A program made the translations under genes and the position numbers. Source: Spirochaetia bacterium (GTDB taxonomy: Bacteria > Spirochaetota > Spirochaetia > CADAEX01). From it: a stretch of 64,000 nucleotides of DNA. Shown piece after piece: positions 1 through 64,000 of the stretch. The stretch is taken from NCBI GenBank assembly GCA_963662795.1, contig OY759746.1, forward strand, positions 192,001-256,000. Direction: 5' to 3'. The notes below the pieces were generated by a model. That model was not told the DNA's origin. It saw nothing but the letters and a program-made list of their open reading frames with translations, and did not search any database. How positions within the stretch are numbered: position 1 is the stretch's first letter; the number at the start of each line of letters is the position of its first letter.

Positions 1-458
1 CCGGGAACATTATCGAGAATCCACTTTATTTTTGTTCCGGAAAAATATGCATCAACAACAAGTCCGGTTTTTGCCTTGATCCGGTCAGCATGGCCGCCCT
101 TTTTCAGATCATCACATATGGCTGCAGTTCGTCTGCACTGCCAGACTATAGCGTTATAGACAGGTTTTCCTGTATTCCTGTCCCAGACTACAGTTGTCTC
201 CCTCTGATTGGCAATCCCCGCGGCGGCAATATCTCCCGCACTGACGCCTGCGGATTTGATTACTTCTTTTATAACATCAGTCTGACATTGGAGAATCTCA
301 AGCGGATCATGTTCCACATATCCTTCAGCCGGATATATCTGTGTAAATTCTTTTTGGGCTACTTTTCGTATAACCCCTTCCCTGTCAACCAGCAGGGCCC
401 GTGAGCTTGTCGTTCCCTGGTCTATCGCAAGGACATATTTACTGTTTTTTTTATCCAT
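1..458 (-). CDS. glpK: Glycerol kinase, N-terminal part (runs off the window start)
   Basis: Not in the ORF track. Manual translation from ATG at 458 gives [21 protein letters not shown]...VEHDPLEI...[31 protein letters not shown]...[17 protein letters not shown], the FGGY/GlpK signature motifs. Confidence 0.95.
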
Positions 459-503
459 ATTTAAATCCTTTCAGATATTATGCCGGATTTGTAAAATAAG
501 ATG

Positions 504-1025
504 TTACGCCTTGTAATAGCTCTCTCCGTATACGGCGAGTATTTCACCGAAATAGATTCGATGATAATCTTTTGCTGCGTATTTATCCAATATTGCGTTA
601 TCGAGAAAATGAGAAGAATCCATATCCTGCCAGTAATTTTTTTTGCATTCGAAGACAAGTTCGGCCTCCTTGAAAGCAGGGGCCTCAACAATTTCCGAGT
701 TTACAACAGTAAGACCGGACTCTTTAACCTTGTCCGAATCTCTTCCTGACTTGCTGCCGATTATCTGCATAGCCTCCCGGTACTGAAGGGGAAGAACAGA
801 AACAGTAAAAGTGCTGTATTTTTCCATAAATTCAAAAGTGTAGCGCTGGGGACGCACAACAACCTGAATAAAAGGTTTGCCCCACATCGCACCAATGCTT
901 CCCCAGCCGATTGTCATTGTATTATGATTATTCTTATCGCCTGATGTAAGCAGACACCATCTGTTAAGCCATAGGTTTATCGCATCAATTCTCAGATTTG
1001 TAGCTCCAATTCTGCTCCTGGCCAT
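504..1025 (-). CDS. Flavin reductase-like (flavoredoxin family) FMN-binding protein
   Basis: NTMTIGWG, VRPQRYT, GSKSGRD and H-x-IYFGEI motifs; GGAGG RBS upstream. Confidence 0.85.
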   Translation of the reverse strand: MARSRIGATNLRIDAINLWLNRWCLLTSGDKNNHNTMTIGWGSIGAMWGKPFIQVVVRPQRYTFEFMEKYSTFTVSVLPLQYREAMQIIGSKSGRDSDKVKESGLTVVNSEIVEAPAFKEAELVFECKKNYWQDMDSSHFLDNAILDKYAAKDYHRIYFGEILAVYGESYYKA

Positions 1026-1144
1026 TTAAATCCTCCATTGCTTTATGTGAAAGTAATTAAATCTTATATAAACTATTGAATAAAACTACCTTATTCCATA
1101 TAAGGATATAAAAAATCCGATAAAAGGTAAACAGGATATTTATT

Positions 1145-1717
1145 ATGGATATAAAATCAATTTGTGTTTTCTGTGCTTCAAGTAATGGACGCAGCACTGT
1201 TTTTGCAGATAAAGCAGAGGAAACCGGAAAAATTATTGCAAAAAAAGGGATAAACCTTGTTTACGGAGGCGGCGGTGTCGGTCTGATGAAAGTAACTGCC
1301 CAGGCAGCACTTGACGGAGGGGCCAGGGTGACCGGAGTAATTCCGGAGCTGATCAGCAGGAAGGTAAGGCCCCTTGAAGGGGTAAAAACAATTGTTGTCG
1401 GATCAATGCATGAGAGAAAGAGGAAAATGTATGATCTTTCAGATGCTTTTATAGCCCTTCCCGGTGGAATCGGTACTATGGAAGAGCTTCTGGAAGTCTT
1501 TACATGGAAGCAGATCGGGTATCTTGCAAAACCTGTCGGAATACTCAACACGCATGGATATTACGACAGTCTCATATCACTTCTTGATAACGCGGTTTCC
1601 TGCGGATTTTTAAAACAGGAACAGAGGGACAGTCTTATTATTTCGGACGATCCTGAAGAACTCATTAATCTGATGGAAGAACATGAGCATCAGTATATAG
1701 ATAAATGGTCAAAATAA
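1145..1717 (+). CDS. LOG-family nucleotide 5'-monophosphate phosphoribohydrolase
   Basis: ICVFCASS, LVYGGG, MHERK and PGGIGTMEE motifs. Confidence 0.92.
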   Translation: MDIKSICVFCASSNGRSTVFADKAEETGKIIAKKGINLVYGGGGVGLMKVTAQAALDGGARVTGVIPELISRKVRPLEGVKTIVVGSMHERKRKMYDLSDAFIALPGGIGTMEELLEVFTWKQIGYLAKPVGILNTHGYYDSLISLLDNAVSCGFLKQEQRDSLIISDDPEELINLMEEHEHQYIDKWSK

Positions 1718-1779
1718 CTGCATAATGGTGTATTATTTTGCTATCATATAATCAGGGATCTTAAAATGGGTTTTATTCA

Positions 1780-3384
1780 GTGATAAATAGTAAGGAACGG
1801 AAAATATACTATTATTTTTTTATAATTCTCATTGTTACAGGATCAATTCTGGCCGCAATTGCAGGTATAACAGCCAATACTGAATATACCGAATATGTCG
1901 AACAGTTAAAGAAAGATGAAGAGCTTAAGCTGACACTTCAGACATCTGTTTTAGACAGGAATTTCAATACGGTTTTATCAGAGTTGAGATTTCTGACTCA
2001 CCAGAATGAACTCACCAGCTATATTAACAGTAATGATAAAGAACAGATTCCAATGATTGCCAGGGAATATCTGCAGTTCAGCAGGGAAAAGGAAGTATAT
2101 GACCAGATCAGATTTTTGGATGATACAGGATACGAAATTATACGGATCAATTTCAATAACGGGAAACCTGAAATTACAGACAATCAGTTACTTCAGAATA
2201 AAAGTGACCGCTATTATTTTAAGGACACCATAAAGCTTGATCCGGGAGAAGTGTTTGTGTCCCCGCTGGACCTTAATATTGAAAACGGCGGGGTGGAGAG
2301 GCCATTCAAGCCTATGATCAGATTTGCTTCTCCTGTTGCTGACTCTTCAGGTAAAAAGAAGGGAATTGTAGTCCTCAACTACCTTGCCGACAGGATTATA
2401 GACATACTAAAGCAGTCATCATACATTTCTTACGGAAACTTCATGTTGATCAACTCTGAAGGGTACTGGCTCTACAATTCTGACAGGGAAAAGGAATGGG
2501 GATTTGTTTTACCTGAAAGGGAAAGCAGAAAATTCCCGGCATATTATCCTGAAGAATGGAAACAGATAACAGGTAAAAAAGAACTTCAGATACTTGATAA
2601 TAACGGATTATTTACAGTTTCAACTTTTTTTCCCCTTTTGAAAAATCAGATAAAAATCCGGAAACTGGAAGAATCAATTTATAACATGGATTTTGATAAA
2701 ACCGCATCAGAGTATTTCTGGAAACTCGTATCCCATGTTCCGTCTGAAGTACTTAAAACCGAAGAAAAAAGTATATTCAGGCATTACTTTTTGCTTGCTT
2801 TTATTTTTTTTCTATCAGCAGCTTTCCCTTCATGGCTTATCGCGAAAAGAATTGTAAATAAGAAAATTGACCAGTTAAAACTCTTTTATTCGGCTAATTT
2901 TGATAAATTAACCGGAATTCCCAACAGATCTTATTTCCTTAACACCTTGAAAAATATTATTATCGAGTCAGAAAGATATGAAAGAAAATTCGCGCTTCTG
3001 TTCATAGATCTGGACGGTTTTAAAGCTGTTAACGATTCCCAGGGTCATAAAGCCGGAGACAGTCTGCTTATTGAAGCTGCCGCAAGAATAAAAAATAATA
3101 TAAGGTCTTCAGATACTACGGCAAGATTTGGAGGAGATGAGTTCGCGGTAATTCTGAATTCGCTGACTACTCCTGTTACAGCTGAAATAGTTGCAAAAAA
3201 AATCCTTGAAACCCTGGCGGAACCGATTGATATAAACGGTAGAAAAAACTATATAGGCGCAAGTATCGGGATAAGTTTATATCCTGATAACGGCAAATCA
3301 AGTGATGAGCTTATCCAGAGAGCGGATGAGGCGATGTATTACGTCAAAAAAACCGGCAAACACAGTTACCGGTTTTATGTATAA
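1780..3384 (+). CDS. Membrane diguanylate cyclase with periplasmic dCache sensor
   Basis: Two TM segments flank a Cache-type region (YDQIRFLD, KSDRYYF, SPLDLNIE, KPMIRF). C-terminal DKLTGIPNR, FIDLDGFK and intact GGDEF. Confidence 0.92.
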   Translation: MINSKERKIYYYFFIILIVTGSILAAIAGITANTEYTEYVEQLKKDEELKLTLQTSVLDRNFNTVLSELRFLTHQNELTSYINSNDKEQIPMIAREYLQFSREKEVYDQIRFLDDTGYEIIRINFNNGKPEITDNQLLQNKSDRYYFKDTIKLDPGEVFVSPLDLNIENGGVERPFKPMIRFASPVADSSGKKKGIVVLNYLADRIIDILKQSSYISYGNFMLINSEGYWLYNSDREKEWGFVLPERESRKFPAYYPEEWKQITGKKELQILDNNGLFTVSTFFPLLKNQIKIRKLEESIYNMDFDKTASEYFWKLVSHVPSEVLKTEEKSIFRHYFLLAFIFFLSAAFPSWLIAKRIVNKKIDQLKLFYSANFDKLTGIPNRSYFLNTLKNIIIESERYERKFALLFIDLDGFKAVNDSQGHKAGDSLLIEAAARIKNNIRSSDTTARFGGDEFAVILNSLTTPVTAEIVAKKILETLAEPIDINGRKNYIGASIGISLYPDNGKSSDELIQRADEAMYYVKKTGKHSYRFYV

Positions 3385-3434
3385 TAAACAGGTAACTCAT
3401 AGTAATCAGGAGCAGTAATACTTACGGAGAAATA

Positions 3435-5039
3435 ATGAATCTTTCTGAATATATTATTGATTTTCTTAAACAGGTGTCTGTAGAGCATGTCTTCGGTATA
3501 TCAGGTGCGAGAATAGAAACCTTTTTCCATGAAATACACAAATCAGAAATAAATATATCCCTTGTAACAGCAAAACATGAATTCTCTGCTGCTGCCATGG
3601 CATCTTCCTATGCCTGGTCCGGAAAATCTTTAGGTGTTGTTTCAACAACATCCGGCGGGGCCGCCTACAATATCATACCTGCTCTTGCCGAGGCTTATTG
3701 CACCGGGACACCGCTTCTTGCGATTATAGGGCAGCCTGCCAATAACAGAAATCTGTACGGCGCATTTCAGGAAACAAGCGGATTAAGCGGGACACCTGAC
3801 CTTATTGCCTCTTTTAAACCTGTTTCAAGGTTCTGTGCAAAAATTGGTTCTGCTGATGAAATACCTGAAATCATAAAGCAGGTTTACAAATTGCTTATAC
3901 TGGAAAAATCGGGACCTGCCGTGCTATTGATCCCTGAAAACCTCTTCATCTGTGAAACCGGGGGAGGAATATTTGAATGGCCCCTCGGAAAACCGGACAG
4001 CGCCATTGCATCAAATACCAGCCGGCAGAGAATTTCCGCAGGAAGGACCGTGTTCATCGCCGGAAGAGATATTTTAAGGGCAGGAGCCAGGAACCAGTTT
4101 TCCGGTCTTGTAAAAAGAATGAGGTGTCCTTTGGTATCAGCCCCGGATGCAAAAGAAGTGTTTGATAATTTCAGCCCGCTTTACAGGGGGACAATCGGGG
4201 TTATGGGTAATCCGTCGGCCCATGAAGCTGTTGAAAGGGCTGATACGGTTATTATCGCTGGAACAGACATGAATGAAACAGCCACATACGGATTAAGGGA
4301 AATCTTAAGTAAAAAAAATATTCTATATGCAGGTAAACTCCCCGTTCATCTGACAAAATTCACTCATATCAGCAGATCAATAATGGATGGCATAAGATAT
4401 ATATCGGAAAATATTGAAGCTGAAGAGGAAGATATACATGGAGATATAACTTACCTTAACAGCACCGGCAGCCCTTATGCCAGGATAATGAAAATAATCG
4501 AAAAAGATATTGTTTCGCCTTCCAATATATCAGTTGATGCCGGTTATTCCGGAATATATGCAGTACACACAATGAAAATACCCGAAGGTTCATCATTTCA
4601 CATATCCCTTTCAACCGCCGGCATGGGGTACAGTTTTGGCGATATAATCGGCGCGGCTGTCGCAACCGGAAGGAAAGGATACCTTATCGCAGGGGATGGT
4701 TCTTTTTTCATGAACGGTTTTGAAATACACACAGCTGTGGAATTAAGCCTGCCTGTAATATTTATAATACTCGACAACAGCGGCCACAGAACATGCAGCC
4801 TGAGGGAAAAAATATATTTCAATGAAATCAGCGGCAGTAATGATTTCAGGGATATATGTATCGGTAAAGGATTTAATGAAATTTTCCCCTCACTTAAATC
4901 GGCAGATGTTCAGACACCAGAGGAGCTTGAATACATTTTAAAGGAAAACAGGGAGCTTGGTTCCCCGCTATTGATTTCCATAAAAATTGATAATGAGGAA
5001 ATACCCCCATACCTGCCTCTGTTTAATAAAAGGAGTTAA
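3435..5039 (+). CDS. ThDP-dependent carboligase (acetolactate synthase-like; NzsH/CqsB3/ScyA-type acyloin synthase candidate)
   Basis: N-terminal FGISG...KHEFSAAAMA (cofactor-activating Glu), TTSGG, and ThDP motif GDGSFFMNG...ILDN. Tightly coupled to SRPBCC and KAS III genes. Confidence 0.85.
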   Translation: MNLSEYIIDFLKQVSVEHVFGISGARIETFFHEIHKSEINISLVTAKHEFSAAAMASSYAWSGKSLGVVSTTSGGAAYNIIPALAEAYCTGTPLLAIIGQPANNRNLYGAFQETSGLSGTPDLIASFKPVSRFCAKIGSADEIPEIIKQVYKLLILEKSGPAVLLIPENLFICETGGGIFEWPLGKPDSAIASNTSRQRISAGRTVFIAGRDILRAGARNQFSGLVKRMRCPLVSAPDAKEVFDNFSPLYRGTIGVMGNPSAHEAVERADTVIIAGTDMNETATYGLREILSKKNILYAGKLPVHLTKFTHISRSIMDGIRYISENIEAEEEDIHGDITYLNSTGSPYARIMKIIEKDIVSPSNISVDAGYSGIYAVHTMKIPEGSSFHISLSTAGMGYSFGDIIGAAVATGRKGYLIAGDGSFFMNGFEIHTAVELSLPVIFIILDNSGHRTCSLREKIYFNEISGSNDFRDICIGKGFNEIFPSLKSADVQTPEELEYILKENRELGSPLLISIKIDNEEIPPYLPLFNKRS

Positions 5040-5040
5040 T

Positions 5041-5685
5041 ATGAATATTCCGGAAATAAGCGTGATTGAAGGGCTTAAAAGGTTTGAAAACTGCGGCATA
5101 GATAAATTTCAGTCGGATCTCATGGAAATGACACATACAGTCTACAGACATGATGATGTATACGGAAATTTCTGTTCAATCCAGGCATACATCGACTGCC
5201 CTCCAGAAACTGTATTCAGCTATATGTCTGACATACACTCCCTTGAAGAATGGACCTACTCCTTAAGGATTTATAAAAAAGTGAAGAACGACCTTTATGA
5301 AGGGGTTGATCTGCTGGGGGAAGACAGCAGTATTTTCTGCCGTGTTGTATCAAACAAAGAGGCATTAACTGTTGATTACCATTGCGCATGGGACCAGGGA
5401 GAGGATCTCTGGATGATCTATCTTAACAGGATAGTACCTGCCGAACCGGTCCTTAAAAAACCGGGATCTGTAGTATTCTGGCAGAACTGCAGGCACCCTT
5501 ATTATGACAATAATCCATATCCTGAAAAAGCACCGCCCGGAAGAGTATGGGTGGGCGAGCTATGGGACTATTTTTACGCAGGGCATACTGTTGAGCTTGA
5601 TAACCTTAAAAAAATACTGGAATACAGGCATAAAAATAATTTTCCTGCCGGCCCCTATCCTGTAAATAAGGTTAATGAAGAATGA
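5041..5685 (+). CDS. SRPBCC/START-fold cyclase-aromatase (NzsI/CqsB2 carbazole synthase-like)
   Basis: Start moved to ATG 5041 behind AGGAG. YIDCPPETVFSYMSD..LEEW is an SRPBCC N-terminal pattern; C-terminal helix GHTVELDNLKKILE; context between ThDP and KAS III genes. Confidence 0.75.
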   Translation: MNIPEISVIEGLKRFENCGIDKFQSDLMEMTHTVYRHDDVYGNFCSIQAYIDCPPETVFSYMSDIHSLEEWTYSLRIYKKVKNDLYEGVDLLGEDSSIFCRVVSNKEALTVDYHCAWDQGEDLWMIYLNRIVPAEPVLKKPGSVVFWQNCRHPYYDNNPYPEKAPPGRVWVGELWDYFYAGHTVELDNLKKILEYRHKNNFPAGPYPVNKVNEE

Positions 5686-6683
5686 ATATTGTGATAAAAG
5701 GGGCTGAAACCTTTTTCCCTGAAAATATTGTTAAAAACAGCTTTTTCACCGGTTCCGGCAAAAGTGAAGACAATCCCATGTTCAGGGGAACATCTGAAAG
5801 AAGACACTGCAAAAGAGATGACATGGGATGGGATTTTCTTGTAAATGCTTCCAGGAAAATTTTCGACAGGTTCGGGATTAAGCCGTCTGAAATTGATCTT
5901 TTTCTTGCCAATTCTGCGATGCTCGACATTCCCTTCACAGGAGCCGGGGCGGCATGGGCACACAAGGCAGGGGCAAAACCCCGTCATGTTTACGATATTC
6001 ACAGCAGCGGCTGCACATCCTTTGTTTTTATGCTTGAACTGGCCGGCATTTTAATGAAATCGAGAAATATCCGCTATGCCCTGATCGGGAATGTGCAGAC
6101 TTCTGCCGGAAAAATATTTGCTCATCCGCAGAATATTGATAAACCCCAGTCTGTTGTCCCGGGTGACGGGTGCGGCGTGGCTCTTCTTGAGGCATCAGAA
6201 AATTTCGGCGAAAACTGCGGGCTCCTGCTGGAAAGCGCAACCAGGTGCCATGGGGAATTCGCTGAGGATATGAATATTGAAAAACCGGACGGAACATACT
6301 GGTGGGAACCTTCTGAAAAAATGGGAATTATTGAATTCTCAAAATCGCGCATCTTTAAAATAATATCAAGAGGGAACAGCTCTGTACCGGACAGGATCAG
6401 TGAAGTCTGTGAAATTAATGGAAAAAAGATTTCAGATATCGATTTTCTCATAACAAATCAGCCTAATCCTGTTTTCTTAAGAAACTGGAGGGAATATGCA
6501 GAGCTGCCTGAAGACAGGATGTATCATTCCTTTGATAAATACGGCAACCTGTTCGGCGCCGCAATGCCTGTTAACCTGTCTGAAGCACTGGAAAAGAAGC
6601 TGATAAAAAAAGGTGATCTTCTCTGCCTGGCAGGATTCTCCCATGCAGGGGATTATTCCTCGGCAACCCTTATTCAGTATTAG
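5682..6683 (+). CDS. 3-oxoacyl-ACP synthase III-like condensing enzyme (NzsJ/CqsB1-like)
   Basis: ATGA overlap with the upstream gene; SGCTSF catalytic Cys, PGDG, TNQPN, YGNLFGA; thiolase-fold length of 333 aa. Confidence 0.85.
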   Translation: MNIVIKGAETFFPENIVKNSFFTGSGKSEDNPMFRGTSERRHCKRDDMGWDFLVNASRKIFDRFGIKPSEIDLFLANSAMLDIPFTGAGAAWAHKAGAKPRHVYDIHSSGCTSFVFMLELAGILMKSRNIRYALIGNVQTSAGKIFAHPQNIDKPQSVVPGDGCGVALLEASENFGENCGLLLESATRCHGEFAEDMNIEKPDGTYWWEPSEKMGIIEFSKSRIFKIISRGNSSVPDRISEVCEINGKKISDIDFLITNQPNPVFLRNWREYAELPEDRMYHSFDKYGNLFGAAMPVNLSEALEKKLIKKGDLLCLAGFSHAGDYSSATLIQY

Positions 6684-6694
6684 AAGTAAATTTT

Positions 6695-7468
6695 TTATGA
6701 AAGCAGGGTAGAGATATCATCCGGGTACAGAACCGTAATACCTTCACTTTCCTCTGCTTCTTCCAATTCTTCAGGAAACACATAGCCCCAGGAAGCAAGA
6801 TAGTATGAAGCGCCTGCAAGTTCTCCGCTGCCCTGAAGGGAATATATGGTTTTCAGCCTGTCTTCAACTATATAAGTGTTTTCAGGGGAAAACTGCTCCT
6901 TTTCAAGTATCTCAAGAATTATCTCTTTTTTGGATTTTCCGGTTTCAAGGCCGTGAATCATACCTGGATCAAACGGGATTCCGAAATAAGACAGAAGCTT
7001 TACGATAAATATCTTTTCCTTGGTTGTGATTATATGCACTGACTTGAAATTATCACGGGCCGTATCAGTCAGGGCAGCAGCGCAATCATAAAGCCTGTGC
7101 CATGAGAGCCAGTTTGCCGGCCTGAGCCTTGCCCAGTCTACGCGCACTTTCCCGTAAAGCCTGACAAGTTTGTCGCGGTTCATGGAAACAGAGGTGAAAA
7201 TCTGCTCCTTCATGAAATTAAACTTCTCTTTTAAAAAACTTTCACTGTAGCCTTCGTCAATTGCCTTTACAAGAGCTATTGCCTCATATCCTGTTTCAAG
7301 TAAAGGCCTGAGTTTTATGAATTTCTGAAGATGTTTTTGAGGGATATCAGAGCCCCTCCACTCATCCCACAATTCACTCCCGGCAAGCCAGCCTGTTCTG
7401 GCTGTTTCGCGGGAGCTGTCGCAGATTATTCCGTCAAAATCGAGAAAAAGGATTTTTTCATGTCTCAT
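6695..7468 (-). CDS. HAD-superfamily hydrolase/phosphatase
   Basis: Motif I FLDFDGIICDS, motif II ITTK, motif IV VEDR, and ASWGY. Confidence 0.85.
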   Translation of the reverse strand: MRHEKILFLDFDGIICDSSRETARTGWLAGSELWDEWRGSDIPQKHLQKFIKLRPLLETGYEAIALVKAIDEGYSESFLKEKFNFMKEQIFTSVSMNRDKLVRLYGKVRVDWARLRPANWLSWHRLYDCAAALTDTARDNFKSVHIITTKEKIFIVKLLSYFGIPFDPGMIHGLETGKSKKEIILEILEKEQFSPENTYIVEDRLKTIYSLQGSGELAGASYYLASWGYVFPEELEEAEESEGITVLYPDDISTLLS

Positions 7469-7473
7469 CCGGT

Positions 7474-7926
7474 TTAAATATTCAGCACTTTTTTCAGGGT
7501 TTCAGGATCAAGGCGGAATTCGGATCCCTTCCCCTCATGAAAGTGATGCTCCCTTAAAAGATGTATTGATATTGTTGAAAAAAGTATTTTCCTGTTATTT
7601 TTTATATTTACGGCCTCACATGTAATCTTCCTGTGTATACCGTCTTCAAAAGGGCAAGGCAGATGCCCCCTTGCCTCAAGAGTCCTTACAAGCCATTTAT
7701 CATCAACAGTTGTAAACTCACCAAGTCCCCTTTCCCCCTGGTCAAGAAGATATTCAAGAGCAGTGCAGACCTTCTCATAATCAAGTGAATGGTATTCCAT
7801 CCGCTCTTCATCTTCCGTAATTATATCTTTGATATCCCTTTCATCATCACCGAGAAATCCGCCTGCCGTAATTACGCCTGGCGCCATGTTTCCTTGAGCT
7901 TTTTTATATGCCGGGGTCATTTTCAT
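7474..7926 (-). CDS. Hypothetical soluble protein (150 aa) with Cys/His cluster, in the Nqr-like operon
   Basis: Start moved to ATG 7926 behind AAGGAGG. Contains GFLG, RGHLPCPF, GIH and HLLREHHFHEG..FRLDP; lies 25 bp after nqrF-like gene. Confidence 0.75.
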   Translation of the reverse strand: MKMTPAYKKAQGNMAPGVITAGGFLGDDERDIKDIITEDEERMEYHSLDYEKVCTALEYLLDQGERGLGEFTTVDDKWLVRTLEARGHLPCPFEDGIHRKITCEAVNIKNNRKILFSTISIHLLREHHFHEGKGSEFRLDPETLKKVLNI

Positions 7927-7951
7927 GCTGTTTTCCTCCTTAAAAGACAAA

Positions 7952-9067
7952 TCAGGCAAAATTATCAAAATAAATCTTTTCAAGCGGAATTCCGTTATCT
8001 GTCAGTACACTTTTACAGGCGGTAATCATGCCCGGACTTCCGCAGAGGTATCCCTCCCTGTCAGCTTCAGTTGAGATTTTCTCTTTTAGATAACTGTTCA
8101 GTACCGCTGTAATCAGTCCTTTTTCACCGCTCCAGTTATCTGATTCCTCCGGTTCCGAGAGCGCTGGTACAAAATGGAACTTGTCCCATTTCTTCTCAAG
8201 TTCCCTAAGCTCATCAAGATAAAACATGTCTTTACCGGTTCTTGCTCCGAAGAAATACCACACTTCCCTGTTGTTGATTTTTCTTTCGTACATATCGTTG
8301 AAAATAGCTTTAAAAGGAGCCATTCCGGAACCGCCTGCGATGCAAACCATTGTCGCATCAGTTTCCATTCTGTGAAAATCGCCGAACGGACCGATTACTT
8401 TAACATTCTGCCCTTCCTTAAGCTCAGTATGAACCCAGGTAGTGGCAATCCCTCCGGGAACCAGTCTTACAAGAATCTCGACATGGTTTTTATCGGAAGG
8501 AGTTGAAGACATGGAATAAGCCCTCTGAGTCTCTCCCTTTATTTTACCGTAGGGGGGGACCACAAGCTGAACATACATCCCTGCCTCAAATTCTATCTTT
8601 TCCTCACCGATTGATATCAAAACCTCTTTTATATCATGCGTTATGTCTTTTATCTTTTCGACAACACCTTCAATCTGTTTTACATTGAACAGAACATCAG
8701 GTATCTCGATTTCAATATCTTTTTTTACCTTGATCTGGCATGATAATCTCGTGTTAATGTCAATCTCTTCTTTTGTAAGATAAGGTATCTCTGTCGGAAG
8801 GTGCGGTCCGACATCGCTTTTAACAACACACTTGCATGCTCCGCAGCTGCCTCTGCCTCCGCAGGCTGAGGGGAGAAAAATATCGTTGCCGGCAAGCAGC
8901 TGGAGAAGGTTTGCTCCGCCCTTTACATCCAGTTCTTTTTTCCCCTTGTTTATGACAATTTTTACAATTCCATAGTTGTTTACAATCATATCCAGAACAG
9001 ATATCAGCGCAGCAAGAACAGCCGCGATACTGGAAACAATCAAAGGCGCAATAATAATAACACTCAT
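7952..9067 (-). CDS. nqrF: NqrF-like NADH-oxidising subunit (TM anchor, 2Fe-2S, FAD, NAD domains)
   Basis: N-terminal TM; SACGGRGSCGAC...RLSCQ; RAYS; GPFG; IAGGSGMAP; YFFGAR; YLCG; C-terminal FDNFA. Confidence 0.9.
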   Translation of the reverse strand: MSVIIIAPLIVSSIAAVLAALISVLDMIVNNYGIVKIVINKGKKELDVKGGANLLQLLAGNDIFLPSACGGRGSCGACKCVVKSDVGPHLPTEIPYLTKEEIDINTRLSCQIKVKKDIEIEIPDVLFNVKQIEGVVEKIKDITHDIKEVLISIGEEKIEFEAGMYVQLVVPPYGKIKGETQRAYSMSSTPSDKNHVEILVRLVPGGIATTWVHTELKEGQNVKVIGPFGDFHRMETDATMVCIAGGSGMAPFKAIFNDMYERKINNREVWYFFGARTGKDMFYLDELRELEKKWDKFHFVPALSEPEESDNWSGEKGLITAVLNSYLKEKISTEADREGYLCGSPGMITACKSVLTDNGIPLEKIYFDNFA

Positions 9068-9079
9068 GAAAAGCTCCTC

Positions 9080-9673
9080 CTACTGTACATTTACCATTCC
9101 GGAAAAACCGATAAATGCCATAGCCATAAAACCGATTGTTATAAGAGTGATACCCGGGCCTTTAAGCCCCGCGGGAACAGGCGCGTTCTGTACTTTTTTC
9201 TGTATTGCAGATAAGGCCATAATGGCAAGCCACCAGCCAAGCCCTGAGCCGATTGAAAAGAAAAGAGTCTGCATAAGATTGTATTTTCTTATCTCGATAA
9301 AAAGGACAACACCAAGAATCGCGCAGTTTACTGTAATAAGGGGAAGAAAAATCCCCAGAGACATGTAAAGAGCGGGAGACACCCTGTCAATTACCATTTC
9401 AAGAACCTGCACCGTGGCTGCAATAACAATAATAAAAACAATATATCTAAGATAAAGAAGTCCGTAGGGAATGAGAATATAATGCAGCACAAGCCAGTTT
9501 ATTATACCTGTGAAACCCAGAACTACCGTGACAGCAAGCCCCAGACCGTTTGAGGATTTCATATCTTTTGAGATTGAAATGAATGAACACATTCCGAGAA
9601 AGTTTGAAAGAAGTATATTGCTTGTAAAAATTGATGCTATAAAAAGCGTTACAAGATTAATGTCAGGCGCCAT
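9080..9673 (-). CDS. nqrE: NqrE/RnfA-family membrane subunit
   Basis: NFLGMCSF, LGIFLPLITVNCAILG, GLKGPGITLITIG; six TM segments. Confidence 0.9.
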   Translation of the reverse strand: MAPDINLVTLFIASIFTSNILLSNFLGMCSFISISKDMKSSNGLGLAVTVVLGFTGIINWLVLHYILIPYGLLYLRYIVFIIVIAATVQVLEMVIDRVSPALYMSLGIFLPLITVNCAILGVVLFIEIRKYNLMQTLFFSIGSGLGWWLAIMALSAIQKKVQNAPVPAGLKGPGITLITIGFMAMAFIGFSGMVNVQ

Positions 9674-10277
9674 TGGTTTTCTCCTTTTTCAGAATCAAGG
9701 TTTTGCTTACCCAGACAACAGCTCCGAGAAGAAAAAACGCGCTCGGAGGCATAACCATTATTGTCCATTTTGTAAAGAATTCAGGCATCACTGGAAATCC
9801 GAATATAGTCCCGAATCCCGCAAGTTCACGTATTGTTGCAATTACAAGAAGTACCCACATATAACCGATTCCAGAAGTTATACCGTCCCAGAAAGATATC
9901 AATGGAGGATTGGATCTAGCAAATGCCTCTGCCCTTCCCATGATAATGCAGTTGGTGATTATAAGTCCTACATAAGGGCCGAGAGATTTGCTGATTTCAG
10001 GAAGATATGCTCTCAGGATTATATCGACAATAATAACGTAAAATGCTATTACAAGTGTCTGTATAATCATTCTTACCTTATCAGGAATAAGAGCTTTCAG
10101 GAGAGAAAGTGTAAAATTTGAAAACCCTGTAACAAAAACGAGGCCAAGCGACATGATCAGGGTATTGGTAAGATTGTTTGTTACAGCAAGTGTTGAACAA
10201 ATTCCAAGTACCTGTATAAAAACAGGATTGTTTGTCCACATATTGCCTTTAAATATTTTTACCGCGCTGCTGTTCAT
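9663..10277 (-). CDS. nqrD: NqrD/RnfE-family membrane subunit
   Basis: NNPVFIQVLGICSTLAVT, YVGLIITNCIIMGRAEAFA, IRELAGFG, PPSAFF. Confidence 0.9.
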   Translation of the reverse strand: MNSSAVKIFKGNMWTNNPVFIQVLGICSTLAVTNNLTNTLIMSLGLVFVTGFSNFTLSLLKALIPDKVRMIIQTLVIAFYVIIVDIILRAYLPEISKSLGPYVGLIITNCIIMGRAEAFARSNPPLISFWDGITSGIGYMWVLLVIATIRELAGFGTIFGFPVMPEFFTKWTIMVMPPSAFFLLGAVVWVSKTLILKKEKTNGA

Positions 10278-10909
10278 TTTCCTCTCCCCTCCTTTGCAAG
10301 TCCTGCAATAACATTGTTGACTATTGTCTGAATTGACGCGCTTGTAAGCGATGCCCCGGTAATGCCCTCAACCTCGCTGTTTGTCGGGTCGCTGTCAGAG
10401 CCTCCTGAACCTTTTCTCACTTTTATGGCCGCATCGTCCGATGCAATTGCCTCATTCCTGAACTGGTCCTTGAACCACTTTTCATCAATCCTTCCGCCGA
10501 GACCTGGAGTTTCGTTGTGGGAGATTATCTCAAGCCCTTTTATCGTTTTAAAATCAGGTGTTACTGCTATAACGCCTGTAATTGTTCCCCAAAGCCCGCT
10601 TCCGGAAAAAAGCTTCAGGACAAGTTCTTCTCCATTGACTGTTGCCTTTATTGTTTTTGTAAATTGAGCAGCATCGCCTTCTGTTTTAGCTACAGCATCC
10701 GGAAAATATTTTTCAAAGAGTTTTTGTGTTTCATTTTTATCCTTAAACTCAACTCCTGCTGACTTAAGAAATGCCGAGTAAAACGATATTCTAGTATTGG
10801 CAGCTGTTTTTTCAGCTGTCAGACTGTCCGCAAGTGAAAGAAAAAATACAAAGAAAAATGACGCGGCAAATGTAAAAATAACTGTATAAAAAAAGTTGTT
10901 TTTATTCAT
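10274..10909 (-). CDS. nqrC: NqrC/RnfG-family FMN-binding subunit
   Basis: Start moved to ATG 10909. N-terminal TM, GSGLWGTI, HNETPGLGGRI, and flavinylation-type motif GITGASLTS. Confidence 0.85.
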   Translation of the reverse strand: MNKNNFFYTVIFTFAASFFFVFFLSLADSLTAEKTAANTRISFYSAFLKSAGVEFKDKNETQKLFEKYFPDAVAKTEGDAAQFTKTIKATVNGEELVLKLFSGSGLWGTITGVIAVTPDFKTIKGLEIISHNETPGLGGRIDEKWFKDQFRNEAIASDDAAIKVRKGSGGSDSDPTNSEVEGITGASLTSASIQTIVNNVIAGLAKEGRGK

Positions 10910-10913
10910 TTCA

Positions 10914-11843
10914 TTACCCCTTTGCCTGCTCCGGCGCAGCTTCCCTGAAAGGACCGGCCTTTTTTTTGGCGACAAGTTCATCAATCAGCGTTGCGAATGT
11001 ATTGCCGAAAAGAATCGCAAAGCTAGTCCCTTCCGGGAAAAGGGAAAATATTCTTACTATTGCCGCTGTAAATCCGATTATTGATCCGTAAATCCACAGG
11101 GAGAGCGGCTTTTTCGGAGCAGATACCGGATCGGTTGTCATGAATACCGCAACAAACAGGATACTTCCGGAAAGAAGTCCTTCAAGAGGGGGAAATGCCT
11201 TTACAACACCGGCAGCAAAGAGAGCTCCTGATAAAACAGTAAAAGATATTAAAGTGGAAGCCATTGTCCGCCAGTTTGCGGTTTTTGTATAAACAAGATA
11301 TAAGGCAGCAAGAATGATCAGAATTGCTGCCCCTTCTCCGGCAGAACCTGCCCTTAACCCTGACAAGAGATGCCACAGGTCAGGAAGTACCCCTTCCCTC
11401 ATCATCTCAAGCGGTGTTGCGCTTGTCATCCCGTCAATAGCTTTAAGGCCGAAAATTGACGGGGCAAGCCATAGCGTTGTCATCTTGCCGGGGAAAGCTA
11501 TATATATAAAAAGGCGCCCTGTAATGGCAGGATTAAAAATATTCCGTCCGAATCCGCCGTAAACACATTTTCCGAATAGAACCCCGAAAATAATTCCTAC
11601 TGCGGCAATCCAGAAAGGGACTGCGGGCGGAAGGGAGAGTGTATAAATCATACAGGTAACAAGAACTGCTTCAGATGTTTTCTTGCCGCTTTTTTTCATA
11701 AACAGATATTCGGTCAGTATGCCTGCGGCAAAGACCAGGACTGAAACAGCAAGGAATTTAATACCATAAATAAAAACAGCAAAAAGAAAGACCGGAGTAA
11801 GTGCATAAAGCACTTTTCTCATTATTTGTTGTTTTTGAAACAA
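10914..11843 (-). CDS. NqrB/RnfD-family subunit (short, RnfD-length form)
   Basis: TTG start behind AGGAGG; YGGFGRNIFNPA, TSATPL (FMN site), GSAGE, FMTTDPVS, FAILFGN; only 309 aa. Confidence 0.88.
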   Translation of the reverse strand: MFQKQQIMRKVLYALTPVFLFAVFIYGIKFLAVSVLVFAAGILTEYLFMKKSGKKTSEAVLVTCMIYTLSLPPAVPFWIAAVGIIFGVLFGKCVYGGFGRNIFNPAITGRLFIYIAFPGKMTTLWLAPSIFGLKAIDGMTSATPLEMMREGVLPDLWHLLSGLRAGSAGEGAAILIILAALYLVYTKTANWRTMASTLISFTVLSGALFAAGVVKAFPPLEGLLSGSILFVAVFMTTDPVSAPKKPLSLWIYGSIIGFTAAIVRIFSLFPEGTSFAILFGNTFATLIDELVAKKKAGPFREAAPEQAKG

Positions 11844-11892
11844 GATAATCCTCCTGAACAGATGAAAGATAATAAAAACTGATATATTTCAC

Positions 11893-11921
11893 ATTGTAAT
11901 ATAACTGAAGGGTTTTGACAA
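11893..11921 (-). promoter_or_regulatory. Sigma70-type promoter of the Nqr-like operon
   Basis: Minus strand TTGTCA-N17-TACAAT, 50 bp upstream of the nqrB-like start. Confidence 0.65.
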
Positions 11922-12008
11922 ACGCAATATTATAAACATCAGGACGGAAACCTGCTTATATACTGTTGTCCAATAAGCTGATTTCAAATATATTTTATCA
12001 TTAAAACC

Positions 12009-12920
12009 ATGAAAAACAACGATAACGCCTCAAAAGGCAGTACAATTGATAAAAACGGTTATTTACAGGCTCTTTCCGCATATATAATCTGGGGATTGCT
12101 CCCGATATACTGGAAAGCACTAAAACATGTAATGCCGCTCCAGATTATGATAAACAGGGCCCTCTGGAGCTTTGTACTGTTATTTCTGATTTCGCTGATA
12201 AGAAAGAAAAATACGTTCGGATATCTAAAAGATCCTAAAACATTTTTCAAAATTACTGCGGCAAGTATTATTCTCTCCGCAAACTGGCTTACATACATAT
12301 TTGCCGTAAACAGCGGAAGAATTCTGGAAGCAAGCATGGGATACTACATAACTCCACTCGTAAACATAGCGCTGGGCCTTATCGTTTTCAGGGAAAAACT
12401 CAACCGCGTCCAGTACACGTCCATTGCATTTGCCACAGCCGGTGTTCTTTACAAAACTATTGAGTACGGCAGGTTCCCCTATATTTCTCTCTTTCTTGCG
12501 CTCTCATTCGGTCTTTACGGCATGTTCAAAAAATACTTTTCGCTTGATTCAATAACAGGTCTGATGACGGAAACACTGATTCTGACACCTTTCGGCATCG
12601 CTGTAATTATCTATCTTCAGCTTAAAGGGGTTAACTCACTTTTTACGGTTTCGCTTACAACCGACCTGCTGCTGATAGGATCCGGAATAATAACAGCTGT
12701 ACCGCTGATCATGTTTGCCGAAGGCGCTAAAAAGATTCCCATGTCTGCCATAGGATTCCTTCAGTACGTCGCTCCAACGCTGATGCTTCTAACCGGTGTT
12801 TTTTTATACGAAGAGGAGTTCACTGTGAGTCACCTGATAACTTTTTCATTAATATGGACAGGGCTTGCAGTCTATACTTACTCGCTGTTTAAATCTTCGA
12901 ATAAGAGATCGGACCATTAA
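12009..12920 (+). CDS. rarD: RarD / EamA-family (DMT) permease
   Basis: AYIIWGLLPIYWK, ANWLTYIFAVN, EASMGYYITPL, GFLQYVAPT; about ten TM segments. Confidence 0.92.
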   Translation: MKNNDNASKGSTIDKNGYLQALSAYIIWGLLPIYWKALKHVMPLQIMINRALWSFVLLFLISLIRKKNTFGYLKDPKTFFKITAASIILSANWLTYIFAVNSGRILEASMGYYITPLVNIALGLIVFREKLNRVQYTSIAFATAGVLYKTIEYGRFPYISLFLALSFGLYGMFKKYFSLDSITGLMTETLILTPFGIAVIIYLQLKGVNSLFTVSLTTDLLLIGSGIITAVPLIMFAEGAKKIPMSAIGFLQYVAPTLMLLTGVFLYEEEFTVSHLITFSLIWTGLAVYTYSLFKSSNKRSDH

Positions 12921-12947
12921 TACAAAGGTAAAAACCTCAATAAAAAT

Positions 12948-14660
12948 CTACATAGCAAAGCCGTTATCAACGCTCAGATCTGTAAAACCTTCAGGAGGAA
13001 GCCCGAAACCGCTGTAGTTAAGATGGCGCAGGGTTGATGTCCTGTAGTCATGTATCATGGTTTTAAGCCATTCAAATTCATCCCCGGTCATGTCTCCTTC
13101 AAGATATTTAAGCATTACCAGCATTGTTTCGTAGCGCCATTCAGTAAGATTGTTTTTCAGAAATTCCTCTTTTGATATCAGGTATTTTTCAAGGACATCA
13201 AAATCTATCGGAGTAGTTTTTTCATCAAAACCCACCCTTTTCCAGAGCCTTGATATATATGGAGGATTATCATCGGCAACAGGGTGCCTTACAATAATCT
13301 GGGATGAATACTGAACCGGTTTATCTGGATCAGAAGGGAGATAGCGCATCTTGTTCTTCATGTCTATCCCCGCCTCCGCAAACAGGCGGCAGAAAACATA
13401 CCAGTTATCAAGCCCTTCTTTCCCCTTTACAGCAGGTTTTTCAAGAAAGACAAGATCTCTGGGACATTTGGGATAACCGAAGACCCATTCCGTATAATAC
13501 GATTTACCTTCAGAGCCTAAAGGCCTTGGAATATGGGGATAGCTGTAATGCCCTGCCGAAATAAAAGCATCCTCAAGTTTTTTAGCAAGAAAATGGCGGG
13601 CAAAATTGTCAAACCCTGAATAAAATGTGTTGCCGTGCCTTATTGAATGCCTCGCTACAGGGAATTCCTGCAGAGTATAGATAATCCCGTCAATTGACCT
13701 GAATCCCGACCTTATCTCAAGATCAAGGGTGTAATCAGGATTCGCCTTAATTCTTTTTGAATAGGCAAGGTCCTGAATCTCGCGGCCTATTTTATATGTT
13801 ATGGTCCTTGTTTTGCATGCTTCAAGCTCCTTTATATGACACTTGTGATGCCTGCTCATGTGGCTTGTTGTTGATTTACGATAGTCAAAGACAAGTTCGC
13901 TCATCCTCTCCATCTGGGGGAAATCGCATGGGGCGCATGACTTCATAAGGAACTCGAGTATAAGCGACATCATCTCGACCCTTTCCGGCTTAAGGTATTT
14001 ATCAAGCTTTTCCCTGTTCTCATCTATAAATTTCTCAAATTTTTTAAAATCTATGTGAAGGCTTTCCGAACCGAAATCAATCCTTTTCCAGAGCTTGGTA
14101 AGCATTTCGTCGGAATCTGAAATACTCGGCTCAAGCATGACAATGTTTTTTATGTAATATCCGTCGTTTTCAACTGTATCATCAAAAATACCTACACCAG
14201 CTTCATTAAAACAACCGGATGCAATATCCCACTCGTCGACTTTTATGGGATACCACTTTCCCGCTTCGTCATCGTAAAACTCTGGATAATAACCCTCATC
14301 GCCGAAGACCCATTCATAATAGTATATTCCGTCAATATCAGACCCGAGAGGCCTTGGAACATGGGAAAACTTATAGCGTCCTGACCTGAAAAAATAGTCG
14401 TCAAGCTTTTTTATAAGCACATGACGGAAGTAAACATTAAGGGCTGAAAGCGTTGCCTTGCTTTCAAGGCTTTTAAGCGTTATGTCTGAATCTGGGTTTG
14501 CGATTTTTGCAAGGTCTGTCCCCCGCGGTATCCTGCAGGCCGCGACAAAATCCTGTTCCGTCCTGATTATCCCGCCAAGCCCGGGAAAAATGTTTCTTAT
14601 CTGAATGTGAACTTCCGCGGAACCGCCGTACCCGCCGCAGCATATTGTTTCTATACCCAT
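12948..14660 (-). CDS. Hypothetical protein with two tandem homologous, kinase-like domains
   Basis: 570-aa ORF with internal duplication: HVPRPLGS..YYYEWVFG versus HIPRPLGS..YYTEWVFG; LWKRIDFG versus LWKRVGFD; DYRKST versus DYRTST. Confidence 0.85.
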   Translation of the reverse strand: MGIETICCGGYGGSAEVHIQIRNIFPGLGGIIRTEQDFVAACRIPRGTDLAKIANPDSDITLKSLESKATLSALNVYFRHVLIKKLDDYFFRSGRYKFSHVPRPLGSDIDGIYYYEWVFGDEGYYPEFYDDEAGKWYPIKVDEWDIASGCFNEAGVGIFDDTVENDGYYIKNIVMLEPSISDSDEMLTKLWKRIDFGSESLHIDFKKFEKFIDENREKLDKYLKPERVEMMSLILEFLMKSCAPCDFPQMERMSELVFDYRKSTTSHMSRHHKCHIKELEACKTRTITYKIGREIQDLAYSKRIKANPDYTLDLEIRSGFRSIDGIIYTLQEFPVARHSIRHGNTFYSGFDNFARHFLAKKLEDAFISAGHYSYPHIPRPLGSEGKSYYTEWVFGYPKCPRDLVFLEKPAVKGKEGLDNWYVFCRLFAEAGIDMKNKMRYLPSDPDKPVQYSSQIIVRHPVADDNPPYISRLWKRVGFDEKTTPIDFDVLEKYLISKEEFLKNNLTEWRYETMLVMLKYLEGDMTGDEFEWLKTMIHDYRTSTLRHLNYSGFGLPPEGFTDLSVDNGFAM

Positions 14661-14976
14661 GCATCTAAAATATTACATGGCAGGCCTTCCGGTCAAGGAA
14701 GATTATATTATTGCTGTTATACGTAAAAAAATTACCTGCGTTTATGCCTGTTAGAGACATTACAGCCGCATTATCATCAGGAGTGATTGTAATTTTGAGA
14801 TGTCCTGATGTCAATATAAAGATGCTATGATGCTTTTTACATTAATTTGGCTTTCCTAACAGGGAATGCAGAAAAAAAAATATCATTATAGTTAATTTTT
14901 ATATTGACATTTTTATTTGAAATATATTATAAACCTTATTTTTTTGTGCTATTTTAAATTTTCAAGGAGTGAAAAT

Positions 14977-16263
14977 ATGAAAAAACTACTTTTTATTGCG
15001 CTGCTGTGTTTTCTCGCGGCCGCCCTTTTCGCGGGCGGAATTGAGAACAAGAACAACATGAGCGCCGGCTACCTGAGAAATCCAAGCAAAAATACAGAAA
15101 CAAACAAACCTGACGCGGTTTTCTACAATCCGGCAGGAACTGCCTTCATGGAAGAGGGCCTTTATATTGAACTTGGAAACCAGTTTTTATTCAAGGAATA
15201 TATGCACGATGCGACAGACATTGCGGCAGTTGATGACAAGTTTAAATCTACAGATCCTGTTCTGTTATACCCCAATGGAGAGATTGTATGGAATGCAGGG
15301 AAATTCGCACTTTTCGGGGCTTTAGGGGTTGCTGCAGGCGGCGGCGCTGCTGAATATTCAGACGGGTCAATTACAACAGTAGGGGCACTTTTGGGGTTAT
15401 ACGCAAAAATTGCTGCAGTCAGTGTACCTCTGGCAAATCTCATTGAAACTGATTCATCACTCAACCTTACAGCAGTAATTTTCGGTGAAACAATAGGAGC
15501 ATCCTATGCTGTAAACGACATGGTTTCCCTTTCTGCCGCGATAAGGCTTATCCAGGGAAAAATAACTATGAAGGCTGAGCTTGATGAAGAACCTAATGCA
15601 GCCTTAGTTACATATATTGATGACACTGTCCTTTTTGACGCAGAATCAACAGCAAAAGGCTATGGCTTTGTGTTCGGAATCCACGTAAAACCTACTGAAA
15701 AACTTGATGTAGCTATGCAGTACCAGACAAAGGTAGATCTTGAATATAAATATGACAAACTTGACGGAGTTCCTTTCTTCCTTACAGCTGTTGAAATGGA
15801 AAAAGGCGATAAATATAAAAAAGACATCCCTGCAATGCTCGGCGCAGGTGTGGGCTATCAGCTTCTTGACAAACTCTATGCAACTTTAAGTTTTAACTAC
15901 TACTTCAACAGTTCGGCGGATTTTGAGACAGGAACAATGGGCAATGAAAACGATTATGACAATTCATGGGAAGTTGCCCTCGGCGGGGAATATCAACTGA
16001 ACAAGATGGTTGCATTAAGCGCAGGTGCTTTCTATTCAAAACAGGGAATCAAGGATGATGAAAACTCGGCGGAAGTTCCGGTCCTCGACAGTGTTACTTT
16101 CGGGGCAGGGGCAGGCCTTAACTTTATTGAAGATCTTACAATTGATGTAGGATTAATGAAACCAATCTACTTTGACGCAGATTATGAATCATCAGCCGGA
16201 GATTTGACATTAAGCAAAAAACTTTTACTTGTGGCTATCGGCGCTACCTATAAACTTTTCTAG
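14977..16263 (+). CDS. FadL/OmpP1/TodX-family outer-membrane protein
   Basis: Start moved to ATG 14977 behind AAGGAG. Signal peptide, DAVFYNPAG plug motif, alternating beta-strand pattern, terminal YKLF. Confidence 0.85.
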   Translation: MKKLLFIALLCFLAAALFAGGIENKNNMSAGYLRNPSKNTETNKPDAVFYNPAGTAFMEEGLYIELGNQFLFKEYMHDATDIAAVDDKFKSTDPVLLYPNGEIVWNAGKFALFGALGVAAGGGAAEYSDGSITTVGALLGLYAKIAAVSVPLANLIETDSSLNLTAVIFGETIGASYAVNDMVSLSAAIRLIQGKITMKAELDEEPNAALVTYIDDTVLFDAESTAKGYGFVFGIHVKPTEKLDVAMQYQTKVDLEYKYDKLDGVPFFLTAVEMEKGDKYKKDIPAMLGAGVGYQLLDKLYATLSFNYYFNSSADFETGTMGNENDYDNSWEVALGGEYQLNKMVALSAGAFYSKQGIKDDENSAEVPVLDSVTFGAGAGLNFIEDLTIDVGLMKPIYFDADYESSAGDLTLSKKLLLVAIGATYKLF

Positions 16264-16292
16264 CCTCAAGTCATTTATCTAAATGAGTAAGG

Positions 16293-16329
16293 ACCCGGAT
16301 CAGGGATTATCCCCCTTCCGGGTTTTTTT
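16293..16329 (+). terminator. Intrinsic terminator after the FadL-like gene
   Basis: ACCCGGA...TCCGGGT stem followed by a T run. Confidence 0.75.
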
Positions 16330-16355
16330 GTGCCCGCCTGTCCTGCGGGATAAAA

Positions 16356-16763
16356 TCAGCTGATCAATGTAAACGGGTTAAAAAGCGGTATACCGAAATG
16401 CTCAAAATCCCTTATATTGCGTGTGGCAAGGACTAAACCCCGCCTCCAGGCTGCAGCCGCGATAAAGGCATCAGCCTGAGTAACTGTTATCCCGCCGGCA
16501 AAAAGACGGCCCCTTGCCTCCCCTGTCCAGACAGCAGTTTCAGTATCAATAGGTATAACCTCAGCATGATCTCCCATAAAACGGCGGAACCAGGCCGCTT
16601 TCTCAAGATAATTTTTCCTCATCAGGTCGGAAAGAATTTCTTCAGCTGTTATTACACTTATATTGATTTTTTTAATCTCCTTGAACCACTCAAGAACGCG
16701 CAAATCAGGATGCGGTTTCATTATTTCGCTTATTACATTGGTATCAGCAAGATAATTATTCAT
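16356..16763 (-). CDS. vapC: VapC-type PIN-domain toxin
   Basis: YLADTNVISE, EEI, ADAFIAA and LATRNIRDF acidic PIN motifs. Confidence 0.92.
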   Translation of the reverse strand: MNNYLADTNVISEIMKPHPDLRVLEWFKEIKKINISVITAEEILSDLMRKNYLEKAAWFRRFMGDHAEVIPIDTETAVWTGEARGRLFAGGITVTQADAFIAAAAWRRGLVLATRNIRDFEHFGIPLFNPFTLIS

Positions 16764-17023
16764 TTTACACTGCCTTCATAACCAGGTCTGTCGCTTCTGA
16801 CAGGAGTCTCAAAATCACCTTCCCGCAAATTTATATCAGCAAGTTCATCAAGCACGTGAGTCAGATCAGGCATAAAAACAGATTTATTTGAATTGTAAAG
16901 TTCCCAGTCAATAAGGACAGCCTCAGGTTTTCCGTGCCGCATAATAAGCTGGGGAGATTCATGGGTTAAATCAAGTATTTTTGATATTTTAAGTTTTGCT
17001 TCCGCTGCGTTCCATGAAGTCAT
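16760..17023 (-). CDS. Phd/YefM-family antitoxin
   Basis: WNAAEAKLKISKILD...PQLIMRHGKPEAVLI; 4-bp overlap with the toxin gene. Confidence 0.88.
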   Translation of the reverse strand: MTSWNAAEAKLKISKILDLTHESPQLIMRHGKPEAVLIDWELYNSNKSVFMPDLTHVLDELADINLREGDFETPVRSDRPGYEGSVK

Positions 17024-17060
17024 AAAATCCTCCTGTTTTAATCAATTATAATATTCATTT

Positions 17061-17084
17061 GACCATTTATATAGATCATTTATA
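17061..17084. promoter_or_regulatory. Probable TA autoregulatory operator (direct repeat)
   Basis: GACCATTTATA-TA-GATCATTTATA about 40 bp upstream of the antitoxin start. Confidence 0.45.
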
Positions 17085-17162
17085 AAAATATTCTGATAAT
17101 TTGATTCAGTATACAAATGTGAATATAGACAAATTTTAATGAATCGGAATAATTAAACTACC

Positions 17163-18137
17163 ATGAAAATACTTATACAGATGAATATCAATTCCTATAT
17201 GGAATCAAAAATTGAAGAGCTTAAAAAGGCGCATAAAGACCTTGAAATTTTCACAGATACAAATTCCGCCCCCCTGGCTGAAATTGACATAATAACAGGC
17301 GGCCTTTTAACTGAAAAACTGATACAGCAGGCTTCCTCCCTTAAAATGGTATTTGTCCCCTTTGTCGGGGTAAACCATCTGCCGCTGGGTCTGCTTAGGG
17401 AAAGGGGAATAAGGATATGCAACTCACACGGCAACGACAGGTTTGTCGCCGAAAGGGTACTCGCACTGCTCCTTGCTTTTCACGGCAGGATAGTAGAGTT
17501 TCACAAGGCTCTTGAGAACGAAATATGGCACGGCTTCTGGGCCGGCGGCGGAGAAGAAGACACGTGGGATTCCCTATACAGGAAAAAGGTTACAATACTG
17601 GGAACAGGTGCGATCGGCAGGCAGACCGCAAAAATGCTCTCAGTCTTTGAAGCGGATGTAACAGGCTATAAAAAGCACTCTAAAGGGGAAGTTCCGGAAG
17701 GGTTTACAAGGATTGCTTCTTCCCTTGAGGATGCGGTAAAAGGGGCCGATATTCTGATAGTCGCAGTTCCGCTTACAGACGAGACAAGGGGAATGGTAAA
17801 CCGGGACATCATCAATCTCATGAAGGGAGGTGTAATCCTCAATATAGCAAGAGGCCCTGTGGTGGATGAGAAAGCCCTTTATGAGGCGCTGACAGATGGA
17901 AAGCTTAAAGGGGCGTGCATCGATGTCTGGTATACATATCCTGAGCCGGGAAACAAAGTTAAAGCGCCGGGCAATTACCCTTTTCACAAACTGCCGAATG
18001 TCGTTCTCTCCCCCCATGTGGGAGGCGGAACAAAAACTGCTTTCACTCTGGATATCAACCTCACCTTTGCCAACATCTCATCATACATAAGAAGCGGCAA
18101 AGTAAAAAATGAAATTGATATTACAGCGGGATACTGA
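17163..18137 (+). CDS. D-isomer-specific 2-hydroxyacid dehydrogenase
   Basis: ILGTGAIG, PLTDETRG, NIARGPVVDE, DVW and SPHVGG motifs. Confidence 0.92.
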   Translation: MKILIQMNINSYMESKIEELKKAHKDLEIFTDTNSAPLAEIDIITGGLLTEKLIQQASSLKMVFVPFVGVNHLPLGLLRERGIRICNSHGNDRFVAERVLALLLAFHGRIVEFHKALENEIWHGFWAGGGEEDTWDSLYRKKVTILGTGAIGRQTAKMLSVFEADVTGYKKHSKGEVPEGFTRIASSLEDAVKGADILIVAVPLTDETRGMVNRDIINLMKGGVILNIARGPVVDEKALYEALTDGKLKGACIDVWYTYPEPGNKVKAPGNYPFHKLPNVVLSPHVGGGTKTAFTLDINLTFANISSYIRSGKVKNEIDITAGY

Positions 18138-18169
18138 CCCGTGCACTTCTGGATGGAACAGGAGATTTT

Positions 18170-18667
18170 ATGAATAGCAATGTAATTACTGACATGATCC
18201 TGTATTTCAGGGATGACGCGAAAAGGATAAATCATGCGCTTAAAGTGCATGGTTTCGCACAGGCAATATGTGAATCCGAAGATGTTTCAGGTAATGAAAG
18301 GGAAATTGTTGAACTAACCGCCCTTCTGCATGATATCGGGATCAGGGAAGCCGAACGCAAATATAACTCTTCAGCCTGGAATTACCAGGAGACGGAAGGG
18401 CCGCCGGTTGCGAGGGAAATTCTTGAAAAAAACGGGATTACGGATAAAATTACAGAAAGGGTTTGCTTTATCATAGCTCATCATCACAGGTTTGATAAAA
18501 TTGACGGAATTGATTTTCAGATACTTGTTGAAGCGGATCTTCTTGTAAATATTTTTGAGGACGAAAGCGGAAGGGAGCGTGCTGAAAGTGTTAAAAACAG
18601 GGTTTTCAGGACTCCGGCGGGCAGAAAACTGCTTGATTCCATGTACCTCTCTCATAATTCTGCCTGA
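18170..18667 (+). CDS. HD-domain phosphohydrolase
   Basis: INHALKV, ALLHDIG, IAHHH and EAD motifs. Confidence 0.88.
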   Translation: MNSNVITDMILYFRDDAKRINHALKVHGFAQAICESEDVSGNEREIVELTALLHDIGIREAERKYNSSAWNYQETEGPPVAREILEKNGITDKITERVCFIIAHHHRFDKIDGIDFQILVEADLLVNIFEDESGRERAESVKNRVFRTPAGRKLLDSMYLSHNSA

Positions 18668-18752
18668 TCTTCCTTCGGAATCTCCTTTTTCCTGTAAACA
18701 GGCACAATTACATAATACCGCCGCTTTGGATATAAAAAAATCCCTGCATTTT

Positions 18753-18811
18753 TGCAAATGACTTGCATTTTCTCCGATTCAGGCTTATATTTATTTTGCA
18801 AATGATTCGCA
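18753..18811. promoter_or_regulatory. Two putative Zur boxes upstream of znuA
   Basis: TGCAAATGACTTGCA (18753-18767, TGCAA-N5-TTGCA palindrome) and TGCAAATGATTCGCA (18797-18811, abutting the RBS); a Fur-family gene ends the operon. Confidence 0.7.
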
Positions 18812-18821
18812 AGGAGGATTT

Positions 18822-19802
18822 ATGAAAAAATACAAAACAGCCTTTATAATACTGGCCTTACTAACAGCTGATTATGCCGCAGCTTCAGGCGGCGGGGAAA
18901 AGAATCAGCAGGAGGGCTATGAAAAACCGGTCATCGCGGTCAGTATCCTTCCCCAGGCATGGTTTGCCGAAAGGATTGCCGAAGAGAGGGCTTATACTGT
19001 TGTTCTTGTCGGGCCGGGCCAGAACCCCCATTCCTATGAGCCCACTCCCCGGCAGATGACTGATCTTTCCAGGGCAAAAGCATGGATACTCTCAAATACT
19101 GATTTTGAAAGAGCACTCATACCTAAAATCTCATCCCTTTATCCGTCACTCGAAATTGTAGACGGGACTAAAGGGGTTAAATTCAGAAAAATGGAGAATC
19201 ATGCGCATGAAGAGGAGACAGATCATGATTCAGGGGAAGACACGGATATCGGTGAAAAACCTACCCATCAAGAGGAGCCGGATCATGAATCCGGGGATGA
19301 CTTAAATATCGACAGGCACACCTGGCTTGGAAAGGAGCCCGCATTGATAATGGCCCGGCATATCAGGGACACACTTGTAAAACACGATCCTGCCGGTTCT
19401 GAGCTTTATAAGGGAAATTATAAAAAACTTGAAAAAGATATTAATGCGGTTTTCGATTCACTCAAGCCGGTTCTTGCGCCGCTTAAGGGAAAGACTGTTT
19501 TTGTATATCATCCCGCTTTCGGATACTTTCTTGACGACTTCGGGATAATGCAGGAAGCGGTTGAGACAGGGGGGAAAGAGCCGACATCAAAATCACTTTC
19601 AGAACTTGTCAGGAAAATAGATGAAGAGAATGTTTCAGTTTTATTTGTTCAGTCGCAGTTTCCGGTAAACGCGGCAAAAACCATAGCTTCGACTGTGGAG
19701 GCACAGGTAGTGTCTCTTGACCCGCTCGCGTATGACTGGCTTTCAAATATCACCCTGATGGGCAATGCTCTCGCAAAATCATCTGCAAAATTGCAGAAAT
19801 AA
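18822..19802 (+). CDS. znuA: Zinc ABC transporter substrate-binding protein
   Basis: GQNPHSYEP, His/acid-rich loop, DRHTWL, YHPAFGYF. Confidence 0.9.
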   Translation: MKKYKTAFIILALLTADYAAASGGGEKNQQEGYEKPVIAVSILPQAWFAERIAEERAYTVVLVGPGQNPHSYEPTPRQMTDLSRAKAWILSNTDFERALIPKISSLYPSLEIVDGTKGVKFRKMENHAHEEETDHDSGEDTDIGEKPTHQEEPDHESGDDLNIDRHTWLGKEPALIMARHIRDTLVKHDPAGSELYKGNYKKLEKDINAVFDSLKPVLAPLKGKTVFVYHPAFGYFLDDFGIMQEAVETGGKEPTSKSLSELVRKIDEENVSVLFVQSQFPVNAAKTIASTVEAQVVSLDPLAYDWLSNITLMGNALAKSSAKLQK

Positions 19803-19815
19803 AAAGGGAATATTT

Positions 19816-20667
19816 ATGACCGGAACAGAAAAAAAAGCAGAAACTAAACAAAAAGCCACGGCAGAAATCTCAGCCGTCTCTCCTGTTGTGCTTCGCTTTA
19901 ATAATGTGGCTTTCTCATACAGGACGGGGCCGGTGCTTGAAAACGCCAGTTTTCATATACACAGGGGTGAATTTATAGCCCTGGTCGGACAGAACGGTGC
20001 AGGCAAAACAACTGTTTTAAAGCTTATACTGGGACTTGAAACACCGTCCGGCGGCAGCATTGAAATTTTCGGTAAAAACCCGTCAGCAGCAAGACAGAAA
20101 ATAGGTTATGTGCCGCAGCATGCCGATTATGACCAGACATTCCCCATATCAGTTATGGAAGTTGTAAGAATGGGACGCCTTCAGGTTTCATCACGGCGCT
20201 ATAATCAGGAGGACATCAATGCAGTACAGAAAGCGATGGAACAGACAGAAATAGCAGACCTCGCGCAAAGGCCTTACTCCGCACTGTCGGGCGGACAGCG
20301 GCGCCGGGTGCTTGTTGCCAGGGCGCTGGCGGGGAATCCTGAGCTGCTCATCCTTGATGAACCTTCGGCCAATATGGATATTGAAAGCGAGGGGCGCCTC
20401 TTTAATACGCTTGGGGAGCTTAAAGGGAAGACAACAATCCTTGTCGTGACCCATGATTCCGTGTTTGTTTCCGCCCTTACAGACAGGGTTTTATGCGTAG
20501 GAGGAAGAAGCAGGCTTAACGGAAAAGGACATTCCATTGCCCAGCACAGGGCCGCCCCGGCTGAAAACGCACCGCCGGACCTGTACGGAGGTGAAGTTTA
20601 CAAGGTTCTGCATGATGAAAACCTCCCCGGGGACAGTTGCTGTATTGAAAGCAGGGAGGCAAAATGA
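19816..20667 (+). CDS. znuC: Zinc ABC transporter ATPase
   Basis: GQNGAGKT, GYVPQ, LSGGQ, LILDEP; likely ATG 19816. Confidence 0.9.
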   Translation: MTGTEKKAETKQKATAEISAVSPVVLRFNNVAFSYRTGPVLENASFHIHRGEFIALVGQNGAGKTTVLKLILGLETPSGGSIEIFGKNPSAARQKIGYVPQHADYDQTFPISVMEVVRMGRLQVSSRRYNQEDINAVQKAMEQTEIADLAQRPYSALSGGQRRRVLVARALAGNPELLILDEPSANMDIESEGRLFNTLGELKGKTTILVVTHDSVFVSALTDRVLCVGGRSRLNGKGHSIAQHRAAPAENAPPDLYGGEVYKVLHDENLPGDSCCIESREAK

Positions 20668-21560
20668 TCAGTTTTTTTACCGCATTATTCGACCCTTCAC
20701 TCTCATTCTTAAGAAACGCACTTGCGGCAGCTCTTCTTTCGTCTGTACTTTTCGGCGTCCTTGGCGCGGTTATTACAGTTAAACGGATCGCGGGACTCGC
20801 AGGGGCCATTTCCCATGCTGTTCTCGGCGGAATAGGCATGGCGCTCTATCTTTCCGCAAAGGGGATACTTCCGGGCCTTCCGCCGATTGCCGGAGCTGTT
20901 GTATTCGCGCTCCTTGCTGCAGTTATTATCGGGTTTGTATCTCTTAAGGCAAAACAGCGTGAGGATACGGTGATAAATGCCATATGGGCCATAGGCATGA
21001 GCATAGGTATCCTTTTCATGGCAAAAACCCCGGGGTATACAGATCCTTCGAGCTACCTGTTCGGTAATATACTGCTGATATCAGAATTCGATCTTATTTT
21101 ACTCGCAGTTCTGGATGTAACAGTTGTTGCCCTGGCCTGGAGGTTTTATCCCCAGATTGAAGCTATTTCCTTCGATAATGAATATGCCAAGGTAAGGGGT
21201 ATCCCGGTTGATACTGTTTTTCTCATATTACTCTGCATTACAGCTGTGGCCATAGTGCTGCTTCAAACCTTTGTCGGCATAGTCATGGTTATTGCTATGC
21301 TCACCCTGCCGGCCGGAACAGCTGGATATTTCGCCAGGAACCTTGCCGGAATGATGATCTTCGGGTGGCTTTTTTCAACAGTATTTGCCATCAGCGGCCT
21401 CGCGATGGGCTGGATATTCGATGTTCCGTCCGGAGCCCTTGTTGTGGTTACAGCCGGGGGAGTATTTCTCGGATTCGCAGCGGTTAGAGTGACAGCTGCA
21501 AGGCATAGAAGACAAAACGGGAAAATCCCTGAATATGCCGGGAGGCAGAATCATGACTAA
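20664..21560 (+). CDS. znuB: Zinc ABC transporter permease
   Basis: AISHAVLGG, YLFGNIL, multiple TM segments; overlaps both neighbours. Confidence 0.9.
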   Translation: MISFFTALFDPSLSFLRNALAAALLSSVLFGVLGAVITVKRIAGLAGAISHAVLGGIGMALYLSAKGILPGLPPIAGAVVFALLAAVIIGFVSLKAKQREDTVINAIWAIGMSIGILFMAKTPGYTDPSSYLFGNILLISEFDLILLAVLDVTVVALAWRFYPQIEAISFDNEYAKVRGIPVDTVFLILLCITAVAIVLLQTFVGIVMVIAMLTLPAGTAGYFARNLAGMMIFGWLFSTVFAISGLAMGWIFDVPSGALVVVTAGGVFLGFAAVRVTAARHRRQNGKIPEYAGRQNHD

Positions 21561-21945
21561 AGCACGTGAAGCTGCCCTTGAGATTCTGAGAAACTCTGAT
21601 GAACCGCAGACAGCCGCGGCAGTATTTCAGCAGTCAGGAAACACCTGTGATCTCGCAACTGTCTACAGGACACTGCATTATCTGGAAAAACACGGCTATG
21701 CAGAATCCTTTGTCCTTTACTGCAATGAGCACGGCACAGAAAGGTATTATACCGCGCTTTCTGCCGGGGACTCAGGAGATAGAGCTCACAGACACTGGTT
21801 TCACTGCGAGGGGTGTCACAGGTTTATTGAAATAGGAAACTGCACAGTCAATTCCCTTGCAAGAGAGTTTGAAATTGAGCACAACCTGTCAGTCAGCCGT
21901 CATATCCTTTATTTTATCGGACGCTGCAGCAACTGCAGGCAATAA
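21553..21945 (+). CDS. zur: Fur-family regulator, probably Zur
   Basis: LATVYRTL, HRHWFHCEGC and C-terminal CSNC; last gene of the znu operon. Confidence 0.85.
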   Translation: MTKAREAALEILRNSDEPQTAAAVFQQSGNTCDLATVYRTLHYLEKHGYAESFVLYCNEHGTERYYTALSAGDSGDRAHRHWFHCEGCHRFIEIGNCTVNSLAREFEIEHNLSVSRHILYFIGRCSNCRQ

Positions 21946-21959
21946 TCCATGACATTTAT

Positions 21960-22604
21960 TTACAGATTAAGGGTCATTCGGATAAAATCCGCCATATAAT
22001 GGCCGAATTTTATTTGTTCTTTATCGGAGAGATGAACACCGTCAAGTGGACTGCTTGAGACTACCTTGCCGGCATCAGCGAACTGGCAGCCGTTAAGTGC
22101 GGCCATATGCTTGTATTCATGATAAATCTGTTTTGATTTCAATATCTCGATCTGATACAGATATGCTTCCTCAAATTCCTCATGGATCTGGGGAGGCGCT
22201 GTTATGATTATTTCCTTCCCGGGGCATTTGAATTTTATGCGGTGGATCATCTTTTCCATTCCGCCGGCTATCTTTTTTACAGTTATTTCCCTGTCGGCAA
22301 AGAGATCGTTTATTCCCAGAAAAATAATGATTATATCAAAAAAAACCCGGTCAAGAAGACCTTCAAGATACTGAAGCCCGTTTGCAGGATTTTCACCCGG
22401 TATATGGTCTATCACAGTCCTGCCGTTAAAACCCTCTTCAATTACTTCAAACAGCGCGCCAAGGTCAGAGAGCATTACACACGGCCATCTTGTATTTTCA
22501 TCAAAACGGGAGCCTGACTGGGGGGAATATCCCCATGTGGTGGAAGAGCCGTAGCAGAGAATTATTTTTTTGGTGTTTCCGTCATCCGACATAGAAACAT
22601 TCAC
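21960..22604 (-). CDS. SGNH/GDSL-family hydrolase
   Basis: LCYGSSTTWG (block I), EEGFNGRT, LGINDL, DGVH. Confidence 0.88.
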   Translation of the reverse strand: MNVSMSDDGNTKKIILCYGSSTTWGYSPQSGSRFDENTRWPCVMLSDLGALFEVIEEGFNGRTVIDHIPGENPANGLQYLEGLLDRVFFDIIIIFLGINDLFADREITVKKIAGGMEKMIHRIKFKCPGKEIIITAPPQIHEEFEEAYLYQIEILKSKQIYHEYKHMAALNGCQFADAGKVVSSSPLDGVHLSDKEQIKFGHYMADFIRMTLNL

Positions 22605-22806
22605 CTCTTCTCTCCGTACTTAGTTTATTACAGCTATATTATAGTATCGGAACATGCAATAAGAAAAGAAATGTTTATATATTCAGGATTATGGCTTTCC
22701 CCCGTGATAAAAAAGAATTAAATGATTTAAAGTTTTAAAAATTACTATTTCTTTATTTCCCCCCGTTCCCATGGAACAATTGCCAGGTAATAAAAAGGGG
22801 GTTTCG

Positions 22807-23826
22807 ATGAAGAACATTTTAAAATCAATTTTTTCAGTATTATTCATGGCAGCAATTCTGTTTTCTGCAGTTGCAGGAGGACAGAAGGATACAGGCGCTG
22901 CAGCCGGTGACACGGAAGTTAAGGCAACAGTCATAAAACTTGGGCACATTGCAGAGCCTTCACACCCATACGCACAGGGTGCGGAATATTTCGCCAAAAT
23001 GGTTAAGGAAAAGTCAGGCGGACTTATAGAAGTAAAGGTTTTCCCGTCTTCCCAGCTTGGCGGGCAGAAAGAACTTATTGAAGGTCTTACATACGGAACA
23101 GTAGATATGGCGCTTGTCGGCACTGCAGTGCTCGGTCAATTCCAGCCTCAGATATCAATTTTCGACCTTCCTTTTCTTTTCAGGGATCTGGACCATGCCT
23201 ATAAATCACTTGATACAGTTGGAATGGATATAGGAAAAGGTCTTGAATCACACGGTATAAAACTTCTAGGTTTCATGGAAAACGGAGTCAGGCATCTTAC
23301 AAACAGCACCAGAGAGGTTATAACACCTGGCGATATGAAAGGCCTTAAGATCAGGGTAATGACCAATCAGGTTTATATCAGCATGATGAAATCACTTGGT
23401 GCATCACCTACTCCAATGGCTTTCAGTGAACTTTATTCTGCATTACAGCAGGGAACTGTTGATGGACAGGAAAATCCGAGCGCTCACATTTATACACAAA
23501 GATTTTTCGAAGTCCAGAAATACGCCTCTAAAACAGCCCATGCATATGCTCCCGAACCTGTTCTTATCTCAATGAAAAAATGGAATGAAATGCCTGCAAA
23601 AAATCAGCAGATTATCCTTGATGCAGCAAAAGAAGCTGTCGCATGGCAGAGAAAGCTCTCTGCAGACGAGGATTCAGGATACTGGGACAAGATTATTGCA
23701 ACCGGCAAGATGAAAGTTACAGAAGTTGACAGAAAACCATTTATGGAAGCAACTCTTCCTGTATACAAGGAATTTGCAAACGTCGTAGGTCAGGCTAATA
23801 TTGACAGGATTCTGGCAATAAAATAA
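22807..23826 (+). CDS. dctP: TRAP transporter substrate-binding protein
   Basis: FPSSQLG, DLPFLF, NGVRH, GLKIRV, ALQQGTVDGQENP; likely ATG 22807. Confidence 0.92.
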   Translation: MKNILKSIFSVLFMAAILFSAVAGGQKDTGAAAGDTEVKATVIKLGHIAEPSHPYAQGAEYFAKMVKEKSGGLIEVKVFPSSQLGGQKELIEGLTYGTVDMALVGTAVLGQFQPQISIFDLPFLFRDLDHAYKSLDTVGMDIGKGLESHGIKLLGFMENGVRHLTNSTREVITPGDMKGLKIRVMTNQVYISMMKSLGASPTPMAFSELYSALQQGTVDGQENPSAHIYTQRFFEVQKYASKTAHAYAPEPVLISMKKWNEMPAKNQQIILDAAKEAVAWQRKLSADEDSGYWDKIIATGKMKVTEVDRKPFMEATLPVYKEFANVVGQANIDRILAIK

Positions 23827-23889
23827 ATACTTTCTCACTCTCCTGATTCTGATTTTACAGTGTCAGGAGAATATTAAGGCGGATTTTTA

Positions 23890-24393
23890 ATGGATAAATT
23901 ATTAAATATCATTTTCAACAGACTGCGCGGGATTTTATATTTTATATGTGTTACTTCACTTTCACTGATGCTGATAATAATTTTTACTCAGGTTGTGACA
24001 CGGTATATATTCAATTACACCTTTGACTGGTCTGAAGAATCAGCAAGATTTCTTTTTGTATGGACAGTATTTCTCGGTTCAGCGCTTATTATCGGAGAAA
24101 AAGGACATATGGCAGTTAAACTTTTATCCGATAAACTTAAAAATACATTGGCAGGTGCTGTTCTGAATATATTTATTCAATTATGCAGTCTTGTATTTAT
24201 ATCTATTCTGATTGTTCAGGGATCTAAAATGTCCAGGGTCATGATGTTTCAGACTTCACCCGCGTTAGGCATACCGATGGGATATGTTTATTCAATAATT
24301 CCTGTAACAGGTATACTTATGCTTCTCTATTTCATAAAAGATATAATCAATATTATCAGCAGAGCCAAAGCATTATCACGGGGAAAGGAGTAA
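23890..24393 (+). CDS. dctQ: TRAP transporter small permease
   Basis: QVVTRY, WSEESARFLFVW, GHM; four TM segments. Confidence 0.92.
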   Translation: MDKLLNIIFNRLRGILYFICVTSLSLMLIIIFTQVVTRYIFNYTFDWSEESARFLFVWTVFLGSALIIGEKGHMAVKLLSDKLKNTLAGAVLNIFIQLCSLVFISILIVQGSKMSRVMMFQTSPALGIPMGYVYSIIPVTGILMLLYFIKDIINIISRAKALSRGKE

Positions 24394-24398
24394 TCAGG

Positions 24399-25673
24399 AT
24401 GGAATTTGTTTTATTGGGTAGTTTTCTTTTTCTGACATTAATAGGAGTTCCGGTAGCTTACTCCCTGTGCCTTTCAGTATCGATTATTCTGTTCAGCTAT
24501 CTCCAGATGCCTCAGGTTCTGATTACACAGATAATGTATTCAGGAATAGATTCTTTTTCATTTATGGCAGTTCCATTCTTTATGCTTGCAGGAGCATTTA
24601 TGACTGCAGGGGGAGTAACAAAAAGGCTTGTTAATTTTGCATCATCCATTGTCGGTTCCCTTACCGGAGGACTTGCACAGGTTGTTGCAGTCTCAGGCAT
24701 GTTTTTTGCAGCTATTTCAGGTTCATCTGCTGCTACAACCGCCGCAATCGGCTCAACCATGATTAATGAAATGGAAAAAAAAGGTTATGACAGGGATTTC
24801 GCAACCGGAGTAGTTGCTGCAGGAGGTACAGTAGGGATAGTAATACCTCCGTCAATTACTCTTGTTGTTTACGGTGTTATCGCAGGAGTATCCATAGGCG
24901 AACTGTTTATCGGAGGATTCGCACCCGGCATAATCATGGGTATTTCCATGTGTATAGTCAGTTTTCTGATTTCACGAAAGAAAGGATGGAAGGGCGTAGG
25001 AACATTTTCAGTAAAAAAAATGATAATATCATTTAAAGATTCTTTTTTTGCGCTGATAACTCCTGTGATAATTATCGGCGGTATTTACGGCGGGATATTT
25101 ACACCAACAGAAGCCGCTGCAGTTGCAGCAGTTTACGGTATCTTTGTCGGATTATTTATTTACAGGGAACTTAAAATAAAGGATTTTCCCAAAATAATAT
25201 TTCAGGCAGTTACAGGAACAACTCTTATAATGTTTATAGTCGGGGCTTCGAATGTATTTGGATGGATGCTGACAAATCTTGAAATACCGCACAGACTTGG
25301 ATTATATATAATATCAGTTACAAGTTCACCGGTAGTTTTTTTAATGATTATGAATGTCCTTCTGCTGATCATCGGAACACTTGTAAACGCATCAGCCGCT
25401 GTTGTAATATTAACACCGATTTTCCTTCCTGTGGCATTACAGCTGGGAATAGATCCGTTATTTTTTGGTGTTCTCATGGTTGTCAATCTTGCAATAGGCT
25501 GTATTACACCGCCTGTCGGTCTTGATCTTTTTGTGGCAAGCGCTATAGCAGAAGTCCCGCTTGAAAGAGTGATTAAAGCGTCATTGCCTTTTCTGGCAGT
25601 ACTATTGCTTGATTTATTGATACTAACCTTTTTTCCATCTATTATCACATTTCTTCCTGATATGATAAGATGA
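24399..25673 (+). CDS. dctM: TRAP transporter large permease
   Basis: AVPFFMLAG, ISGSSAA, IPPSI, FTPTEAA, ITPPVG. Confidence 0.93.
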   Translation: MEFVLLGSFLFLTLIGVPVAYSLCLSVSIILFSYLQMPQVLITQIMYSGIDSFSFMAVPFFMLAGAFMTAGGVTKRLVNFASSIVGSLTGGLAQVVAVSGMFFAAISGSSAATTAAIGSTMINEMEKKGYDRDFATGVVAAGGTVGIVIPPSITLVVYGVIAGVSIGELFIGGFAPGIIMGISMCIVSFLISRKKGWKGVGTFSVKKMIISFKDSFFALITPVIIIGGIYGGIFTPTEAAAVAAVYGIFVGLFIYRELKIKDFPKIIFQAVTGTTLIMFIVGASNVFGWMLTNLEIPHRLGLYIISVTSSPVVFLMIMNVLLLIIGTLVNASAAVVILTPIFLPVALQLGIDPLFFGVLMVVNLAIGCITPPVGLDLFVASAIAEVPLERVIKASLPFLAVLLLDLLILTFFPSIITFLPDMIR

Positions 25674-25709
25674 TGATAATTTTTCCGGAATTTTTAGGAG
25701 AATGTAATA

Positions 25710-27173
25710 ATGAGTAAAAAAATTAATCTTAACCTGGATAATCTGAGCGAACTTTTTACAGCGCATTACGACGGAGATCAGGCTAAAACAGCTGCAGCTA
25801 AAACTGTTTTTTTAAAACAGCTTTCGTTCAAGGCGCATAAGTATTACGGAGGGAAAATGCAAACCCTTCCGAAGGCCGGTGTTTTCGGCTTCAACTGGTT
25901 CAACGTCTGGTATACTCCCGGTGTTTCGGCTATTTCAACAGCAATACGGGATGATAATTTAATGTCTTATGATTTATCAAACCGCGCGAACCATGTTGCC
26001 GTAGTCAGCGATTCAACACGAGTGCTGGGAGACGGGGACTGTACTCCACCGGGCGGGCTTGGGGTAATGGAAGGTAAATCCTTTTTGATGAAATACCTCG
26101 GCGGCATTGATGCAACTGCAATCTGTATGGACAGCAGAAATAAAAAAGGGGAGCATGACCCTGATAAAATTATTGATTTTGTCAAAATGCTGCAGCCTTC
26201 ATTCGGAGCAATCAATCTTGAGGACATATCTCAGCCCAACTGTTACAAAGTACTCGACACCCTGAGGGAGGAATGCGATATACCGGTTTGGCACGATGAC
26301 GCACAGGGGACTGCATCAGTAACCCTTGCAGGGCTAATCAATGCCCTTAAAATTGCAGATAAAGAATTAAATGCAGTAAAGATTGTAATGCTCGGAGCGG
26401 GAGCGGCCAATGCAACAATTGCCAGAATAATAATTGAGGCAGGCGGCGATCCTGAGAAGATGGTAATTTTTGACACAAAAGGATCTCTCAATAAAAAAAG
26501 GGACGACATAAAATTCGACAGGAGATTCTACAGAAAATGGGAGTTATGCCTGTCTACAGACCAGGGTGATTATTCCGGCATTGAAGAAGCGGTCAAAGGC
26601 GCTGATGTGCTTATTGCGCTTTCCAAACCAGGACCAGACACAGTGAAACCGGAATGGATAGCGTCAATGGCTCAAAAGGCTATTGTCTTTGCCTGCGCAA
26701 ATCCTGTACCTGAAATTTATCCCTATGCCGCAAAAAAAGCCGGAGCATATATTGTTGCTACAGGACGGGGAGATTTTCCCAACCAGGTAAACAACTCCGT
26801 AGGATTTCCCGGCATCCTGAAAGGCGCGCTTCTTGTAAGAGCAAGAAAAATATCCGACGGCATGGCAATTGCCGCGGCAAGAGCTCTTGCCGGATTTGCG
26901 GAAAAGCGGGGAATAAACCCCGACAATATTATCGCAACAATGGAAGAACCAGGCGTATTTCCCTATGAAGCCGCCGAGGTTGCAATGCAGGCTGTAAAGG
27001 AAGGACTTTCGCGGATAGACATGACGCATGATGAGGTTTACAGGCAGGCAGAAGAAGATATAAAGTATTCCAGAAACATAACAGATATGATGTTAACGAA
27101 TAATTATATTAAAAGCCCTCCACAGGAGATGCTTCAGGAAATATATAACTGGACAATAAGCCGGATTAACTGA
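25710..27173 (+). CDS. NAD(P)-dependent malic enzyme
   Basis: YTPGV, GVMEGK, INLEDI, HDDAQGT, GAGAA, ANPVPEI, ATGRGDFPNQVNN. Confidence 0.93.
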   Translation: MSKKINLNLDNLSELFTAHYDGDQAKTAAAKTVFLKQLSFKAHKYYGGKMQTLPKAGVFGFNWFNVWYTPGVSAISTAIRDDNLMSYDLSNRANHVAVVSDSTRVLGDGDCTPPGGLGVMEGKSFLMKYLGGIDATAICMDSRNKKGEHDPDKIIDFVKMLQPSFGAINLEDISQPNCYKVLDTLREECDIPVWHDDAQGTASVTLAGLINALKIADKELNAVKIVMLGAGAANATIARIIIEAGGDPEKMVIFDTKGSLNKKRDDIKFDRRFYRKWELCLSTDQGDYSGIEEAVKGADVLIALSKPGPDTVKPEWIASMAQKAIVFACANPVPEIYPYAAKKAGAYIVATGRGDFPNQVNNSVGFPGILKGALLVRARKISDGMAIAAARALAGFAEKRGINPDNIIATMEEPGVFPYEAAEVAMQAVKEGLSRIDMTHDEVYRQAEEDIKYSRNITDMMLTNNYIKSPPQEMLQEIYNWTISRIN

Positions 27174-27209
27174 TAAGCTGCGGCGTCCCTGACTATAATG
27201 AAAAAAGCT

Positions 27210-27890
27210 CTAAAGCTTTTTTGTGTAAATGATTACGGGACGTCCTGCTTTTTTATGCTCATACGTTTTTTTTAATAAACCTGATTCACTCATATATTCA
27301 AGATACCGCCTTACTGTAATTTTCGACAGATTCATTTTCTGGATCACCTCTTCTATAGTAAAAGATGTAAAGCACGATGAAACAGCTTCCTCAACCTTTT
27401 CAAGAGTAAACATCGTAATGCCCTTTGGCGTCTTTGCGGCCCCTGACGCTGCAGAGTTATGCGATATTATTCTATTTATCTTATCCTGATCATATTCGCC
27501 TGAATTGGAAATAGTTAACCGGTATTTTTTGTAATTCTCAAGAGCGTCCTTGAAACGGCTGAAGGCAAAAGGTTTAATAATATAATCGAACACTCCATAT
27601 CTCATTGAATTTTCAATAGTAGATGCATCATGAGCAGCTGTGATAAGTATGAAATCAACAGGATATTCATAGTTTCTGATTTTTTTAATAAGTTCCATTC
27701 CATTAAGATCAGGAAGATAAATATCAACAATTATCAGATCCGGCAGTTCATTTTCTAAAAAGGATAAAGCTTCAGAGGCAGTTTTGGCAATTTTAACAAC
27801 TTTATACCCATCGACATCTTCTGTCACGCTTTTATTGATGTCTGCAACCCTGAAATCATCCTCGACTATCATGACTTTAAAACTTTCCAT
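27210..27890 (-). CDS. CitB/DcuR/MalR-family response regulator
   Basis: IVEDD, DIYLPD, ITAA, DYIIKPF, TVRRYLEY and GRP motifs. Confidence 0.92.
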   Translation of the reverse strand: MESFKVMIVEDDFRVADINKSVTEDVDGYKVVKIAKTASEALSFLENELPDLIIVDIYLPDLNGMELIKKIRNYEYPVDFILITAAHDASTIENSMRYGVFDYIIKPFAFSRFKDALENYKKYRLTISNSGEYDQDKINRIISHNSAASGAAKTPKGITMFTLEKVEEAVSSCFTSFTIEEVIQKMNLSKITVRRYLEYMSESGLLKKTYEHKKAGRPVIIYTKKL

Positions 27891-27901
27891 AAGCTATGGC
27901 C

Positions 27902-29488
27902 TCATAATATATTTTTTTTGGGAATTCTGATAATAAATTCAATTTTGGCGCCTGTTACTATTTCAACAGTTCCATTAAGTAATTCTACCTGCTCCTTTAC
28001 AACAAACAAGCCGATCCCTCTTTCCAATGATGATTTTTTGGATGAAAAACCTAATTCAAATATTTTTTCTTTCAATTCACGTGGAATTCCGGGGCCGTTA
28101 TCGGCAATACTGATTTCAATACTATCATCTTTATCAATGAACAGTATTTTTATTTGTTTATTGGCCTCTTTTGACTTATTAAGTGACTCTATGGAATTTT
28201 CAAGGATGTTGCCGATTATCGAAACAAGTGAAACCGAAGCTTTTTTATTGACTTTAGGCATAAAGCTTTTCGGATTTATCAAAATCTCAATATGCTGTTC
28301 ATTCGCCTTGTTTATCTTTGCTATTAACAATCCGGATATTGACGGAGTCAAGACCCTTTTTCTCAGCAAGTCAGATATATTCTGCTGATCAGAAACAGTG
28401 TTTACAATAAATTCATTCACTTCACTGTATCTCTTAAGCTGTATCAAACCTGATATAACATTCAATCTGTTCAGATACTCATGGTGCTGCGCGCGCAGGG
28501 CATCACTGTAGGTTTTAACCTCATTGAGTTTATCTGTAAGATCGCGTATTTCGCTTATATCAATAAGAGTTCCCATGGCCCCAATAAGAAGACCGTTATG
28601 AACAAGAGGTACGTTATTTACCAGTATCTGCCTTCCGTTAATTAAATGTTCCTGATTAAGTATTTCACTTTTTGTTTCAATAACAAGAGGAAGTTTGGTG
28701 TCCGGGAAATATTCTGATATAAATGCTTCTGGCTGGATATCTTTTCTCCCGATAATTTTTTTTGCATTATTATTTATAAGGATAATCCTTGCTTCCCTGT
28801 CTACCGCTATTATCCCCTCTTTTATTGATGAAATAATTGCATCTCTCTCTTCAAGAAGAGCAGCTATCTGATAGGGTTCGAGGCCAAAAATGGTTTTTTT
28901 AATATTTCCCGCAAGGAGCACTCCTCCTCCAAGGCCTATTGAGATACTGATAAGTGCTGTAATAAAAAGTATTTTCCGAATCAGCACATTTTTTTCTTCC
29001 AGTTCCGTTAAAAGAAGACCAACTGAAACAACACCTATCTGGATATTATTATTATTGTAAATTGGTACAAATGCCCTTTGAGACAGGCCGAGAGTTCCTT
29101 TTGCTTCAGAAACATATGTCCTGCCGCTTAAAGCCTCTTTCTCATCCCCGCCAACAAATTTTTTGCCGATATTATTTATATTGGGATGGGAATACCTAAG
29201 AGAATCCATATTAATAACAACTACAAAACTTGTTTCTGTTATTTCCCTTATTTTCTCTGCAACCGGCTGAATTACCGATGAAGGATCAGACAGCGTAAAA
29301 GCATCTTTGATCCGGCTGTCGTTTGCTGTCAGTCTTGCAATATATAAAACTTTTTCAGCGCCGGATTTTATAATATAATTTCTAAAATACCTGTCTTCAA
29401 GAAATGTCTTGACACTGACAGATATAAACAATATTACAATAATGAGAATGAATATTCTTAATTGCAGGGATATTCTGTTTATTTTCAC
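27902..29488 (-). CDS. CitA/DcuS/MalK-family sensor histidine kinase
   Basis: RYSHP, FVGGDE, GTLG sensor motifs; FGLEPYQIA; PAS; LRAQHHEYLN; GNILEN, DNGPGI, GFSSK, GIGL. Confidence 0.92.
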   Translation of the reverse strand: MKINRISLQLRIFILIIVILFISVSVKTFLEDRYFRNYIIKSGAEKVLYIARLTANDSRIKDAFTLSDPSSVIQPVAEKIREITETSFVVVINMDSLRYSHPNINNIGKKFVGGDEKEALSGRTYVSEAKGTLGLSQRAFVPIYNNNNIQIGVVSVGLLLTELEEKNVLIRKILFITALISISIGLGGGVLLAGNIKKTIFGLEPYQIAALLEERDAIISSIKEGIIAVDREARIILINNNAKKIIGRKDIQPEAFISEYFPDTKLPLVIETKSEILNQEHLINGRQILVNNVPLVHNGLLIGAMGTLIDISEIRDLTDKLNEVKTYSDALRAQHHEYLNRLNVISGLIQLKRYSEVNEFIVNTVSDQQNISDLLRKRVLTPSISGLLIAKINKANEQHIEILINPKSFMPKVNKKASVSLVSIIGNILENSIESLNKSKEANKQIKILFIDKDDSIEISIADNGPGIPRELKEKIFELGFSSKKSSLERGIGLFVVKEQVELLNGTVEIVTGAKIEFIIRIPKKNIL

Positions 29489-29497
29489 ACCGAAAAA

Positions 29498-29526
29498 ATG
29501 ATAGGAGCTTTAACACTTACAGTCAA
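29498..29526 (-). promoter_or_regulatory. Sigma70-type promoter for the sensor kinase (near-leaderless)
   Basis: Minus strand TTGACT-N17-TATCAT, 9 nt before the GTG start; no SD sequence. Confidence 0.6.
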
Positions 29527-29692
29527 GATTATTTACAGGTATTACTCTTTTGATAAAAAAAGGAGAGCATTTAAGGTTTGTGCTTAAATCAATCAGTAAG
29601 CGTGAAGCTGAATACCTGTTACCGGTGCAAAAGAGACATACTAAAATGCATGCTTGACCTGCGGTATATCCACGCATACAATTAATTTAATC

Positions 29693-31278
29693 ATGAAAAA
29701 TCAAGTCCTTACCTTTTCCCGGATCATAACTGTCAGGCAAAGAGTGCTTATATATTCAATTTCTCTCATCAGCACGCTTTTCCTTACTTTTTATGCTCAG
29801 CTTGTATGTCCCTTTCTTGAATCGCGTCCCTTTCTTGAGCAGTTCAGAAATCTCCTCCTGGTATTTATTTTCCAGATAATATTGAGGGAAATATTATTTC
29901 ACAATGTTAGCGCAAATCTGGAAGTATCAGCAATTTCCGGCCGGTTTTTCCGGCTGCTGATAATATCCTGGATTGCGTCGGGACTTGCCGCGATGGGGCT
30001 CCATGAAGTCCTTTACCATAACTACAATCCGGATTCCTTATTCCAGACTTTTCCATGGCCAAGCGATGTCCCGTGGCATAGTCAGCTGAAACTTATAAGC
30101 GGTTACTGGTTCCCCGGAGCAGGGCTTCTTTCACAGCTTGAACTGACAATTGCCGAGAAATTTATCAGCAGTTATGTCAAAAAAAACCACACTGTTTTTT
30201 CTGATTTCTCGGAACATATTCCGCTTAGAATCACATGGGGAAACTTCTTTTATACCTTTGTGCCGTCCATATCACTGCTTATAATAATTATAAGGTATGC
30301 ATTTCAGGAGCATATTATTCCGTGGGGCGTTACCCTTGAGGTTGCCTATATCGGTATAATATTTATCGGGACGGCAATTGCTGCCGCGGTCCTTTATGGG
30401 AAAATGCTCAGAGAAGATACTCTGCAGCTGATAGACGCAATTGAGAAAATCGGGAAAGGCGGTTTTTCCGTTCACATCTGGCCTTCCAGACAGGACGAAC
30501 TCGGCCGGGGTACAGGCGGAATTAATGAAATGGCAAAAGGACTTATGCTGAGGGAAAGGATAAAGGAATCTTTCGGCCATTTTGTCTCACCGGAAATTGC
30601 AAAAAAAAATTATGGAGCAGTATACAAACAAAGGGCAAGGACATGAGGGGCCACGGCGAGAGAAAAATGGTTGTTGTTCTGATATGCGACATCAGGAATT
30701 TCTCAGGTATTACAAATAAAATGAACCCTTCCGATGTCGCTGTTATGCTTAATAACTATTTTGACCACATGGTGAAGCCAATACAGAAAAACGGTGGAAT
30801 TGTTGATAAATTTACAGGAGATGCCGTGATGGCGGTTTTCGGCCTGATGGATAATAAAAGCAATCCGTGTCTACAGGCAGTCAACGCCGCGATTGATATG
30901 CGGAAAGCCCTGTATATATCAAATGATAACAGCCTCCTTATGCAGTGCCCGTCTCTTGATAACGGCATAGGTATTCATTACGGAGAGATTATAGCATCAT
31001 ACATGGGGAGCTCTGAAAGGCTTGAGCTTACGATAATCGGCACGACCGTAGACACGGCGGCAAGGCTTGAGTCAAAAGCAGGAAAACTGGATCCTCCGAT
31101 TATTATCAGCAGACCTGTAGCGCTGGCCGTTAAAAACGAATTCGGAGTTGAAAGTCTCGGCGAGGAAGAGCTTAAAGGGGTTGGAAAGCAGATGCTTTAT
31201 ACTGTAAAAACAAGAAAAATAAAAAAGCCTGACAATCAGGGGGTTGCATCGGTAAATGATAAATACACTGTTTTATAA
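29693..31278 (+). pseudogene. Membrane HAMP / class III adenylate cyclase split into two ORFs (29693-30646 and 30643-31278)
   Basis: ORF1 has TM helices, HAMP (DELG..INEMAKGL) and the FGHFVSPEIA linker. ORF2 has GERK..CDIRNFS, DKFTGDAVMAVFG, GIGIHYG. Frame break at the A9 run 30601-30609. Confidence 0.75.
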
Positions 31279-31837
31279 TATTTTCATGATACCTTTCGAG
31301 AAATTCGCAGGACTTGACAGGTGCAGAAAAGCACTCATACCCCTTGCATCAGGGAGCGTGCTTGAGGCGGGGCCGGGAACAGGCGCAAACGCCAAATACT
31401 ACAACTGGGATGCAGTCGACAATCTGATACTCGCGGCTCCTGAAGCGGATACTCAGGGGCTGCCGGAAAAAATATACAGAAAGGGATGCGTTAAATATGT
31501 GGAAGCTGATGTGCAGGAACTCCCTTTTGAAAACGACACGTTTGACACAGTAGTCGCCACCCTCCTCTTCTGCTCGGTACCTGACCCTGATAAAGGGCTT
31601 TCTGAACTCAGAAGGGTATTAAAAACAGGGGGGAAATATATATTCCTCGAACACGTAAAACCGGCAAAATCCGCTGCTGCCAATTTTGCTGCAATGGCCA
31701 CCCCCTGCTGGAAAAGGATTGCAGGAGGTTGCCATCTTGACAGGGATACCGGGGCAGCAATAATAAAGGCAGGTTTCAAAGTAATTACTCCCTGCCTCTA
31801 CTCTAAAGGTGTCTTTATAGGGGGAGCTGCCCAATAG
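31256..31837 (+). CDS. Class I SAM-dependent methyltransferase
   Basis: VLEAGPGTG, LPFENDTFDTVV, FCSV, RVLKTGG, LEHV, GGCHLDR. Confidence 0.88.
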   Translation: MINTLFYNIFMIPFEKFAGLDRCRKALIPLASGSVLEAGPGTGANAKYYNWDAVDNLILAAPEADTQGLPEKIYRKGCVKYVEADVQELPFENDTFDTVVATLLFCSVPDPDKGLSELRRVLKTGGKYIFLEHVKPAKSAAANFAAMATPCWKRIAGGCHLDRDTGAAIIKAGFKVITPCLYSKGVFIGGAAQ

Positions 31838-31859
31838 CATAGCACCCCGTGGGAATCAT

Positions 31860-32888
31860 TTATTTGAAAAGATGGGCAAATTCCCCGTATCCTTCCTTCT
31901 CAAGAGATTCTGCAGGAATAAAACGCAAGGCTGCTGAGTTAATACAGTACCTGAGTCCTGTCGGCTGAGGCCCGTCGTTAAACACATGCCCCAGATGGGA
32001 ATCAGCGTATTTGCTTCTTACCTCGGTGAAAAGTCCCCAGAAGGTCCTTTCCCTGTTTTCAACTACATGCTCATCGACAAGAGGTTTATAGAAACTCGGC
32101 CATCCTGTTCCCGAATCAAATTTTTCCTTTGATGAGAAGAGGGGTTCGCCGCTGATTATGTCAACATAAATGCCGGGCTTTTTATTGTCATTGTATTCAT
32201 TTTTGAAGGGAGGCTCGGTATCATTGCGTCTTGTGACATTGTACTGCATGGGAGTCAGTATTTTTTTAAGTTCACTGTCCGGTTTTATTGTATACCCCCC
32301 CTTTTTCTCTCCCCATGTTTTCTTTATAAACCCTTCCCTTCCGGAACCTGCTTTGTATCTTGAATAGTTAAACGGGTTCTTTTTGAAATAATCCTGATGA
32401 TATTCTTCAGCTTCATAAAATTTTTTAAACTTCACAATCTCTACATTTATCTGATGCCCGAACATTCCCGACTGCTCAATCTTTTTTTTCGAATCAAGGG
32501 CCGCTTTTTTCTGGCTGTTATTATGATAATAGATACCTGTCCTGTACTGGCTTCCCCTGTCGGCGAACTGCCCTCCGGCATCTGTCGGGTCTATCTGCTG
32601 CCAGAAAACATCAAGCAGTTTTTCATAGCTGATAATCTTCGGATCAAAGGTAACCTGCACAGCTTCTGTATGGCCTGTTTTACCGGTTGAAACCTCTTCA
32701 TAGGTAGGATTTACTGTTTTTCCGCCTGTATAGCCCGAAACTGCCGATTTTACCCCTTCCAGATTTTCAAACGGCTGTTCAATACACCAGAAACAGCCTC
32801 CGGCAAAGGTTGCAACCTCTGTCTCCGCGAAAACTCCAAAGGAGAGGATAAACAGAAAAAGAATAATAAATATATTTTTATTTGTCAT
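31860..32888 (-). CDS. msrAB: Exported bifunctional methionine sulfoxide reductase MsrA-MsrB
   Basis: Signal peptide; FAGGCFWC and AEEYHQDY (MsrA); [14 protein letters not shown] and RYCINS (MsrB). Confidence 0.95.
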
Positions 32889-32986
32889 TTCAGCACACTC
32901 CTTAAAAAATAGTCTTCATTAAAAATAAGTATGCTTTAAGCTATATTCAAATATTTTCATATAGAATTAATATAACTTTCTGTTAT

Positions 32987-34357
32987 TCATTCCGGTACTG
33001 TCTCCGCCTTTAAGGCTATTCTGCATTTGTCCCTGTATACCTTTCTTGCCCATATAAATGTAAACACGGCGGCAGACCAGTTTACAAACACAAGGCCCCA
33101 CCATACCCCGTCCTGCCTCATGGCAAGGGCAAAACAGAGGATCGAAAAGACAACAGCGGGGGCTGCTATCTGCCTGTAAAACCCCATCCACATTATCATT
33201 GAAGGCTTTTTCAATCCCTGAAGCAGCGAATTGCTCTGAAAAAGGACAATATAGCTGTAGTAGGTTAAACCCTGTATTAATAGATACTTATACCCCATCG
33301 AGATAACTGCTTCAGAACCGGTAAACGCTGAAATAATCTTTTTCCCGAAAATCAGGACAGGAGGAAGCATAACCAGCATGATTAAAGCACCTCCGTAAAG
33401 GCTTTTTTTAAATGAATCAATTACCCTCTCCATCCTGCCGGCTCCGTTATTCTGGCCTACCAGGGAAGCAAGGGCGATATTAAGCCCTGCTGTCGGCACA
33501 AGCGCAATCTGCTCGACCCTTACCGCAGCTCCATAGGCAGCTACAGCTTCACTTCCGAATGAAGAAATAAAATATGTTATTACAAATGTTCCCAGGGCCA
33601 TTGTAAGAAAATTCATTGAGGCCGGGACAGCCTGCTCAAATATCCCGATTACAATTTTCTTCTCCGGTATGAAATCCTTAAAAGATATACCTGAAAAAGC
33701 GTTTGATTTTTTTGCAATAAATATCATATAAATCATGCTTAATAGCTGTATCAATATTGTCGCAAGCGCAACTCCTGCTTCCTTAAGGCCGAATGTATAC
33801 ATAAATAGAGGATCCAGCGCAAGATTAAGAAAAAAACCGCCTATGAGAATGTTTCTGTAGGTTCGCGTATTGCCTCTCGCGGTAAGTCCTGCATTTAAAA
33901 CAGGCACAAGACTGATAACAATAAGCCCCCCTACAATTACCCTTCCATACCTCATTGCGGATTCAAGAACTTCACCCTTCCCGTTTAAAACCGTAAATAA
34001 AGGCTTTAGAAAGATAAAAAATAATATAGTAAGAGCAACAGAAAGAATTACAGTCAGTGAGATAGACTGTGAAAGATAGCGGTTCGAAGTTTTCTCCCTG
34101 CCGGCGCCGATTTCATTTGAAATCAAGGCTCCTGCTCCACTTGAAAAACCAACGCCAAGAGACATAATCAGCATGTACAGGGGAAAATTAAGGGAGAGTC
34201 CTGCAAGAGATGCTGTCGAAAGCTGCCCTGCCCAGAATGTGTCAACCACATTATACATCGTGTTAAAGAAAAATCCGATACTTGCAGGCAGTGCAAGATG
34301 AAGCAGATGACTTTTTATCGAGCCGGAAGTTAAATCCGAAGAATATATTTTATTCAT
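32987..34357 (-). CDS. MATE-family efflux transporter
   Basis: LALPASIG..YNVVDT, NLALDPLF, GQNNGAG; about twelve TM segments. Confidence 0.92.
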   Translation of the reverse strand: MNKIYSSDLTSGSIKSHLLHLALPASIGFFFNTMYNVVDTFWAGQLSTASLAGLSLNFPLYMLIMSLGVGFSSGAGALISNEIGAGREKTSNRYLSQSISLTVILSVALTILFFIFLKPLFTVLNGKGEVLESAMRYGRVIVGGLIVISLVPVLNAGLTARGNTRTYRNILIGGFFLNLALDPLFMYTFGLKEAGVALATILIQLLSMIYMIFIAKKSNAFSGISFKDFIPEKKIVIGIFEQAVPASMNFLTMALGTFVITYFISSFGSEAVAAYGAAVRVEQIALVPTAGLNIALASLVGQNNGAGRMERVIDSFKKSLYGGALIMLVMLPPVLIFGKKIISAFTGSEAVISMGYKYLLIQGLTYYSYIVLFQSNSLLQGLKKPSMIMWMGFYRQIAAPAVVFSILCFALAMRQDGVWWGLVFVNWSAAVFTFIWARKVYRDKCRIALKAETVPE

Positions 34358-34515
34358 ATAATTTACACCTTAACAGTAAATATACTATTCTCAATATATA
34401 TATCAATTATAATTCATTATTTTCCTGTTTATTTCCATACAAAGTTTATGGGATTTTAAATAATCATTAAAAATACTTAAAAACCTCTTGACGAAAAAGC
34501 TCTTTATTTATATTT

Positions 34516-34540
34516 TTGAACAATTGAGTTATTTGTTCAA
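34516..34540. promoter_or_regulatory. Putative TetR operator overlapping the promoter
   Basis: TTGAACAA-N9-TTGTTCAA inverted repeat immediately after TTGACG(34488)-N17-TATTTT and before the tetR RBS. Confidence 0.7.
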
Positions 34541-34561
34541 TTCTTCAAAAAGGAGGATGTT

Positions 34562-35137
34562 TTGTCTGATGTAGAAATGAGAGATGAGTTAATAAATGCC
34601 GCATCGGGAGTTTTTGCCAAATACGGTTACAAAAAAACCAATATGGATGACATCGCTGCCGTTTTAAGCAAGGGAAAAACCTTTATTTATTATTATTTCA
34701 AAAACAAAGAGGATATTTTTCAGGCTGTTCTTGCTGATGAGGCTGACAAGCTTTTGAAAGCACTTGCGGAAACAGCAGAATCAGAATCACTCCCGGAAAA
34801 AAAGCTTAAAATATTTGTACTGGTATGGGCAAACACACTCATGGAACTTGACAACTATTATCAGATTATTAAAACCGAGTATTTCAGCAATAAAGATTTT
34901 TTCAAAACCCTCAGGGAAAAAATTGATGAAAAGCAGCATGAAATACTCACTTCAATTTTCAGAGAGGGAACATTATCGGGAAGATTTAAAAAACTTGACC
35001 CCGAATGGCTGGCCTTGACCTTTTTTACTGCCATGAAAGGATTTGAGCTGCCTCTGCTTAAGAGGAACAGCTTTGAGGATATAGCAACAAGAATTGATGA
35101 TCTTTTAAATCTTCTTTTAAACGGGCTACTTGCTTAA
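34562..35137 (+). CDS. TetR/AcrR-family transcriptional regulator
   Basis: AASGVFAKYGYKKTNMDDIA...KTFIYYYFKNKEDIF helix-turn-helix; TTG start behind AGGAGG. Confidence 0.93.
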   Translation: MSDVEMRDELINAASGVFAKYGYKKTNMDDIAAVLSKGKTFIYYYFKNKEDIFQAVLADEADKLLKALAETAESESLPEKKLKIFVLVWANTLMELDNYYQIIKTEYFSNKDFFKTLREKIDEKQHEILTSIFREGTLSGRFKKLDPEWLALTFFTAMKGFELPLLKRNSFEDIATRIDDLLNLLLNGLLA

Positions 35138-35151
35138 CAGCAGCTATTACA

Positions 35152-37830
35152 TTGGAAAAGGTGGAGGAATACCTGGTGAACAGAATTTTAAAGCATCCGA
35201 AGACAGTAATAACAATTATACTGCTTCTAACAGTTTTTCTTGGAATACAGATACCCGGGATAAAGATAAACAACGAGGTTGAGATATTTCTTCCGGAAAA
35301 CCACAAATCAAAAATCGAATATAACAAAATGAAGGAAACATTCGGCAGCCAGATAATTATGGATGTTGCTGTAAAGGCGAAAGAAGGAACTATTTTTACG
35401 GCAGATAGAATCAACCTTATCAAATCCCTTACAGAGGAATTTGAAAAAATTGAAAATGTTGAGGACGTAACTTCCCTTACAAATGCTGATTATATCGAAG
35501 GGACGGCAGACGGGATGACAGTCTCTCCTATTGCTGAAGACTTTACAGGCAGCGATGAAGAATTAAAAGAAATAAAGCGTAAAGTGACAGACTGGAAAGA
35601 TATGTATGAACTCAACCTCATATCGGAAGATCTTAAAGCGACCCAGATCCTTGTTAAAATCAAACTGGGGGTTTTGGCAGACGGGAAAGAAAAAGTTTAT
35701 CATGAAATGAAAAACATTATAGCGTCACATGACAGCGCGGGAACCGACTTAAGCATTGCGGGAGATCCGGCTGTTATTGTTCTCATAGAAAAGTACATGA
35801 AAAGCGATCTCGTACGTCTTGTCCCTTTTGTAATAATTGTTGTGCTTATTACCCTTTTCCTCTGCTTCAGAACTTCAGGGGGTGTAATTCTGCCGGTAAT
35901 TACTGTCCTTATAAGTACTTTATGGACAATAGGCCTTATGGCCCTGACCGGTGTATATTTTTCTCTTGTTTCTACGACACTTCCGGTTGTCCTTATTGCA
36001 GTGGGCAGCGCATACGGCATTCACCTTGTAAACGATTACTACAGTGAAATAAGGGTTGCCGGAAAAAAGCTGTCCCACGAAGAACACAGCAGCATTGTTG
36101 AGCAAAGCCTTCACAAGGTGGAAAAACCTGTGTTTCTTGCAGCTCTTACTACAATAGTCGGATTCGGCTCCCTTGCGACCAGCCCGATTATACCGCTGAA
36201 GCATTTTGCCCTGTTCTCCGGAATCGGAGTACTGGCAGCTCTCTTGGTTACTTTAACAATGATACCGGCGCTTCTTGTTATGCGCCACAACGCGATGAAG
36301 CTCAACAGAATATCGGAAAAATCCATTCTGGACAGATTTTTTAAAAGTCTGTCGGTATTTATCGAAAAAAGAAAAACAGTACTGTCTGCAATTGTTTTTA
36401 TAATACTTGTAGTTTCCTGCATAGGGATATTAAGGATCAATGTTGACAACATACTTATATCCAACTTCAGGGAAAAAGAAGATATCCGTGTAGCAGATAA
36501 CATGATAAGGGAAAATTTCGGAGGGACAAAGGTATTCAGCATTATTGTCAAAGGAAAGGAAAAGGGAGACCTTACTGACCCGGCAATACTCAAGGCAATG
36601 GATAACCTTGACACTTACCTTGAAACAGGCTTTGCCGAAGTCGGAAAGGTAATTTCCTTCTCGGATTTCATAAAAAGAATGAACCGGGTTATGCACTATC
36701 CTCAGCAGGACAGTTCTGAAGTGGCAATGGAAAATACAGCCGCCGCCGGGAAACAGGAGGCTGGAGGCTTTGGCAGCTTTTTCAGTACAGATGATGCCGG
36801 TACATCATCATTTTTTGAATCAGCAGAAACTGTTGATACAGTTTCATCAATACCTGAAGTAATATTTGATAATCTTGATGAAAAGATGACAGCCCGCAGT
36901 TTTCTTGAAATACTCTCCGGCGCGGCTTCAGAGTCAGACACTTTAAACCCTGACGCAGACACGGTCCTCAGGGGAATTTACAGAAAATACAACTACAGAG
37001 GTGAAGATTATAATGAAATACCTTCAGACCCTTCTAGATATCCTGTTGAAACAAAAGAAGAGCTGAAAAATCTGATTTCCCAGTACCTGCTGCTTTATTC
37101 AGGGAACCTCGACTCATACTCTGATGATGCAATAGAACCTTCTCAGGCTTTAATGATAGTCGAGCTGAAAACAATAAATACAATTCCGGTAAAAAAGATT
37201 ACAAAGGAAATAAACAGTTATGTCTCTGAAAACTTTCCTGAAGGGTATGAAGTAGACATCGCGGGAATTGCGGATATGGAAAACTCGCTTACGACATTAA
37301 TTACCGGGTCGCAGATTTCAAGTCTTGCAGTCTCACTGCTTCTCGTATTCATAATTATTGCGATATCGTATAAATCATTTGCTGCAGGGTTATTCGGGGT
37401 GATACCTCTGGCCTTTACAATAATAATCAATTTCGGCGTCATGGGGTTTACAGGTATCAGACTTGATATGGTAACAGCCCTGATCGCATCAATAGCGGTC
37501 GGAACAGGTATAGATTATACCATCCATTTCATGAGCGCCTATAAAAGGGAAAGAAACTCAGAAAGCAGGCTTGAAGTTGTTACTGAAAAAACACTTTCCT
37601 CAACCGGCCGTGGTATATTATTCAATGCAGGCGCGGTGGCCGCAGGATTTCTTGTCCTTTGTTTCTCAAACTTTACAACGCTTAGATATATCGGATTTCT
37701 GACAGCACTTACAATGTTTACATCATCATTTGCATCCCTTACCGTACTGCCTGTGCTGCTCAATACATTCAAGCCCGCTTTTATGGCAAAAAAAACAGAA
37801 CAGAAACTTGTTACAGAATCCAATAACTGA
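35152..37830 (+). CDS. MMPL/RND-superfamily lipid transporter
   Basis: Two repeats of TM + periplasmic domain + five TMs; AVGSAYGIH, LTTIVGF, GTGIDYTIH. Confidence 0.9.
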   Translation: MEKVEEYLVNRILKHPKTVITIILLLTVFLGIQIPGIKINNEVEIFLPENHKSKIEYNKMKETFGSQIIMDVAVKAKEGTIFTADRINLIKSLTEEFEKIENVEDVTSLTNADYIEGTADGMTVSPIAEDFTGSDEELKEIKRKVTDWKDMYELNLISEDLKATQILVKIKLGVLADGKEKVYHEMKNIIASHDSAGTDLSIAGDPAVIVLIEKYMKSDLVRLVPFVIIVVLITLFLCFRTSGGVILPVITVLISTLWTIGLMALTGVYFSLVSTTLPVVLIAVGSAYGIHLVNDYYSEIRVAGKKLSHEEHSSIVEQSLHKVEKPVFLAALTTIVGFGSLATSPIIPLKHFALFSGIGVLAALLVTLTMIPALLVMRHNAMKLNRISEKSILDRFFKSLSVFIEKRKTVLSAIVFIILVVSCIGILRINVDNILISNFREKEDIRVADNMIRENFGGTKVFSIIVKGKEKGDLTDPAILKAMDNLDTYLETGFAEVGKVISFSDFIKRMNRVMHYPQQDSSEVAMENTAAAGKQEAGGFGSFFSTDDAGTSSFFESAETVDTVSSIPEVIFDNLDEKMTARSFLEILSGAASESDTLNPDADTVLRGIYRKYNYRGEDYNEIPSDPSRYPVETKEELKNLISQYLLLYSGNLDSYSDDAIEPSQALMIVELKTINTIPVKKITKEINSYVSENFPEGYEVDIAGIADMENSLTTLITGSQISSLAVSLLLVFIIIAISYKSFAAGLFGVIPLAFTIIINFGVMGFTGIRLDMVTALIASIAVGTGIDYTIHFMSAYKRERNSESRLEVVTEKTLSSTGRGILFNAGAVAAGFLVLCFSNFTTLRYIGFLTALTMFTSSFASLTVLPVLLNTFKPAFMAKKTEQKLVTESNN

Positions 37831-37846
37831 TTAAGGAGAAAATATA

Positions 37847-38641
37847 ATGTACAGAAACGGTTTAATGAAAAAGTATTTTTTTACGGCAGCAGCAGCCCTG
37901 TCAGCCTTACTTGCCCCTTCTGCTTTCGCAATAACAGGAACAGAAATAGCTCAGAATGTTCACGACAGGGACAATGGCGATTCAGTGCATGCCCTGATCC
38001 AGATGGACCTTGTTGATAAAAACGGAGGCATCAATTCAAGACTGGTTGAGACATGGGAAATGGAAGATGAAAAGGACCTTGACATGATGGTCATGATGTT
38101 CCACCAGCCTGCGTCAGTCGCTAACACAAGATTTCTTGTTATGGAAAATGAAGGAAGGGACGACGACAAGTGGATATACCTGCCTGCCCTCAAAAAAGTA
38201 AGACGAATTGATTCAAGCGAAGGAAGCAACTCATTTATGGGAACAGACTTGAGCTATGATGATATGGAAACACGAAAAGTTGAGGAAGATACTCACGAAC
38301 TCTTAAAAGAAGAGAAAATCGGCGACTATGACTGTTATGTTGTCAAGGCTGTTTCAATTGATCCTTCAAACTCACAATATTCACAGAGGATAAGCTGGAT
38401 TGATAAAAACACATGGATTCCCGTAAAAATGGAACTTTATGACAAGAAAGGGACCCTCGAGAAAGTTATGACGGCGGAAAAAATAGAAAAGGTACAGGAT
38501 TACTGGTCTATTCTCCATACAACAATGAAAAATGTCCAGACAGGGCACAGTACGGTTCTTACAATGAAAAAACTTGTTTACGATGAGAAACTTAACAGGG
38601 CGTTATTTACCACGCAGTTCCTTTCAGCGGGAAGAATCTAG
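37847..38641 (+). CDS. Outer-membrane lipoprotein-sorting (LolA-like) periplasmic protein
   Basis: Signal peptide; DDKWIYLPALKKVRRI and SFMGTDLSYDD motifs. Confidence 0.88.
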   Translation: MYRNGLMKKYFFTAAAALSALLAPSAFAITGTEIAQNVHDRDNGDSVHALIQMDLVDKNGGINSRLVETWEMEDEKDLDMMVMMFHQPASVANTRFLVMENEGRDDDKWIYLPALKKVRRIDSSEGSNSFMGTDLSYDDMETRKVEEDTHELLKEEKIGDYDCYVVKAVSIDPSNSQYSQRISWIDKNTWIPVKMELYDKKGTLEKVMTAEKIEKVQDYWSILHTTMKNVQTGHSTVLTMKKLVYDEKLNRALFTTQFLSAGRI

Positions 38642-38655
38642 GGAGATCATAGATA

Positions 38656-39963
38656 ATGAACAGATTTTTTAAATATTCCGGAATAATTTTAATATGCTTA
38701 CTCGCCTCTTCATTGCAGCTTTACGCACAGGAAGGCTCATTTTTCAGTGAGACAACCGGTCTGTCCGTGGATAAATCGGCGCTCTCTATAGGAGGAAAAG
38801 CAATAAGCCAGATCAGATATTTCATAGATAATGAAAATCCGGAATCTTCAGAAATTGAATCTTTTCCTGAAGTAAGACTTGATTTTGATTATGATAATGA
38901 AAACTCATCAATGACAGCAAAACTCATATTCAGCCGCGATAAAATCTACAGCGATATTGAGGATATTATAGATGAGGCATATACGACTGTGTATTTCAGC
39001 AATTTTAATATTGAAACAGGCTTCATGAAAGTCGTTTGGGGAAAAGGGGATGAACTCAAGGCTCTCGACATACTTAACCCGATAGACTATACAGACTTTT
39101 ACAATAAAACTCTTCTTGAAAGAAAAAAAGCAGCCCTTATGGTAAAGCTTAATAAATATACCGGTTTAAACAGCCTGCTTGAACTTGTTTATATTCCCGT
39201 CTACACAGGGGTGCAGTTTGACAGCGCCGGGGACAGAAGATGGGCGCCTTACAGCGTCAGACAGCTTGCAGCATTTACCGCCGCAGGAGGAACTGTCTCC
39301 GAGGAAGATACAGATACTGTAGAGTATTCACAGGTTGCTGCAAGATTTACAAGCACATTCAGCGGCTTTGATTACGGATTCCTGTACAGCTACGGATTTA
39401 CACCTCTACCGGCAGCAGTAGTGGAAACACCGGCCCTGATTGAAGTAAAACCGCAAAGGGCCCACATATTCGGCGCTGAAGCGGCAAAGGTTTTATTCGG
39501 CCTTAACGCCAGGGCCGAAGCCGGATATTTTCTTACAGAAGATATTGAAGGCAATGACAGCGATGTAAAGAACAACCTCCTTATCTGGGTCGCCGGATTT
39601 GATAAAGACCTGCCCTTAAGCCAGCTTAACTTCCTTGCGGAAACTCAGGGGACTTATATACTCTCAAACAGCGGTTTAAAATCAGGAGATGTCGATTACA
39701 GCGAAAGCGGCAATTATTCACAGAATATAATTATCCTGCGCCTTAAGGATTCATGGGCGCATGAGAAAATACAGCCCCAGATATCAGCCACAGTTCACAT
39801 CGAAGAGGGGGATTTTATGCTGAAGCCGTCAGTAGCTCTTATTCCAAAGGATGATGTTGAATTCGAGTTTCTCTGTACACTATTTGAAGGTGATGAGGAT
39901 ACAGTTTTCGGAGTATACGATGACAATGACTTCATCCAGGCAAAATTCACATTCGCTTTTTAA
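38656..39963 (+). CDS. Putative outer-membrane beta-barrel protein (DUF1302-like)
   Basis: Signal peptide; EAY..GFMKVVWG..DILNP; terminal FGVYDDNDFIQAKFTFAF; typical partner of MMPL plus LolA-like genes. Confidence 0.7.
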   Translation: MNRFFKYSGIILICLLASSLQLYAQEGSFFSETTGLSVDKSALSIGGKAISQIRYFIDNENPESSEIESFPEVRLDFDYDNENSSMTAKLIFSRDKIYSDIEDIIDEAYTTVYFSNFNIETGFMKVVWGKGDELKALDILNPIDYTDFYNKTLLERKKAALMVKLNKYTGLNSLLELVYIPVYTGVQFDSAGDRRWAPYSVRQLAAFTAAGGTVSEEDTDTVEYSQVAARFTSTFSGFDYGFLYSYGFTPLPAAVVETPALIEVKPQRAHIFGAEAAKVLFGLNARAEAGYFLTEDIEGNDSDVKNNLLIWVAGFDKDLPLSQLNFLAETQGTYILSNSGLKSGDVDYSESGNYSQNIIILRLKDSWAHEKIQPQISATVHIEEGDFMLKPSVALIPKDDVEFEFLCTLFEGDEDTVFGVYDDNDFIQAKFTFAF

Positions 39964-39974
39964 ACTGTTAAATC

Positions 39975-40008
39975 AGGGAAATGCATCGTGAAGATGCTTC
40001 CCTTTTTT
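39975..40008 (+). terminator. Intrinsic terminator of the tetR-MMPL operon
   Basis: AGGGAA.TGCATC-loop-GATGC.TTCCCT followed by a T run. A second hairpin GGCAGCC...GGCTGCC follows at about 40023-40049. Confidence 0.75.
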
Positions 40009-40174
40009 ATATTATCACTCCGGGCAGCCGTGTCGTTGACAGGGCTGCCTTCTATTTTCAAATAAAGGAACTGAAAAATAAGGCCCTCAATTGATTTGAC
40101 ATTACTCAAGATAAATACATATACTTAGCTCATAATTTTAAAAAATTAAAAAAATACAGGATTGGCCATTATCA

Positions 40175-42814
40175 ATGTTGAAAAAAACAATCCGGGTATT
40201 GCGTTCCATTTACAGGGGGTTTAACAGAATATCCGGGGAGCTCTTGAAACGCAGAAGGAATAAACCTCCGCTGATCTCAAATATTCCCGGTATGGCTTAC
40301 AGGTGCAGGTTTGATCACGAGTGGACCATGGAATATGTTTCTGATAAATGCTTCGAACTGACAGGCTATCATAAAAATGAGCTTCTCAGAAACAAAGTAC
40401 TTTCATTCAATGATCTGATACTGCCGCAGTACAGGGAGCATCTGTGGAAAGTATGGGATGATGCAGTACGGAATCATAAACCAGTATATGAGGAATATAA
40501 AATCCTCACTGCTGATAATCAGGAAAAATGGGTATGGGAACAGGGTATTCCGGTTTACGATTTCAAAGGAAAACTTGAAGGACTTGAAGGGCTTATAATA
40601 GATATTACAGACCGGAGAAAAGCCGAATTCGGACGGGAATCAGCGTTCCTGAATCTTGAAAAGCGCATGAAGGCTCTTGAAAACCCGGTTGAGGATAGTG
40701 AAAATATAACATTTGAGACTTTATTCGACCTTGATAAAATTCAGAAACTGCAGGATGAATTTGCAGAGGCGACAGGAGTCGCTTCCATAATTACATGTCC
40801 CGATGGAACCCCGATTACAAAGCCCAGCAATTTCTGCAGACTTTGTGAAATAATAATCCGCGGCAATGAAAAGGGAGTTATGAACTGCCATATTTCTGAT
40901 GCAATGATAGGGCGCCAGCACCCTGAAGGCCCGATTGTTCAGAAGTGCCTGAGTGCCGGACTCTGGGATGCCGGAGCCAGCATAACAGTCGGAGAAAAAC
41001 ATATCGCTAACTGGCTCATCGGCGAGGTAAGGGACGAAAACCAGGATTCAGAGGGAATAAGGGAATATGCGCGGATTATTGGTGCGGATGAAGATGAGGC
41101 AGCAGATGCCTACAGTAAAACCTATTCGATGCCACTGGCAAAGTTTAAAAAAATCGCACAGGTACTCTTCACACTCGCAAACCAGATTTCTGATATAGCC
41201 TGGCAGAACTGGAATCAGGCAAAATTTATTTCAGACCTTAAAATCGCTGAGGACCAGCGGGAAAATGCACTTGAAACCCTGAAAAAAAGCGAAGCAAAAA
41301 ACAAAGCTCTTTTACAGGCTCTGCCGGATATGATGTTTTTATTTGACAGGGAAGGAGTGATTCTGGATTATCACGCTCCTGATGAAACACTTCTGATAGC
41401 ACCTCCTGAAATATTCCTCGGGCACAATATAGCTGAAGTTTCACCGGGGTTAATTACAGAATTGACCATGAACAGTATAGAAACTATTGCAGAAAAAAAA
41501 GAGACTGCATTATACAGTTACAAAATTGAAAGCGGAGGTGAACCATGGTTCTATGAAAGCAGAATGGTTGCCTGCGGAAAATATTTTCTTGCCATAGTCA
41601 GGGATATAACTGAGAGAAGAAAAATGGAACACCAGCAGGAAGCCTCACTTGCTGAAAAGGAAAAACTTCAGGCAATGCTGACTCAGTCTCAAAAAATGGA
41701 ATCAGTTGGAAGACTTGCCGGCGGAGTTGCGCATGACTTCAACAACATGTTAAGCGTCATATTGGGCCATTCAGAACTTATGCTAGAGCAGATTGATTCA
41801 AACCATATATTTTATATGAGCCTGAAGGAAATAAAGCAGGCCGCCGAAAGGTCTGCGGCCCTTACCCGCCAGCTTCTTGCCTTTGCCCGCAAACAAAGTA
41901 TAGCACCTAAAATTTTAAACCTTAATAAAACGGTAGAAGGGATGCTCAGTATGATGAAACGTCTTATAGGAGAAAACATCAGGCTTTCCTGGAAACCGGG
42001 TGAAAAACTCTGGAATGTCAAAGTCGATATTTCCCAGATTAATCAGATACTGGCAAATTTATGTGTCAACTCACGGGATGCAATAAACGGCAGCGGAGAG
42101 ATTACAATCGAAACATCGAATACTATACTGGACAGCGGTTTCACAGCTGCTCATCCCGGTTTTTCTGAGGGTGCCTATGTCAAGCTGGCAGTAAGTGACA
42201 ACGGATGCGGTATAAAGGCAAAAAACCTCGAAAACCTTTTTGAACCATTCTTTACGACAAAAGTCAGCGGCAAAGGTACCGGCCTGGGGCTTGCAACAGT
42301 ATACGGTATAGTTAAGCAGAATAACGGTTTTATTGATGTATCAAGCCAGCCGGGAACCGGAAGCACCTTTACAATTTTCCTGCCCCGTGTTTATGGAAAA
42401 AATACAGCACCGCAGGAAAATGAAACGCAAAAAGAGATAATAAAAGGAATTGAGACAATACTGCTTGTCGAGGATGAAACAGCAATACTGGAAATAACAG
42501 CAATAATGCTTAAAAATATGGGATACAATGTTATTTCCTCTTCAGTGCCGGAAGAGGCCCTCAGCCTTGCAGAAAAACATGCAGGTGAGATAAATCTGCT
42601 GATAACGGATGTTATTATGCCCGGTATAAACGGGCGCGATCTTTCGGAAAAAATCCTTGCTTTGTCCCCGGATATGAAATGTCTTTTCATTTCAGGGTAT
42701 ACTGCTGATGTTATTGCCAGCCAGGGAATTCTGAACGAAGGAATACAATTTATTCAAAAACCATTTTCAATGAATGATCTTTCAAATAAAATCAGGATAG
42801 TTCTTGAATCATAA
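40175..42814 (+). CDS. Hybrid sensor kinase: PAS - PocR - PAS - HisKA - HATPase - REC
   Basis: PAS (NIPGMAYRC..WVWEQG); PocR (LQDEFAEATG..PSNFCRLC..NC..SD..CLSAGLWD); AGGVAHDFNN; GTGLGL; LLVEDE..TDVIMP..KPF. Confidence 0.92.
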   Translation: MLKKTIRVLRSIYRGFNRISGELLKRRRNKPPLISNIPGMAYRCRFDHEWTMEYVSDKCFELTGYHKNELLRNKVLSFNDLILPQYREHLWKVWDDAVRNHKPVYEEYKILTADNQEKWVWEQGIPVYDFKGKLEGLEGLIIDITDRRKAEFGRESAFLNLEKRMKALENPVEDSENITFETLFDLDKIQKLQDEFAEATGVASIITCPDGTPITKPSNFCRLCEIIIRGNEKGVMNCHISDAMIGRQHPEGPIVQKCLSAGLWDAGASITVGEKHIANWLIGEVRDENQDSEGIREYARIIGADEDEAADAYSKTYSMPLAKFKKIAQVLFTLANQISDIAWQNWNQAKFISDLKIAEDQRENALETLKKSEAKNKALLQALPDMMFLFDREGVILDYHAPDETLLIAPPEIFLGHNIAEVSPGLITELTMNSIETIAEKKETALYSYKIESGGEPWFYESRMVACGKYFLAIVRDITERRKMEHQQEASLAEKEKLQAMLTQSQKMESVGRLAGGVAHDFNNMLSVILGHSELMLEQIDSNHIFYMSLKEIKQAAERSAALTRQLLAFARKQSIAPKILNLNKTVEGMLSMMKRLIGENIRLSWKPGEKLWNVKVDISQINQILANLCVNSRDAINGSGEITIETSNTILDSGFTAAHPGFSEGAYVKLAVSDNGCGIKAKNLENLFEPFFTTKVSGKGTGLGLATVYGIVKQNNGFIDVSSQPGTGSTFTIFLPRVYGKNTAPQENETQKEIIKGIETILLVEDETAILEITAIMLKNMGYNVISSSVPEEALSLAEKHAGEINLLITDVIMPGINGRDLSEKILALSPDMKCLFISGYTADVIASQGILNEGIQFIQKPFSMNDLSNKIRIVLES

Positions 42815-42826
42815 ACAGGATTAAAA

Positions 42827-43921
42827 ATGGAAAAAGAAAAAACAATTTACGTGATATACGGCAATAATCCCGCAGAGATGACAAAAAAAATACTTGCCGA
42901 AACCCGGATTGAAAATAAGATCAGGCCGGGATCACTTATAGGGCTCAAACCGAATCTCGTTGTTTCAAAACCTTCATCATCAGGTGCTACAACTTCACCG
43001 TTAATTGCAGGTGCGGTTATTGAATATCTCAAAGATAAGGGTTTCGATAATTTATTGATACTGGAAGGTTCCTGGGTAGGCGACAGCACGAAAAGGGCTT
43101 TCAGGACCTGCGGATATGAGGATGTCTCAAAAAAATATAATGTTCCGCTTTTTGACACAAAGGATGACAGTTTTACCGTAAAAACAAGCGGCGGCATGGA
43201 AATGGAAATCTGCGACAGGCTTTTTGATGTGGACTTTCTGATTAACATGCCGGTAATCAAGGGGCACTGCCAGACCCTCGTCACAGGTGCGCTGAAAAAT
43301 ATGAAAGGATGCATCACAGACAGGGAGAAAAGACACTTTCACTCTCTCGGGCTTCATGACCCGATAGCTTACTTAAATAAAATCAGGTGCGCTGATTTTG
43401 TAATCGCAGACGGCCTGTGCGGCGACCTTGATTTCGAGGAAGGGGGTAACCCCGTGCAGATGAACAGGATCGTATGCGGAACTGATTCTGTCCTTACTGA
43501 CGCCTACATTGCGTCCATTATGGGCTACAGGCCTGAAGATGTTGAGTACATAGCCACTGCCGCGGAAATTGGTGTCGGAAGCTGCAATCTTGATGAAGCG
43601 GATATAGTTGAGCTTAACAAGGACAGAACAATAGCATCCGCCGCTTCAACCGGAAAGGTCAGCAGGCTTGCAAAACACACAGTACAGAAGAATGCCTGTT
43701 CAGCATGCTACGCAAACCTCATACACGCCCTTGCAAGACTTGAAGAAGAGGGAGAGCTGTCAAAGCTAAAAGGGAAAATATCAATCGGGCAGGGCTTCAG
43801 ATGGGTAGAGTCAGACGGAACAGGCATAGGGTCGTGCACAAGCAGCTTTGAAAACTATCTCCCGGGCTGTCCCCCTGCCCCGCTCGATATCATTGATTTC
43901 CTGAAAGATCAGATAGATTGA
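42827..43921 (+). CDS. DUF362-family Fe-S protein
   Basis: LKPNLV, GATT, NMPVIKGH, GALKNMKG, and C-terminal ACSAC...GSC...GCPP. Confidence 0.85.
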   Translation: MEKEKTIYVIYGNNPAEMTKKILAETRIENKIRPGSLIGLKPNLVVSKPSSSGATTSPLIAGAVIEYLKDKGFDNLLILEGSWVGDSTKRAFRTCGYEDVSKKYNVPLFDTKDDSFTVKTSGGMEMEICDRLFDVDFLINMPVIKGHCQTLVTGALKNMKGCITDREKRHFHSLGLHDPIAYLNKIRCADFVIADGLCGDLDFEEGGNPVQMNRIVCGTDSVLTDAYIASIMGYRPEDVEYIATAAEIGVGSCNLDEADIVELNKDRTIASAASTGKVSRLAKHTVQKNACSACYANLIHALARLEEEGELSKLKGKISIGQGFRWVESDGTGIGSCTSSFENYLPGCPPAPLDIIDFLKDQID

Positions 43922-44064
43922 GTTTTTAAATAAGCAAACTGCTTTTCATTCTATGATAATTGGATGACCTATTATTTATAATTGCTGCCGGATGTTCACC
44001 TGAAGTGTTAAAATATTCAGTTTGTTTATTTACTTTTTTCCCCTGTTCAGCTACATTCAAAAAC

Positions 44065-45345
44065 ATGAATATTATCATGAGCTCACCTGTAATTCTTAAA
44101 ATACTGATTTCCCTTACAGTTATACTGGCCGCAGACAGAATGATTAAAAACCTTGCCCTTTCCATGGCAATCGGCACTCTGGTACTCGCACTATGGTCCG
44201 GTCATGCTCCACTTTCTGTGCTGTCGATCACTATAGATACTATGCTTACTCCGGATTACATAATCCTTCTGATTATGCTTTTCCTCCTTATCTGGTTAAG
44301 CTCGCAAATGAAAGAAACGATGATGATGGACGACCTTGTAAAAGGGCTTCAGATGCGCCTTACAGGAAAAAGCCTTCTGGCTGTAGTGCCCGCGATCATA
44401 GGCCTTATTCCAATGCCGGGCGGGGCCCTTTTTTCCGCGCCTCTTGTCGATGACTGCGATACGGATAAATCAATGGATCCGTATCTTAAAACAAAGATCA
44501 ACTACTGGTTCAGACACATGTGGGAATACTGGCTTCCGTTATATGCAGGAGTAATTCTTGCACTTCAGATTACAGGACTCGAAATATGGCAGATGGCAAT
44601 TGTAAACTTCCCCCTGACAATTTTTTCCGCCGCGGGCGGGTATTTCTTTCTTCTCAGAAAAGTCAAAACTGAAAAAAGGATTCTTACCGGTTTAAAATCC
44701 CCTGTTTTAATATATCTGCTTCCCATAATTCTGATTGTTGTTCTATACACAATAATTGGATTTACCTTCCCTGTGCTTAAGGAAAAATCAAAATATCTTC
44801 CCATGGGGATAAGCATATTCCTTACAATGTTATATATACAGCTCTACAGGCCTCTTCCATCAAAAAAATGGGCAAAGATTATCTTTTCAAAAAGCATTCT
44901 GGACATGGTCGTGGTTGTCGCTGTAATAAGTATCTACGGCGCTTTTATCAGGGCGCAGCTGCCTGACGGCAGATTTCTTATGGATATAATGAGGGATGAA
45001 CTCACAGTATCAGGAATCAGCCCGGTGCTGCTGATTATTCTCCTTCCCTTTATAAGCGGATTCGCAACAGGCATTGCAGTAGGTTTTGTCGGGGCAAGTT
45101 TTCCGATTATCATAAGCATACTCGGACAGGACCCCCTGCTCAAAGACCTGCTTTCCGCGGTTGTCCTTGCCTACGCAAGCGGCCATATCGGGCAGCTTCT
45201 TTCACCTGTCCATGTCTGTAATATTGTCTCAAACAAATACTTTAAAACAGATCTTCTGAAATCAACGGCCCAGCTCATCCCTGTCTGCCTTTTTGTTTTT
45301 GCAGGCGCTGTATTCTCCATCAGCATGATTCATCTGGTATTGTAG
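44065..45345 (+). CDS. DUF401-family membrane protein (putative transporter)
   Basis: IGLIPMPGGALFSAP, INYWFRHMWEYWLPLY, LSPVHVC; start probably ATG 44065 or 44077. Confidence 0.85.
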   Translation: MNIIMSSPVILKILISLTVILAADRMIKNLALSMAIGTLVLALWSGHAPLSVLSITIDTMLTPDYIILLIMLFLLIWLSSQMKETMMMDDLVKGLQMRLTGKSLLAVVPAIIGLIPMPGGALFSAPLVDDCDTDKSMDPYLKTKINYWFRHMWEYWLPLYAGVILALQITGLEIWQMAIVNFPLTIFSAAGGYFFLLRKVKTEKRILTGLKSPVLIYLLPIILIVVLYTIIGFTFPVLKEKSKYLPMGISIFLTMLYIQLYRPLPSKKWAKIIFSKSILDMVVVVAVISIYGAFIRAQLPDGRFLMDIMRDELTVSGISPVLLIILLPFISGFATGIAVGFVGASFPIIISILGQDPLLKDLLSAVVLAYASGHIGQLLSPVHVCNIVSNKYFKTDLLKSTAQLIPVCLFVFAGAVFSISMIHLVL

Positions 45346-45496
45346 ATACTATCAATTTTTGCCGTTGAATTAATGTAAAAATGCAGTTCAGGACTCTTTA
45401 TTAATGTTTTTTAATCAATTTTTAACCGACTGTTTACCCGTTTTTTATATAAATATAATATTCTTAATTATAGAAAAATGATGCAGGAGGCCGAAT

Positions 45497-45613
45497 ATGG
45501 AACTTTTTAGTACAATCGTAATTCTTGCAGTGGTATTTGTCTTTGTTCTTGCTTTTATTAATGATGTGCATGATGTTTCAACCGGTTCAAAACCATTGAA
45601 GAAACATAAGTAA
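45497..45613 (+). CDS. Small 38-aa single-TM protein (not in the ORF track)
   Basis: AGGAGG-N6-ATG; MELFSTIVILAVVFVFVLAFINDVHDVSTGSKPLKKHK*. Confidence 0.6.
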   Translation: MELFSTIVILAVVFVFVLAFINDVHDVSTGSKPLKKHK

Positions 45614-45665
45614 GTGACTGTAACCTGATCAGCCCCCATCTCAGGGTTCAGGGGCGGGACATAAT

Positions 45666-47126
45666 TCAGCAGGAAGAACTGCCCGCAGTTGTATACCCTC
45701 CTTCAGGGTGCGGTGTAAATGCAAGATGATAGTTAAAACCTTTCGGGTCAATATGCATGCCGTGGCTTACAAGTAGGATTGTGCTCTCCCTGAAAGATGA
45801 GAGCTTTTCAATTATATTGATTACAGAGGCGGTATTTTCTTCATCAAGGCCCTGACAGGGTTCATCAAGTATTATCAGCTCAGGCATTTTCACAAGAGCC
45901 CTTATTATAAGAGTTTTTCTTTTTTCCCCAAACGATAGTTCATTAAAAGGAACATCTTTTTTACCTGTCATTCCCGAAACCTCAATAAGTGAGAGGGCCT
46001 CTTCAAGCTGAAGACCTGAGACATCCTTATAAAGCCCTATTGAATCGAAGAACCCGGAAAGCACGGTATCAAGCAGGCTTGAGCGGACCCTGTAGTTCAT
46101 CTGAAAATCGCCTGAGACAAGTCCGATCCTTTTTTTTATATCCCAGATTGTCTCGCCGCTTCCCTTTTTAATTCCGAACAGGGTTATGTCATTCATATAT
46201 GCTTTGGGATTATCCGCATTAACAAGGCTTATAAGTGTAGATTTTCCGCAGCCGTTGGGGCCGGTTATCTTCCACTTCTCTCCTTTCTGAACCTGCCAGT
46301 TTATATCTGTAAGTATTTTGACATTTTCGTATGAAAGATTAACATTTTTCATGCTGATAACGGGGGGGGTGTTCCCGTCAGAAGAGGCTGATGATGTACC
46401 ATGGGTAATAAATATCTCTGAAGCAGCCGTGCCCCATCCTTCAGAAATCCGGATATCCGGTCCGATACGCACTGATGATCCGATAGATTTAATCCTTCCG
46501 TTTTCAAGTTCAATCACCCGGTCTGTCCATTCAGGGATTTCAGACTTCCTCGGGGTTACGATGAATATCCTCTCTCCTGATTCGACAAGAGCCTTAAAAA
46601 GCTGATGCAGATTTTTTTGAGCTGATACATCAAGTCCATCAAACGGGTCATCAACAATAAGGATATCGGGTTTTGCCATTAAAGCCCTGCACAGCATGGT
46701 TTTTCTGAACTCTCCTGTAGAAAGATAACGGAGGCCCCTCTCAAGTATGTCTTGAAGATCAAACATGGATGTATATTTCCGGTAAAGGGTCTCATCTGAA
46801 GAATTGCAGTCCTTTAAGATAAAATCCTTTACCCGTGTTCCCGGATCAACGCCTCCCTGCATAAAACGGGAGTTATCCTTTTTCCGCTCTTCTGCCATAA
46901 TTTTCTGCTGAAGTTCGAATGAGGCATACCCTGTATTTCCATCAAGTACAACACGGCCTGCGCTTTCTTTAAGGGTCCCTCCCATAATCATTGCAAGGAG
47001 TGATTTGCCGCTGCCGTTGGAGCCGGTTATTGCCCAGCATTTCCCTTCAGAAAAATCAACTGAAATACTGTCAAGCAGAACTTTGCCGCCGGTTTTATAG
47101 GATATATTTTCAAGCTTTATCACCAT
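45666..47126 (-). CDS. modF: ModF-like double ABC ATPase
   Basis: GSNGSGKS..SFELQ..LSTGE..DDPFDGLD, then GPNGCGKS..GSGETIWDIKKRIG..LSFGE..DEPCQGLD. Confidence 0.85.
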   Translation of the reverse strand: MVIKLENISYKTGGKVLLDSISVDFSEGKCWAITGSNGSGKSLLAMIMGGTLKESAGRVVLDGNTGYASFELQQKIMAEERKKDNSRFMQGGVDPGTRVKDFILKDCNSSDETLYRKYTSMFDLQDILERGLRYLSTGEFRKTMLCRALMAKPDILIVDDPFDGLDVSAQKNLHQLFKALVESGERIFIVTPRKSEIPEWTDRVIELENGRIKSIGSSVRIGPDIRISEGWGTAASEIFITHGTSSASSDGNTPPVISMKNVNLSYENVKILTDINWQVQKGEKWKITGPNGCGKSTLISLVNADNPKAYMNDITLFGIKKGSGETIWDIKKRIGLVSGDFQMNYRVRSSLLDTVLSGFFDSIGLYKDVSGLQLEEALSLIEVSGMTGKKDVPFNELSFGEKRKTLIIRALVKMPELIILDEPCQGLDEENTASVINIIEKLSSFRESTILLVSHGMHIDPKGFNYHLAFTPHPEGGYTTAGSSSC

Positions 47127-48054
47127 CTTTCTCCGAACCACTATTTTTCAAAGTATTTAAATCCCCAATTCCGGGGTTTCCGTCAAGAGCAGAGTTTCTG
47201 AATGCCCGGACAAAGGGGTTTGCCGCCCTTTTTTTCTGACTGCATAGTCCGACATGATAGGGTTCAAGAGGAGGTGAAAAATCAAGAATCCTTACTGAGT
47301 TTTTAAACGGGCTGTTGTCGACAACAAGCTGAGGAACAAGTCCTATTCCGCAGCCGAGGCTTACCATTGAAAGGATTGCCTCGTTACCTGATACCTGCGC
47401 ATATATATCCGGTTTGATACCGCTCAGCGCAAACCTTGAGTCAATCCTGTTCCTTGCAACTCCTTTTTCCGGGAGTATCAGCGGACATTTTTCAAAGCTG
47501 AGATTCTTCTCGTTTTTCCCGATAAATTTAGTATCAAAATCCGGCGCAATAAAAACAAGCGGTGTAACTGTAAGCGGTAAAAAATCAATGTTTTCAGGAA
47601 GCCTGTCAGGAAGGACAGCAATGGAAACATCAACTTCATTATCAAGAACCTTCTGCAGTGTAATGCCGGCATCTCCTGTCTGAAGCTTTATGTTTATTTC
47701 AGGGTAATCAATTCTGAACTTTTTTATTATCGGCAGCAGTATACTGTAACTTGCTGTTACCGTGCAGAAAAGGGATATCTCACCTTTCAGGGTTTTTTCG
47801 CTTATTACAGCGTTGTGCTGAAAATCATTCAGACTGTCAAGGATATCAGATGCATACTGTCTGAAAAGCTGACCTGCCGGGGTGAGTGCTACATACCTGT
47901 TGCTTCTTTCAAGCAGCCGGTATCCCAGTTCTTCTTCAAGCCTTTTAATGCTTCTTGTAAAAGCAGAGGGACTTAAGTTGCATTTTCTGCTGGACTTTCC
48001 AAAGTGAAGAGTTTCCGCAATGCTGAGAAAATGGCCAAGCTGGAGGATATCCAT
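47110..48054 (-). CDS. ilvY: LysR-family activator IlvY
   Basis: LHFGKSS..SPSAFTRSIKRLE; LFCTVTASYS; LQTGD; IYAQVSGNEAILSMVSLGCG; divergent from ilvC. Confidence 0.88.
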   Translation of the reverse strand: MDILQLGHFLSIAETLHFGKSSRKCNLSPSAFTRSIKRLEEELGYRLLERSNRYVALTPAGQLFRQYASDILDSLNDFQHNAVISEKTLKGEISLFCTVTASYSILLPIIKKFRIDYPEINIKLQTGDAGITLQKVLDNEVDVSIAVLPDRLPENIDFLPLTVTPLVFIAPDFDTKFIGKNEKNLSFEKCPLILPEKGVARNRIDSRFALSGIKPDIYAQVSGNEAILSMVSLGCGIGLVPQLVVDNSPFKNSVRILDFSPPLEPYHVGLCSQKKRAANPFVRAFRNSALDGNPGIGDLNTLKNSGSEKDGDKA

Positions 48055-48103
48055 CAAAACTCCTTGTAATTCTTTTTATGATTCATAAATATGCCCTTTA
48101 TAG

Positions 48104-48118
48104 TTGCATAATTATCAA
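48104..48118. promoter_or_regulatory. Possible IlvY (LysR T-N11-A) operator
   Basis: TTGCATAATTATCAA imperfect dyad between the divergent ilvY and ilvC genes. Confidence 0.45.
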
Positions 48119-48203
48119 TAATTTTATATAAATAAATCGTTTGACACAATATATTTTCATAGGTTATTGTGTCAATAGTTATGTTCAGGGAGGTATCCGG
48201 AAA

Positions 48204-49670
48204 ATGAACTATTTTAATTCGTTACCATTCAGATTAAAGATCGAAGAGCTTGGCCAATGCAGATTTATGGATAAATCAGAGTTTAACGGTGTTGAGAAGC
48301 TGAAAGGGAAAAAAATTGTTATTGTCGGCTGCGGAGCCCAGGGTTTAAACCAGGGACTCAATCTAAGGGACAGCGGACTTGATGTTTCATATGCTTTGAG
48401 AAAAAGTTCCATAGACGCCAAAAGACAGTCATGGAAAAACGCTTCAGAAAACAGCTTTAAGGTTGGGACTTATGAGGAGATGATTCCCGTCGCGGACCTT
48501 GTCTGCAATCTCACACCAGACAAGCAGCACACTTCAGTAATCGGGGCAATTATGCCGTTTATGAAGAAGAATTCCGCCCTTTCCTATTCACACGGTTTTA
48601 ACATTGTCGAAGAAGGGATGAAAATACGGGATGACATCACAGTTATAATGGTTGCGCCCAAGTCCCCGGGAACAGAACTCCGGGAAGAGTATAAAAGAGG
48701 GTTTGGAGTACCGACACTTATCGCGGTGCATAAATTGAATGATCCAAACGGCGACGGCCTTGAAATCGCAAAAGCCTATGCCGCAGGGACAGGCGGAGAC
48801 AGGGCGGGAGTGCTTCAGTCATCTTTTGTCGCTGAGGTAAAGTCAGACCTCATGGGAGAACAGACTATTCTCTGCGGCGTGCTCCAGACCGGTTCGCTCC
48901 TCTGTTTCGATAAAATGATTGAGAAAGGTGTTGATCCCTCCTACGCTGCAAAACTTGTACAGTACGGCTGGGAGACAATTACCGAGGCATTAAAGCACGG
49001 CGGAATTACAAACATGATGGACAGGCTTTCAAATCCGGCAAAAATAGCGGCCCATCAGATGTCTGAAGAACTTAAAAAGATAATGACGCCTCTTTTCAGA
49101 AAACATATGGACAATATTTTAGACGGTGATTTCTCGGCAACAATGATGAAGGACTGGGAAGCCGGCGATAAAGACCTGCTCAGATGGCGCGAAGAGACTA
49201 ACAAGAGCAAATTTGAAAACACTGAAGTTACATCAAAAGAGATAAGCGAACAGGAATATTTCGATAACGGCATACTGATGGCGGCATTTATCAAGGCCGG
49301 CGTTGAGCTTTCTTTCGATACAATGGTATCGGCAGGAATCAAGGCGGAATCAGCCTATTATGAATCACTCCACGAAGTTCCCCTTATCGCCAACACAATT
49401 GCAAGAAAAAAACTGTATGAGATGAATGTTGTAATTTCAGATACCGCTGAATACGGCAATTACCTTTTCTCAAACAGCGCAATCCCCCTCCTTGCGGGTT
49501 TCATGAAAAAGATTGACACTGATGTTATCGGGAAAGGTCTTGATCCTGATGATACAGGCGTTGACAACATTAAGCTTATTGAGGTCAATGAAGCGATCTG
49601 CTCAACAGGTGTTGAGAAGATAGGAAAAACACTGCGCGGTTACATGACTGCCATGAAAGCGCTGATATAA
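48204..49670 (+). CDS. ilvC: Ketol-acid reductoisomerase, long (class II) form
   Basis: [62 protein letters not shown]; ATG 48204 behind GGAGG. Confidence 0.96.
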
Positions 49671-49685
49671 ATGTAAAATTCAAGG

Positions 49686-49723
49686 AAACTCCCCCTTCTT
49701 TTTTTAAAAAGACCGGGGAGTTT
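49686..49723. terminator. Probable bidirectional terminator
   Basis: AAACTCCCC...GGGGAGTTT stem between convergent genes. Confidence 0.7.
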
Positions 49724-50484
49724 TAATAAAATAAGTATGTATCCAGATCATTTGCAATTGTGATATTTTTATCCTGCTTAATTAATTCAAAATCCTTACT
49801 AATTATTAATTCCGGATAAAAATGGGAAATAAGTAAATTATCTGTTTTTACTCTTTTAGAATATTTAGTGACATCGGAAGCCGTCATATGCCCCGATGTA
49901 TTATGATAATTATTGCTGTGAGAGCATTCAATAACAGCTATTGTTGCACCGTTTCCAAGTAAAACAATATTTTCATTATAATTACTGTCTCCGCTGTAAA
50001 AAAATGATTTTCCGCTTTTATCGTTAATTCTGTAGCATATACTGCTTGAGGTGTGATAAGTAAACAGACACTGAACTGAGTGGTCTGCAATCTCAAAAAA
50101 AGTTTCTCCAACTTCATTGAGTACAATATTTTCAGGCGTAATCCATTTTTCATTCTTGAAAAAGCTTTTTATGGAATCATTAATGATATCACGAAGTCCA
50201 TAAGGTCCTGTCAGAAATAAAATATCATTATCAGGAACACCCCTGAGCCATCTTGAATGAATTACTGCAAAAAGATCAGAAATATGGTCAATATGAAAAT
50301 GCGTCAGAAAAATGTATTTAATCTGTGAAAAATCAACGTTCAGGTCTGATAGCTGCATTAATGTGCCTGGTCCGCAGTCAATAAGAATAAGGCAATTATC
50401 AGTTTCAAGCAGATATCCGGCACACTTTCTTCCCGGCACTGAAACTATAGTACCTGTACCGAGAATAGTTAATTTCTGTAACAT
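49723..50484 (-). CDS. MBL-fold metallo-hydrolase (RNase Z / phosphodiesterase-like)
   Basis: LGTG, LIDCGPG, THFHIDH, YSGDS, ECS..GHM, SHFYP. Confidence 0.9.
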   Translation of the reverse strand: MLQKLTILGTGTIVSVPGRKCAGYLLETDNCLILIDCGPGTLMQLSDLNVDFSQIKYIFLTHFHIDHISDLFAVIHSRWLRGVPDNDILFLTGPYGLRDIINDSIKSFFKNEKWITPENIVLNEVGETFFEIADHSVQCLFTYHTSSSICYRINDKSGKSFFYSGDSNYNENIVLLGNGATIAVIECSHSNNYHNTSGHMTASDVTKYSKRVKTDNLLISHFYPELIISKDFELIKQDKNITIANDLDTYLFY

Positions 50485-50490
50485 TTTAAA

Positions 50491-51561
50491 TTATCCTTTA
50501 ACACAAATATTCTGCATGATATGAAGTTTTTCAGGAGCAAAGTAAAGATAAATATCGCCATCAAGTATTGTCTGATATCCGGGATTATATTTATCGACAA
50601 CCAATGTAATTCCCAGTATGTCCACCCAGTATCTTACGATAGAGCCTTCAAAAATATTGTTAATAATTTTACCCTTTATAACATTTTTCCTCATGTCTTT
50701 TTTATCAACTATTTCTATCATTTCAGGTCTTATACATAATTTACCCGGACCATCTGAATATTTATCCTGAATGTCAAACTTAAAACCATTTATTCTGAAT
50801 TGACATCTTTGTCCTTCATGATTGACCTGGCCGTCTATAATATTACTTGTTCCAATGAAGCTTGCGGTAAAATCATCTGAAGGTGAAAAATAAATATTCT
50901 GGGATGAATCATACTGAAGAATCCTGCCATTATTCATAACTGCAATTTTATCAGAAAGAGCCAAAGCTTCACCCTGATCATGGGTAACATATACAGTTGT
51001 AATTCCAAGTTTTTTCTGAAGCTGTCTCAATTCCGCCCTTATGTTAATCCTTAATTTAGCATCCAGATTGGACAGAGGTTCATCAAGAAGCAGTACTTCC
51101 GGTTCCATAACAAGAGCTCTGGCTAATGCAACCCTCTGCTGCTGTCCCCCCGACAGCTGAGAAGGAAAACGGTCAAGAAGGTTTTCGATGTCAAGATATG
51201 AAATTGTTTTATCAAGACGCTGTTTAATTAACTTCGAATCCATTTTTTTTATTTCCAGGCCATAACAAATATTCTTTTTTATGCTAAGATGGGGGAAAAG
51301 AGCATAATCCTGAAACACCATAGTTGTATTCCTGAGATGTGTGGGAATATTATTAATTACATTTCCTCCAATCGAAATTGTTCCTTTTTCAATTTCATAA
51401 AATCCGGCAATAGTTCTCAGCAACGTTGTCTTACCGCACCCGGATGGTCCCAGAAAAGTTGTAAACAGTCCTTTATCGATCTCGAGATTTATATCATGTA
51501 AAACTTCGTTTTTTCCAAAAGATTTAAATAGATTCTGTATAACAAGATGTTTTTCAGCCAT
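50491..51561 (-). CDS. ABC transporter ATPase (FbpC/AfuC/PotA type)
   Basis: GPSGCGKT, VFQDYALFPH, LSGGQQQRVALAR, LLDEPLSNLD, YVTHDQ. Confidence 0.93.
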   Translation of the reverse strand: MAEKHLVIQNLFKSFGKNEVLHDINLEIDKGLFTTFLGPSGCGKTTLLRTIAGFYEIEKGTISIGGNVINNIPTHLRNTTMVFQDYALFPHLSIKKNICYGLEIKKMDSKLIKQRLDKTISYLDIENLLDRFPSQLSGGQQQRVALARALVMEPEVLLLDEPLSNLDAKLRINIRAELRQLQKKLGITTVYVTHDQGEALALSDKIAVMNNGRILQYDSSQNIYFSPSDDFTASFIGTSNIIDGQVNHEGQRCQFRINGFKFDIQDKYSDGPGKLCIRPEMIEIVDKKDMRKNVIKGKIINNIFEGSIVRYWVDILGITLVVDKYNPGYQTILDGDIYLYFAPEKLHIMQNICVKG

Positions 51562-51577
51562 TTCCCACTCCAGTATT

Positions 51578-53185
51578 TTAATAAAATATTTCGATTTTTT
51601 TCCCTGCTATTTTTTGTCCGATTAATAGGATAATAAATGCCAGGAGAAGCAGAACCGTTGTAAGCGCTGCAGCTTTACCAAATAATCCGTCACTTACAAA
51701 ATTCATGATAGTAAAAGTTGCGACCTTATTCCTGGAAGTAGCCAGAAAAACAATCACACTTAATGTTGTAATTGATCTTATAAAGGAAACAATAAAAGCA
51801 GATATGAATGAGCTCTTAACAAGAGGTGCTTCGATCTGCCAGAATATTTTAAACTGATTCGCTCCAAGATTTGATGCTGCCTCGCTTAAAGAAACTGATA
51901 TCTGTTTAAATGAATTAAGCCCTGTCTGATATCCCATTGAAATATTCCAGAATATCATGGCTAAGATTACAATGAAGGCACTACCGTAAAGATCTACAGG
52001 ATATTTTGTGAATGAAATGGAATATCCTATGCCGATAAAAATTCCGGGAAGTGCTGCAGGCAGAATTGCAGAAAAATCAATGAATTTTGTCAGGATTCCT
52101 TTATTCCGGCTAACCAGATAAGCAGCTATTATGGCAAGTACTGCACTTATTACTCCTGCTGTCACTGAGTAGAATATACTGTTAAAAAGCTCCGGTCCAC
52201 GGTTTAAAACATCTAACATCCACTTACCGGTGAGAGACCAGTCATATCCCCAGCCTTTTACAAAAGCTCCAAGAAGTATTCCAAGGTATACAAGTAAAAT
52301 CATTATGGCAATAATTGAACAAAACGCAAAAAAAAGTATTTTAGCATAAACTGCAGTTGGTTTTTGCCTGATATTTACAATTTTACCGGTTATTGTTACA
52401 TAAGATCTTCTCTGTACCCAGAATCTCTGAAAAGCAAAAATTAATATTGAAGGAAGGAGAAGAAGAATTGAAATGACAGCAGCACCGGCAACATCGCCCC
52501 ATCCTTCTACACGCATCCAGGCCTCTGTGGCAAGTACGGAAAAATCCCCTGAAATCATTATCGGATTTCCAAAATCGGCCAGAACCAGAATTGATACAAG
52601 TAAAGCAGCTCCGGCAATTCCTGGAGTGGAAAGAGGCAGCGTTACAGTTTTAAACAATTTAAAGCCGTCCGCACCCAGATTTCGTCCGGCATATTCAACG
52701 CTTGGTGATATTGAGTTCAATACTCCTTCAATTGACATCGCAGCCACGGGGAAAAATGCAATAGTCTGTGACAGCCACAAGCCATGCCACCCCAGAATTG
52801 ATGCCCTTATTCCGAACAATTCATATGTGATAAGTCCATTATTTCCGAAAAGCATCAGATAACTGAATGCCACCATGAATGGAGGGGAAAAAAGAGGCAG
52901 TATGGAAATTATCTTGAAGTATTTTTTTAAAGGTATATCTGTTTTTACAATACTATAGGAATATATAAACCCAAAAAGCGTTGCAGTTAAAGTTGACAGG
53001 AACATTATAAAAACACTATTTAATGCTGATTTAATGTATCGCTTCTCACTAAATAATTTTATATAGTCTTTAATTTCAGGGAAAATAAATACATTTATAA
53101 AAGGATAAATAACAAAAACAGCAAGTATAAACGCAGTAAAAGTTAACATAAAAAGAAGTATTGGATCGCGAAAAATTTTCTTCAT
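51578..53185 (-). CDS. ABC transporter fused double permease (FbpB/AfuB type)
   Basis: SPPFM, EYAGRNLGA..VTLPL, LADFGNP, EAASNLGA; 535 aa. Confidence 0.9.
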   Translation of the reverse strand: MKKIFRDPILLFMLTFTAFILAVFVIYPFINVFIFPEIKDYIKLFSEKRYIKSALNSVFIMFLSTLTATLFGFIYSYSIVKTDIPLKKYFKIISILPLFSPPFMVAFSYLMLFGNNGLITYELFGIRASILGWHGLWLSQTIAFFPVAAMSIEGVLNSISPSVEYAGRNLGADGFKLFKTVTLPLSTPGIAGAALLVSILVLADFGNPIMISGDFSVLATEAWMRVEGWGDVAGAAVISILLLLPSILIFAFQRFWVQRRSYVTITGKIVNIRQKPTAVYAKILFFAFCSIIAIMILLVYLGILLGAFVKGWGYDWSLTGKWMLDVLNRGPELFNSIFYSVTAGVISAVLAIIAAYLVSRNKGILTKFIDFSAILPAALPGIFIGIGYSISFTKYPVDLYGSAFIVILAMIFWNISMGYQTGLNSFKQISVSLSEAASNLGANQFKIFWQIEAPLVKSSFISAFIVSFIRSITTLSVIVFLATSRNKVATFTIMNFVSDGLFGKAAALTTVLLLLAFIILLIGQKIAGKKIEIFY

Positions 53186-53207
53186 AACCGGCTCCGATGC
53201 ATTATAG

Positions 53208-53236
53208 TTAAGGCAGAAGATTTGCCTCTGCCTTAA
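53208..53236. other. Intercistronic stem-loop after the SBP gene
   Basis: TTAAGGCAGA-N9-TCTGCCTTAA perfect 10-bp stem between SBP and permease genes. Confidence 0.65.
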
Positions 53237-53248
53237 TCAAGTAACAAA

Positions 53249-54280
53249 CTATTTACCTGTGATTTCCGCCCATTTTTTCTTCCATATGTCAATATTTTCT
53301 GCAGCAGCGACAAGGTCCCACTTTGCCAGACTTAATTCTTCAAATGCCGGAACTCCTGAAGGAAGTTCAACACCGCTTCTTACCGGATACCTGTATCCGT
53401 TTTCAGCATTAATTTTACCGGCTTCTTTTGAAAGGAGAAAATCGATGAATTTTTTAGCATTTTCAAGATTAGGAGCACCTTTTATTATGGATGCAGCACC
53501 TATTTCAAAACCTGTATCTTTTGGAAAAACCACTGTAATAGGAAGATTACCCTGTATTTTTTGTTTCAAAGTATCATGACCCCATGCAAAACCTACAATA
53601 GCTTCTCCCTGGCTTACCAGCGGAATTGAACCATTGGCTCCTTTTGTATATTGTGCAACATTTTGATGCATTTGCCTGATAAATTCAAAACCCTTCTCTT
53701 CGCTGTTTAATCTGAAAATCTGGGCTGCCATCATCAGATATGCCCCACCTGTAGTTGCAGGATTGGAAGCAATTATTTCCCCCTTGTATACCGGATTGAG
53801 CAGATCATCCCATGTATTTGGGGCTTTTATCCCTTTTACAGCAATTTCTTTTTCAAATCTTTCGGTATTATAAATCATGCAAAGAGCTCCAAGATACCAT
53901 CCAGTCCAATAGTTTGATTTATCCATAAAATCCTTAGAAATACCCGCTTCTTTAATAACAGGGGATTTATAAGATTCAAGAAGATTATTGCTTGCAAGAT
54001 CTGAATGATAGTTTGAATTACCGCCTATAAAAACATCAGCTCTTGACGAACCAGCTTCTGTCTTGATTCTACCGGTTATGCTCCCCGCCTGTTCAATCTG
54101 AAGAGCAAGATCAGCCTTTATACCGGTTTGTTTTTCAAAAGCAGCACATAGATCTTTTGCGGTCTTTTCATCAAGCGCAGCATATACAATCACATTGCGT
54201 CTTTGCTCTTCTTTTTTTCCTCCTGCGAATAATGATGCAGTTGTTACAGCAATAAGCAGAATTAAAAAAACTTTCTTCAT
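53249..54280 (-). CDS. ABC substrate-binding protein (FbpA/AfuA-like cluster)
   Basis: Signal peptide plus GGKKEE; ADVFIGG, WDDLLNP, NPATTGGAY, GFEIGAASIIKG, AKKFIDF. Confidence 0.88.
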   Translation of the reverse strand: MKKVFLILLIAVTTASLFAGGKKEEQRRNVIVYAALDEKTAKDLCAAFEKQTGIKADLALQIEQAGSITGRIKTEAGSSRADVFIGGNSNYHSDLASNNLLESYKSPVIKEAGISKDFMDKSNYWTGWYLGALCMIYNTERFEKEIAVKGIKAPNTWDDLLNPVYKGEIIASNPATTGGAYLMMAAQIFRLNSEEKGFEFIRQMHQNVAQYTKGANGSIPLVSQGEAIVGFAWGHDTLKQKIQGNLPITVVFPKDTGFEIGAASIIKGAPNLENAKKFIDFLLSKEAGKINAENGYRYPVRSGVELPSGVPAFEELSLAKWDLVAAAENIDIWKKKWAEITGK

Positions 54281-54362
54281 AAAATCATCTCCTTTTAATA
54301 TTTTTAAAAAGCCAATACAGTTTTCTGTAAAAGACTTTTGATTTCATCTTCGAATTATTTTT

Positions 54363-55361
54363 TTAATTAGTTCTTTCAATACATGATTTCCTTATGATAA
54401 GTTCAGTGGGAAGAATCACTTCTTTTGAGACAGAATTATCTTTATTTATCATTAATAGTATATTCTGCATGGCGATTTTACCGATTTCATACATTGGCTG
54501 CCTTACGGTAGTAAGTGGCGGCCACAAATATTCAGAAAAAAAAGTATCATCAAAACCCGCAACCGATACCATTTCGGGAACTTTAATGTTATTTTCATTC
54601 AGAAAATGAAGAACACCCATTGCACTGTTGTCATTTGCCGCAAATACCGCATCAAAGTCATTGTTACTCAGATATTCTTTTGCAATCTGGTATGCTTTTT
54701 CCTTGGAAAAATCTCCTGCGGTCTCAATAAGATTTTTCAAATCAAATCCACATTCCGCAAGTCCCATTCTGAATCCATATTTTCTGTCATTGGAGTCGAT
54801 ATTGTCTTCTCTGCCTGAAATAAATAATATTTTTTTGTAATTATTACCTGCAAAATAATGGGCCATTTTTCTGGCACCGCCGACATTATCAACAATTACG
54901 GAAGGAGATCTGCTATCACTGAAAGGTTTACCGATAAAAATAACCGGAATATTTGTCCTGGATATTTTTTTTAACAGCACATTGATTTTCTCATAGGCGC
55001 TTGAATGCCGGATAATAAATCCGTCTACCATATTTGAATCCACAAGGTCATAAGCCAGATCAATTTTGGAAATTGATTTAATTATTGTATGATAATAAAC
55101 ATCCTGGGAAACATCAGTTATTCCTCTTAAAAGATTTGTATAATATGGAGAAGTCACATCCGGAAGTAAAACGGCAACAGCATTTTTCCTGCCATTTGAA
55201 AGTGCTCTTGCCACCATATTGGGTTTATACCCAAGCCTTTTCATTGATTCTTTAATCTTTCCCACAGTTTCGGGTTTAACCTGAGATTCGTTATTTATAA
55301 CTCTTGAAACAGTTGCTCTTGAAAATCCGGAATCAAGTGCAACATCCTCCAGTCTTACCAT
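54363..55361 (-). CDS. LacI-family transcriptional regulator
   Basis: RLEDVALDSGFSRATVSRVIN..LGYKPN..ARAL; AANDNSA; GFDD; PPLTTVRQP. Confidence 0.95.
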   Translation of the reverse strand: MVRLEDVALDSGFSRATVSRVINNESQVKPETVGKIKESMKRLGYKPNMVARALSNGRKNAVAVLLPDVTSPYYTNLLRGITDVSQDVYYHTIIKSISKIDLAYDLVDSNMVDGFIIRHSSAYEKINVLLKKISRTNIPVIFIGKPFSDSRSPSVIVDNVGGARKMAHYFAGNNYKKILFISGREDNIDSNDRKYGFRMGLAECGFDLKNLIETAGDFSKEKAYQIAKEYLSNNDFDAVFAANDNSAMGVLHFLNENNIKVPEMVSVAGFDDTFFSEYLWPPLTTVRQPMYEIGKIAMQNILLMINKDNSVSKEVILPTELIIRKSCIERTN

Positions 55362-55377
55362 ATCTTTTCAAAACTCC

Positions 55378-55512
55378 AATGAAAGCGCTCTCATTTCATG
55401 GTATCATTGAGTTTTATAACCGTCAACATTTTTTTATAAAATTAATAATTCCTTTTATTATCTTTATTTATATAAAGGTATAATTTATTTAAAATGATAG
55501 CGCTCTATTTTT
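55378..55512. promoter_or_regulatory. Two LacI-type operators
   Basis: AATGAAAGCGCTCTCATT (55378-55395) and AAAATGATAGCGCTCTATTTT (55491-55511): CG-centred palindromes typical of LacI-family sites. Confidence 0.75.
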
Positions 55513-55773
55513 TGTTATAATATGAAACTTTATAATGTCTACAAAGTCCTCAGTAGTATCTATTTCAATTGAAATAGTTGGGAAAAAATACAGAAAAATA
55601 AAGATTACCTGGTGTGGGCAGGAAAGTTCACACAACCGTTAAAACGCAAACTGCCGGGGAAATTACGGGTAACTGCTTATATATGATAAATAAGTCATTG
55701 AAAAATTGATATCGGCTTCTTATGTTTTTTAAGCATCTTACATTGGCAGTTAATTTGTTGTATAATCCGCATA

Positions 55774-56322
55774 ATGGAAATCAAACTTTTTGACAAATGG
55801 TGGCTGCAGCTGCTGAAAGGGATTTTTTTCGTTACAGGCGGAATACTTATCCTGAATCTGGGTCCTTATAAATATCTGATAAACCCCCTTTTTGCCGGAA
55901 TATTTCTTATGGTTTTCGGTATTCTTGATATTTTTACGTCACTTTCCAACCGCACCCTGAATTACGCATGGCAATGGCTCCTTGCAGAGGGGCTTCAATA
56001 CCTCTTCTTCGGCCTTATTCTTATGATGAAACAGGATATTACCTTTTCCATTATTCAGCTTCTTTTTGGAATTCTTGCGATGTTCACCGGCATACTCCAC
56101 TTTTCAGCGTCCATAAACTTCAGAAACGCCGGTGTCAGAAGATGGTTTGCCGCAACTTTTAACGGCCTTGTAGCAGCCGCTTTAAGCATTGTCATCATTT
56201 TCTATCCGGAAAGCGAGCAGAATATCAGTGCAATTATAATCGCAGCTTACATAATTGCTGAAGGAGTTCTTGTAATGCTTAACGCGCTTCTCCTCGAACA
56301 GGTGGCATTTGATTATTCCTGA
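55774..56322 (+). CDS. HdeD/DUF308-family membrane protein
   Basis: KWWLQLLKGI, repeated G-containing TM hairpins, six TM segments. Confidence 0.8.
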   Translation: MEIKLFDKWWLQLLKGIFFVTGGILILNLGPYKYLINPLFAGIFLMVFGILDIFTSLSNRTLNYAWQWLLAEGLQYLFFGLILMMKQDITFSIIQLLFGILAMFTGILHFSASINFRNAGVRRWFAATFNGLVAAALSIVIIFYPESEQNISAIIIAAYIIAEGVLVMLNALLLEQVAFDYS

Positions 56323-57538
56323 AACCAGAGGCACAATCCCCTCTTCTTCCATAAAAAAATCAGCAATCCCTTTTTTTACGGCAGTTCTTCTGGCTTTCCT
56401 GCCTGAACTGTTTTTAACACCGGTTTGTTCCTTTTCAGAGTCCTTTTCAGAGTCCTTTTCAGAGTCCTTTGCAGAGTCTTTTACCGCTCCTGCTTCTGAC
56501 GGCAATCATTACCTTAAGGAATTCTCTTCCCCTGCAGATGAATGGGGAAACGGAGTAGAGGCCGTAATCGAGGAAGCCTACAGGGCATGTTTTAAAACAT
56601 ACATTATAGACGGGCGGGTGATCACAGTCCGCATGCCGTTTGCAGAGAATAATGAAAGGGCACAGCTTATCGACGGGGAACTGATCGTAAACGGCGGAGG
56701 CAAGGCAGATGCAGAACAGCTGTGGATTGAAGCTGATGAACTGCTGAAATCTGAAGATTTCAAGTCATACGCTGCAGTTCTTGGAGACGGACGCGAAAAA
56801 CTGATTACCCTTGATCTTGATTCACGAAGCTGGTCTGTTTCCAGGGATTTGTTCTCTGTCGCCAGGATGAAAGCGGACGCATATCCCGGCCTTCCTCATC
56901 AGCCTTTGATCTACTCAGACGGAAAAGGCATAAGGGAATCAGATGTCTACAACTACCTCTACTGTATGGGGCGGCTCGGGATGGACTGTTCAGGTTTTGT
57001 CTGGCAGGTGCTTTCGACTGTAGCAAAGCGCAGCCGCATCAATCTTGCCAGAGCGCTCACCCCATCGCTTCACGCACCGGGGCCTTCATATGCGCCGCTT
57101 TATTTCGGAACATGGTACTTCAGGACAAGAAAGAGGGAAGCGCCCGATGTTCCTGACATAATAAAAAACCTTAAGCCTCTTGATCTTATCCTTTTCCGGG
57201 GAGAAAAAGGTGAAATAGTACATTCCACCGTTATCCAGTCGATAGACAGAAAAGCCGGTATCATACGCTACCTGCAGAGTACAGATGAGGCTCCAATGAA
57301 TGAAAGAGGTGTCCATGAATCATTTATCCATTTCAATCCTGAAAATGATAATGTGAGCCTCAAAAACCCTTCCCTCATCTGGACACAGAAAAGGCTGCCT
57401 CCCTTCGATGGGGAACGCCCTTCGTCATTTACAGATGACGGTGACCGTTACCGTGCGTTTAGTGAATATGGAGGGGGAAAAGTAGTAAGGATCAAAGCGC
57501 TGTCAGGCCAGTTGAAATTTACTGATATAAAAAAATAA
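56309..57538 (+). CDS. Exported protein with NlpC/P60-like (papain-fold) motif, putative peptidoglycan endopeptidase
   Basis: Hydrophobic N-terminus; GMDCSGFVW; LKPLDLILF..IVHS; start uncertain. Confidence 0.7.
   Translation: MIIPETRGTIPSSSIKKSAIPFFTAVLLAFLPELFLTPVCSFSESFSESFSESFAESFTAPASDGNHYLKEFSSPADEWGNGVEAVIEEAYRACFKTYIIDGRVITVRMPFAENNERAQLIDGELIVNGGGKADAEQLWIEADELLKSEDFKSYAAVLGDGREKLITLDLDSRSWSVSRDLFSVARMKADAYPGLPHQPLIYSDGKGIRESDVYNYLYCMGRLGMDCSGFVWQVLSTVAKRSRINLARALTPSLHAPGPSYAPLYFGTWYFRTRKREAPDVPDIIKNLKPLDLILFRGEKGEIVHSTVIQSIDRKAGIIRYLQSTDEAPMNERGVHESFIHFNPENDNVSLKNPSLIWTQKRLPPFDGERPSSFTDDGDRYRAFSEYGGGKVVRIKALSGQLKFTDIKK
56429..56482 (+). repeat. 12-bp tandem repeat, about 4.5 copies
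   Basis: TCCTTTTCAGAG x3, TCCTTTGCAGAG, TCTTTT; encodes SFSE repeats in frame. Confidence 0.95.
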
Positions 57539-57542
57539 TCTT

Positions 57543-59765
57543 TTATTGCCTGCGGCGGAGGCAGAAAAAATATTTCCTGCTTTTATCAATTTCCGGAATA
57601 ATCCTGTCAAGTTTTACTGCCTCAAACCCTTCACAGATATTTGTTGCGACGTCTTCGGTAATGAGTATCCGGCATTTGTAGCGCTCTCCCAATCCGGAAA
57701 GGATGCCGGCGCGGGCAGGCACATCGCCTGATGCTATATATTCGGGCAGACCGTCAATATCATCGCTGCCGAATCCGCATAATCCCGTATCAATACCGAC
57801 ACTGACGGCGCCTGCTTTATAAACTATTCCTGCATTTTTAAAGCTTTCCTCCAGTTTATCTTCCTCTTCCAGAACAGCCGCAGCGGCAAGTTCCGCCTGT
57901 ATCCTGTGGCCTTTGCCCGGTATCCGTCCTCCGAATGAAGCAAATATTACTTCTCCTTCCAGAGCATAGAGAAAGGCCCCATTTTCCCTGAGTACGGCAC
58001 CGATTGTTTCGTGGTAAATATGCAGAGCTGATATTATTTTATTTCCGGCAGATGAGTCAGGAGACCATGTTATTCCGTTCAGCCGGAACCGCACTGCTAT
58101 AATACTTGCTTCTATTTTTTCTCCTTCAGGAGGATTTGATTCGGGAGTCGGATGCAATGACGGATATTTTGACAACTGCAGTAATACAGATGATTGCCGG
58201 GATATGCTCTCATTAATCCTGTAGGCGCTGATCGAGCCGGTAAAAACCGAAACAATCGCTGCTGCTGCCGCGCTTCCTGCTGCAAGGAGAGGATTAAACC
58301 ATATACCGGTGTGAACAAAAAAAAGTGATGCTGCCGCAGCTGAAAGAATAACCGCGGCAATTCCGGCAAATGCAGCTGAAACCGGAGCAAGAGCTGCCAA
58401 TATCAGGGAAACAAAAACTGCAAGGAGTCCTGAAACCAGAAATGCTTCAAGTGAGGGGAAAATACTGAAAAAATGCCCTGAAAGGAGAGCATCCGCAAGT
58501 CCTGCGGCAGCCCTGACACGGGATACCGGATCCTTCAGTTCAGGAGCAATGATGCAGATTGATGATTGTATCTCCCTTTCCAGAGTATCCCTCAACTTAA
58601 GGAGCTCACCAAAAGTCTTCCCTGCACGGTCGAAGGAGCTGCGTGCAGCGTTTTTTAAGGCAAGAATGTTTCTTTTCCCTTCCGGTGTAAGAGTGGATGA
58701 CTCAAGCAGCAGAGAATAACCGTCATCAATTTTTTTCTCTGCAATTCCTGACAGAAAACCGGCTGTAATCCGGTAAAACTGTTTTCTGAGTCTCCGCCAA
58801 TCTTCAGTATCAATACTGCCGGGCTTTCTTGAAAACTCATAGAGAGCCAATGGCGACATGGCCTCTCCTGACCAGGAGAGGTACCCGGCCTGTTCCATTG
58901 CCTTAATTTCATTAAACAGTTCAGCTTCAAGGATTGAATGCCTTACAAGAAGATTTAAGGAAATACGGCGGAATGAGCTTTCCGGGGTTCCTTTCGGGAA
59001 TTCAGGGAGTATTGCCCCTCTTTTATCAAGCGGGATCACTATATCGCTTTCATTTTTTCCGTCAGGAAAAGCTTTATGCAATACCAGAAAACCCGGGGAC
59101 TCTTCTACGGCAGGATTGCCAAGCCTGACAAGGACAGCCTGTAAAACAGCATGCACAAGAGGATCTGATATTTCAGGAAGCTCAAGGCGCTCAAGAGAGG
59201 GCCTTATAAAGCGCAGACTGGAATCGAGGGGACTTTCTGCATGATATATATGCCTGTACATCATCCTGTCAGGTACACTGCTGCCGGATGCTTCCATTAG
59301 ACGTATTTTGCTTTTATCCGTAAGGGAGAGTATATCATCCACAAAGGATGCCGTGTCTTTCGGCCGCACGGAACCGAGACGGATTGCATTAAACAGCGTT
59401 TTGATATTGTCTTTTATTAAAGTGAATTCCCGTTCAAATGAATCACGAAGCTTATCATTTAAATCCGAATAGAGCAGATTGCCCTTTTCTACCGCAGAAT
59501 CAAGAACAACTGCCTGTGCCTTCATCTCCGTAAGTATCATCAGTCCTTCGGAAATAGTTTCACTGTCCCAGGGAAGGCTGCCTGCTGCTGCTGCAGATTC
59601 TTCGTCAGCTTCAAGCAGGAGTATTTCGCTGCTCGGCACTATTTCCGGCCGCTTCTTTTCCAAAGCATGAAACAGGGGCCCTTCCGCAGAAGAGAAATAT
59701 CCTGAAAAAGATAATATGGAAAAGAATATACCGAATGCGGCAGAGATAAGGATGCGTGTTATCAT
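57543..59765 (-). CDS. CHASE2-like membrane protein with a degenerate class III cyclase domain
   Basis: ILLLEADEES..GSLPWD..KAQAVVLD (CHASE2-like); three TMs; C-terminal GEKIEAS, GEVIFASFG, GIDTG, YIASGD, ILITE. Confidence 0.7.
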   Translation of the reverse strand: MITRILISAAFGIFFSILSFSGYFSSAEGPLFHALEKKRPEIVPSSEILLLEADEESAAAAGSLPWDSETISEGLMILTEMKAQAVVLDSAVEKGNLLYSDLNDKLRDSFEREFTLIKDNIKTLFNAIRLGSVRPKDTASFVDDILSLTDKSKIRLMEASGSSVPDRMMYRHIYHAESPLDSSLRFIRPSLERLELPEISDPLVHAVLQAVLVRLGNPAVEESPGFLVLHKAFPDGKNESDIVIPLDKRGAILPEFPKGTPESSFRRISLNLLVRHSILEAELFNEIKAMEQAGYLSWSGEAMSPLALYEFSRKPGSIDTEDWRRLRKQFYRITAGFLSGIAEKKIDDGYSLLLESSTLTPEGKRNILALKNAARSSFDRAGKTFGELLKLRDTLEREIQSSICIIAPELKDPVSRVRAAAGLADALLSGHFFSIFPSLEAFLVSGLLAVFVSLILAALAPVSAAFAGIAAVILSAAAASLFFVHTGIWFNPLLAAGSAAAAAIVSVFTGSISAYRINESISRQSSVLLQLSKYPSLHPTPESNPPEGEKIEASIIAVRFRLNGITWSPDSSAGNKIISALHIYHETIGAVLRENGAFLYALEGEVIFASFGGRIPGKGHRIQAELAAAAVLEEEDKLEESFKNAGIVYKAGAVSVGIDTGLCGFGSDDIDGLPEYIASGDVPARAGILSGLGERYKCRILITEDVATNICEGFEAVKLDRIIPEIDKSRKYFFCLRRRQ

Positions 59766-59865
59766 ATCGCTTCTTGATTTAATATAATACATACTATTGA
59801 ATTCGGAGTATTAATTGCCGAAAATTAAATATATAAGTATATTAGCTGCAATTGGAGGATATTTC

Positions 59866-60453
59866 ATGAAAACAATAAAATTGCTGACCTTAATTATAAT
59901 ATCTCTTACTCTGATCCTGGCTCTTGGATCCTGCGCAAAACCGCCGACAGCAGAAGCTGATGCGGCCAGGGCTTCTGTTGCCGCAGCAGAGAGTAATCCG
60001 GATGTTCCCATGTACGCAGCAAATACCCTTTCGCGTGCCAAAGATTCACTTTCCAGGATGCAGAATGAGCTTGATGCAAAAAAGTACGATTCTGCAAAAA
60101 CGCTTGCACTTGAAACAGTGAAGATTGCTGATGAAGCTGCAGCAGAGGCAAAAACTGCAAAAGAAAGGGTTAAATCCTCCGCCTCTTCCGTGTTTGATTC
60201 ATTGAAGAAAAACATTGCAGAAACAGAAAAAGCCCTTGCAGCTGCAAAAAAAACACGCGGAATCAAGCTTGATTTTACAGCAGCTGCTGCAGAACTTGGA
60301 GAAGTAAAAAAAATAATGGATTCAGCAGGAAGCGACTTTAATTCAGGCGCTTTTAAAGCTTCTCTTGAAAAAGGAGAATCCGCACAGTCAAGGCTCACAG
60401 CTTTAAACAGACTGATCTCTGACGCAGTACGGGACGCATCAAAAAAGAAATAG
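59866..60453 (+). CDS. Ala-rich coiled-coil lipoprotein (DUF4398-like)
   Basis: ATG 59866 behind GGAGG; lipobox LALGS-C followed by AKPPTAE; helical Ala/Lys/Glu-rich body. Confidence 0.8.
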   Translation: MKTIKLLTLIIISLTLILALGSCAKPPTAEADAARASVAAAESNPDVPMYAANTLSRAKDSLSRMQNELDAKKYDSAKTLALETVKIADEAAAEAKTAKERVKSSASSVFDSLKKNIAETEKALAAAKKTRGIKLDFTAAAAELGEVKKIMDSAGSDFNSGAFKASLEKGESAQSRLTALNRLISDAVRDASKKK

Positions 60454-60479
60454 CAGGACAACAACGTTATTTCAGGTTG

Positions 60480-60530
60480 AAAGCCGGTAAGAACAGTTCT
60501 CCTTTAGGAGATGGCCAATTTACCGGCTTT
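60480..60530. terminator. Probable bidirectional terminator
   Basis: AAAGCCGGTAA...TTACCGGCTTT with an inner TCTCCT/AGGAGA stem, between convergent genes. Confidence 0.7.
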
Positions 60531-62002
60531 TATTTGAATTTATCAAGGGAGGATAGTTTTTTCAGGCTGTAGAAAAGCATTACCGCTGCGGATATCCAGC
60601 TGATCGCAGCAATTCCGGCAAATATTCCCTCCGCACCAAGCCCTTTTACTCCGCAGATATAATAAAAAACCGCCGCAGGAGCTGCAATCTGCCTGAAAAG
60701 ACCTGCAAGCAGAACAAAACCCGGTTTTTTTATCCCCTGCAGCATGGAATTGCAGCAGAAAAGAATAATATAGCTGTAGTATGTAATCCCGACAATGCGA
60801 AGATAGTAAACCGCATAAAACAGCACATCCTGATCTTTTGAGAAAATTGATATTATCAGGCCGGATAGAGGAAGAATAATTGTAAGCATAACCGCCATCA
60901 GGACTGCGCCGAAAAAGAGCGCTGTTTTAAAGGCAGTCTTCACCCTGTCGATCCTGCCGGCGCCGCTGTTCTGCCCAGTAACTGCAAGAAGAGCGGTATT
61001 AAGTCCCAGCGCGGGTAGAAGCGCTATCTGTTCAATCCTGAGGCCTATAGCGTAGGCGGCGAGCGCCTGATGGCCGCCGTATCTGTTAAGAAAAAAATTT
61101 ATGACAAAAAATCCCAAAGCTACTGACATCATATTGAGCCCTGAAGGTATACTCTGTCCAAGGATCTCTTTTATATAGGATATTTTCGGAATAAAAAACC
61201 TGAAAACATCCCTGTTGATCTTTCTACAGTCCCTGTCGCCTTCAGTTTCAGAGAATCCCGGCGGGAAACCGGTTGAAGCTGTAAAATATCTGCAGAAAAC
61301 ACCGGTCTTCACCACCTCAGAAAAAAGATAGATGAGCGCTCCTGCCTGAACAAGCACGGTGGCAAATGCAATACCTTTTATCCCCATAGCGGGAATAAAC
61401 CCGAAGCCGTAAAGGAAAATCGGGTCAAGCATCAAATTTACTGCAAAACCGGCAGCAAGAACATTTCTGTAGCTTTTTGTATTTCCCCTTGCGTTGAGCA
61501 TGCTGTTAAGAACATTATTAAGAAGGAAAAAAGGGATCCCCAGCAGAATGGTATTTATATATTGGGAGGCATAATCCCCGACTGCGCCCGAGGCTCCCAT
61601 AAGTGAAAATACAAAACCGGTATAACTGTCCCTTAAAAAAAGAAGAACAAGGGCAAGAACAAGGGAAAAAGAGATAGCCTGCACAAAATATATAACTGCT
61701 TTTTTATTTTCACCTGCTCCAAGCGCATTGGAGATCAGCGCGGTTGAGGCTGTTCCCAGGCCGAGAGCCAGGGCAAGGATTATAAAAAATACAGGAAAAG
61801 ATATGGAAAGGCCTGCAAGAGCTTCTGTTGAAATCCTGCCTCCGAAAAATGTGTCAGTAATATTGTAAAGTGTATTGAACAGCAGGCCTGTGCTCGCGGG
61901 TATGCTTATTTTAAGCAGAAGGCGGGGAATTTTCCCTTCTGTCAGTTTTTGATCACTGATAATATTGATTTCAGGGTTTTCCGCATTCCATATTTTTCTC
62001 AT
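60530..62002 (-). CDS. MATE-family efflux transporter
   Basis: ISIPASTG..YNITDT, NLMLDPIF, GQNSGAG; paralogue of 32987-34357. Confidence 0.92.
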   Translation of the reverse strand: MRKIWNAENPEINIISDQKLTEGKIPRLLLKISIPASTGLLFNTLYNITDTFFGGRISTEALAGLSISFPVFFIILALALGLGTASTALISNALGAGENKKAVIYFVQAISFSLVLALVLLFLRDSYTGFVFSLMGASGAVGDYASQYINTILLGIPFFLLNNVLNSMLNARGNTKSYRNVLAAGFAVNLMLDPIFLYGFGFIPAMGIKGIAFATVLVQAGALIYLFSEVVKTGVFCRYFTASTGFPPGFSETEGDRDCRKINRDVFRFFIPKISYIKEILGQSIPSGLNMMSVALGFFVINFFLNRYGGHQALAAYAIGLRIEQIALLPALGLNTALLAVTGQNSGAGRIDRVKTAFKTALFFGAVLMAVMLTIILPLSGLIISIFSKDQDVLFYAVYYLRIVGITYYSYIILFCCNSMLQGIKKPGFVLLAGLFRQIAAPAAVFYYICGVKGLGAEGIFAGIAAISWISAAVMLFYSLKKLSSLDKFK

Positions 62003-62316
62003 TATATGGTATCTGATGCCTTTATAAAGTGCCAGGCCGGCATTTCATATGGATGGGATGATAAAAGCGCGTCCTTCACCTTTTGTGCACAGGCTTCTTC
62101 GCACACCATTTCAACACGGTATTCTTCAACCCTGGACACAGTACCTTCTATTCCGGTATATGGTATGCTCCCCTCCTCCGGCCTGAACTGCCCTTCCCCC
62201 TGTATCTGCCAGCAGCAGCAGCTGTATGCTCCGATCTTTCCCGCTCCGGCGGCAAACAATGAGGATTTTACAGATTCGAGATGGCTTTCAGGTACGTAAA
62301 AAACAAGTACAAGCAT
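62002..62316 (-). CDS. YqfO/NIF3-related PII-like small protein
   Basis: FYVPESH..LFAAGAGKIGAYSCC..GEGQFRP..HPYE. Confidence 0.88.
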   Translation of the reverse strand: MLVLVFYVPESHLESVKSSLFAAGAGKIGAYSCCCWQIQGEGQFRPEEGSIPYTGIEGTVSRVEEYRVEMVCEEACAQKVKDALLSSHPYEMPAWHFIKASDTI

Positions 62317-62318
62317 TT

Positions 62319-63767
62319 TCAGCCCTTTATTCCGCTGCCACGTTTAAGAAACATTATATCGTAGCTTTCCCTGTCAGGCCCGGAGACACTTTCCTCATTT
62401 ATGCCGTATTCGCGGGCTATAAGCGCCCTGACCCTCTTCCGGCAAAAAGCCCCCTGGCACCTTCCCATTCCGGCCCTTGTCCTTCTTTTCACTCCGTCAG
62501 TAGATGTAATTGTAATTCCCCGCCTGAGAGAATCAAGTATTACGCTTTGCCTGACCTGCTCACATCTGCATACTATTCTGTCATCAGATGTATCAGGCAG
62601 TTTTATAAGCCGCTCCACCTCATCCGGTGGAAGGTTAAGCCGCTCTTTTATAACTGAAGCCCTTTCAGGGTTAAAATCTTTTCTTTCTTCAAGTTTTCCA
62701 AGATATTTTTCAACAAATCCTTTTACTAATAACGCGATGGCAGGGGATGAGGTAAGTCCCGGAGAATCAATCCCGCCGGTATTTATAAAACCCGGCGCGG
62801 GGGACGCAACAACAAAATCACCGGTAGAGCTCACAGCTCTTATGCCTGAAAAAGTCCTGATAATTTTTTGGGGGTCAGGTATCAGATATGATATTTTTGA
62901 AACCTCAAGGATATTGAGCAAAGCTTCCCTGTCCGGAAGGTAATCGTACCTGCTGTCGATATTAAGCGCGTCAGGGCCAATCATAAGATTGTTGTGAAAC
63001 GTCGGTGTAACAAGTATTCCTTTACCCATTTTTCCCGGGACCTGAAACAGGACATGATTTATATCCAGTCCGCTCCATCTGTCAAAGATGAGGTACTGTC
63101 CTTTTCTGGGTTTTACTGAAAAATCAGAGAATCCTGCCATTGCCGAGATAATATCGCTGAATAATCCGGCTGAATTGATAATAATATCTGCCTCAAAACT
63201 GCCGGCAGCTGTTTCCACATGCCAGGTTTTGCCGTCCCTTATGATCCGTTTCACTTCCGCACCGGGGACGAATACCGCCCCGTTGGCCAGGCTGTTTTCA
63301 GCAAATGCAATTGCAAGTTCATAGGGGGATGCCACCCCTGCGCTGGGAGCATAAAGGGCGCACAGGACATCAGGGTTTATTCCCGGATCAAGACCCAGTA
63401 TTGCATCCCGGCCGATTATTTCAAGCCCTTTTACATTGTTTTCCTTACCGCTTGCAAGCAGTTTTTCAAGCTCAGTCCTGTCTTCCTCAGTAAATCCAAG
63501 GACAAGTGAGCCGCACCTTCTGAAACCAAAGTTAAGCTCTTTTTCAAGATTGTCGTAAAGGGCGTTTCCCTTGACACAAAGCAGGGTTTTAAGGCTTCCC
63601 GGCGATGTGCCGTAACCTGCATGGATTATACCGCTGTTTGCCTTTGTTGAACCCATCGAGACATCATGTTCTTTTTCAAGGATTGTTATATCAAGCTCAT
63701 ATTTTGAAAGCTCTCTTGCTATTGCGCAGCCGACAACACCGGCTCCGATAATACATACTCTGTTCAT
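62319..63767 (-). CDS. FAD-dependent oxidoreductase (GlpA/LhgO-like) with C-terminal BFD-like [2Fe-2S] domain
   Basis: IIGAGVVG, KANSGIIHAG, PRKGQY, GIDSPGLTS, VCRCE..KRRTRAGMGRCQGAFC. Confidence 0.9.
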   Translation of the reverse strand: MNRVCIIGAGVVGCAIARELSKYELDITILEKEHDVSMGSTKANSGIIHAGYGTSPGSLKTLLCVKGNALYDNLEKELNFGFRRCGSLVLGFTEEDRTELEKLLASGKENNVKGLEIIGRDAILGLDPGINPDVLCALYAPSAGVASPYELAIAFAENSLANGAVFVPGAEVKRIIRDGKTWHVETAAGSFEADIIINSAGLFSDIISAMAGFSDFSVKPRKGQYLIFDRWSGLDINHVLFQVPGKMGKGILVTPTFHNNLMIGPDALNIDSRYDYLPDREALLNILEVSKISYLIPDPQKIIRTFSGIRAVSSTGDFVVASPAPGFINTGGIDSPGLTSSPAIALLVKGFVEKYLGKLEERKDFNPERASVIKERLNLPPDEVERLIKLPDTSDDRIVCRCEQVRQSVILDSLRRGITITSTDGVKRRTRAGMGRCQGAFCRKRVRALIAREYGINEESVSGPDRESYDIMFLKRGSGIKG

Positions 63768-63918
63768 AATTACCTTTGGTAATTATCTTATATAAACTCA
63801 TATTTTACAATTTAATCTTATTGATTGAAAAATATTATTTAACTATTATTCTTATAGTTTAACTACAGACATCAGAAATCAGCTCTGCGGCAATCATATA
63901 AACTACAAATGGAGAATT

Positions 63919-64000
63919 ATGGACAGAACACATCAGCTTGAGAACGACAGCATACCGGTTCTTCTTGTGAGATACTCGCTACCTGCCATTGCGGGGATGC
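63919..64000 (+). CDS. Start of a third MATE transporter (runs off the window end)
   Basis: GGAG RBS; MDRTHQLENDSIPVLLVRYSLPAIAGM is a typical MATE N-terminus. Confidence 0.7.
   Translation, partial: MDRTHQLENDSIPVLLVRYSLPAIAGM

Follow-up and report, generated by a model that had tools for sequence, protein, structure and literature searches.

A compact three-gene version of carbazole-type machinery is present in a spirochaete, within the window analysed here, a stretch of DNA of 64 kb. The genes encode a ThDP enzyme (ORF A), an SRPBCC protein (ORF B) and a KASIII-like enzyme (ORF C), the same three families that are found in one operon for carquinostatin and neocarazostatin in Streptomyces (CqsB3/NzsH, CqsB2/NzsI and CqsB1/NzsJ respectively). 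Of greater weight than the host is their membership in a large, phylum-spanning clade, which judged by sequence is a widespread, divergent and unstudied branch of the carbazole machinery; no characterised member was found in literature searches. Carbazoles of bacterial origin provide antioxidant and antibiotic scaffolds and, to our knowledge, it is only for a few Streptomyces clusters that the biosynthesis of their core has been elucidated. By analogy with these, we favour on balance a reading in which the trio would make an alkyl-carbazole diol or quinone through aryl-pyruvate acyloin formation, acylation and cyclisation. The observations underlying this are the homology of each protein, the catalytic residues of the cyclase, the linkage of the three genes across phyla and the purifying selection acting on them.

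Layout of the locus

The three genes are co-oriented (Table 1), with a single base (position 5040) between ORF A and ORF B and, by coordinates, a 4-base overlap (ATGA) of the ATG of ORF C with the stop of ORF B. The first-pass annotation of three tightly packed genes in the order ThDP, SRPBCC, KASIII is borne out by this spacing, for which a single translationally coupled operon is the best explanation. The longest frame for ORF B reaches back to a TTG at 4987 and its homologues start at the ATG; the ATG is favoured over the TTG because of the ribosome-binding-like hexamer upstream of it.

Table 1. Positions of the operon features in the window
Feature	Position	Strand	Description
ORF A	3435..5039	+	ThDP enzyme, 534 aa; ATG start, stop TAA at 5037-5039
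AAGGAG	5030..5035	+	Ribosome-binding-like hexamer read from the sequence; 5 bases 5′ of the ORF B ATG, within the end of ORF A
ORF B	5041..5685	+	SRPBCC protein, 214 aa; ATG start
ORF C	5682..6683	+	KASIII-like enzyme, 333 aa

That the host is a spirochaete, as had been suspected from the letters alone, agrees with all three proteins being closest to those of one Spirochaetia MAG (L001, 66–84% amino acid identity). The IlvC of the window has 84–85% identity to proteins labelled Spirochaetaceae, Spirochaetes or Spirochaetia MAG.

No gene for a carrier protein, aminotransferase, prenyltransferase or P450 was present among the flanking ORFs scanned, and phmmer searches that used as queries the P450 and both types of aminotransferase neighbouring the trio in relatives gave no match among ORFs of at least 80 aa in the 64-kb window. 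The earlier remark that dedicated ACP and tailoring genes are missing from the locus is thus correct. In contrast to nzs and cqs, the locus is without the ACP (NzsE/CqsB6), NzsF/CqsB5, the aminotransferase, the prenyltransferase and the P450, and its host is a spirochaete. A minimal cluster lacking the ACP and NzsF is not a novelty, however, as there is a precedent in the carbazomycin (cbz) cluster of Streptomyces, which encodes the aminotransferase CbzB, the ThDP enzyme CbzD, the cyclase CbzE and the KASIII enzyme CbzF (PMC11610953). In that account the last three genes follow the order ThDP-cyclase-KASIII, neither a dedicated ACP nor an NzsF homologue is described and primary metabolism is put forward as the source of the acyl donor; further cbz genes encode a methyltransferase, an SDR and an FAD protein. 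The gene order of the window is that of nzsH-I-J, as the first-pass annotation had it, and is also that of cbzD-E-F. No ACP or NzsF is seen in either the window cassette or cbz, but the cassette is without the extra cbz genes and is much more distant. CbzE, on the other hand, is identical to CqsB2 at 141 of 207 positions in the table of that paper (PMC11610953) and so sits on the canonical side.

Assignment of the three proteins

ORF A is, on sequence, a ThDP-dependent carboligase of the acetolactate-synthase-like superfamily, and it is the counterpart of NzsH, CqsB3 and CbzD in position and family. It matches TPP_enzyme_N, TPP_enzyme_M and TPP_enzyme_C of Pfam (E 3.6e-27, 6.2e-19 and 2.2e-18). 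The catalytic Glu49 is present in 74 of the 78 aligned clade members, the others having gaps, and GDG at residues 420-422, from the GDG...N(D)N cofactor motif, in all 78. The best NCBIfam model is PRK08199 (166 against a cutoff of 539); acolac_lg (TIGR00118) reaches 162.4 bits where 538.35 is required, and the remaining AHAS/ALS models are likewise far under their cutoffs. By the NCBIfam criterion the enzyme is therefore not a housekeeping IlvB. Among solved structures BbmA (136.7 bits) comes nearest to it, then CsmA (113.9 bits) and after these the catabolic acetolactate synthases; against the cyclase-linked ThDP genes of 77 loci it scores between 190 and 797 bits.

ORF B is a clear homologue, by sequence and predicted structure, of the CqsB2/NzsI family of SRPBCC (Bet v1-like) cyclases, and the family membership first proposed for the middle protein holds. 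With phmmer, residues 15-197 align to residues 30-221 of the solved CqsB2 (6ipv_A; E 1.3e-48, 168.5 bits), and the identity in the structural alignment is ~39%. The AlphaFold model of the monomer (pLDDT 89.2, pTM 0.88) has a Bet v1-like/SRPBCC fold in which a helix at residues 15-32, an N-terminal helical arm, precedes the helix-grip core. In Foldseek the nearest structure to this model is again 6ipv_A (E 4.2e-20, TMq 0.71), the runner-up being 13 orders of magnitude weaker (E 7.3e-07). The rmsd of the superposition is high at 16.7, which probably reflects the position of the arm in the model. CqsB2 has been noted to be structurally similar to ARO/CYCs (PMC7466098). ORF B has its fold in common with the type II polyketide ARO/CYCs (TcmN, WhiE-ORFVI type) and other Bet v1-like proteins, but its only Pfam match, to Polyketide_cyc2, is below threshold (17.5 bits, cutoff 27.4) and no Foldseek match other than CqsB2 comes within 13 orders of magnitude of it.

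The catalytic residues of CqsB2 are Glu105, Tyr144 and Tyr172 (PMC7466098). The tyrosine pair is kept in ORF B as Tyr127 and Tyr155 (phmmer alignment, positions counted by hand), and both are invariant in the 26 clade members compared. Glu105 is replaced by Asp90, whose conservation in the same 26 is 90% or more; this column holds D, E or, once, N among the family representatives. The residue in ORF B is acidic but changed.

ORF C is, again from sequence, a KASIII-like condensing enzyme or acyltransferase (Pfam ACP_syn_III_C and ACP_syn_III). It has the fold, the domains and the active-site Cys and Asn in common with FabH. When it is aligned to S. aureus FabH (1zow), Cys111 and Asn289 coincide with the Cys and Asn of the triad, but Asn259 stands at the position of the His (TNQPN against PHQAN), giving Cys111-Asn259-Asn289 in place of Cys-His-Asn. 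The His of the KASIII triad is catalytic. Across the clade the Cys is present in 79 of 79 KAS members, and Asn occupies the His position in 76, with gaps in the other three; the triad Asn (Asn289) is likewise found in 76. As proxies for NzsJ and CqsB1 themselves, 123 CqsB1-like stand-ins were used, comprising 120 relatives of the KAS half of the fusion protein P0129 and 3 fusion proteins. In contrast to the clade, 122 of these have His at the triad position, while all 123 keep the triad Asn. ORF C shares with them the motifs T-x-Q-P-N and G-N-L-F and scores a median of 123.5 bits (range 59–150), compared with 72.4 bits for the best solved FabH and, in NCBIfam, 98.9 for fabH (TIGR00747; cutoff 292.1). 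By these scores it is nearer to the cyclase-linked KASIII proteins than to FabH. Since Asn replaces the His and the identity to the stand-ins is 23–30%, the reaction may differ from that of CqsB1 or FabH. Of the proposal that the trio performs NzsJ/CqsB1 chemistry the family homology stands, but with a separate cyclase clade (support 100/99) and a KASIII lacking the catalytic His we infer the equivalence and do not read it from membership.

Natural fusions of KAS and cyclase exist (P0129, P0168 and P0211), and a complex prediction for ORF C with ORF B weakly supports their association, with a score of 0.45 against 0.00 for the best of three controls. For such scores a mark is used that 116 of 157 solved complexes and 2 of 215 mismatches attain; passing scores of 0.60 or less were given by 18 of the 157 solved complexes and by both of the mismatches that passed. 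Agreement between the runs covers at least 77% of contacts, with a partner pLDDT of at least 85.

Distribution of the clade and conservation of the trio

The cassette, at first taken for an oddity of its lineage, is not one: this cyclase subtype is encoded in at least 599 of 185,579 species genomes from at least seven phyla (Actinomycetota, Bdellovibrionota, Myxococcota, Pseudomonadota, Planctomycetota, Acidobacteriota and Spirochaetota), with a patchy distribution that includes culturable strains of Streptomyces, Nocardia and Mycolicibacterium. That NzsH/I/J-like clusters occur beyond actinomycetes was stated in a 2020 review (PMC7466098). In the cyclase tree, which mixes phyla and has no known root, 36 rows of the window clade are split from 13 CqsB2-side rows with support of 100/99; the latter include P0129c, P0144 and P0138, at 320.6, 241 and 213 bits to CqsB2. 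The cyclase of the window therefore lies in a clade separate from all characterised enzymes, those of carquinostatin and neocarazostatin included.

Among the best 80 of the at least 599 loci, all 80 with a cyclase, a KAS gene is present in 78 and a ThDP gene in 77, an arrangement far beyond chance. Of these loci, 61 have ThDP-Cyc-KAS and 12 have Cyc-KAS-ThDP, so that 73 of the 80 follow one of two fixed orders. As for the exceptions, the cyclase of L011 stands alone within ±6 kb and L041 has no ThDP gene in the stretch examined; L018 and L020 end at contig edges. The trio is under strong purifying selection, with dN/dS values against L001 of 0.17, 0.09 and 0.08 for ORF A, ORF B and ORF C, although dS is near saturation (1.3–1.5). 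ORF A evolves fastest, being 66% identical to its L001 counterpart compared with 81–84% for the other two.

A class I/II aminotransferase gene adjoins the trio in 42 of these 80 loci, which supports an amino-acid-derived 2-oxo acid as a substrate; in the loci of actinomycetes and myxobacteria this enzyme resembles HisC, in those of Bacteriovoracaceae it belongs to another class I type, and in the three spirochaete loci no aminotransferase gene adjoins the trio. In the Mycobacteriaceae the surroundings of the operon are conserved and of a housekeeping kind, with a sigma/anti-sigma pair and a MarR gene next to it.

Proposed pathway and competing explanations

The steps of the preferred carbazole pathway are drawn by analogy with CqsB3/B1/B2 (NzsH/J/I), from which we infer all of the substrates, the product and a decarboxylative condensation by a Cys-Asn-Asn KASIII. 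The aryl-pyruvate, most likely indole-3-pyruvate from tryptophan, would be supplied by an unlinked host aminotransferase; this source is assumed because the 64-kb window holds no aminotransferase. An acyl group drawn from the acyl-CoA or the fatty-acid acyl-ACP of primary metabolism would be loaded onto Cys111 of ORF C, which would condense it with a decarboxylating beta-keto acid. ORF B may then capture the unstable product using Tyr127, Tyr155 and Asp90, and close and aromatise the third ring to give a 1-alkyl-2-methyl-carbazole-3,4-diol, which in air would oxidise to the ortho-quinone. On the points at which the first-pass annotation said that its reading could fail in silico, the cyclase proved to be related to CqsB2 and the ThDP enzyme, by the NCBIfam criterion, not to be IlvB. 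If the product is simply an alkyl-carbazole, the cassette is a useful but unsurprising target for genome mining.

The same three-step logic might instead be applied to another 2-oxo acid (phenylpyruvate, 4-hydroxyphenylpyruvate or an alkyl one) or another donor to give a ring that is not a carbazole, such as a naphthalene-type diol or quinone or a furanone-like product. We regard this as a real though clearly less probable outcome. The clade stands apart from every CqsB2-side representative, the KAS His is replaced throughout it and, of the three proteins, the ThDP enzyme evolves fastest. Two unrelated types of aminotransferase have been recruited beside the trio, so that the precursor amino acid may differ from locus to locus. 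Against this, the cyclase retains the residues proposed for the carbazole-forming mechanism, and closure of the CqsB2 type needs the nucleophilic π electrons of the indole C2=C3 bond, which a benzene ring does not have (PMC7466098). The HisC-like aminotransferases fit aromatic amino acids and do not discriminate among them.

In a broader form, the clade would be an uncharacterised sister lineage of the carbazole machinery. A Cys-Asn-Asn KASIII together with a distinct cyclase would there produce lipophilic aromatic catechols or quinones of a class unlike the known Streptomyces carbazoles, the difference lying in the precursor, the acyl donor or the ring outcome; they would perhaps have a physiological redox role and not act as antibiotics. 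We hold this to be possible but unlikely. The clade-wide change of His to Asn in the KASIII poses a concrete and testable question about the condensation step, and a new scaffold or a physiological redox lipid would broaden natural-product mining as well as our view of the accessory metabolism of spirochaetes and predatory bacteria.

The product might also be a lipophilic, redox-active catechol or quinone serving the physiology of the cell as electron carrier or antioxidant, not an antibiotic-like compound, with a possible link in the window to an Nqr/Rnf-like complex, since the trio here converges on an nqrBCDEF-like operon. The spread over at least 599 species genomes and at least seven phyla, the strong purifying selection and the housekeeping setting in Mycobacteriaceae would suit such a role. 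However, neither L001 nor L030, the remaining spirochaete loci, keeps the nqr neighbourhood, and the patchy distribution and phylum-mixing tree are as expected of a mobile accessory trait, which leaves it rather improbable. Such a role concerns what the product is for and not the chemistry, and is compatible with the carbazole pathway.

In scytonemin biosynthesis, ScyA couples indole-3-pyruvate in a ThDP-dependent acyloin reaction and ScyC then guides ring closure onto the indole. A system of this kind, in which two aryl-pyruvates are coupled and the product is cyclised and decarboxylated, would account for weak NCBIfam likenesses of ORF A to the ScyA-related TPP model (NF035927, 117.1 bits) and of ORF B to roughly the first 80 positions of ScyC (NF035924, 31.4 bits, E 1.2e-07). 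It is very improbable, as the cutoffs are 1000 and 400, the ScyC match covers only model positions 5-81 of 312, and the scytonemin core does not need a KASIII step, whereas a KASIII gene is linked in 78 of 80 loci.

Chance neighbours from primary metabolism (the acetolactate synthase IlvB, an unrelated START-domain protein and FabH) are scarcely credible even though NCBIfam puts acetolactate synthase and FabH at the top and an ilvC lies in the same window (48141-49670), since that gene is 41 kb away with no ilvN-like gene adjoining the trio, and this identity is contradicted by scores far under the cutoffs, the linkage in fixed orders, the missing catalytic His and the match to CqsB2.

The three genes and their products

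The first-pass annotation described three co-oriented and tightly spaced genes, an accurate account judging by the ORF coordinates and Pfam domains. ORF A encodes a ThDP enzyme, ORF B an SRPBCC cyclase and ORF C a KASIII-like enzyme. A single base separates the TAA of ORF A from the ATG of ORF B, and ORF B and ORF C overlap by 4 bases.

Features of the window
Feature	Position	Strand	Remarks
ORF A, ThDP enzyme	3435-5039	+	534 aa; Pfam TPP_enzyme_N/M/C; TAA stop 5037-5039
AAGGAG	5030-5035	+	5' of ORF B ATG
ORF B, cyclase	5041-5685	+	214 aa; Pfam: sub-threshold Polyketide_cyc2 only
ORF C, KASIII-like enzyme	5682-6683	+	333 aa; Pfam ACP_syn_III/ACP_syn_III_C
HAD-like hydrolase (257 aa) and 169-aa ORF	6695-7983	-	convergent with KAS gene
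nqrF, nqrE, nqrD, nqrC, nqrB-like genes	7952-11843	-	match Rnf A/E/G/D models about as well
570-aa ORF	12948-14660	-	no Pfam or NCBIfam match
87-aa ORF and PIN-domain protein (135 aa)	16356-17023	-	PIN-domain gene directly 3' of 87-aa ORF
TetR regulator, MMPL/RND-like transporter (892 aa), LolA-like/DUF1329 protein, 435-aa protein	34562-39963	+	435-aa protein family-less

The cyclase aligns over nearly its full length with CqsB2, the carquinostatin carbazole synthase of known structure (6ipv), at E 1.3e-48. The AlphaFold model of ORF B, based on an alignment of 23 family sequences, has a pLDDT of 89.2 and finds 6ipv_A as its top structural match (E 4.2e-20, TMq 0.71), with other Bet v1-like proteins at E 7e-07 or worse. 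Both the sequence and the fold thus uphold the earlier suggestion that the protein is related to NzsI and CqsB2. The catalytic residues given for CqsB2 in a review, Glu105, Tyr144 and Tyr172 (PMC7466098), align with Asp90, Tyr127 and Tyr155 of ORF B, the CqsB2 positions being counted by hand. Across 26 relatives the two tyrosines are invariant and Asp90 is at least 90% conserved.

The relationship between the two types of cyclase was examined in a careful maximum-likelihood tree of 49 rows, comprising the window protein, 35 of the best 80 related loci, 12 family representatives and the cyclase half of the fusion protein P0129; the other 45 loci were left out, as were 10 representatives that were short or on long branches. 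The CqsB2 side was populated with stand-ins, defined as representatives scoring above the window protein (168 bits) against CqsB2, such as P0138 (213 bits), P0144 (241 bits) and the cyclase half of P0129 (320.6 bits). In this unrooted tree 36 window-type rows are split from 13 CqsB2-side rows with a support of 100/99, and the window cyclase pairs with that of L001, a Spirochaetia MAG (100/97). L030, from Treponema, falls outside this pair. The careful tree replaced a quick one of 103 rows with many long branches, in which the clade split had SH-aLRT values of 94/88 and the window cyclase fell within a 15-row group, mostly of Bdellovibrionota (SH-aLRT 95).

On alignment with S. aureus FabH (1zow), ORF C retains Cys111 and Asn289, while Asn259 replaces the histidine of the PHQAN motif, a member of the KASIII catalytic triad in FabH. 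Of 79 clade members, 76 have the corresponding sequence, TNQPN, and three have gaps. CqsB1-like stand-ins were used in place of CqsB1 and NzsJ themselves (n=123, made up of 120 relatives of the KAS half of P0129 together with three fusion proteins); P0129 and these relatives come from sources that include Streptomyces, Kitasatospora, Sorangium, Nostoc and Legionella. ORF C is 23-30% identical to the stand-ins, with a median bit score of 123.5 as against 72.4 to the best solved FabH. These higher scores, and the QPN and GNLF motifs common to ORF C and the stand-ins, place it in the wider group of cyclase-linked KASIII enzymes. The stand-ins carry histidine at the Asn259 position in 122 of 123 cases. 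Whereas an active-site histidine is a defining feature of the CqsB1-like enzymes, ORF C is, on the evidence of these alignments, a distinct branch of the group with a Cys-Asn-Asn active site.

Three proteins, P0129, P0168 and P0211 (587, 549 and 567 aa), are natural KASIII-cyclase fusions with a CqsB2-like cyclase domain at the C-terminus. Two fragments, P0172 and P0189, join the C-terminal domain of a ThDP enzyme to the N-terminus of a cyclase; these may be true fusions or, since the ThDP and cyclase genes lie 1 base apart in the window, artefacts of gene calling.

In ORF A and its relatives the catalytic glutamate is found in 74 of 78 aligned sequences, the rest having gaps, and the GDG motif in all 78. 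Among solved structures ORF A is closest to BbmA and CsmA, on which a literature search found nothing relevant, and next to the catabolic acetolactate synthases; against cyclase-linked ThDP proteins of other genomes it scores 190-797 bits. The concern that it might simply be a housekeeping IlvB is not borne out by its sequence and setting. Its NCBIfam matches are all far under their cutoffs (acolac_lg 162 vs 538, ScyA-related 117 vs 1000), none of its neighbours is ilvN-like and the ilvC of the window is 41 kb distant.

Comparison of the cassette (3435-6683) with that of L001 (4393-7643) gave amino acid identities of 66% for the ThDP enzyme, 81% for the cyclase and 84% for the KAS, with dN/dS of 0.17, 0.09 and 0.08 respectively at dS of 1.3-1.5. 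Ratios of 0.08-0.17 imply purifying selection on each of the three genes. Between these two related spirochaete genomes the ThDP enzyme is far more diverged than either of its partners.

Distribution and linkage of the cassette

A word-indexed search with the cyclase found, among 1179 candidates, 1137 proteins at E <= 0.001. Identity to the query is 56-100% in the top 120 of these, whose named sources are Oligoflexia, Bacteriovoracaceae, Bdellovibrio and Bdellovibrionota. When representatives at 50% identity were searched exhaustively, the number of hits fell from 147 at E <= 1e-3 to 93 at E <= 1e-10 and 22 at E <= 1e-30; with only 22 at the last threshold, the family is compact.

To survey the loci, 185,579 species, each represented by a single genome, were scanned for the peptide patterns DYHCAWD and [FLM]WDxFYAGH; 599 of 600 matching stretches were confirmed, so that there are at least 599 loci. 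As the patterns were derived from an alignment of closer relatives they retrieve the subtype of the window only, and canonical nzs- or cqs-type loci are outside the set. The linkage figures that follow refer to the best 80 of these loci, a sample biased towards the query and with uncurated ORF starts where the GC content is high. By the NCBI phylum of the record title, 48 are from Actinomycetota (many from Mycobacteriaceae, Nocardia and Streptomyces), 10 from Bdellovibrionota, 7 from Myxococcota, 6 from Pseudomonadota, 4 from Planctomycetota, 3 from Acidobacteriota and 2 from Spirochaetota.

ORF clustering found the cyclase in 80/80 loci, a KASIII-like gene in 78/80 and a ThDP gene in 77/80. 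The gene order is ThDP-Cyc-KAS in 61, Cyc-KAS-ThDP in 12 and another in 3. The four remaining loci are incomplete: L018 and L020 are cut by contig ends, the stretch retrieved for L041 contains no ThDP gene, and L011 (5929-6621, an Oligoflexia MAG) has neither a ThDP nor a KASIII gene within 6 kb on either side, making it the sole solitary cyclase among the loci uncut by contig ends. Apart from the trio, frequent neighbours are limited to a class I/II aminotransferase (42/80), HisC-like in the actinomycete and myxobacterial loci and of another class I type in Bacteriovoracaceae, and a P450 (13/80). A crude regex screen, which may miss carrier proteins, picked out 10 candidate ORFs, of which three (in L012, L035 and L058) have a Pfam PP-binding domain and seven were judged spurious by eye. 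The spirochaete copies (window, L001 and L030) are bare trios with unrelated neighbours.

In Mycobacteriaceae (L072, 148-9201, and 12 similar loci) the operon runs ThDP-Cyc-KAS-aminotransferase and occupies a conserved insertion site in a housekeeping neighbourhood, directly 3' of secY, adk, map and genes for a sigma factor of the ECF type and for an anti-sigma factor (zf-HC2), with a MarR-family gene on its own 3' side. In L002 (3181-9931), a Candidatus Anammoxibacter MAG, the trio has a gene for a DUF429 protein on its 5' side and genes for a methyltransferase and a cytochrome P450 on its 3' side; a P450 beside the trio is unexpected in a genome labelled anammox.

Proposed chemistry

In the scheme set out in PMC7466098, the ThDP enzyme couples indole-3-pyruvate with pyruvate, condensation of the beta-keto acid so formed with an acyl thioester is the task of the KASIII-like enzyme, and the cyclase captures the unstable product and builds the A ring to give a catechol, from which an ortho-quinone arises by spontaneous oxidation. 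The gene order of the cassette, ThDP-cyclase-KASIII, recurs in the carbazomycin cbz cluster, which is described as lacking its own ACP and NzsF and drawing the acyl unit from primary metabolism (PMC11610953).

A complex predicted between the KAS and the cyclase lends weak support; it scored 0.45, the best of three controls scoring 0.00, with at least 77% contact agreement between runs and partner pLDDT of at least 85. Of 157 solved complexes 116 attain the mark used, as do 2 of 215 mismatches; passing scores up to 0.60 take in only 18 of the 157 solved complexes and both passing mismatches.

Together the linkage, the fusions, the recurrent aminotransferase and this prediction fit the published scheme and suggest an alkyl-carbazole. 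The cassette would use indole-3-pyruvate derived from tryptophan, pyruvate and a fatty acyl thioester, and would yield a 1-alkyl-2-methyl-carbazole-3,4-diol or its quinone. A different chemistry is a real possibility in view of the altered KAS active site, the separateness of the clade and the replacement of Glu by Asp.

Clusters like NzsH/I/J are reported from S. cattleya, Sorangium and Scytonema, and their distribution is called wide, in PMC7466098. Our searches, which covered mostly literature outside subscription journals, found neither a report of such genes in spirochaetes or Bdellovibrio nor a characterisation of the window's clade. The type of system is known and holds no surprise in kind; no description of the clade, of its size and hosts or of the Cys-Asn-Asn KASIII turned up in the literature searched, and the cassette is a well-defined target for genome mining and enzymology.

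Surroundings of the cassette

Family scans of the flanking ORFs bear out the earlier observation that no ACP, aminotransferase, prenyltransferase or tailoring gene adjoins the trio. On the same strand, 5' of it, are genes for a LOG-like protein and a Cache-GGDEF protein. Convergent on its 3' side are the HAD-like hydrolase gene, whose end is 11 bases from the KAS stop, the 169-aa ORF upstream of it, which has no match in Pfam or NCBIfam and overlaps the nqrF-like gene at the latter's end, and the nqr-like operon. In L001 and L030 neither the hydrolase nor the 169-aa ORF accompanies the trio. Between 1000 and 8200 the scans picked up 19 promoter sites (16.3 expected from shuffles) and 8 terminator sites (6.5 expected); being close to expectation, these counts are evidence neither for nor against co-transcription with the upstream GGDEF gene. 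The tRNA and Rfam scans of the window detected nothing. The GC content of the cassette, 0.39-0.42, is that of its surroundings and so gives no compositional sign of recent transfer.

The nqr-like operon may encode an unusual Nqr/Rnf hybrid complex. It is adjoined by no nqrA-like or rnfB/C-like gene, its NqrB/RnfD-like protein is short (309 aa) and its NqrF-like protein scores 278.9, just below the cutoff of 295. A functional tie to the cassette as a conserved feature was rejected, the neighbours in L001 and L030 being different.

Further into the window are the 570-aa ORF and, 28 kb from the cassette and with no demonstrated link to it, the TetR and transporter genes, a possible export system for lipophilic compounds. 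The PIN-domain protein and the 87-aa ORF look like a VapBC-type toxin-antitoxin pair.

Follow-up and report, generated by a model that had tools for sequence, protein, structure and literature searches.

In this study, we found that an operon of a Spirochaetia bacterium (GCA_963662795.1) belongs, among the NqrF-bearing members of the Nqr/Rnf pump family, to a distinct lineage that lacks NqrA. We named this lineage type 3 (T3); its unit comprises the genes for B, C, D, E, and F plus a sixth one, for a protein designated X150 (Table 1). The locus lies in OY759746.1:192001-256000, the 64,000-nt stretch analysed here as a whole and referred to as the window. The sixth gene, which had gone unnoticed in an earlier note on this DNA, is the most informative feature of the locus, and X150 is a good candidate for the missing electron-exit partner of the pump. 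Our main reading, to which we give a probability of about 0.4, is an NADH-oxidising ion pump with X150 as its cytoplasmic exit partner.

Table 1. Features of the type-3 locus, with positions counted from the first nucleotide of the window.
Feature	Position	Strand	Basis
Promoter-like site, TTGTCA-17 nt-TACAAT	11893..11921	-	10/12 consensus matches, best within 6400-12100; consensus match only
NqrB/RnfD-like membrane subunit, 309 aa, TTG start	10914..11843	-	PF03116, 270 bits
NqrC-like FMN-binding subunit	10274..10909	-	FMN_bind/NqrC; NqrC model 92.8 bits vs RnfG 55
NqrD-like subunit, 204 aa	9663..10277	-	NF006777, 244.5 bits, cut-off 235
NqrE-like subunit, 197 aa	9080..9673	-	Rnf-Nqr; NqrE 216 bits, RnfA 204 bits
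NqrF-like NADH-oxidising subunit, 371 aa	7952..9067	-	TIGR01941, 278.9 bits, cut-off 295
X150, soluble 150-aa protein, proposed sixth component	7474..7926	-	Synteny after nqrF; no Pfam/PDB match
HAD-type hydrolase, 257 aa	6695..7468	-	PF00702, 27.3 bits; 5 nt past X150

ORF calling revealed five successive ORFs on the minus strand, NqrB/RnfD-, NqrC-, NqrD-, NqrE-, and NqrF-like, and these, together with the Pfam and NCBIfam assignments, bear out the order B/D - C/G - D/E - E/A - NqrF given in the earlier note. The TTG start of the B subunit is preceded by CAGGAGG, and the site that had been proposed as the promoter is indeed the best promoter-like one, 49 nt before this start. The divergent rarD (TIGR00688, 208 bits) begins at 12009, leaving 165 bp between the two genes into which no ORF fits, in agreement with the claim that there is no room for nqrA or rnfC. 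The longest ORF of the C subunit (10984-10274) would encode at most 236 aa, and the probable ATG at 10909 gives 211 aa. X150 starts 25 nt past nqrF in the same orientation as the operon. It has its own ribosome-binding site, AAGGAGG, and nothing resembling a terminator was found between the two genes. The HAD hydrolase gene follows X150 in close relatives only (L011-L014 and L028-L031) and is absent downstream of X150 at more distant loci.

Neither RnfC nor RnfB was found among the ORFs of the cluster using Pfam and NCBIfam, and a search of the complete 3.93-Mb genome found no NqrA (TIGR01936, cut-off 321), the best match being the RnfC gene with 41.8 bits. This single rnfC sits in a complete rnfCDGEAB operon 3.1 Mb off, which also holds the only RnfB. 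In the relatives, no NqrA or RnfC domain was detected in 35 ORFs upstream of B at 18 loci, nor upstream of B in L012, L015, L016, and L018, whereas NqrA was present upstream of B in 10 of 10 canonical loci used as control. These results uphold the earlier view of a cluster without NqrA, RnfC, and RnfB. An orphan nqrA or rnfC elsewhere, which the same note had named as the case that would speak against it, was not found in the genome.

The B subunit matches the NCBIfam models of NqrB and RnfD with 205.8 and 205.1 bits, respectively. Compared with solved structures, it aligns to Clostridium tetanomorphum RnfD (7zc6, 130 bits) from residue 22 and to Vibrio cholerae NqrB (126 bits) only from residue 127, which indicates that B begins at the first membrane helix. 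As 309 aa is the longest ORF possible in its frame, the earlier description of a 309-aa first subunit starting at the first TM region holds. B ORFs of type 3 are mostly ~295-340 aa (29 ORFs span 216-402 aa, the longest being over-extended starts) versus 386-427 aa in canonical loci, and the cytoplasmic N-terminal segment missing in type 3 is present in the types having an A subunit.

The type-3 proteins retain the residues expected to hold the cofactors. A 53-row alignment shows T at the flavinylation residue of B, Thr143 (TSAT143), throughout the 43 Nqr-type rows (T1, T2, T3, and T3b), and either T (7 rows) or S (3 rows) in the 10 Rnf rows. The C subunit, which matches NqrC (53 bits) better than RnfG (31 bits) among PDB sequences, has a TGAS motif with S212 at the flavinylated position, a position occupied by S (15) or T (14) in 29 relatives and by one of these two residues in all 48 aligned rows. 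Judging from the sequence, these covalent-FMN motifs of the [S/T]GA[S/T] type are predicted flavinylation sites of B and C; the whole genome has one ApbE gene, and no apbE is adjacent to the operon. The D subunit scores lower with RnfE models (175-185 bits) than with NqrD. C27 and C110 of D are invariant in 52/52 aligned homologues and C29 and C117 of E in 51/51; these are the four membrane cysteines that had been pointed out in LGICS/NCII and LGMCS/VNCA. F consists of a membrane anchor, a 2Fe-2S domain (Fer2), FAD_binding_6, and NAD_binding_1, and its 2Fe-2S cysteines (C69, C75, C78, and C110) are invariant in 43/43. With the ligands complete in 29/29 type-3 loci, both the NADH input and the Fe-S/FMN wire recognised previously are intact in domains and ligands.

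We examined D/E trees with reciprocal rooting as well as a tree of B, with 8-10 Rnf rows included. Type-3 D, E, and B group with the NqrF-bearing types apart from Rnf (SH-aLRT 97, 99, and 99), and the separate Rnf operon of the genome falls in another clade. The word "hybrid" used in the earlier note was thus an overstatement, since the subunits belong inside the NqrF-bearing clade. In both the B and D/E trees, type 3 is sister to canonical Nqr plus a Fe-S-bearing NqrA variant, and from this position next to both A-bearing types the A/C subunit was most simply lost. Type 3 thus has the appearance of a side branch from which A was lost, and the evolutionary intermediate suggested previously is unlikely.

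X150 is located directly after nqrF in 8 of 9 related loci from genomes, one of the 8 being that of a Pseudothermotoga MAG (L015) in the type-3 clade, and in 74 of 74 metagenome loci having more than 140 nt upstream (from a set of 80 loci, 7 of them duplicates). Among 301 sampled Spirochaetota genomes, X150 is found in 43, type-3 NqrF in 43, and both in 42, with the two genes adjacent in 39, although these counts come from related genomes and are not independent. The genes downstream of X150 vary between loci, which indicates that the conserved unit ends at X150. In one genome (G059), an X150-like gene lies away from nqrF, and two relatives nested within type 3 (L018 and L140/G159) have no X150 at the locus, a whole-genome search of G159 finding none anywhere. 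Thus, the core can exist without X150; B of these two relatives carries 120-135 extra residues.

X150 gave no match to Pfam or PDB sequences. Its AlphaFold2 model has a pLDDT of 94.9, and fold searches revealed none similar (best Foldseek E 0.21; best Z 2.6 over 48,161 chains). The family comprises 1443 representatives at E<=0.001, in which G26, D39, G87, P92, F129, G132, and R138 are invariant and H127 is nearly so; there is no conserved Cys/His cluster or evident metal site in this wide family, and position 91 is C, S, or N. In another lineage, X150 is repeatedly found with a rubredoxin fused at its C-terminal end (22 clusters, 49-100% identity). Single fusions with rubrerythrin, nitroreductase, and a peroxiredoxin-like domain were also seen, each a singleton on a single contig that could be a gene-calling artefact. 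As for DUF7919 (PF25535), its Pfam model did not match X150 at E<=10 or any of 41 diverse family members at E<=0.01, whereas the X150 relative P0252 gave a sub-threshold match (23.6 bits, cut-off 27) and language-model features placed DUF7919 clusters near X150 (0.95 and 0.91). A remote relationship between X150 and DUF7919 is possible.

By homology with solved NQR and RNF, NADH would reduce the FAD of membrane-anchored F, and single electrons would pass from the 2Fe-2S of F to the intramembrane 2Fe-2S held by D and E. From there they would reach the FMN bound covalently to C, on the outer side, and return via the FMN bound covalently to B, arriving at the cytoplasmic side of this subunit; their movement would drive Na+ or H+ export. 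Canonical NQR passes the electron to quinone in a pocket involving the NqrB N-terminus under NqrA, and RNF passes it to RnfC; type 3 has neither the A/C subunit nor the N-terminal segment of B. We propose that X150, as a putative binding partner of the complex and putative carrier of a redox cofactor, would be the cytoplasmic exit, acting as redox carrier or terminal reductase, and that a fused rubredoxin would feed it in other lineages. This would make the complex an NADH:X150 oxidoreductase that needs no quinone and works alongside Rnf. What we observed is the gene content, the conservation of the cofactor ligands, the strict synteny, the position in the trees, and the rubredoxin fusion, whereas ion pumping, the way the electrons run, and the function of X150 are inferred. 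The fuller version, in which X150 founds a new family of small redox proteins, cytoplasmic and of unsolved fold, and in type 3 replaces NqrA/RnfC as exit module of a six-gene quinone-independent ion-pumping enzyme, is rather unlikely. If it is true, strict fermenters could conserve energy from NADH oxidation through such a pump, and the electrons could feed a rubredoxin-type sink, e.g. for oxygen or peroxide detoxification.

An unlikely alternative is an NADH:quinone (or prenyl-phenol) oxidoreductase without NqrA, where the acceptor sits in B alone and X150 has no part in the electron path. According to a 2025 review (PMC12174285), NqrA has no cofactor or assigned direct function, and quinone is reduced at NqrB. 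Moreover, 23 of the 43 genomes with X150 have a UbiA-family gene, and the window's own genome has a UbiD-UbiA-UbiX trio (UbiD 604.5 bits, cut-off 495.9), which makes a prenylated aromatic acceptor possible in this genome. However, a UbiA-family prenyltransferase is absent (E<=1e-10) in the other 20 of 43, 12 of which are at least 90% complete, versus 0 of 17 canonical-Nqr genomes, and this difference argues against quinone as the general acceptor. Menaquinone-type UbiD exceeds the cut-off in only 3 of 43 carriers, and searches of the window's own genome found neither cytochrome bd nor MqnA/D, and no above-cut-off match for MenD or MenG. In addition, the N-terminal region of B, which has an inhibitor/quinone-pocket role in canonical NQR, is gone. 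Canonical NQR is also reported to fail to assemble once NqrA is removed (Reyes-Prieto 2014).

It is also doubtful that X150 serves the complex in assembly, cofactor delivery, or protection (e.g. for riboflavin or membrane Fe-S) with something else as the acceptor. Strict synteny would suit an accessory factor equally with a subunit, and in canonical operons nqrF is directly followed by accessory genes, e.g. apbE: in the 4 of 10 canonical loci where downstream ORFs were scanned, all 3 scanned long ORFs (353-374 aa) adjoining nqrF were ApbE, and 2 ORFs further downstream in one of them (L146) were not. The two type-3 relatives that do without X150 and the lack of a conserved metal-ligand cluster in the wide family fit this reading as well. 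Nevertheless, the family extends far beyond the pump, and its recurrent rubredoxin fusions point to a general redox role over Nqr-specific maturation.

Less probable still, electrons may exit on the outside, from NADH through F, D/E, and the FMN of C to a periplasmic acceptor or enzyme, with no cytoplasmic exit. Partial NQR/RNF-like systems thought to deliver electrons unidirectionally to an FMN domain outside the cytosol have been described (Méheust et al. 2021, PMC8238504), and loss of the A/C subunit takes away the known cytoplasmic exit. Against this, B is retained with its flavinylated Thr invariant in all type-3 rows, which fits a return path through B, and no conserved secreted reductase or FMN-binding partner was found beside the operon in relatives. 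X150 itself has no predicted membrane helix in its AlphaFold2 model, and its N-terminus, read by eye, is not signal-peptide-like. Finally, it is very improbable that the cluster borrows RnfC (and RnfB) to act as an ordinary Rnf/NQR, despite the full rnfCDGEAB operon in the same genome and RnfC in 17 of 18 carrier genomes checked, because this rnfC already has the D, G, E, A, and B partners of a complete operon, NqrF entry with RnfC exit would, from the subunit roles, amount to NADH to NAD+ with no driving force, and the short B lacks the N-terminal segment found where the A/C subunit occurs.

Rubredoxin-fed terminal enzymes of anaerobes, e.g. rubrerythrin, take single electrons from a rubredoxin centre. 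X150 resembles them in the C-terminal rubredoxin layout of the 22 clusters and in one rubrerythrin fusion, but shows no sequence or fold likeness to them and has no evident metal site. Like RnfCDGEAB (C. tetanomorphum 7zc6; Acetobacterium woodii 9eri), type 3 has the homologous membrane core, and its B has RnfD length and a marginally best score to 7zc6 RnfD (130 bits), whereas RnfC and RnfB are not in the cluster and the entry is NADH-oxidising NqrF, not ferredoxin-oxidising RnfB. With NqrABCDEF (V. cholerae; 7xk3, 8a1u), type 3 shares the gene order B, C, D, E, F, the 2Fe-2S cysteines of F and D/E, the flavinylation sites of B and C, and a clade of D, E, and B outside Rnf. It differs in that the genome has no NqrA, B is short by about 100 N-terminal residues, and F is ~40 residues shorter (371 vs 406-467 aa) and below the NqrF cut-off; it also has the extra conserved X150, no adjacent apbE, and many carriers without a UbiA-family gene.

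The earlier note had cautioned that partial operons of this kind might already be reported, and it was right. NqrBCDEF without NqrA has been described for Pseudothermotoga thermarum, P. lettingae, Clostridium ultunense, Alkaliphilus metalliredigens, and Ca. Izimaplasma ZiA1 in genome papers of 2014 and 2018, which left the acceptor unassigned and placed a separate Rnf alongside (PMC4148951, PMC5924567, PMC6256511). These clusters have the identical five-gene order, and the portions of these accounts available to us make no mention of a sixth conserved gene and include no phylogeny against canonical Nqr or carrier-wide test of quinone capacity. The NqrA-less layout is thus already known, and what is new here is the synteny of X150, the side-branch position in the tree, and the absence of UbiA in 20 of 43 carriers.

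The description in the earlier note, of an Nqr/Rnf-type ion-pump operon lacking NqrA, RnfC and RnfB, held at every point checked. The ORF listing and family scans give five co-oriented minus-strand ORFs between 11843 and 7952 (table), with the divergent rarD gene (start at 12009) separated by 165 bp from the operon. The NqrB-like ORF cannot be extended in frame, and its alignment with V. cholerae NqrB begins only at residue 127. No terminator-like site was found between nqrF and the following gene, which encodes the 150-aa protein that we call X150. In our reading the cluster is genuine and functional, and belongs to a separate lineage of the Nqr family that has no NqrA, here called type 3. 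The complex would oxidise NADH and would probably pump Na+ or H+, where both the ion and the pumping are argued from homology only. Among type-3 NqrF proteins, C242 is kept in 28 of 29 and C351 in 27 of 29, and canonical NqrF has F/Y and V/A at these positions in 10 of 10; the two cysteines may form a thiol pair or a ligand peculiar to this lineage. As for the surroundings, the KAS-like gene that converges on the operon adjoins the HAD gene also in a 96%-identical locus (L028), and the 570-aa ORF at 12948-14660, on reading its sequence, apparently consists of two similar halves with repeated ...EWVFG..., ...LWKR.DF... and ...DYR.ST... stretches.

Coordinates of the operon, its neighbours and the related loci discussed in the text (window positions unless a locus, L, is named; model scores in bits)
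Feature	Position	Strand	Remarks
Promoter-like site TTGTCA-17-TACAAT	11921-11893	-	best promoter-like match of the region
NqrB/RnfD-like	11843-10914	-	309 aa; PF03116 270; NqrB model 205.8, RnfD model 205.1
NqrC-like	10984-10274	-	at most 236 aa, likely 211 aa from ATG 10909; NqrC 92.8, RnfG 55
NqrD-like	10277-9663	-	204 aa; NF006777 244.5, above the cut-off of 235; RnfE 175-185
NqrE-like	9673-9080	-	197 aa; NqrE 216, RnfA 204
NqrF-like	9067-7952	-	371 aa; Fer2, FAD_binding_6 and NAD_binding_1; TIGR01941 278.9, cut-off 295
X150	7926-7474	-	150-aa ORF, 25 nt past nqrF; preceded by AAGGAGG
HAD-type hydrolase gene		-	starts 5 nt after X150
Genes convergent with operon	3435-6683	+	thiamine-diphosphate enzyme (534 aa), family-less ORF (232 aa), KAS III-like condensing enzyme (333 aa)
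570-aa ORF	12948-14660	-	no Pfam match
Ferritin genes directly after X150	L035 772-1281; L040 2670-3185; L041 7511-8035; L049 7931-8425		
RseC/MucC-family small genes	L050 1958-2386; L083 2502-2939; L096 2501-2944		divergent, just upstream of B
Fragmented type-3 operon	L031 2795-7337		metagenome contig; number of pieces: B 2, D 3, E 2, F 4
Type-2 operons	L138 2885-8960; L139 2949-8941		A-like subunit, B (362 aa), C, D, E, F (364 aa)
NqrA-less loci without adjacent X150	L018 7001-8287; L140 9505-10839		nested within type 3; B 428-444 aa
apbE to UbiD-UbiA-UbiX	L027 6315-13988 = C1:2578314-2585987		same genome as the window

The six-gene unit is conserved in other loci. A search with the B protein gave 11 genome loci, nine of which keep B-C-D-E-F while the remaining two are true Rnf operons, and X150 comes next in eight of the nine, including a Pseudothermotoga MAG. 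With the X150 alignment as query, 80 metagenome loci were found (seven of them duplicates); nqrF lies upstream in all 74 that have more than 140 nt there, and the whole order from B to X150 is visible in 30. The 35 ORFs that lie upstream of B in 18 non-duplicate loci include none with an NqrA or RnfC domain. Downstream of X150 the genes vary by locus (30 ORFs scanned); among them are ferritin, a GGDEF-EAL response regulator, DUF308 and OTCase. An even sample of 301 Spirochaetota genomes yielded X150 in 43 (28 of 126 genera) and a type-3 NqrF likewise in 43; both occur together in 42 and, by their coordinates, are adjacent in 39. Three cases are cut by contig ends, and in one genome (G059) the two genes do not adjoin.

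Of the 30 downstream ORFs, four are ferritin genes immediately after X150, and in L050 a pyridine-nucleotide-disulphide oxidoreductase gene takes this place; such neighbours hint weakly at a role in iron metabolism or oxidative stress. The small RseC/MucC-family gene was seen in three of 18 loci; in E. coli, members of this family are associated with the SoxR-reducing system of Rsx/Rnf type. The fragmented operon of L031 may be either a decaying copy or the product of poor assembly.

X150 itself matches nothing in Pfam or NCBIfam, not even at E<=10; its best match to PDB sequences has an E of 0.46, and the family profile has none there at E<=1. In the AlphaFold2 model, which is of very high confidence (pLDDT 94.9, pTM 0.88), three helices at the N-terminus precede a sheet of four strands and two more helices. 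Foldseek returned nothing for it at E<=0.001 (best E 0.21), and VIA-align against 48,161 chains gave a best Z of 2.6, far below the background of 7-8 that the tool quotes as typical; these blanks exclude no family. By language-model features, X150 lies close to clusters without a name from Planctomycetota, Thermodesulfobacteriota, Fibrobacterota and Cloacimonadota and to DUF7919 clusters, but none of 41 diverse family members matches DUF7919. The number of family representatives is 1443 at E<=0.001, of which 577 reach E<=1e-10; throughout this broad family G26, D39, G87, P92, F129, G132 and R138 are invariant and G23, F24, D28, R30, K100, H127 and P141 nearly so, giving the motifs GFLGxDxR and HxFxxGxGSxFR. 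The wide family has no conserved cluster of Cys or His. A three-His metal site (H122, H127 and H128), kept in the pump-linked subfamily, was rejected as a family feature since H122 and H128 vary across the family as a whole.

Some X150 relatives are fused to other domains, as found by an exhaustive search of the representatives after a word-index search for longer fused forms had missed them. Among the 150 best representatives, the extra domains are rubredoxin (2), rubrerythrin (1), nitroreductase (1), peroxiredoxin-like (1) and a partial aldo-keto reductase (1). When clustered at 90%, most of these fusions are singletons. Only that with rubredoxin recurs, in 22 clusters whose members are 207-213 aa long and 49-100% identical, from several sources and on contigs of up to 165 kb. 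Because the X150 domain repeatedly comes with its own rubredoxin, it is most simply read as a taker or giver of single electrons. Three long representatives, P0122 (885 aa), P0192 (2506 aa) and P0242 (945 aa), contain three to four X150-like stretches each and no Pfam domain; P0122 and P0192 are each represented by one sequence from one contig.

Strictly co-located with the pump, with no fold match and with rubredoxin-fused relatives, X150 is a concrete and directly testable candidate, and we regard it as the most likely exit partner, with a probability of about 0.4. It seems unlikely that the complex, lacking NqrA, directly reduces a quinone-like lipid of the membrane. Every known prenylquinone pathway requires a UbiA-superfamily prenyltransferase. 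A UbiA-family gene (E<=1e-10) is present in all 17 canonical-Nqr genomes but in only 23 of the 43 X150 carriers, and a menaquinone-type UbiD over cut-off in six and three, respectively, the genomes being mutually related and some of them incomplete; 12 of the 20 carriers without UbiA are at least 90% complete. This contrast would speak against a quinone acceptor, as a strong hint and not as proof, and the lack of a quinone prenyltransferase in about half of the carriers alters the choice of acceptor to assay. In favour of a quinone, the genome that contains the window (one contig of 3.93 Mb, with 98% completeness judged from marker genes) belongs to the minority of carriers with a UbiA-UbiD-UbiX trio. 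There, a UbiD over the cut-off of the menaquinone-decarboxylase model (604.5 bits), a UbiA/MqnP-like gene and UbiX lie together 5 kb from apbE. MqnA/D and cytochrome bd were not found in this genome, MenD and MenG/UbiE gave no match over cut-off, and no remaining part of a pathway to menaquinone or ubiquinone turned up either.

It is also doubtful that X150 acts as an assembly or cofactor factor, and the rubredoxin fusions point rather to electron transfer. The gene apbE, of which this genome has one copy, follows nqrF in three of the four canonical loci whose downstream ORFs were scanned. The search for NqrM gave no match in this genome and its control matched in no genome, so that it is uninformative, and prediction of a complex of B with X150 scored 0.00 in two runs without controls, which is no evidence either way. 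Electron exit at the outer face of the membrane is quite improbable. Borrowing of RnfC from the separate rnf operon is hardly credible. RnfC is present in 17 of 18 carrier genomes checked, and the one rnfC over cut-off here (554.8 bits) is the first gene of a complete rnfCDGEAB operon 3.1 Mb away, every subunit of which scores as Rnf. The earlier note had named an orphan nqrA or rnfC as what could overturn its reading; nqrA is absent from the genome, where the sole TIGR01936 match (41.8 bits) is this same rnfC within its full operon. A search of sequencing runs gave none of RNA; it gave six data sets of unrecorded library kind, as contigs, from two studies.

Spirochaetota hold three Nqr architectures. 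Type 1, the canonical nqrABCDEF, was found in 17 genomes (NqrF 579-696 bits), with NqrA upstream in all ten loci examined and X150 in none of the 17. Type 2 was found in two genomes (G060 and G134) that also have a type-3 operon. Its A-like subunit (465-504 aa) has an NQRA_2nd domain and V. cholerae NqrA as best PDB match (86 bits, full length), and retains a two-[4Fe-4S] ferredoxin motif matching RnfC. NqrF is followed in type 2 by a 151-aa helical ORF without Pfam match and then a histidine kinase; X150 as a diverged copy of this ORF was rejected for want of an HMM match. In the two X150-less loci within type 3, the insertions in B differ, that of L018 including a further pair of hydrophobic helices immediately ahead of the FMN site, and a fused X150 was rejected, as the insertions show no BLAST match and are unlike each other. 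One genome, G159, has no X150 anywhere.

In a paralogue tree of D/RnfE and E/RnfA, in which each half roots the other (83 rows, IQ-TREE quick search, 19 of 29 type-3 loci), the NqrF-bearing types form one clade separate from Rnf (SH-aLRT 97 and 99), and type 3 is monophyletic (99 and 99). The D half makes type 2 sister to type 1 (84), and the E half does not resolve its placement. A tree of B (40 rows, LG+G4, 16 of 29 type-3 loci) agrees, with support of 99 for Rnf, 85 for type 2 plus type 1 and 100 for type 3. Both are quick searches with canonical Nqr from Spirochaetota only, and support for the node joining types 1 and 2 is moderate. An A/C subunit is common to Rnf, type 1 and type 2, so it is most simply supposed that type 3 lost this subunit together with the N-terminal segment of B and gained X150. 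The trees thus bear on the history from Rnf to Nqr: the NqrA-less type, which the earlier note had proposed as a possible evolutionary intermediate, looks like a side branch by loss. Type 2, with its NqrA-like subunit bearing two 4Fe-4S motifs, looks like a better candidate for the intermediate between RnfC and NqrA predicted by Reyes-Prieto et al. 2014 (PMC4014512).

The NqrA-less cluster accompanies Rnf in fermenters and syntrophs, for which each millivolt of energy conservation matters. As the earlier note had suspected, related partial operons are already reported: PMC4148951 mentions a five-gene cluster without NqrA for Pseudothermotoga thermarum and P. lettingae, PMC5924567 does so for C. 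ultunense, P. lettingae and A. metalliredigens, and PMC6256511 for Ca. Izimaplasma. NqrA-less NqrBCDEF has been on record in genome papers since 2014, the electron acceptor being stated there as unknown. A search limited to main texts outside subscription journals turned up neither biochemical work on an NqrA-less complex nor any reference to the sixth gene. Reyes-Prieto et al. 2014 (PMC4014512) require all six subunits and report no nqr operon in Thermotogae, a 2025 review (PMC12174285) gives NqrA no direct function, and Méheust et al. 2021 (PMC8238504) define NQR by NqrF alone. The 'NQR/RNF-like' class of the last paper, a fusion of B with an NAD domain, is a different thing from the NqrA-less cluster.
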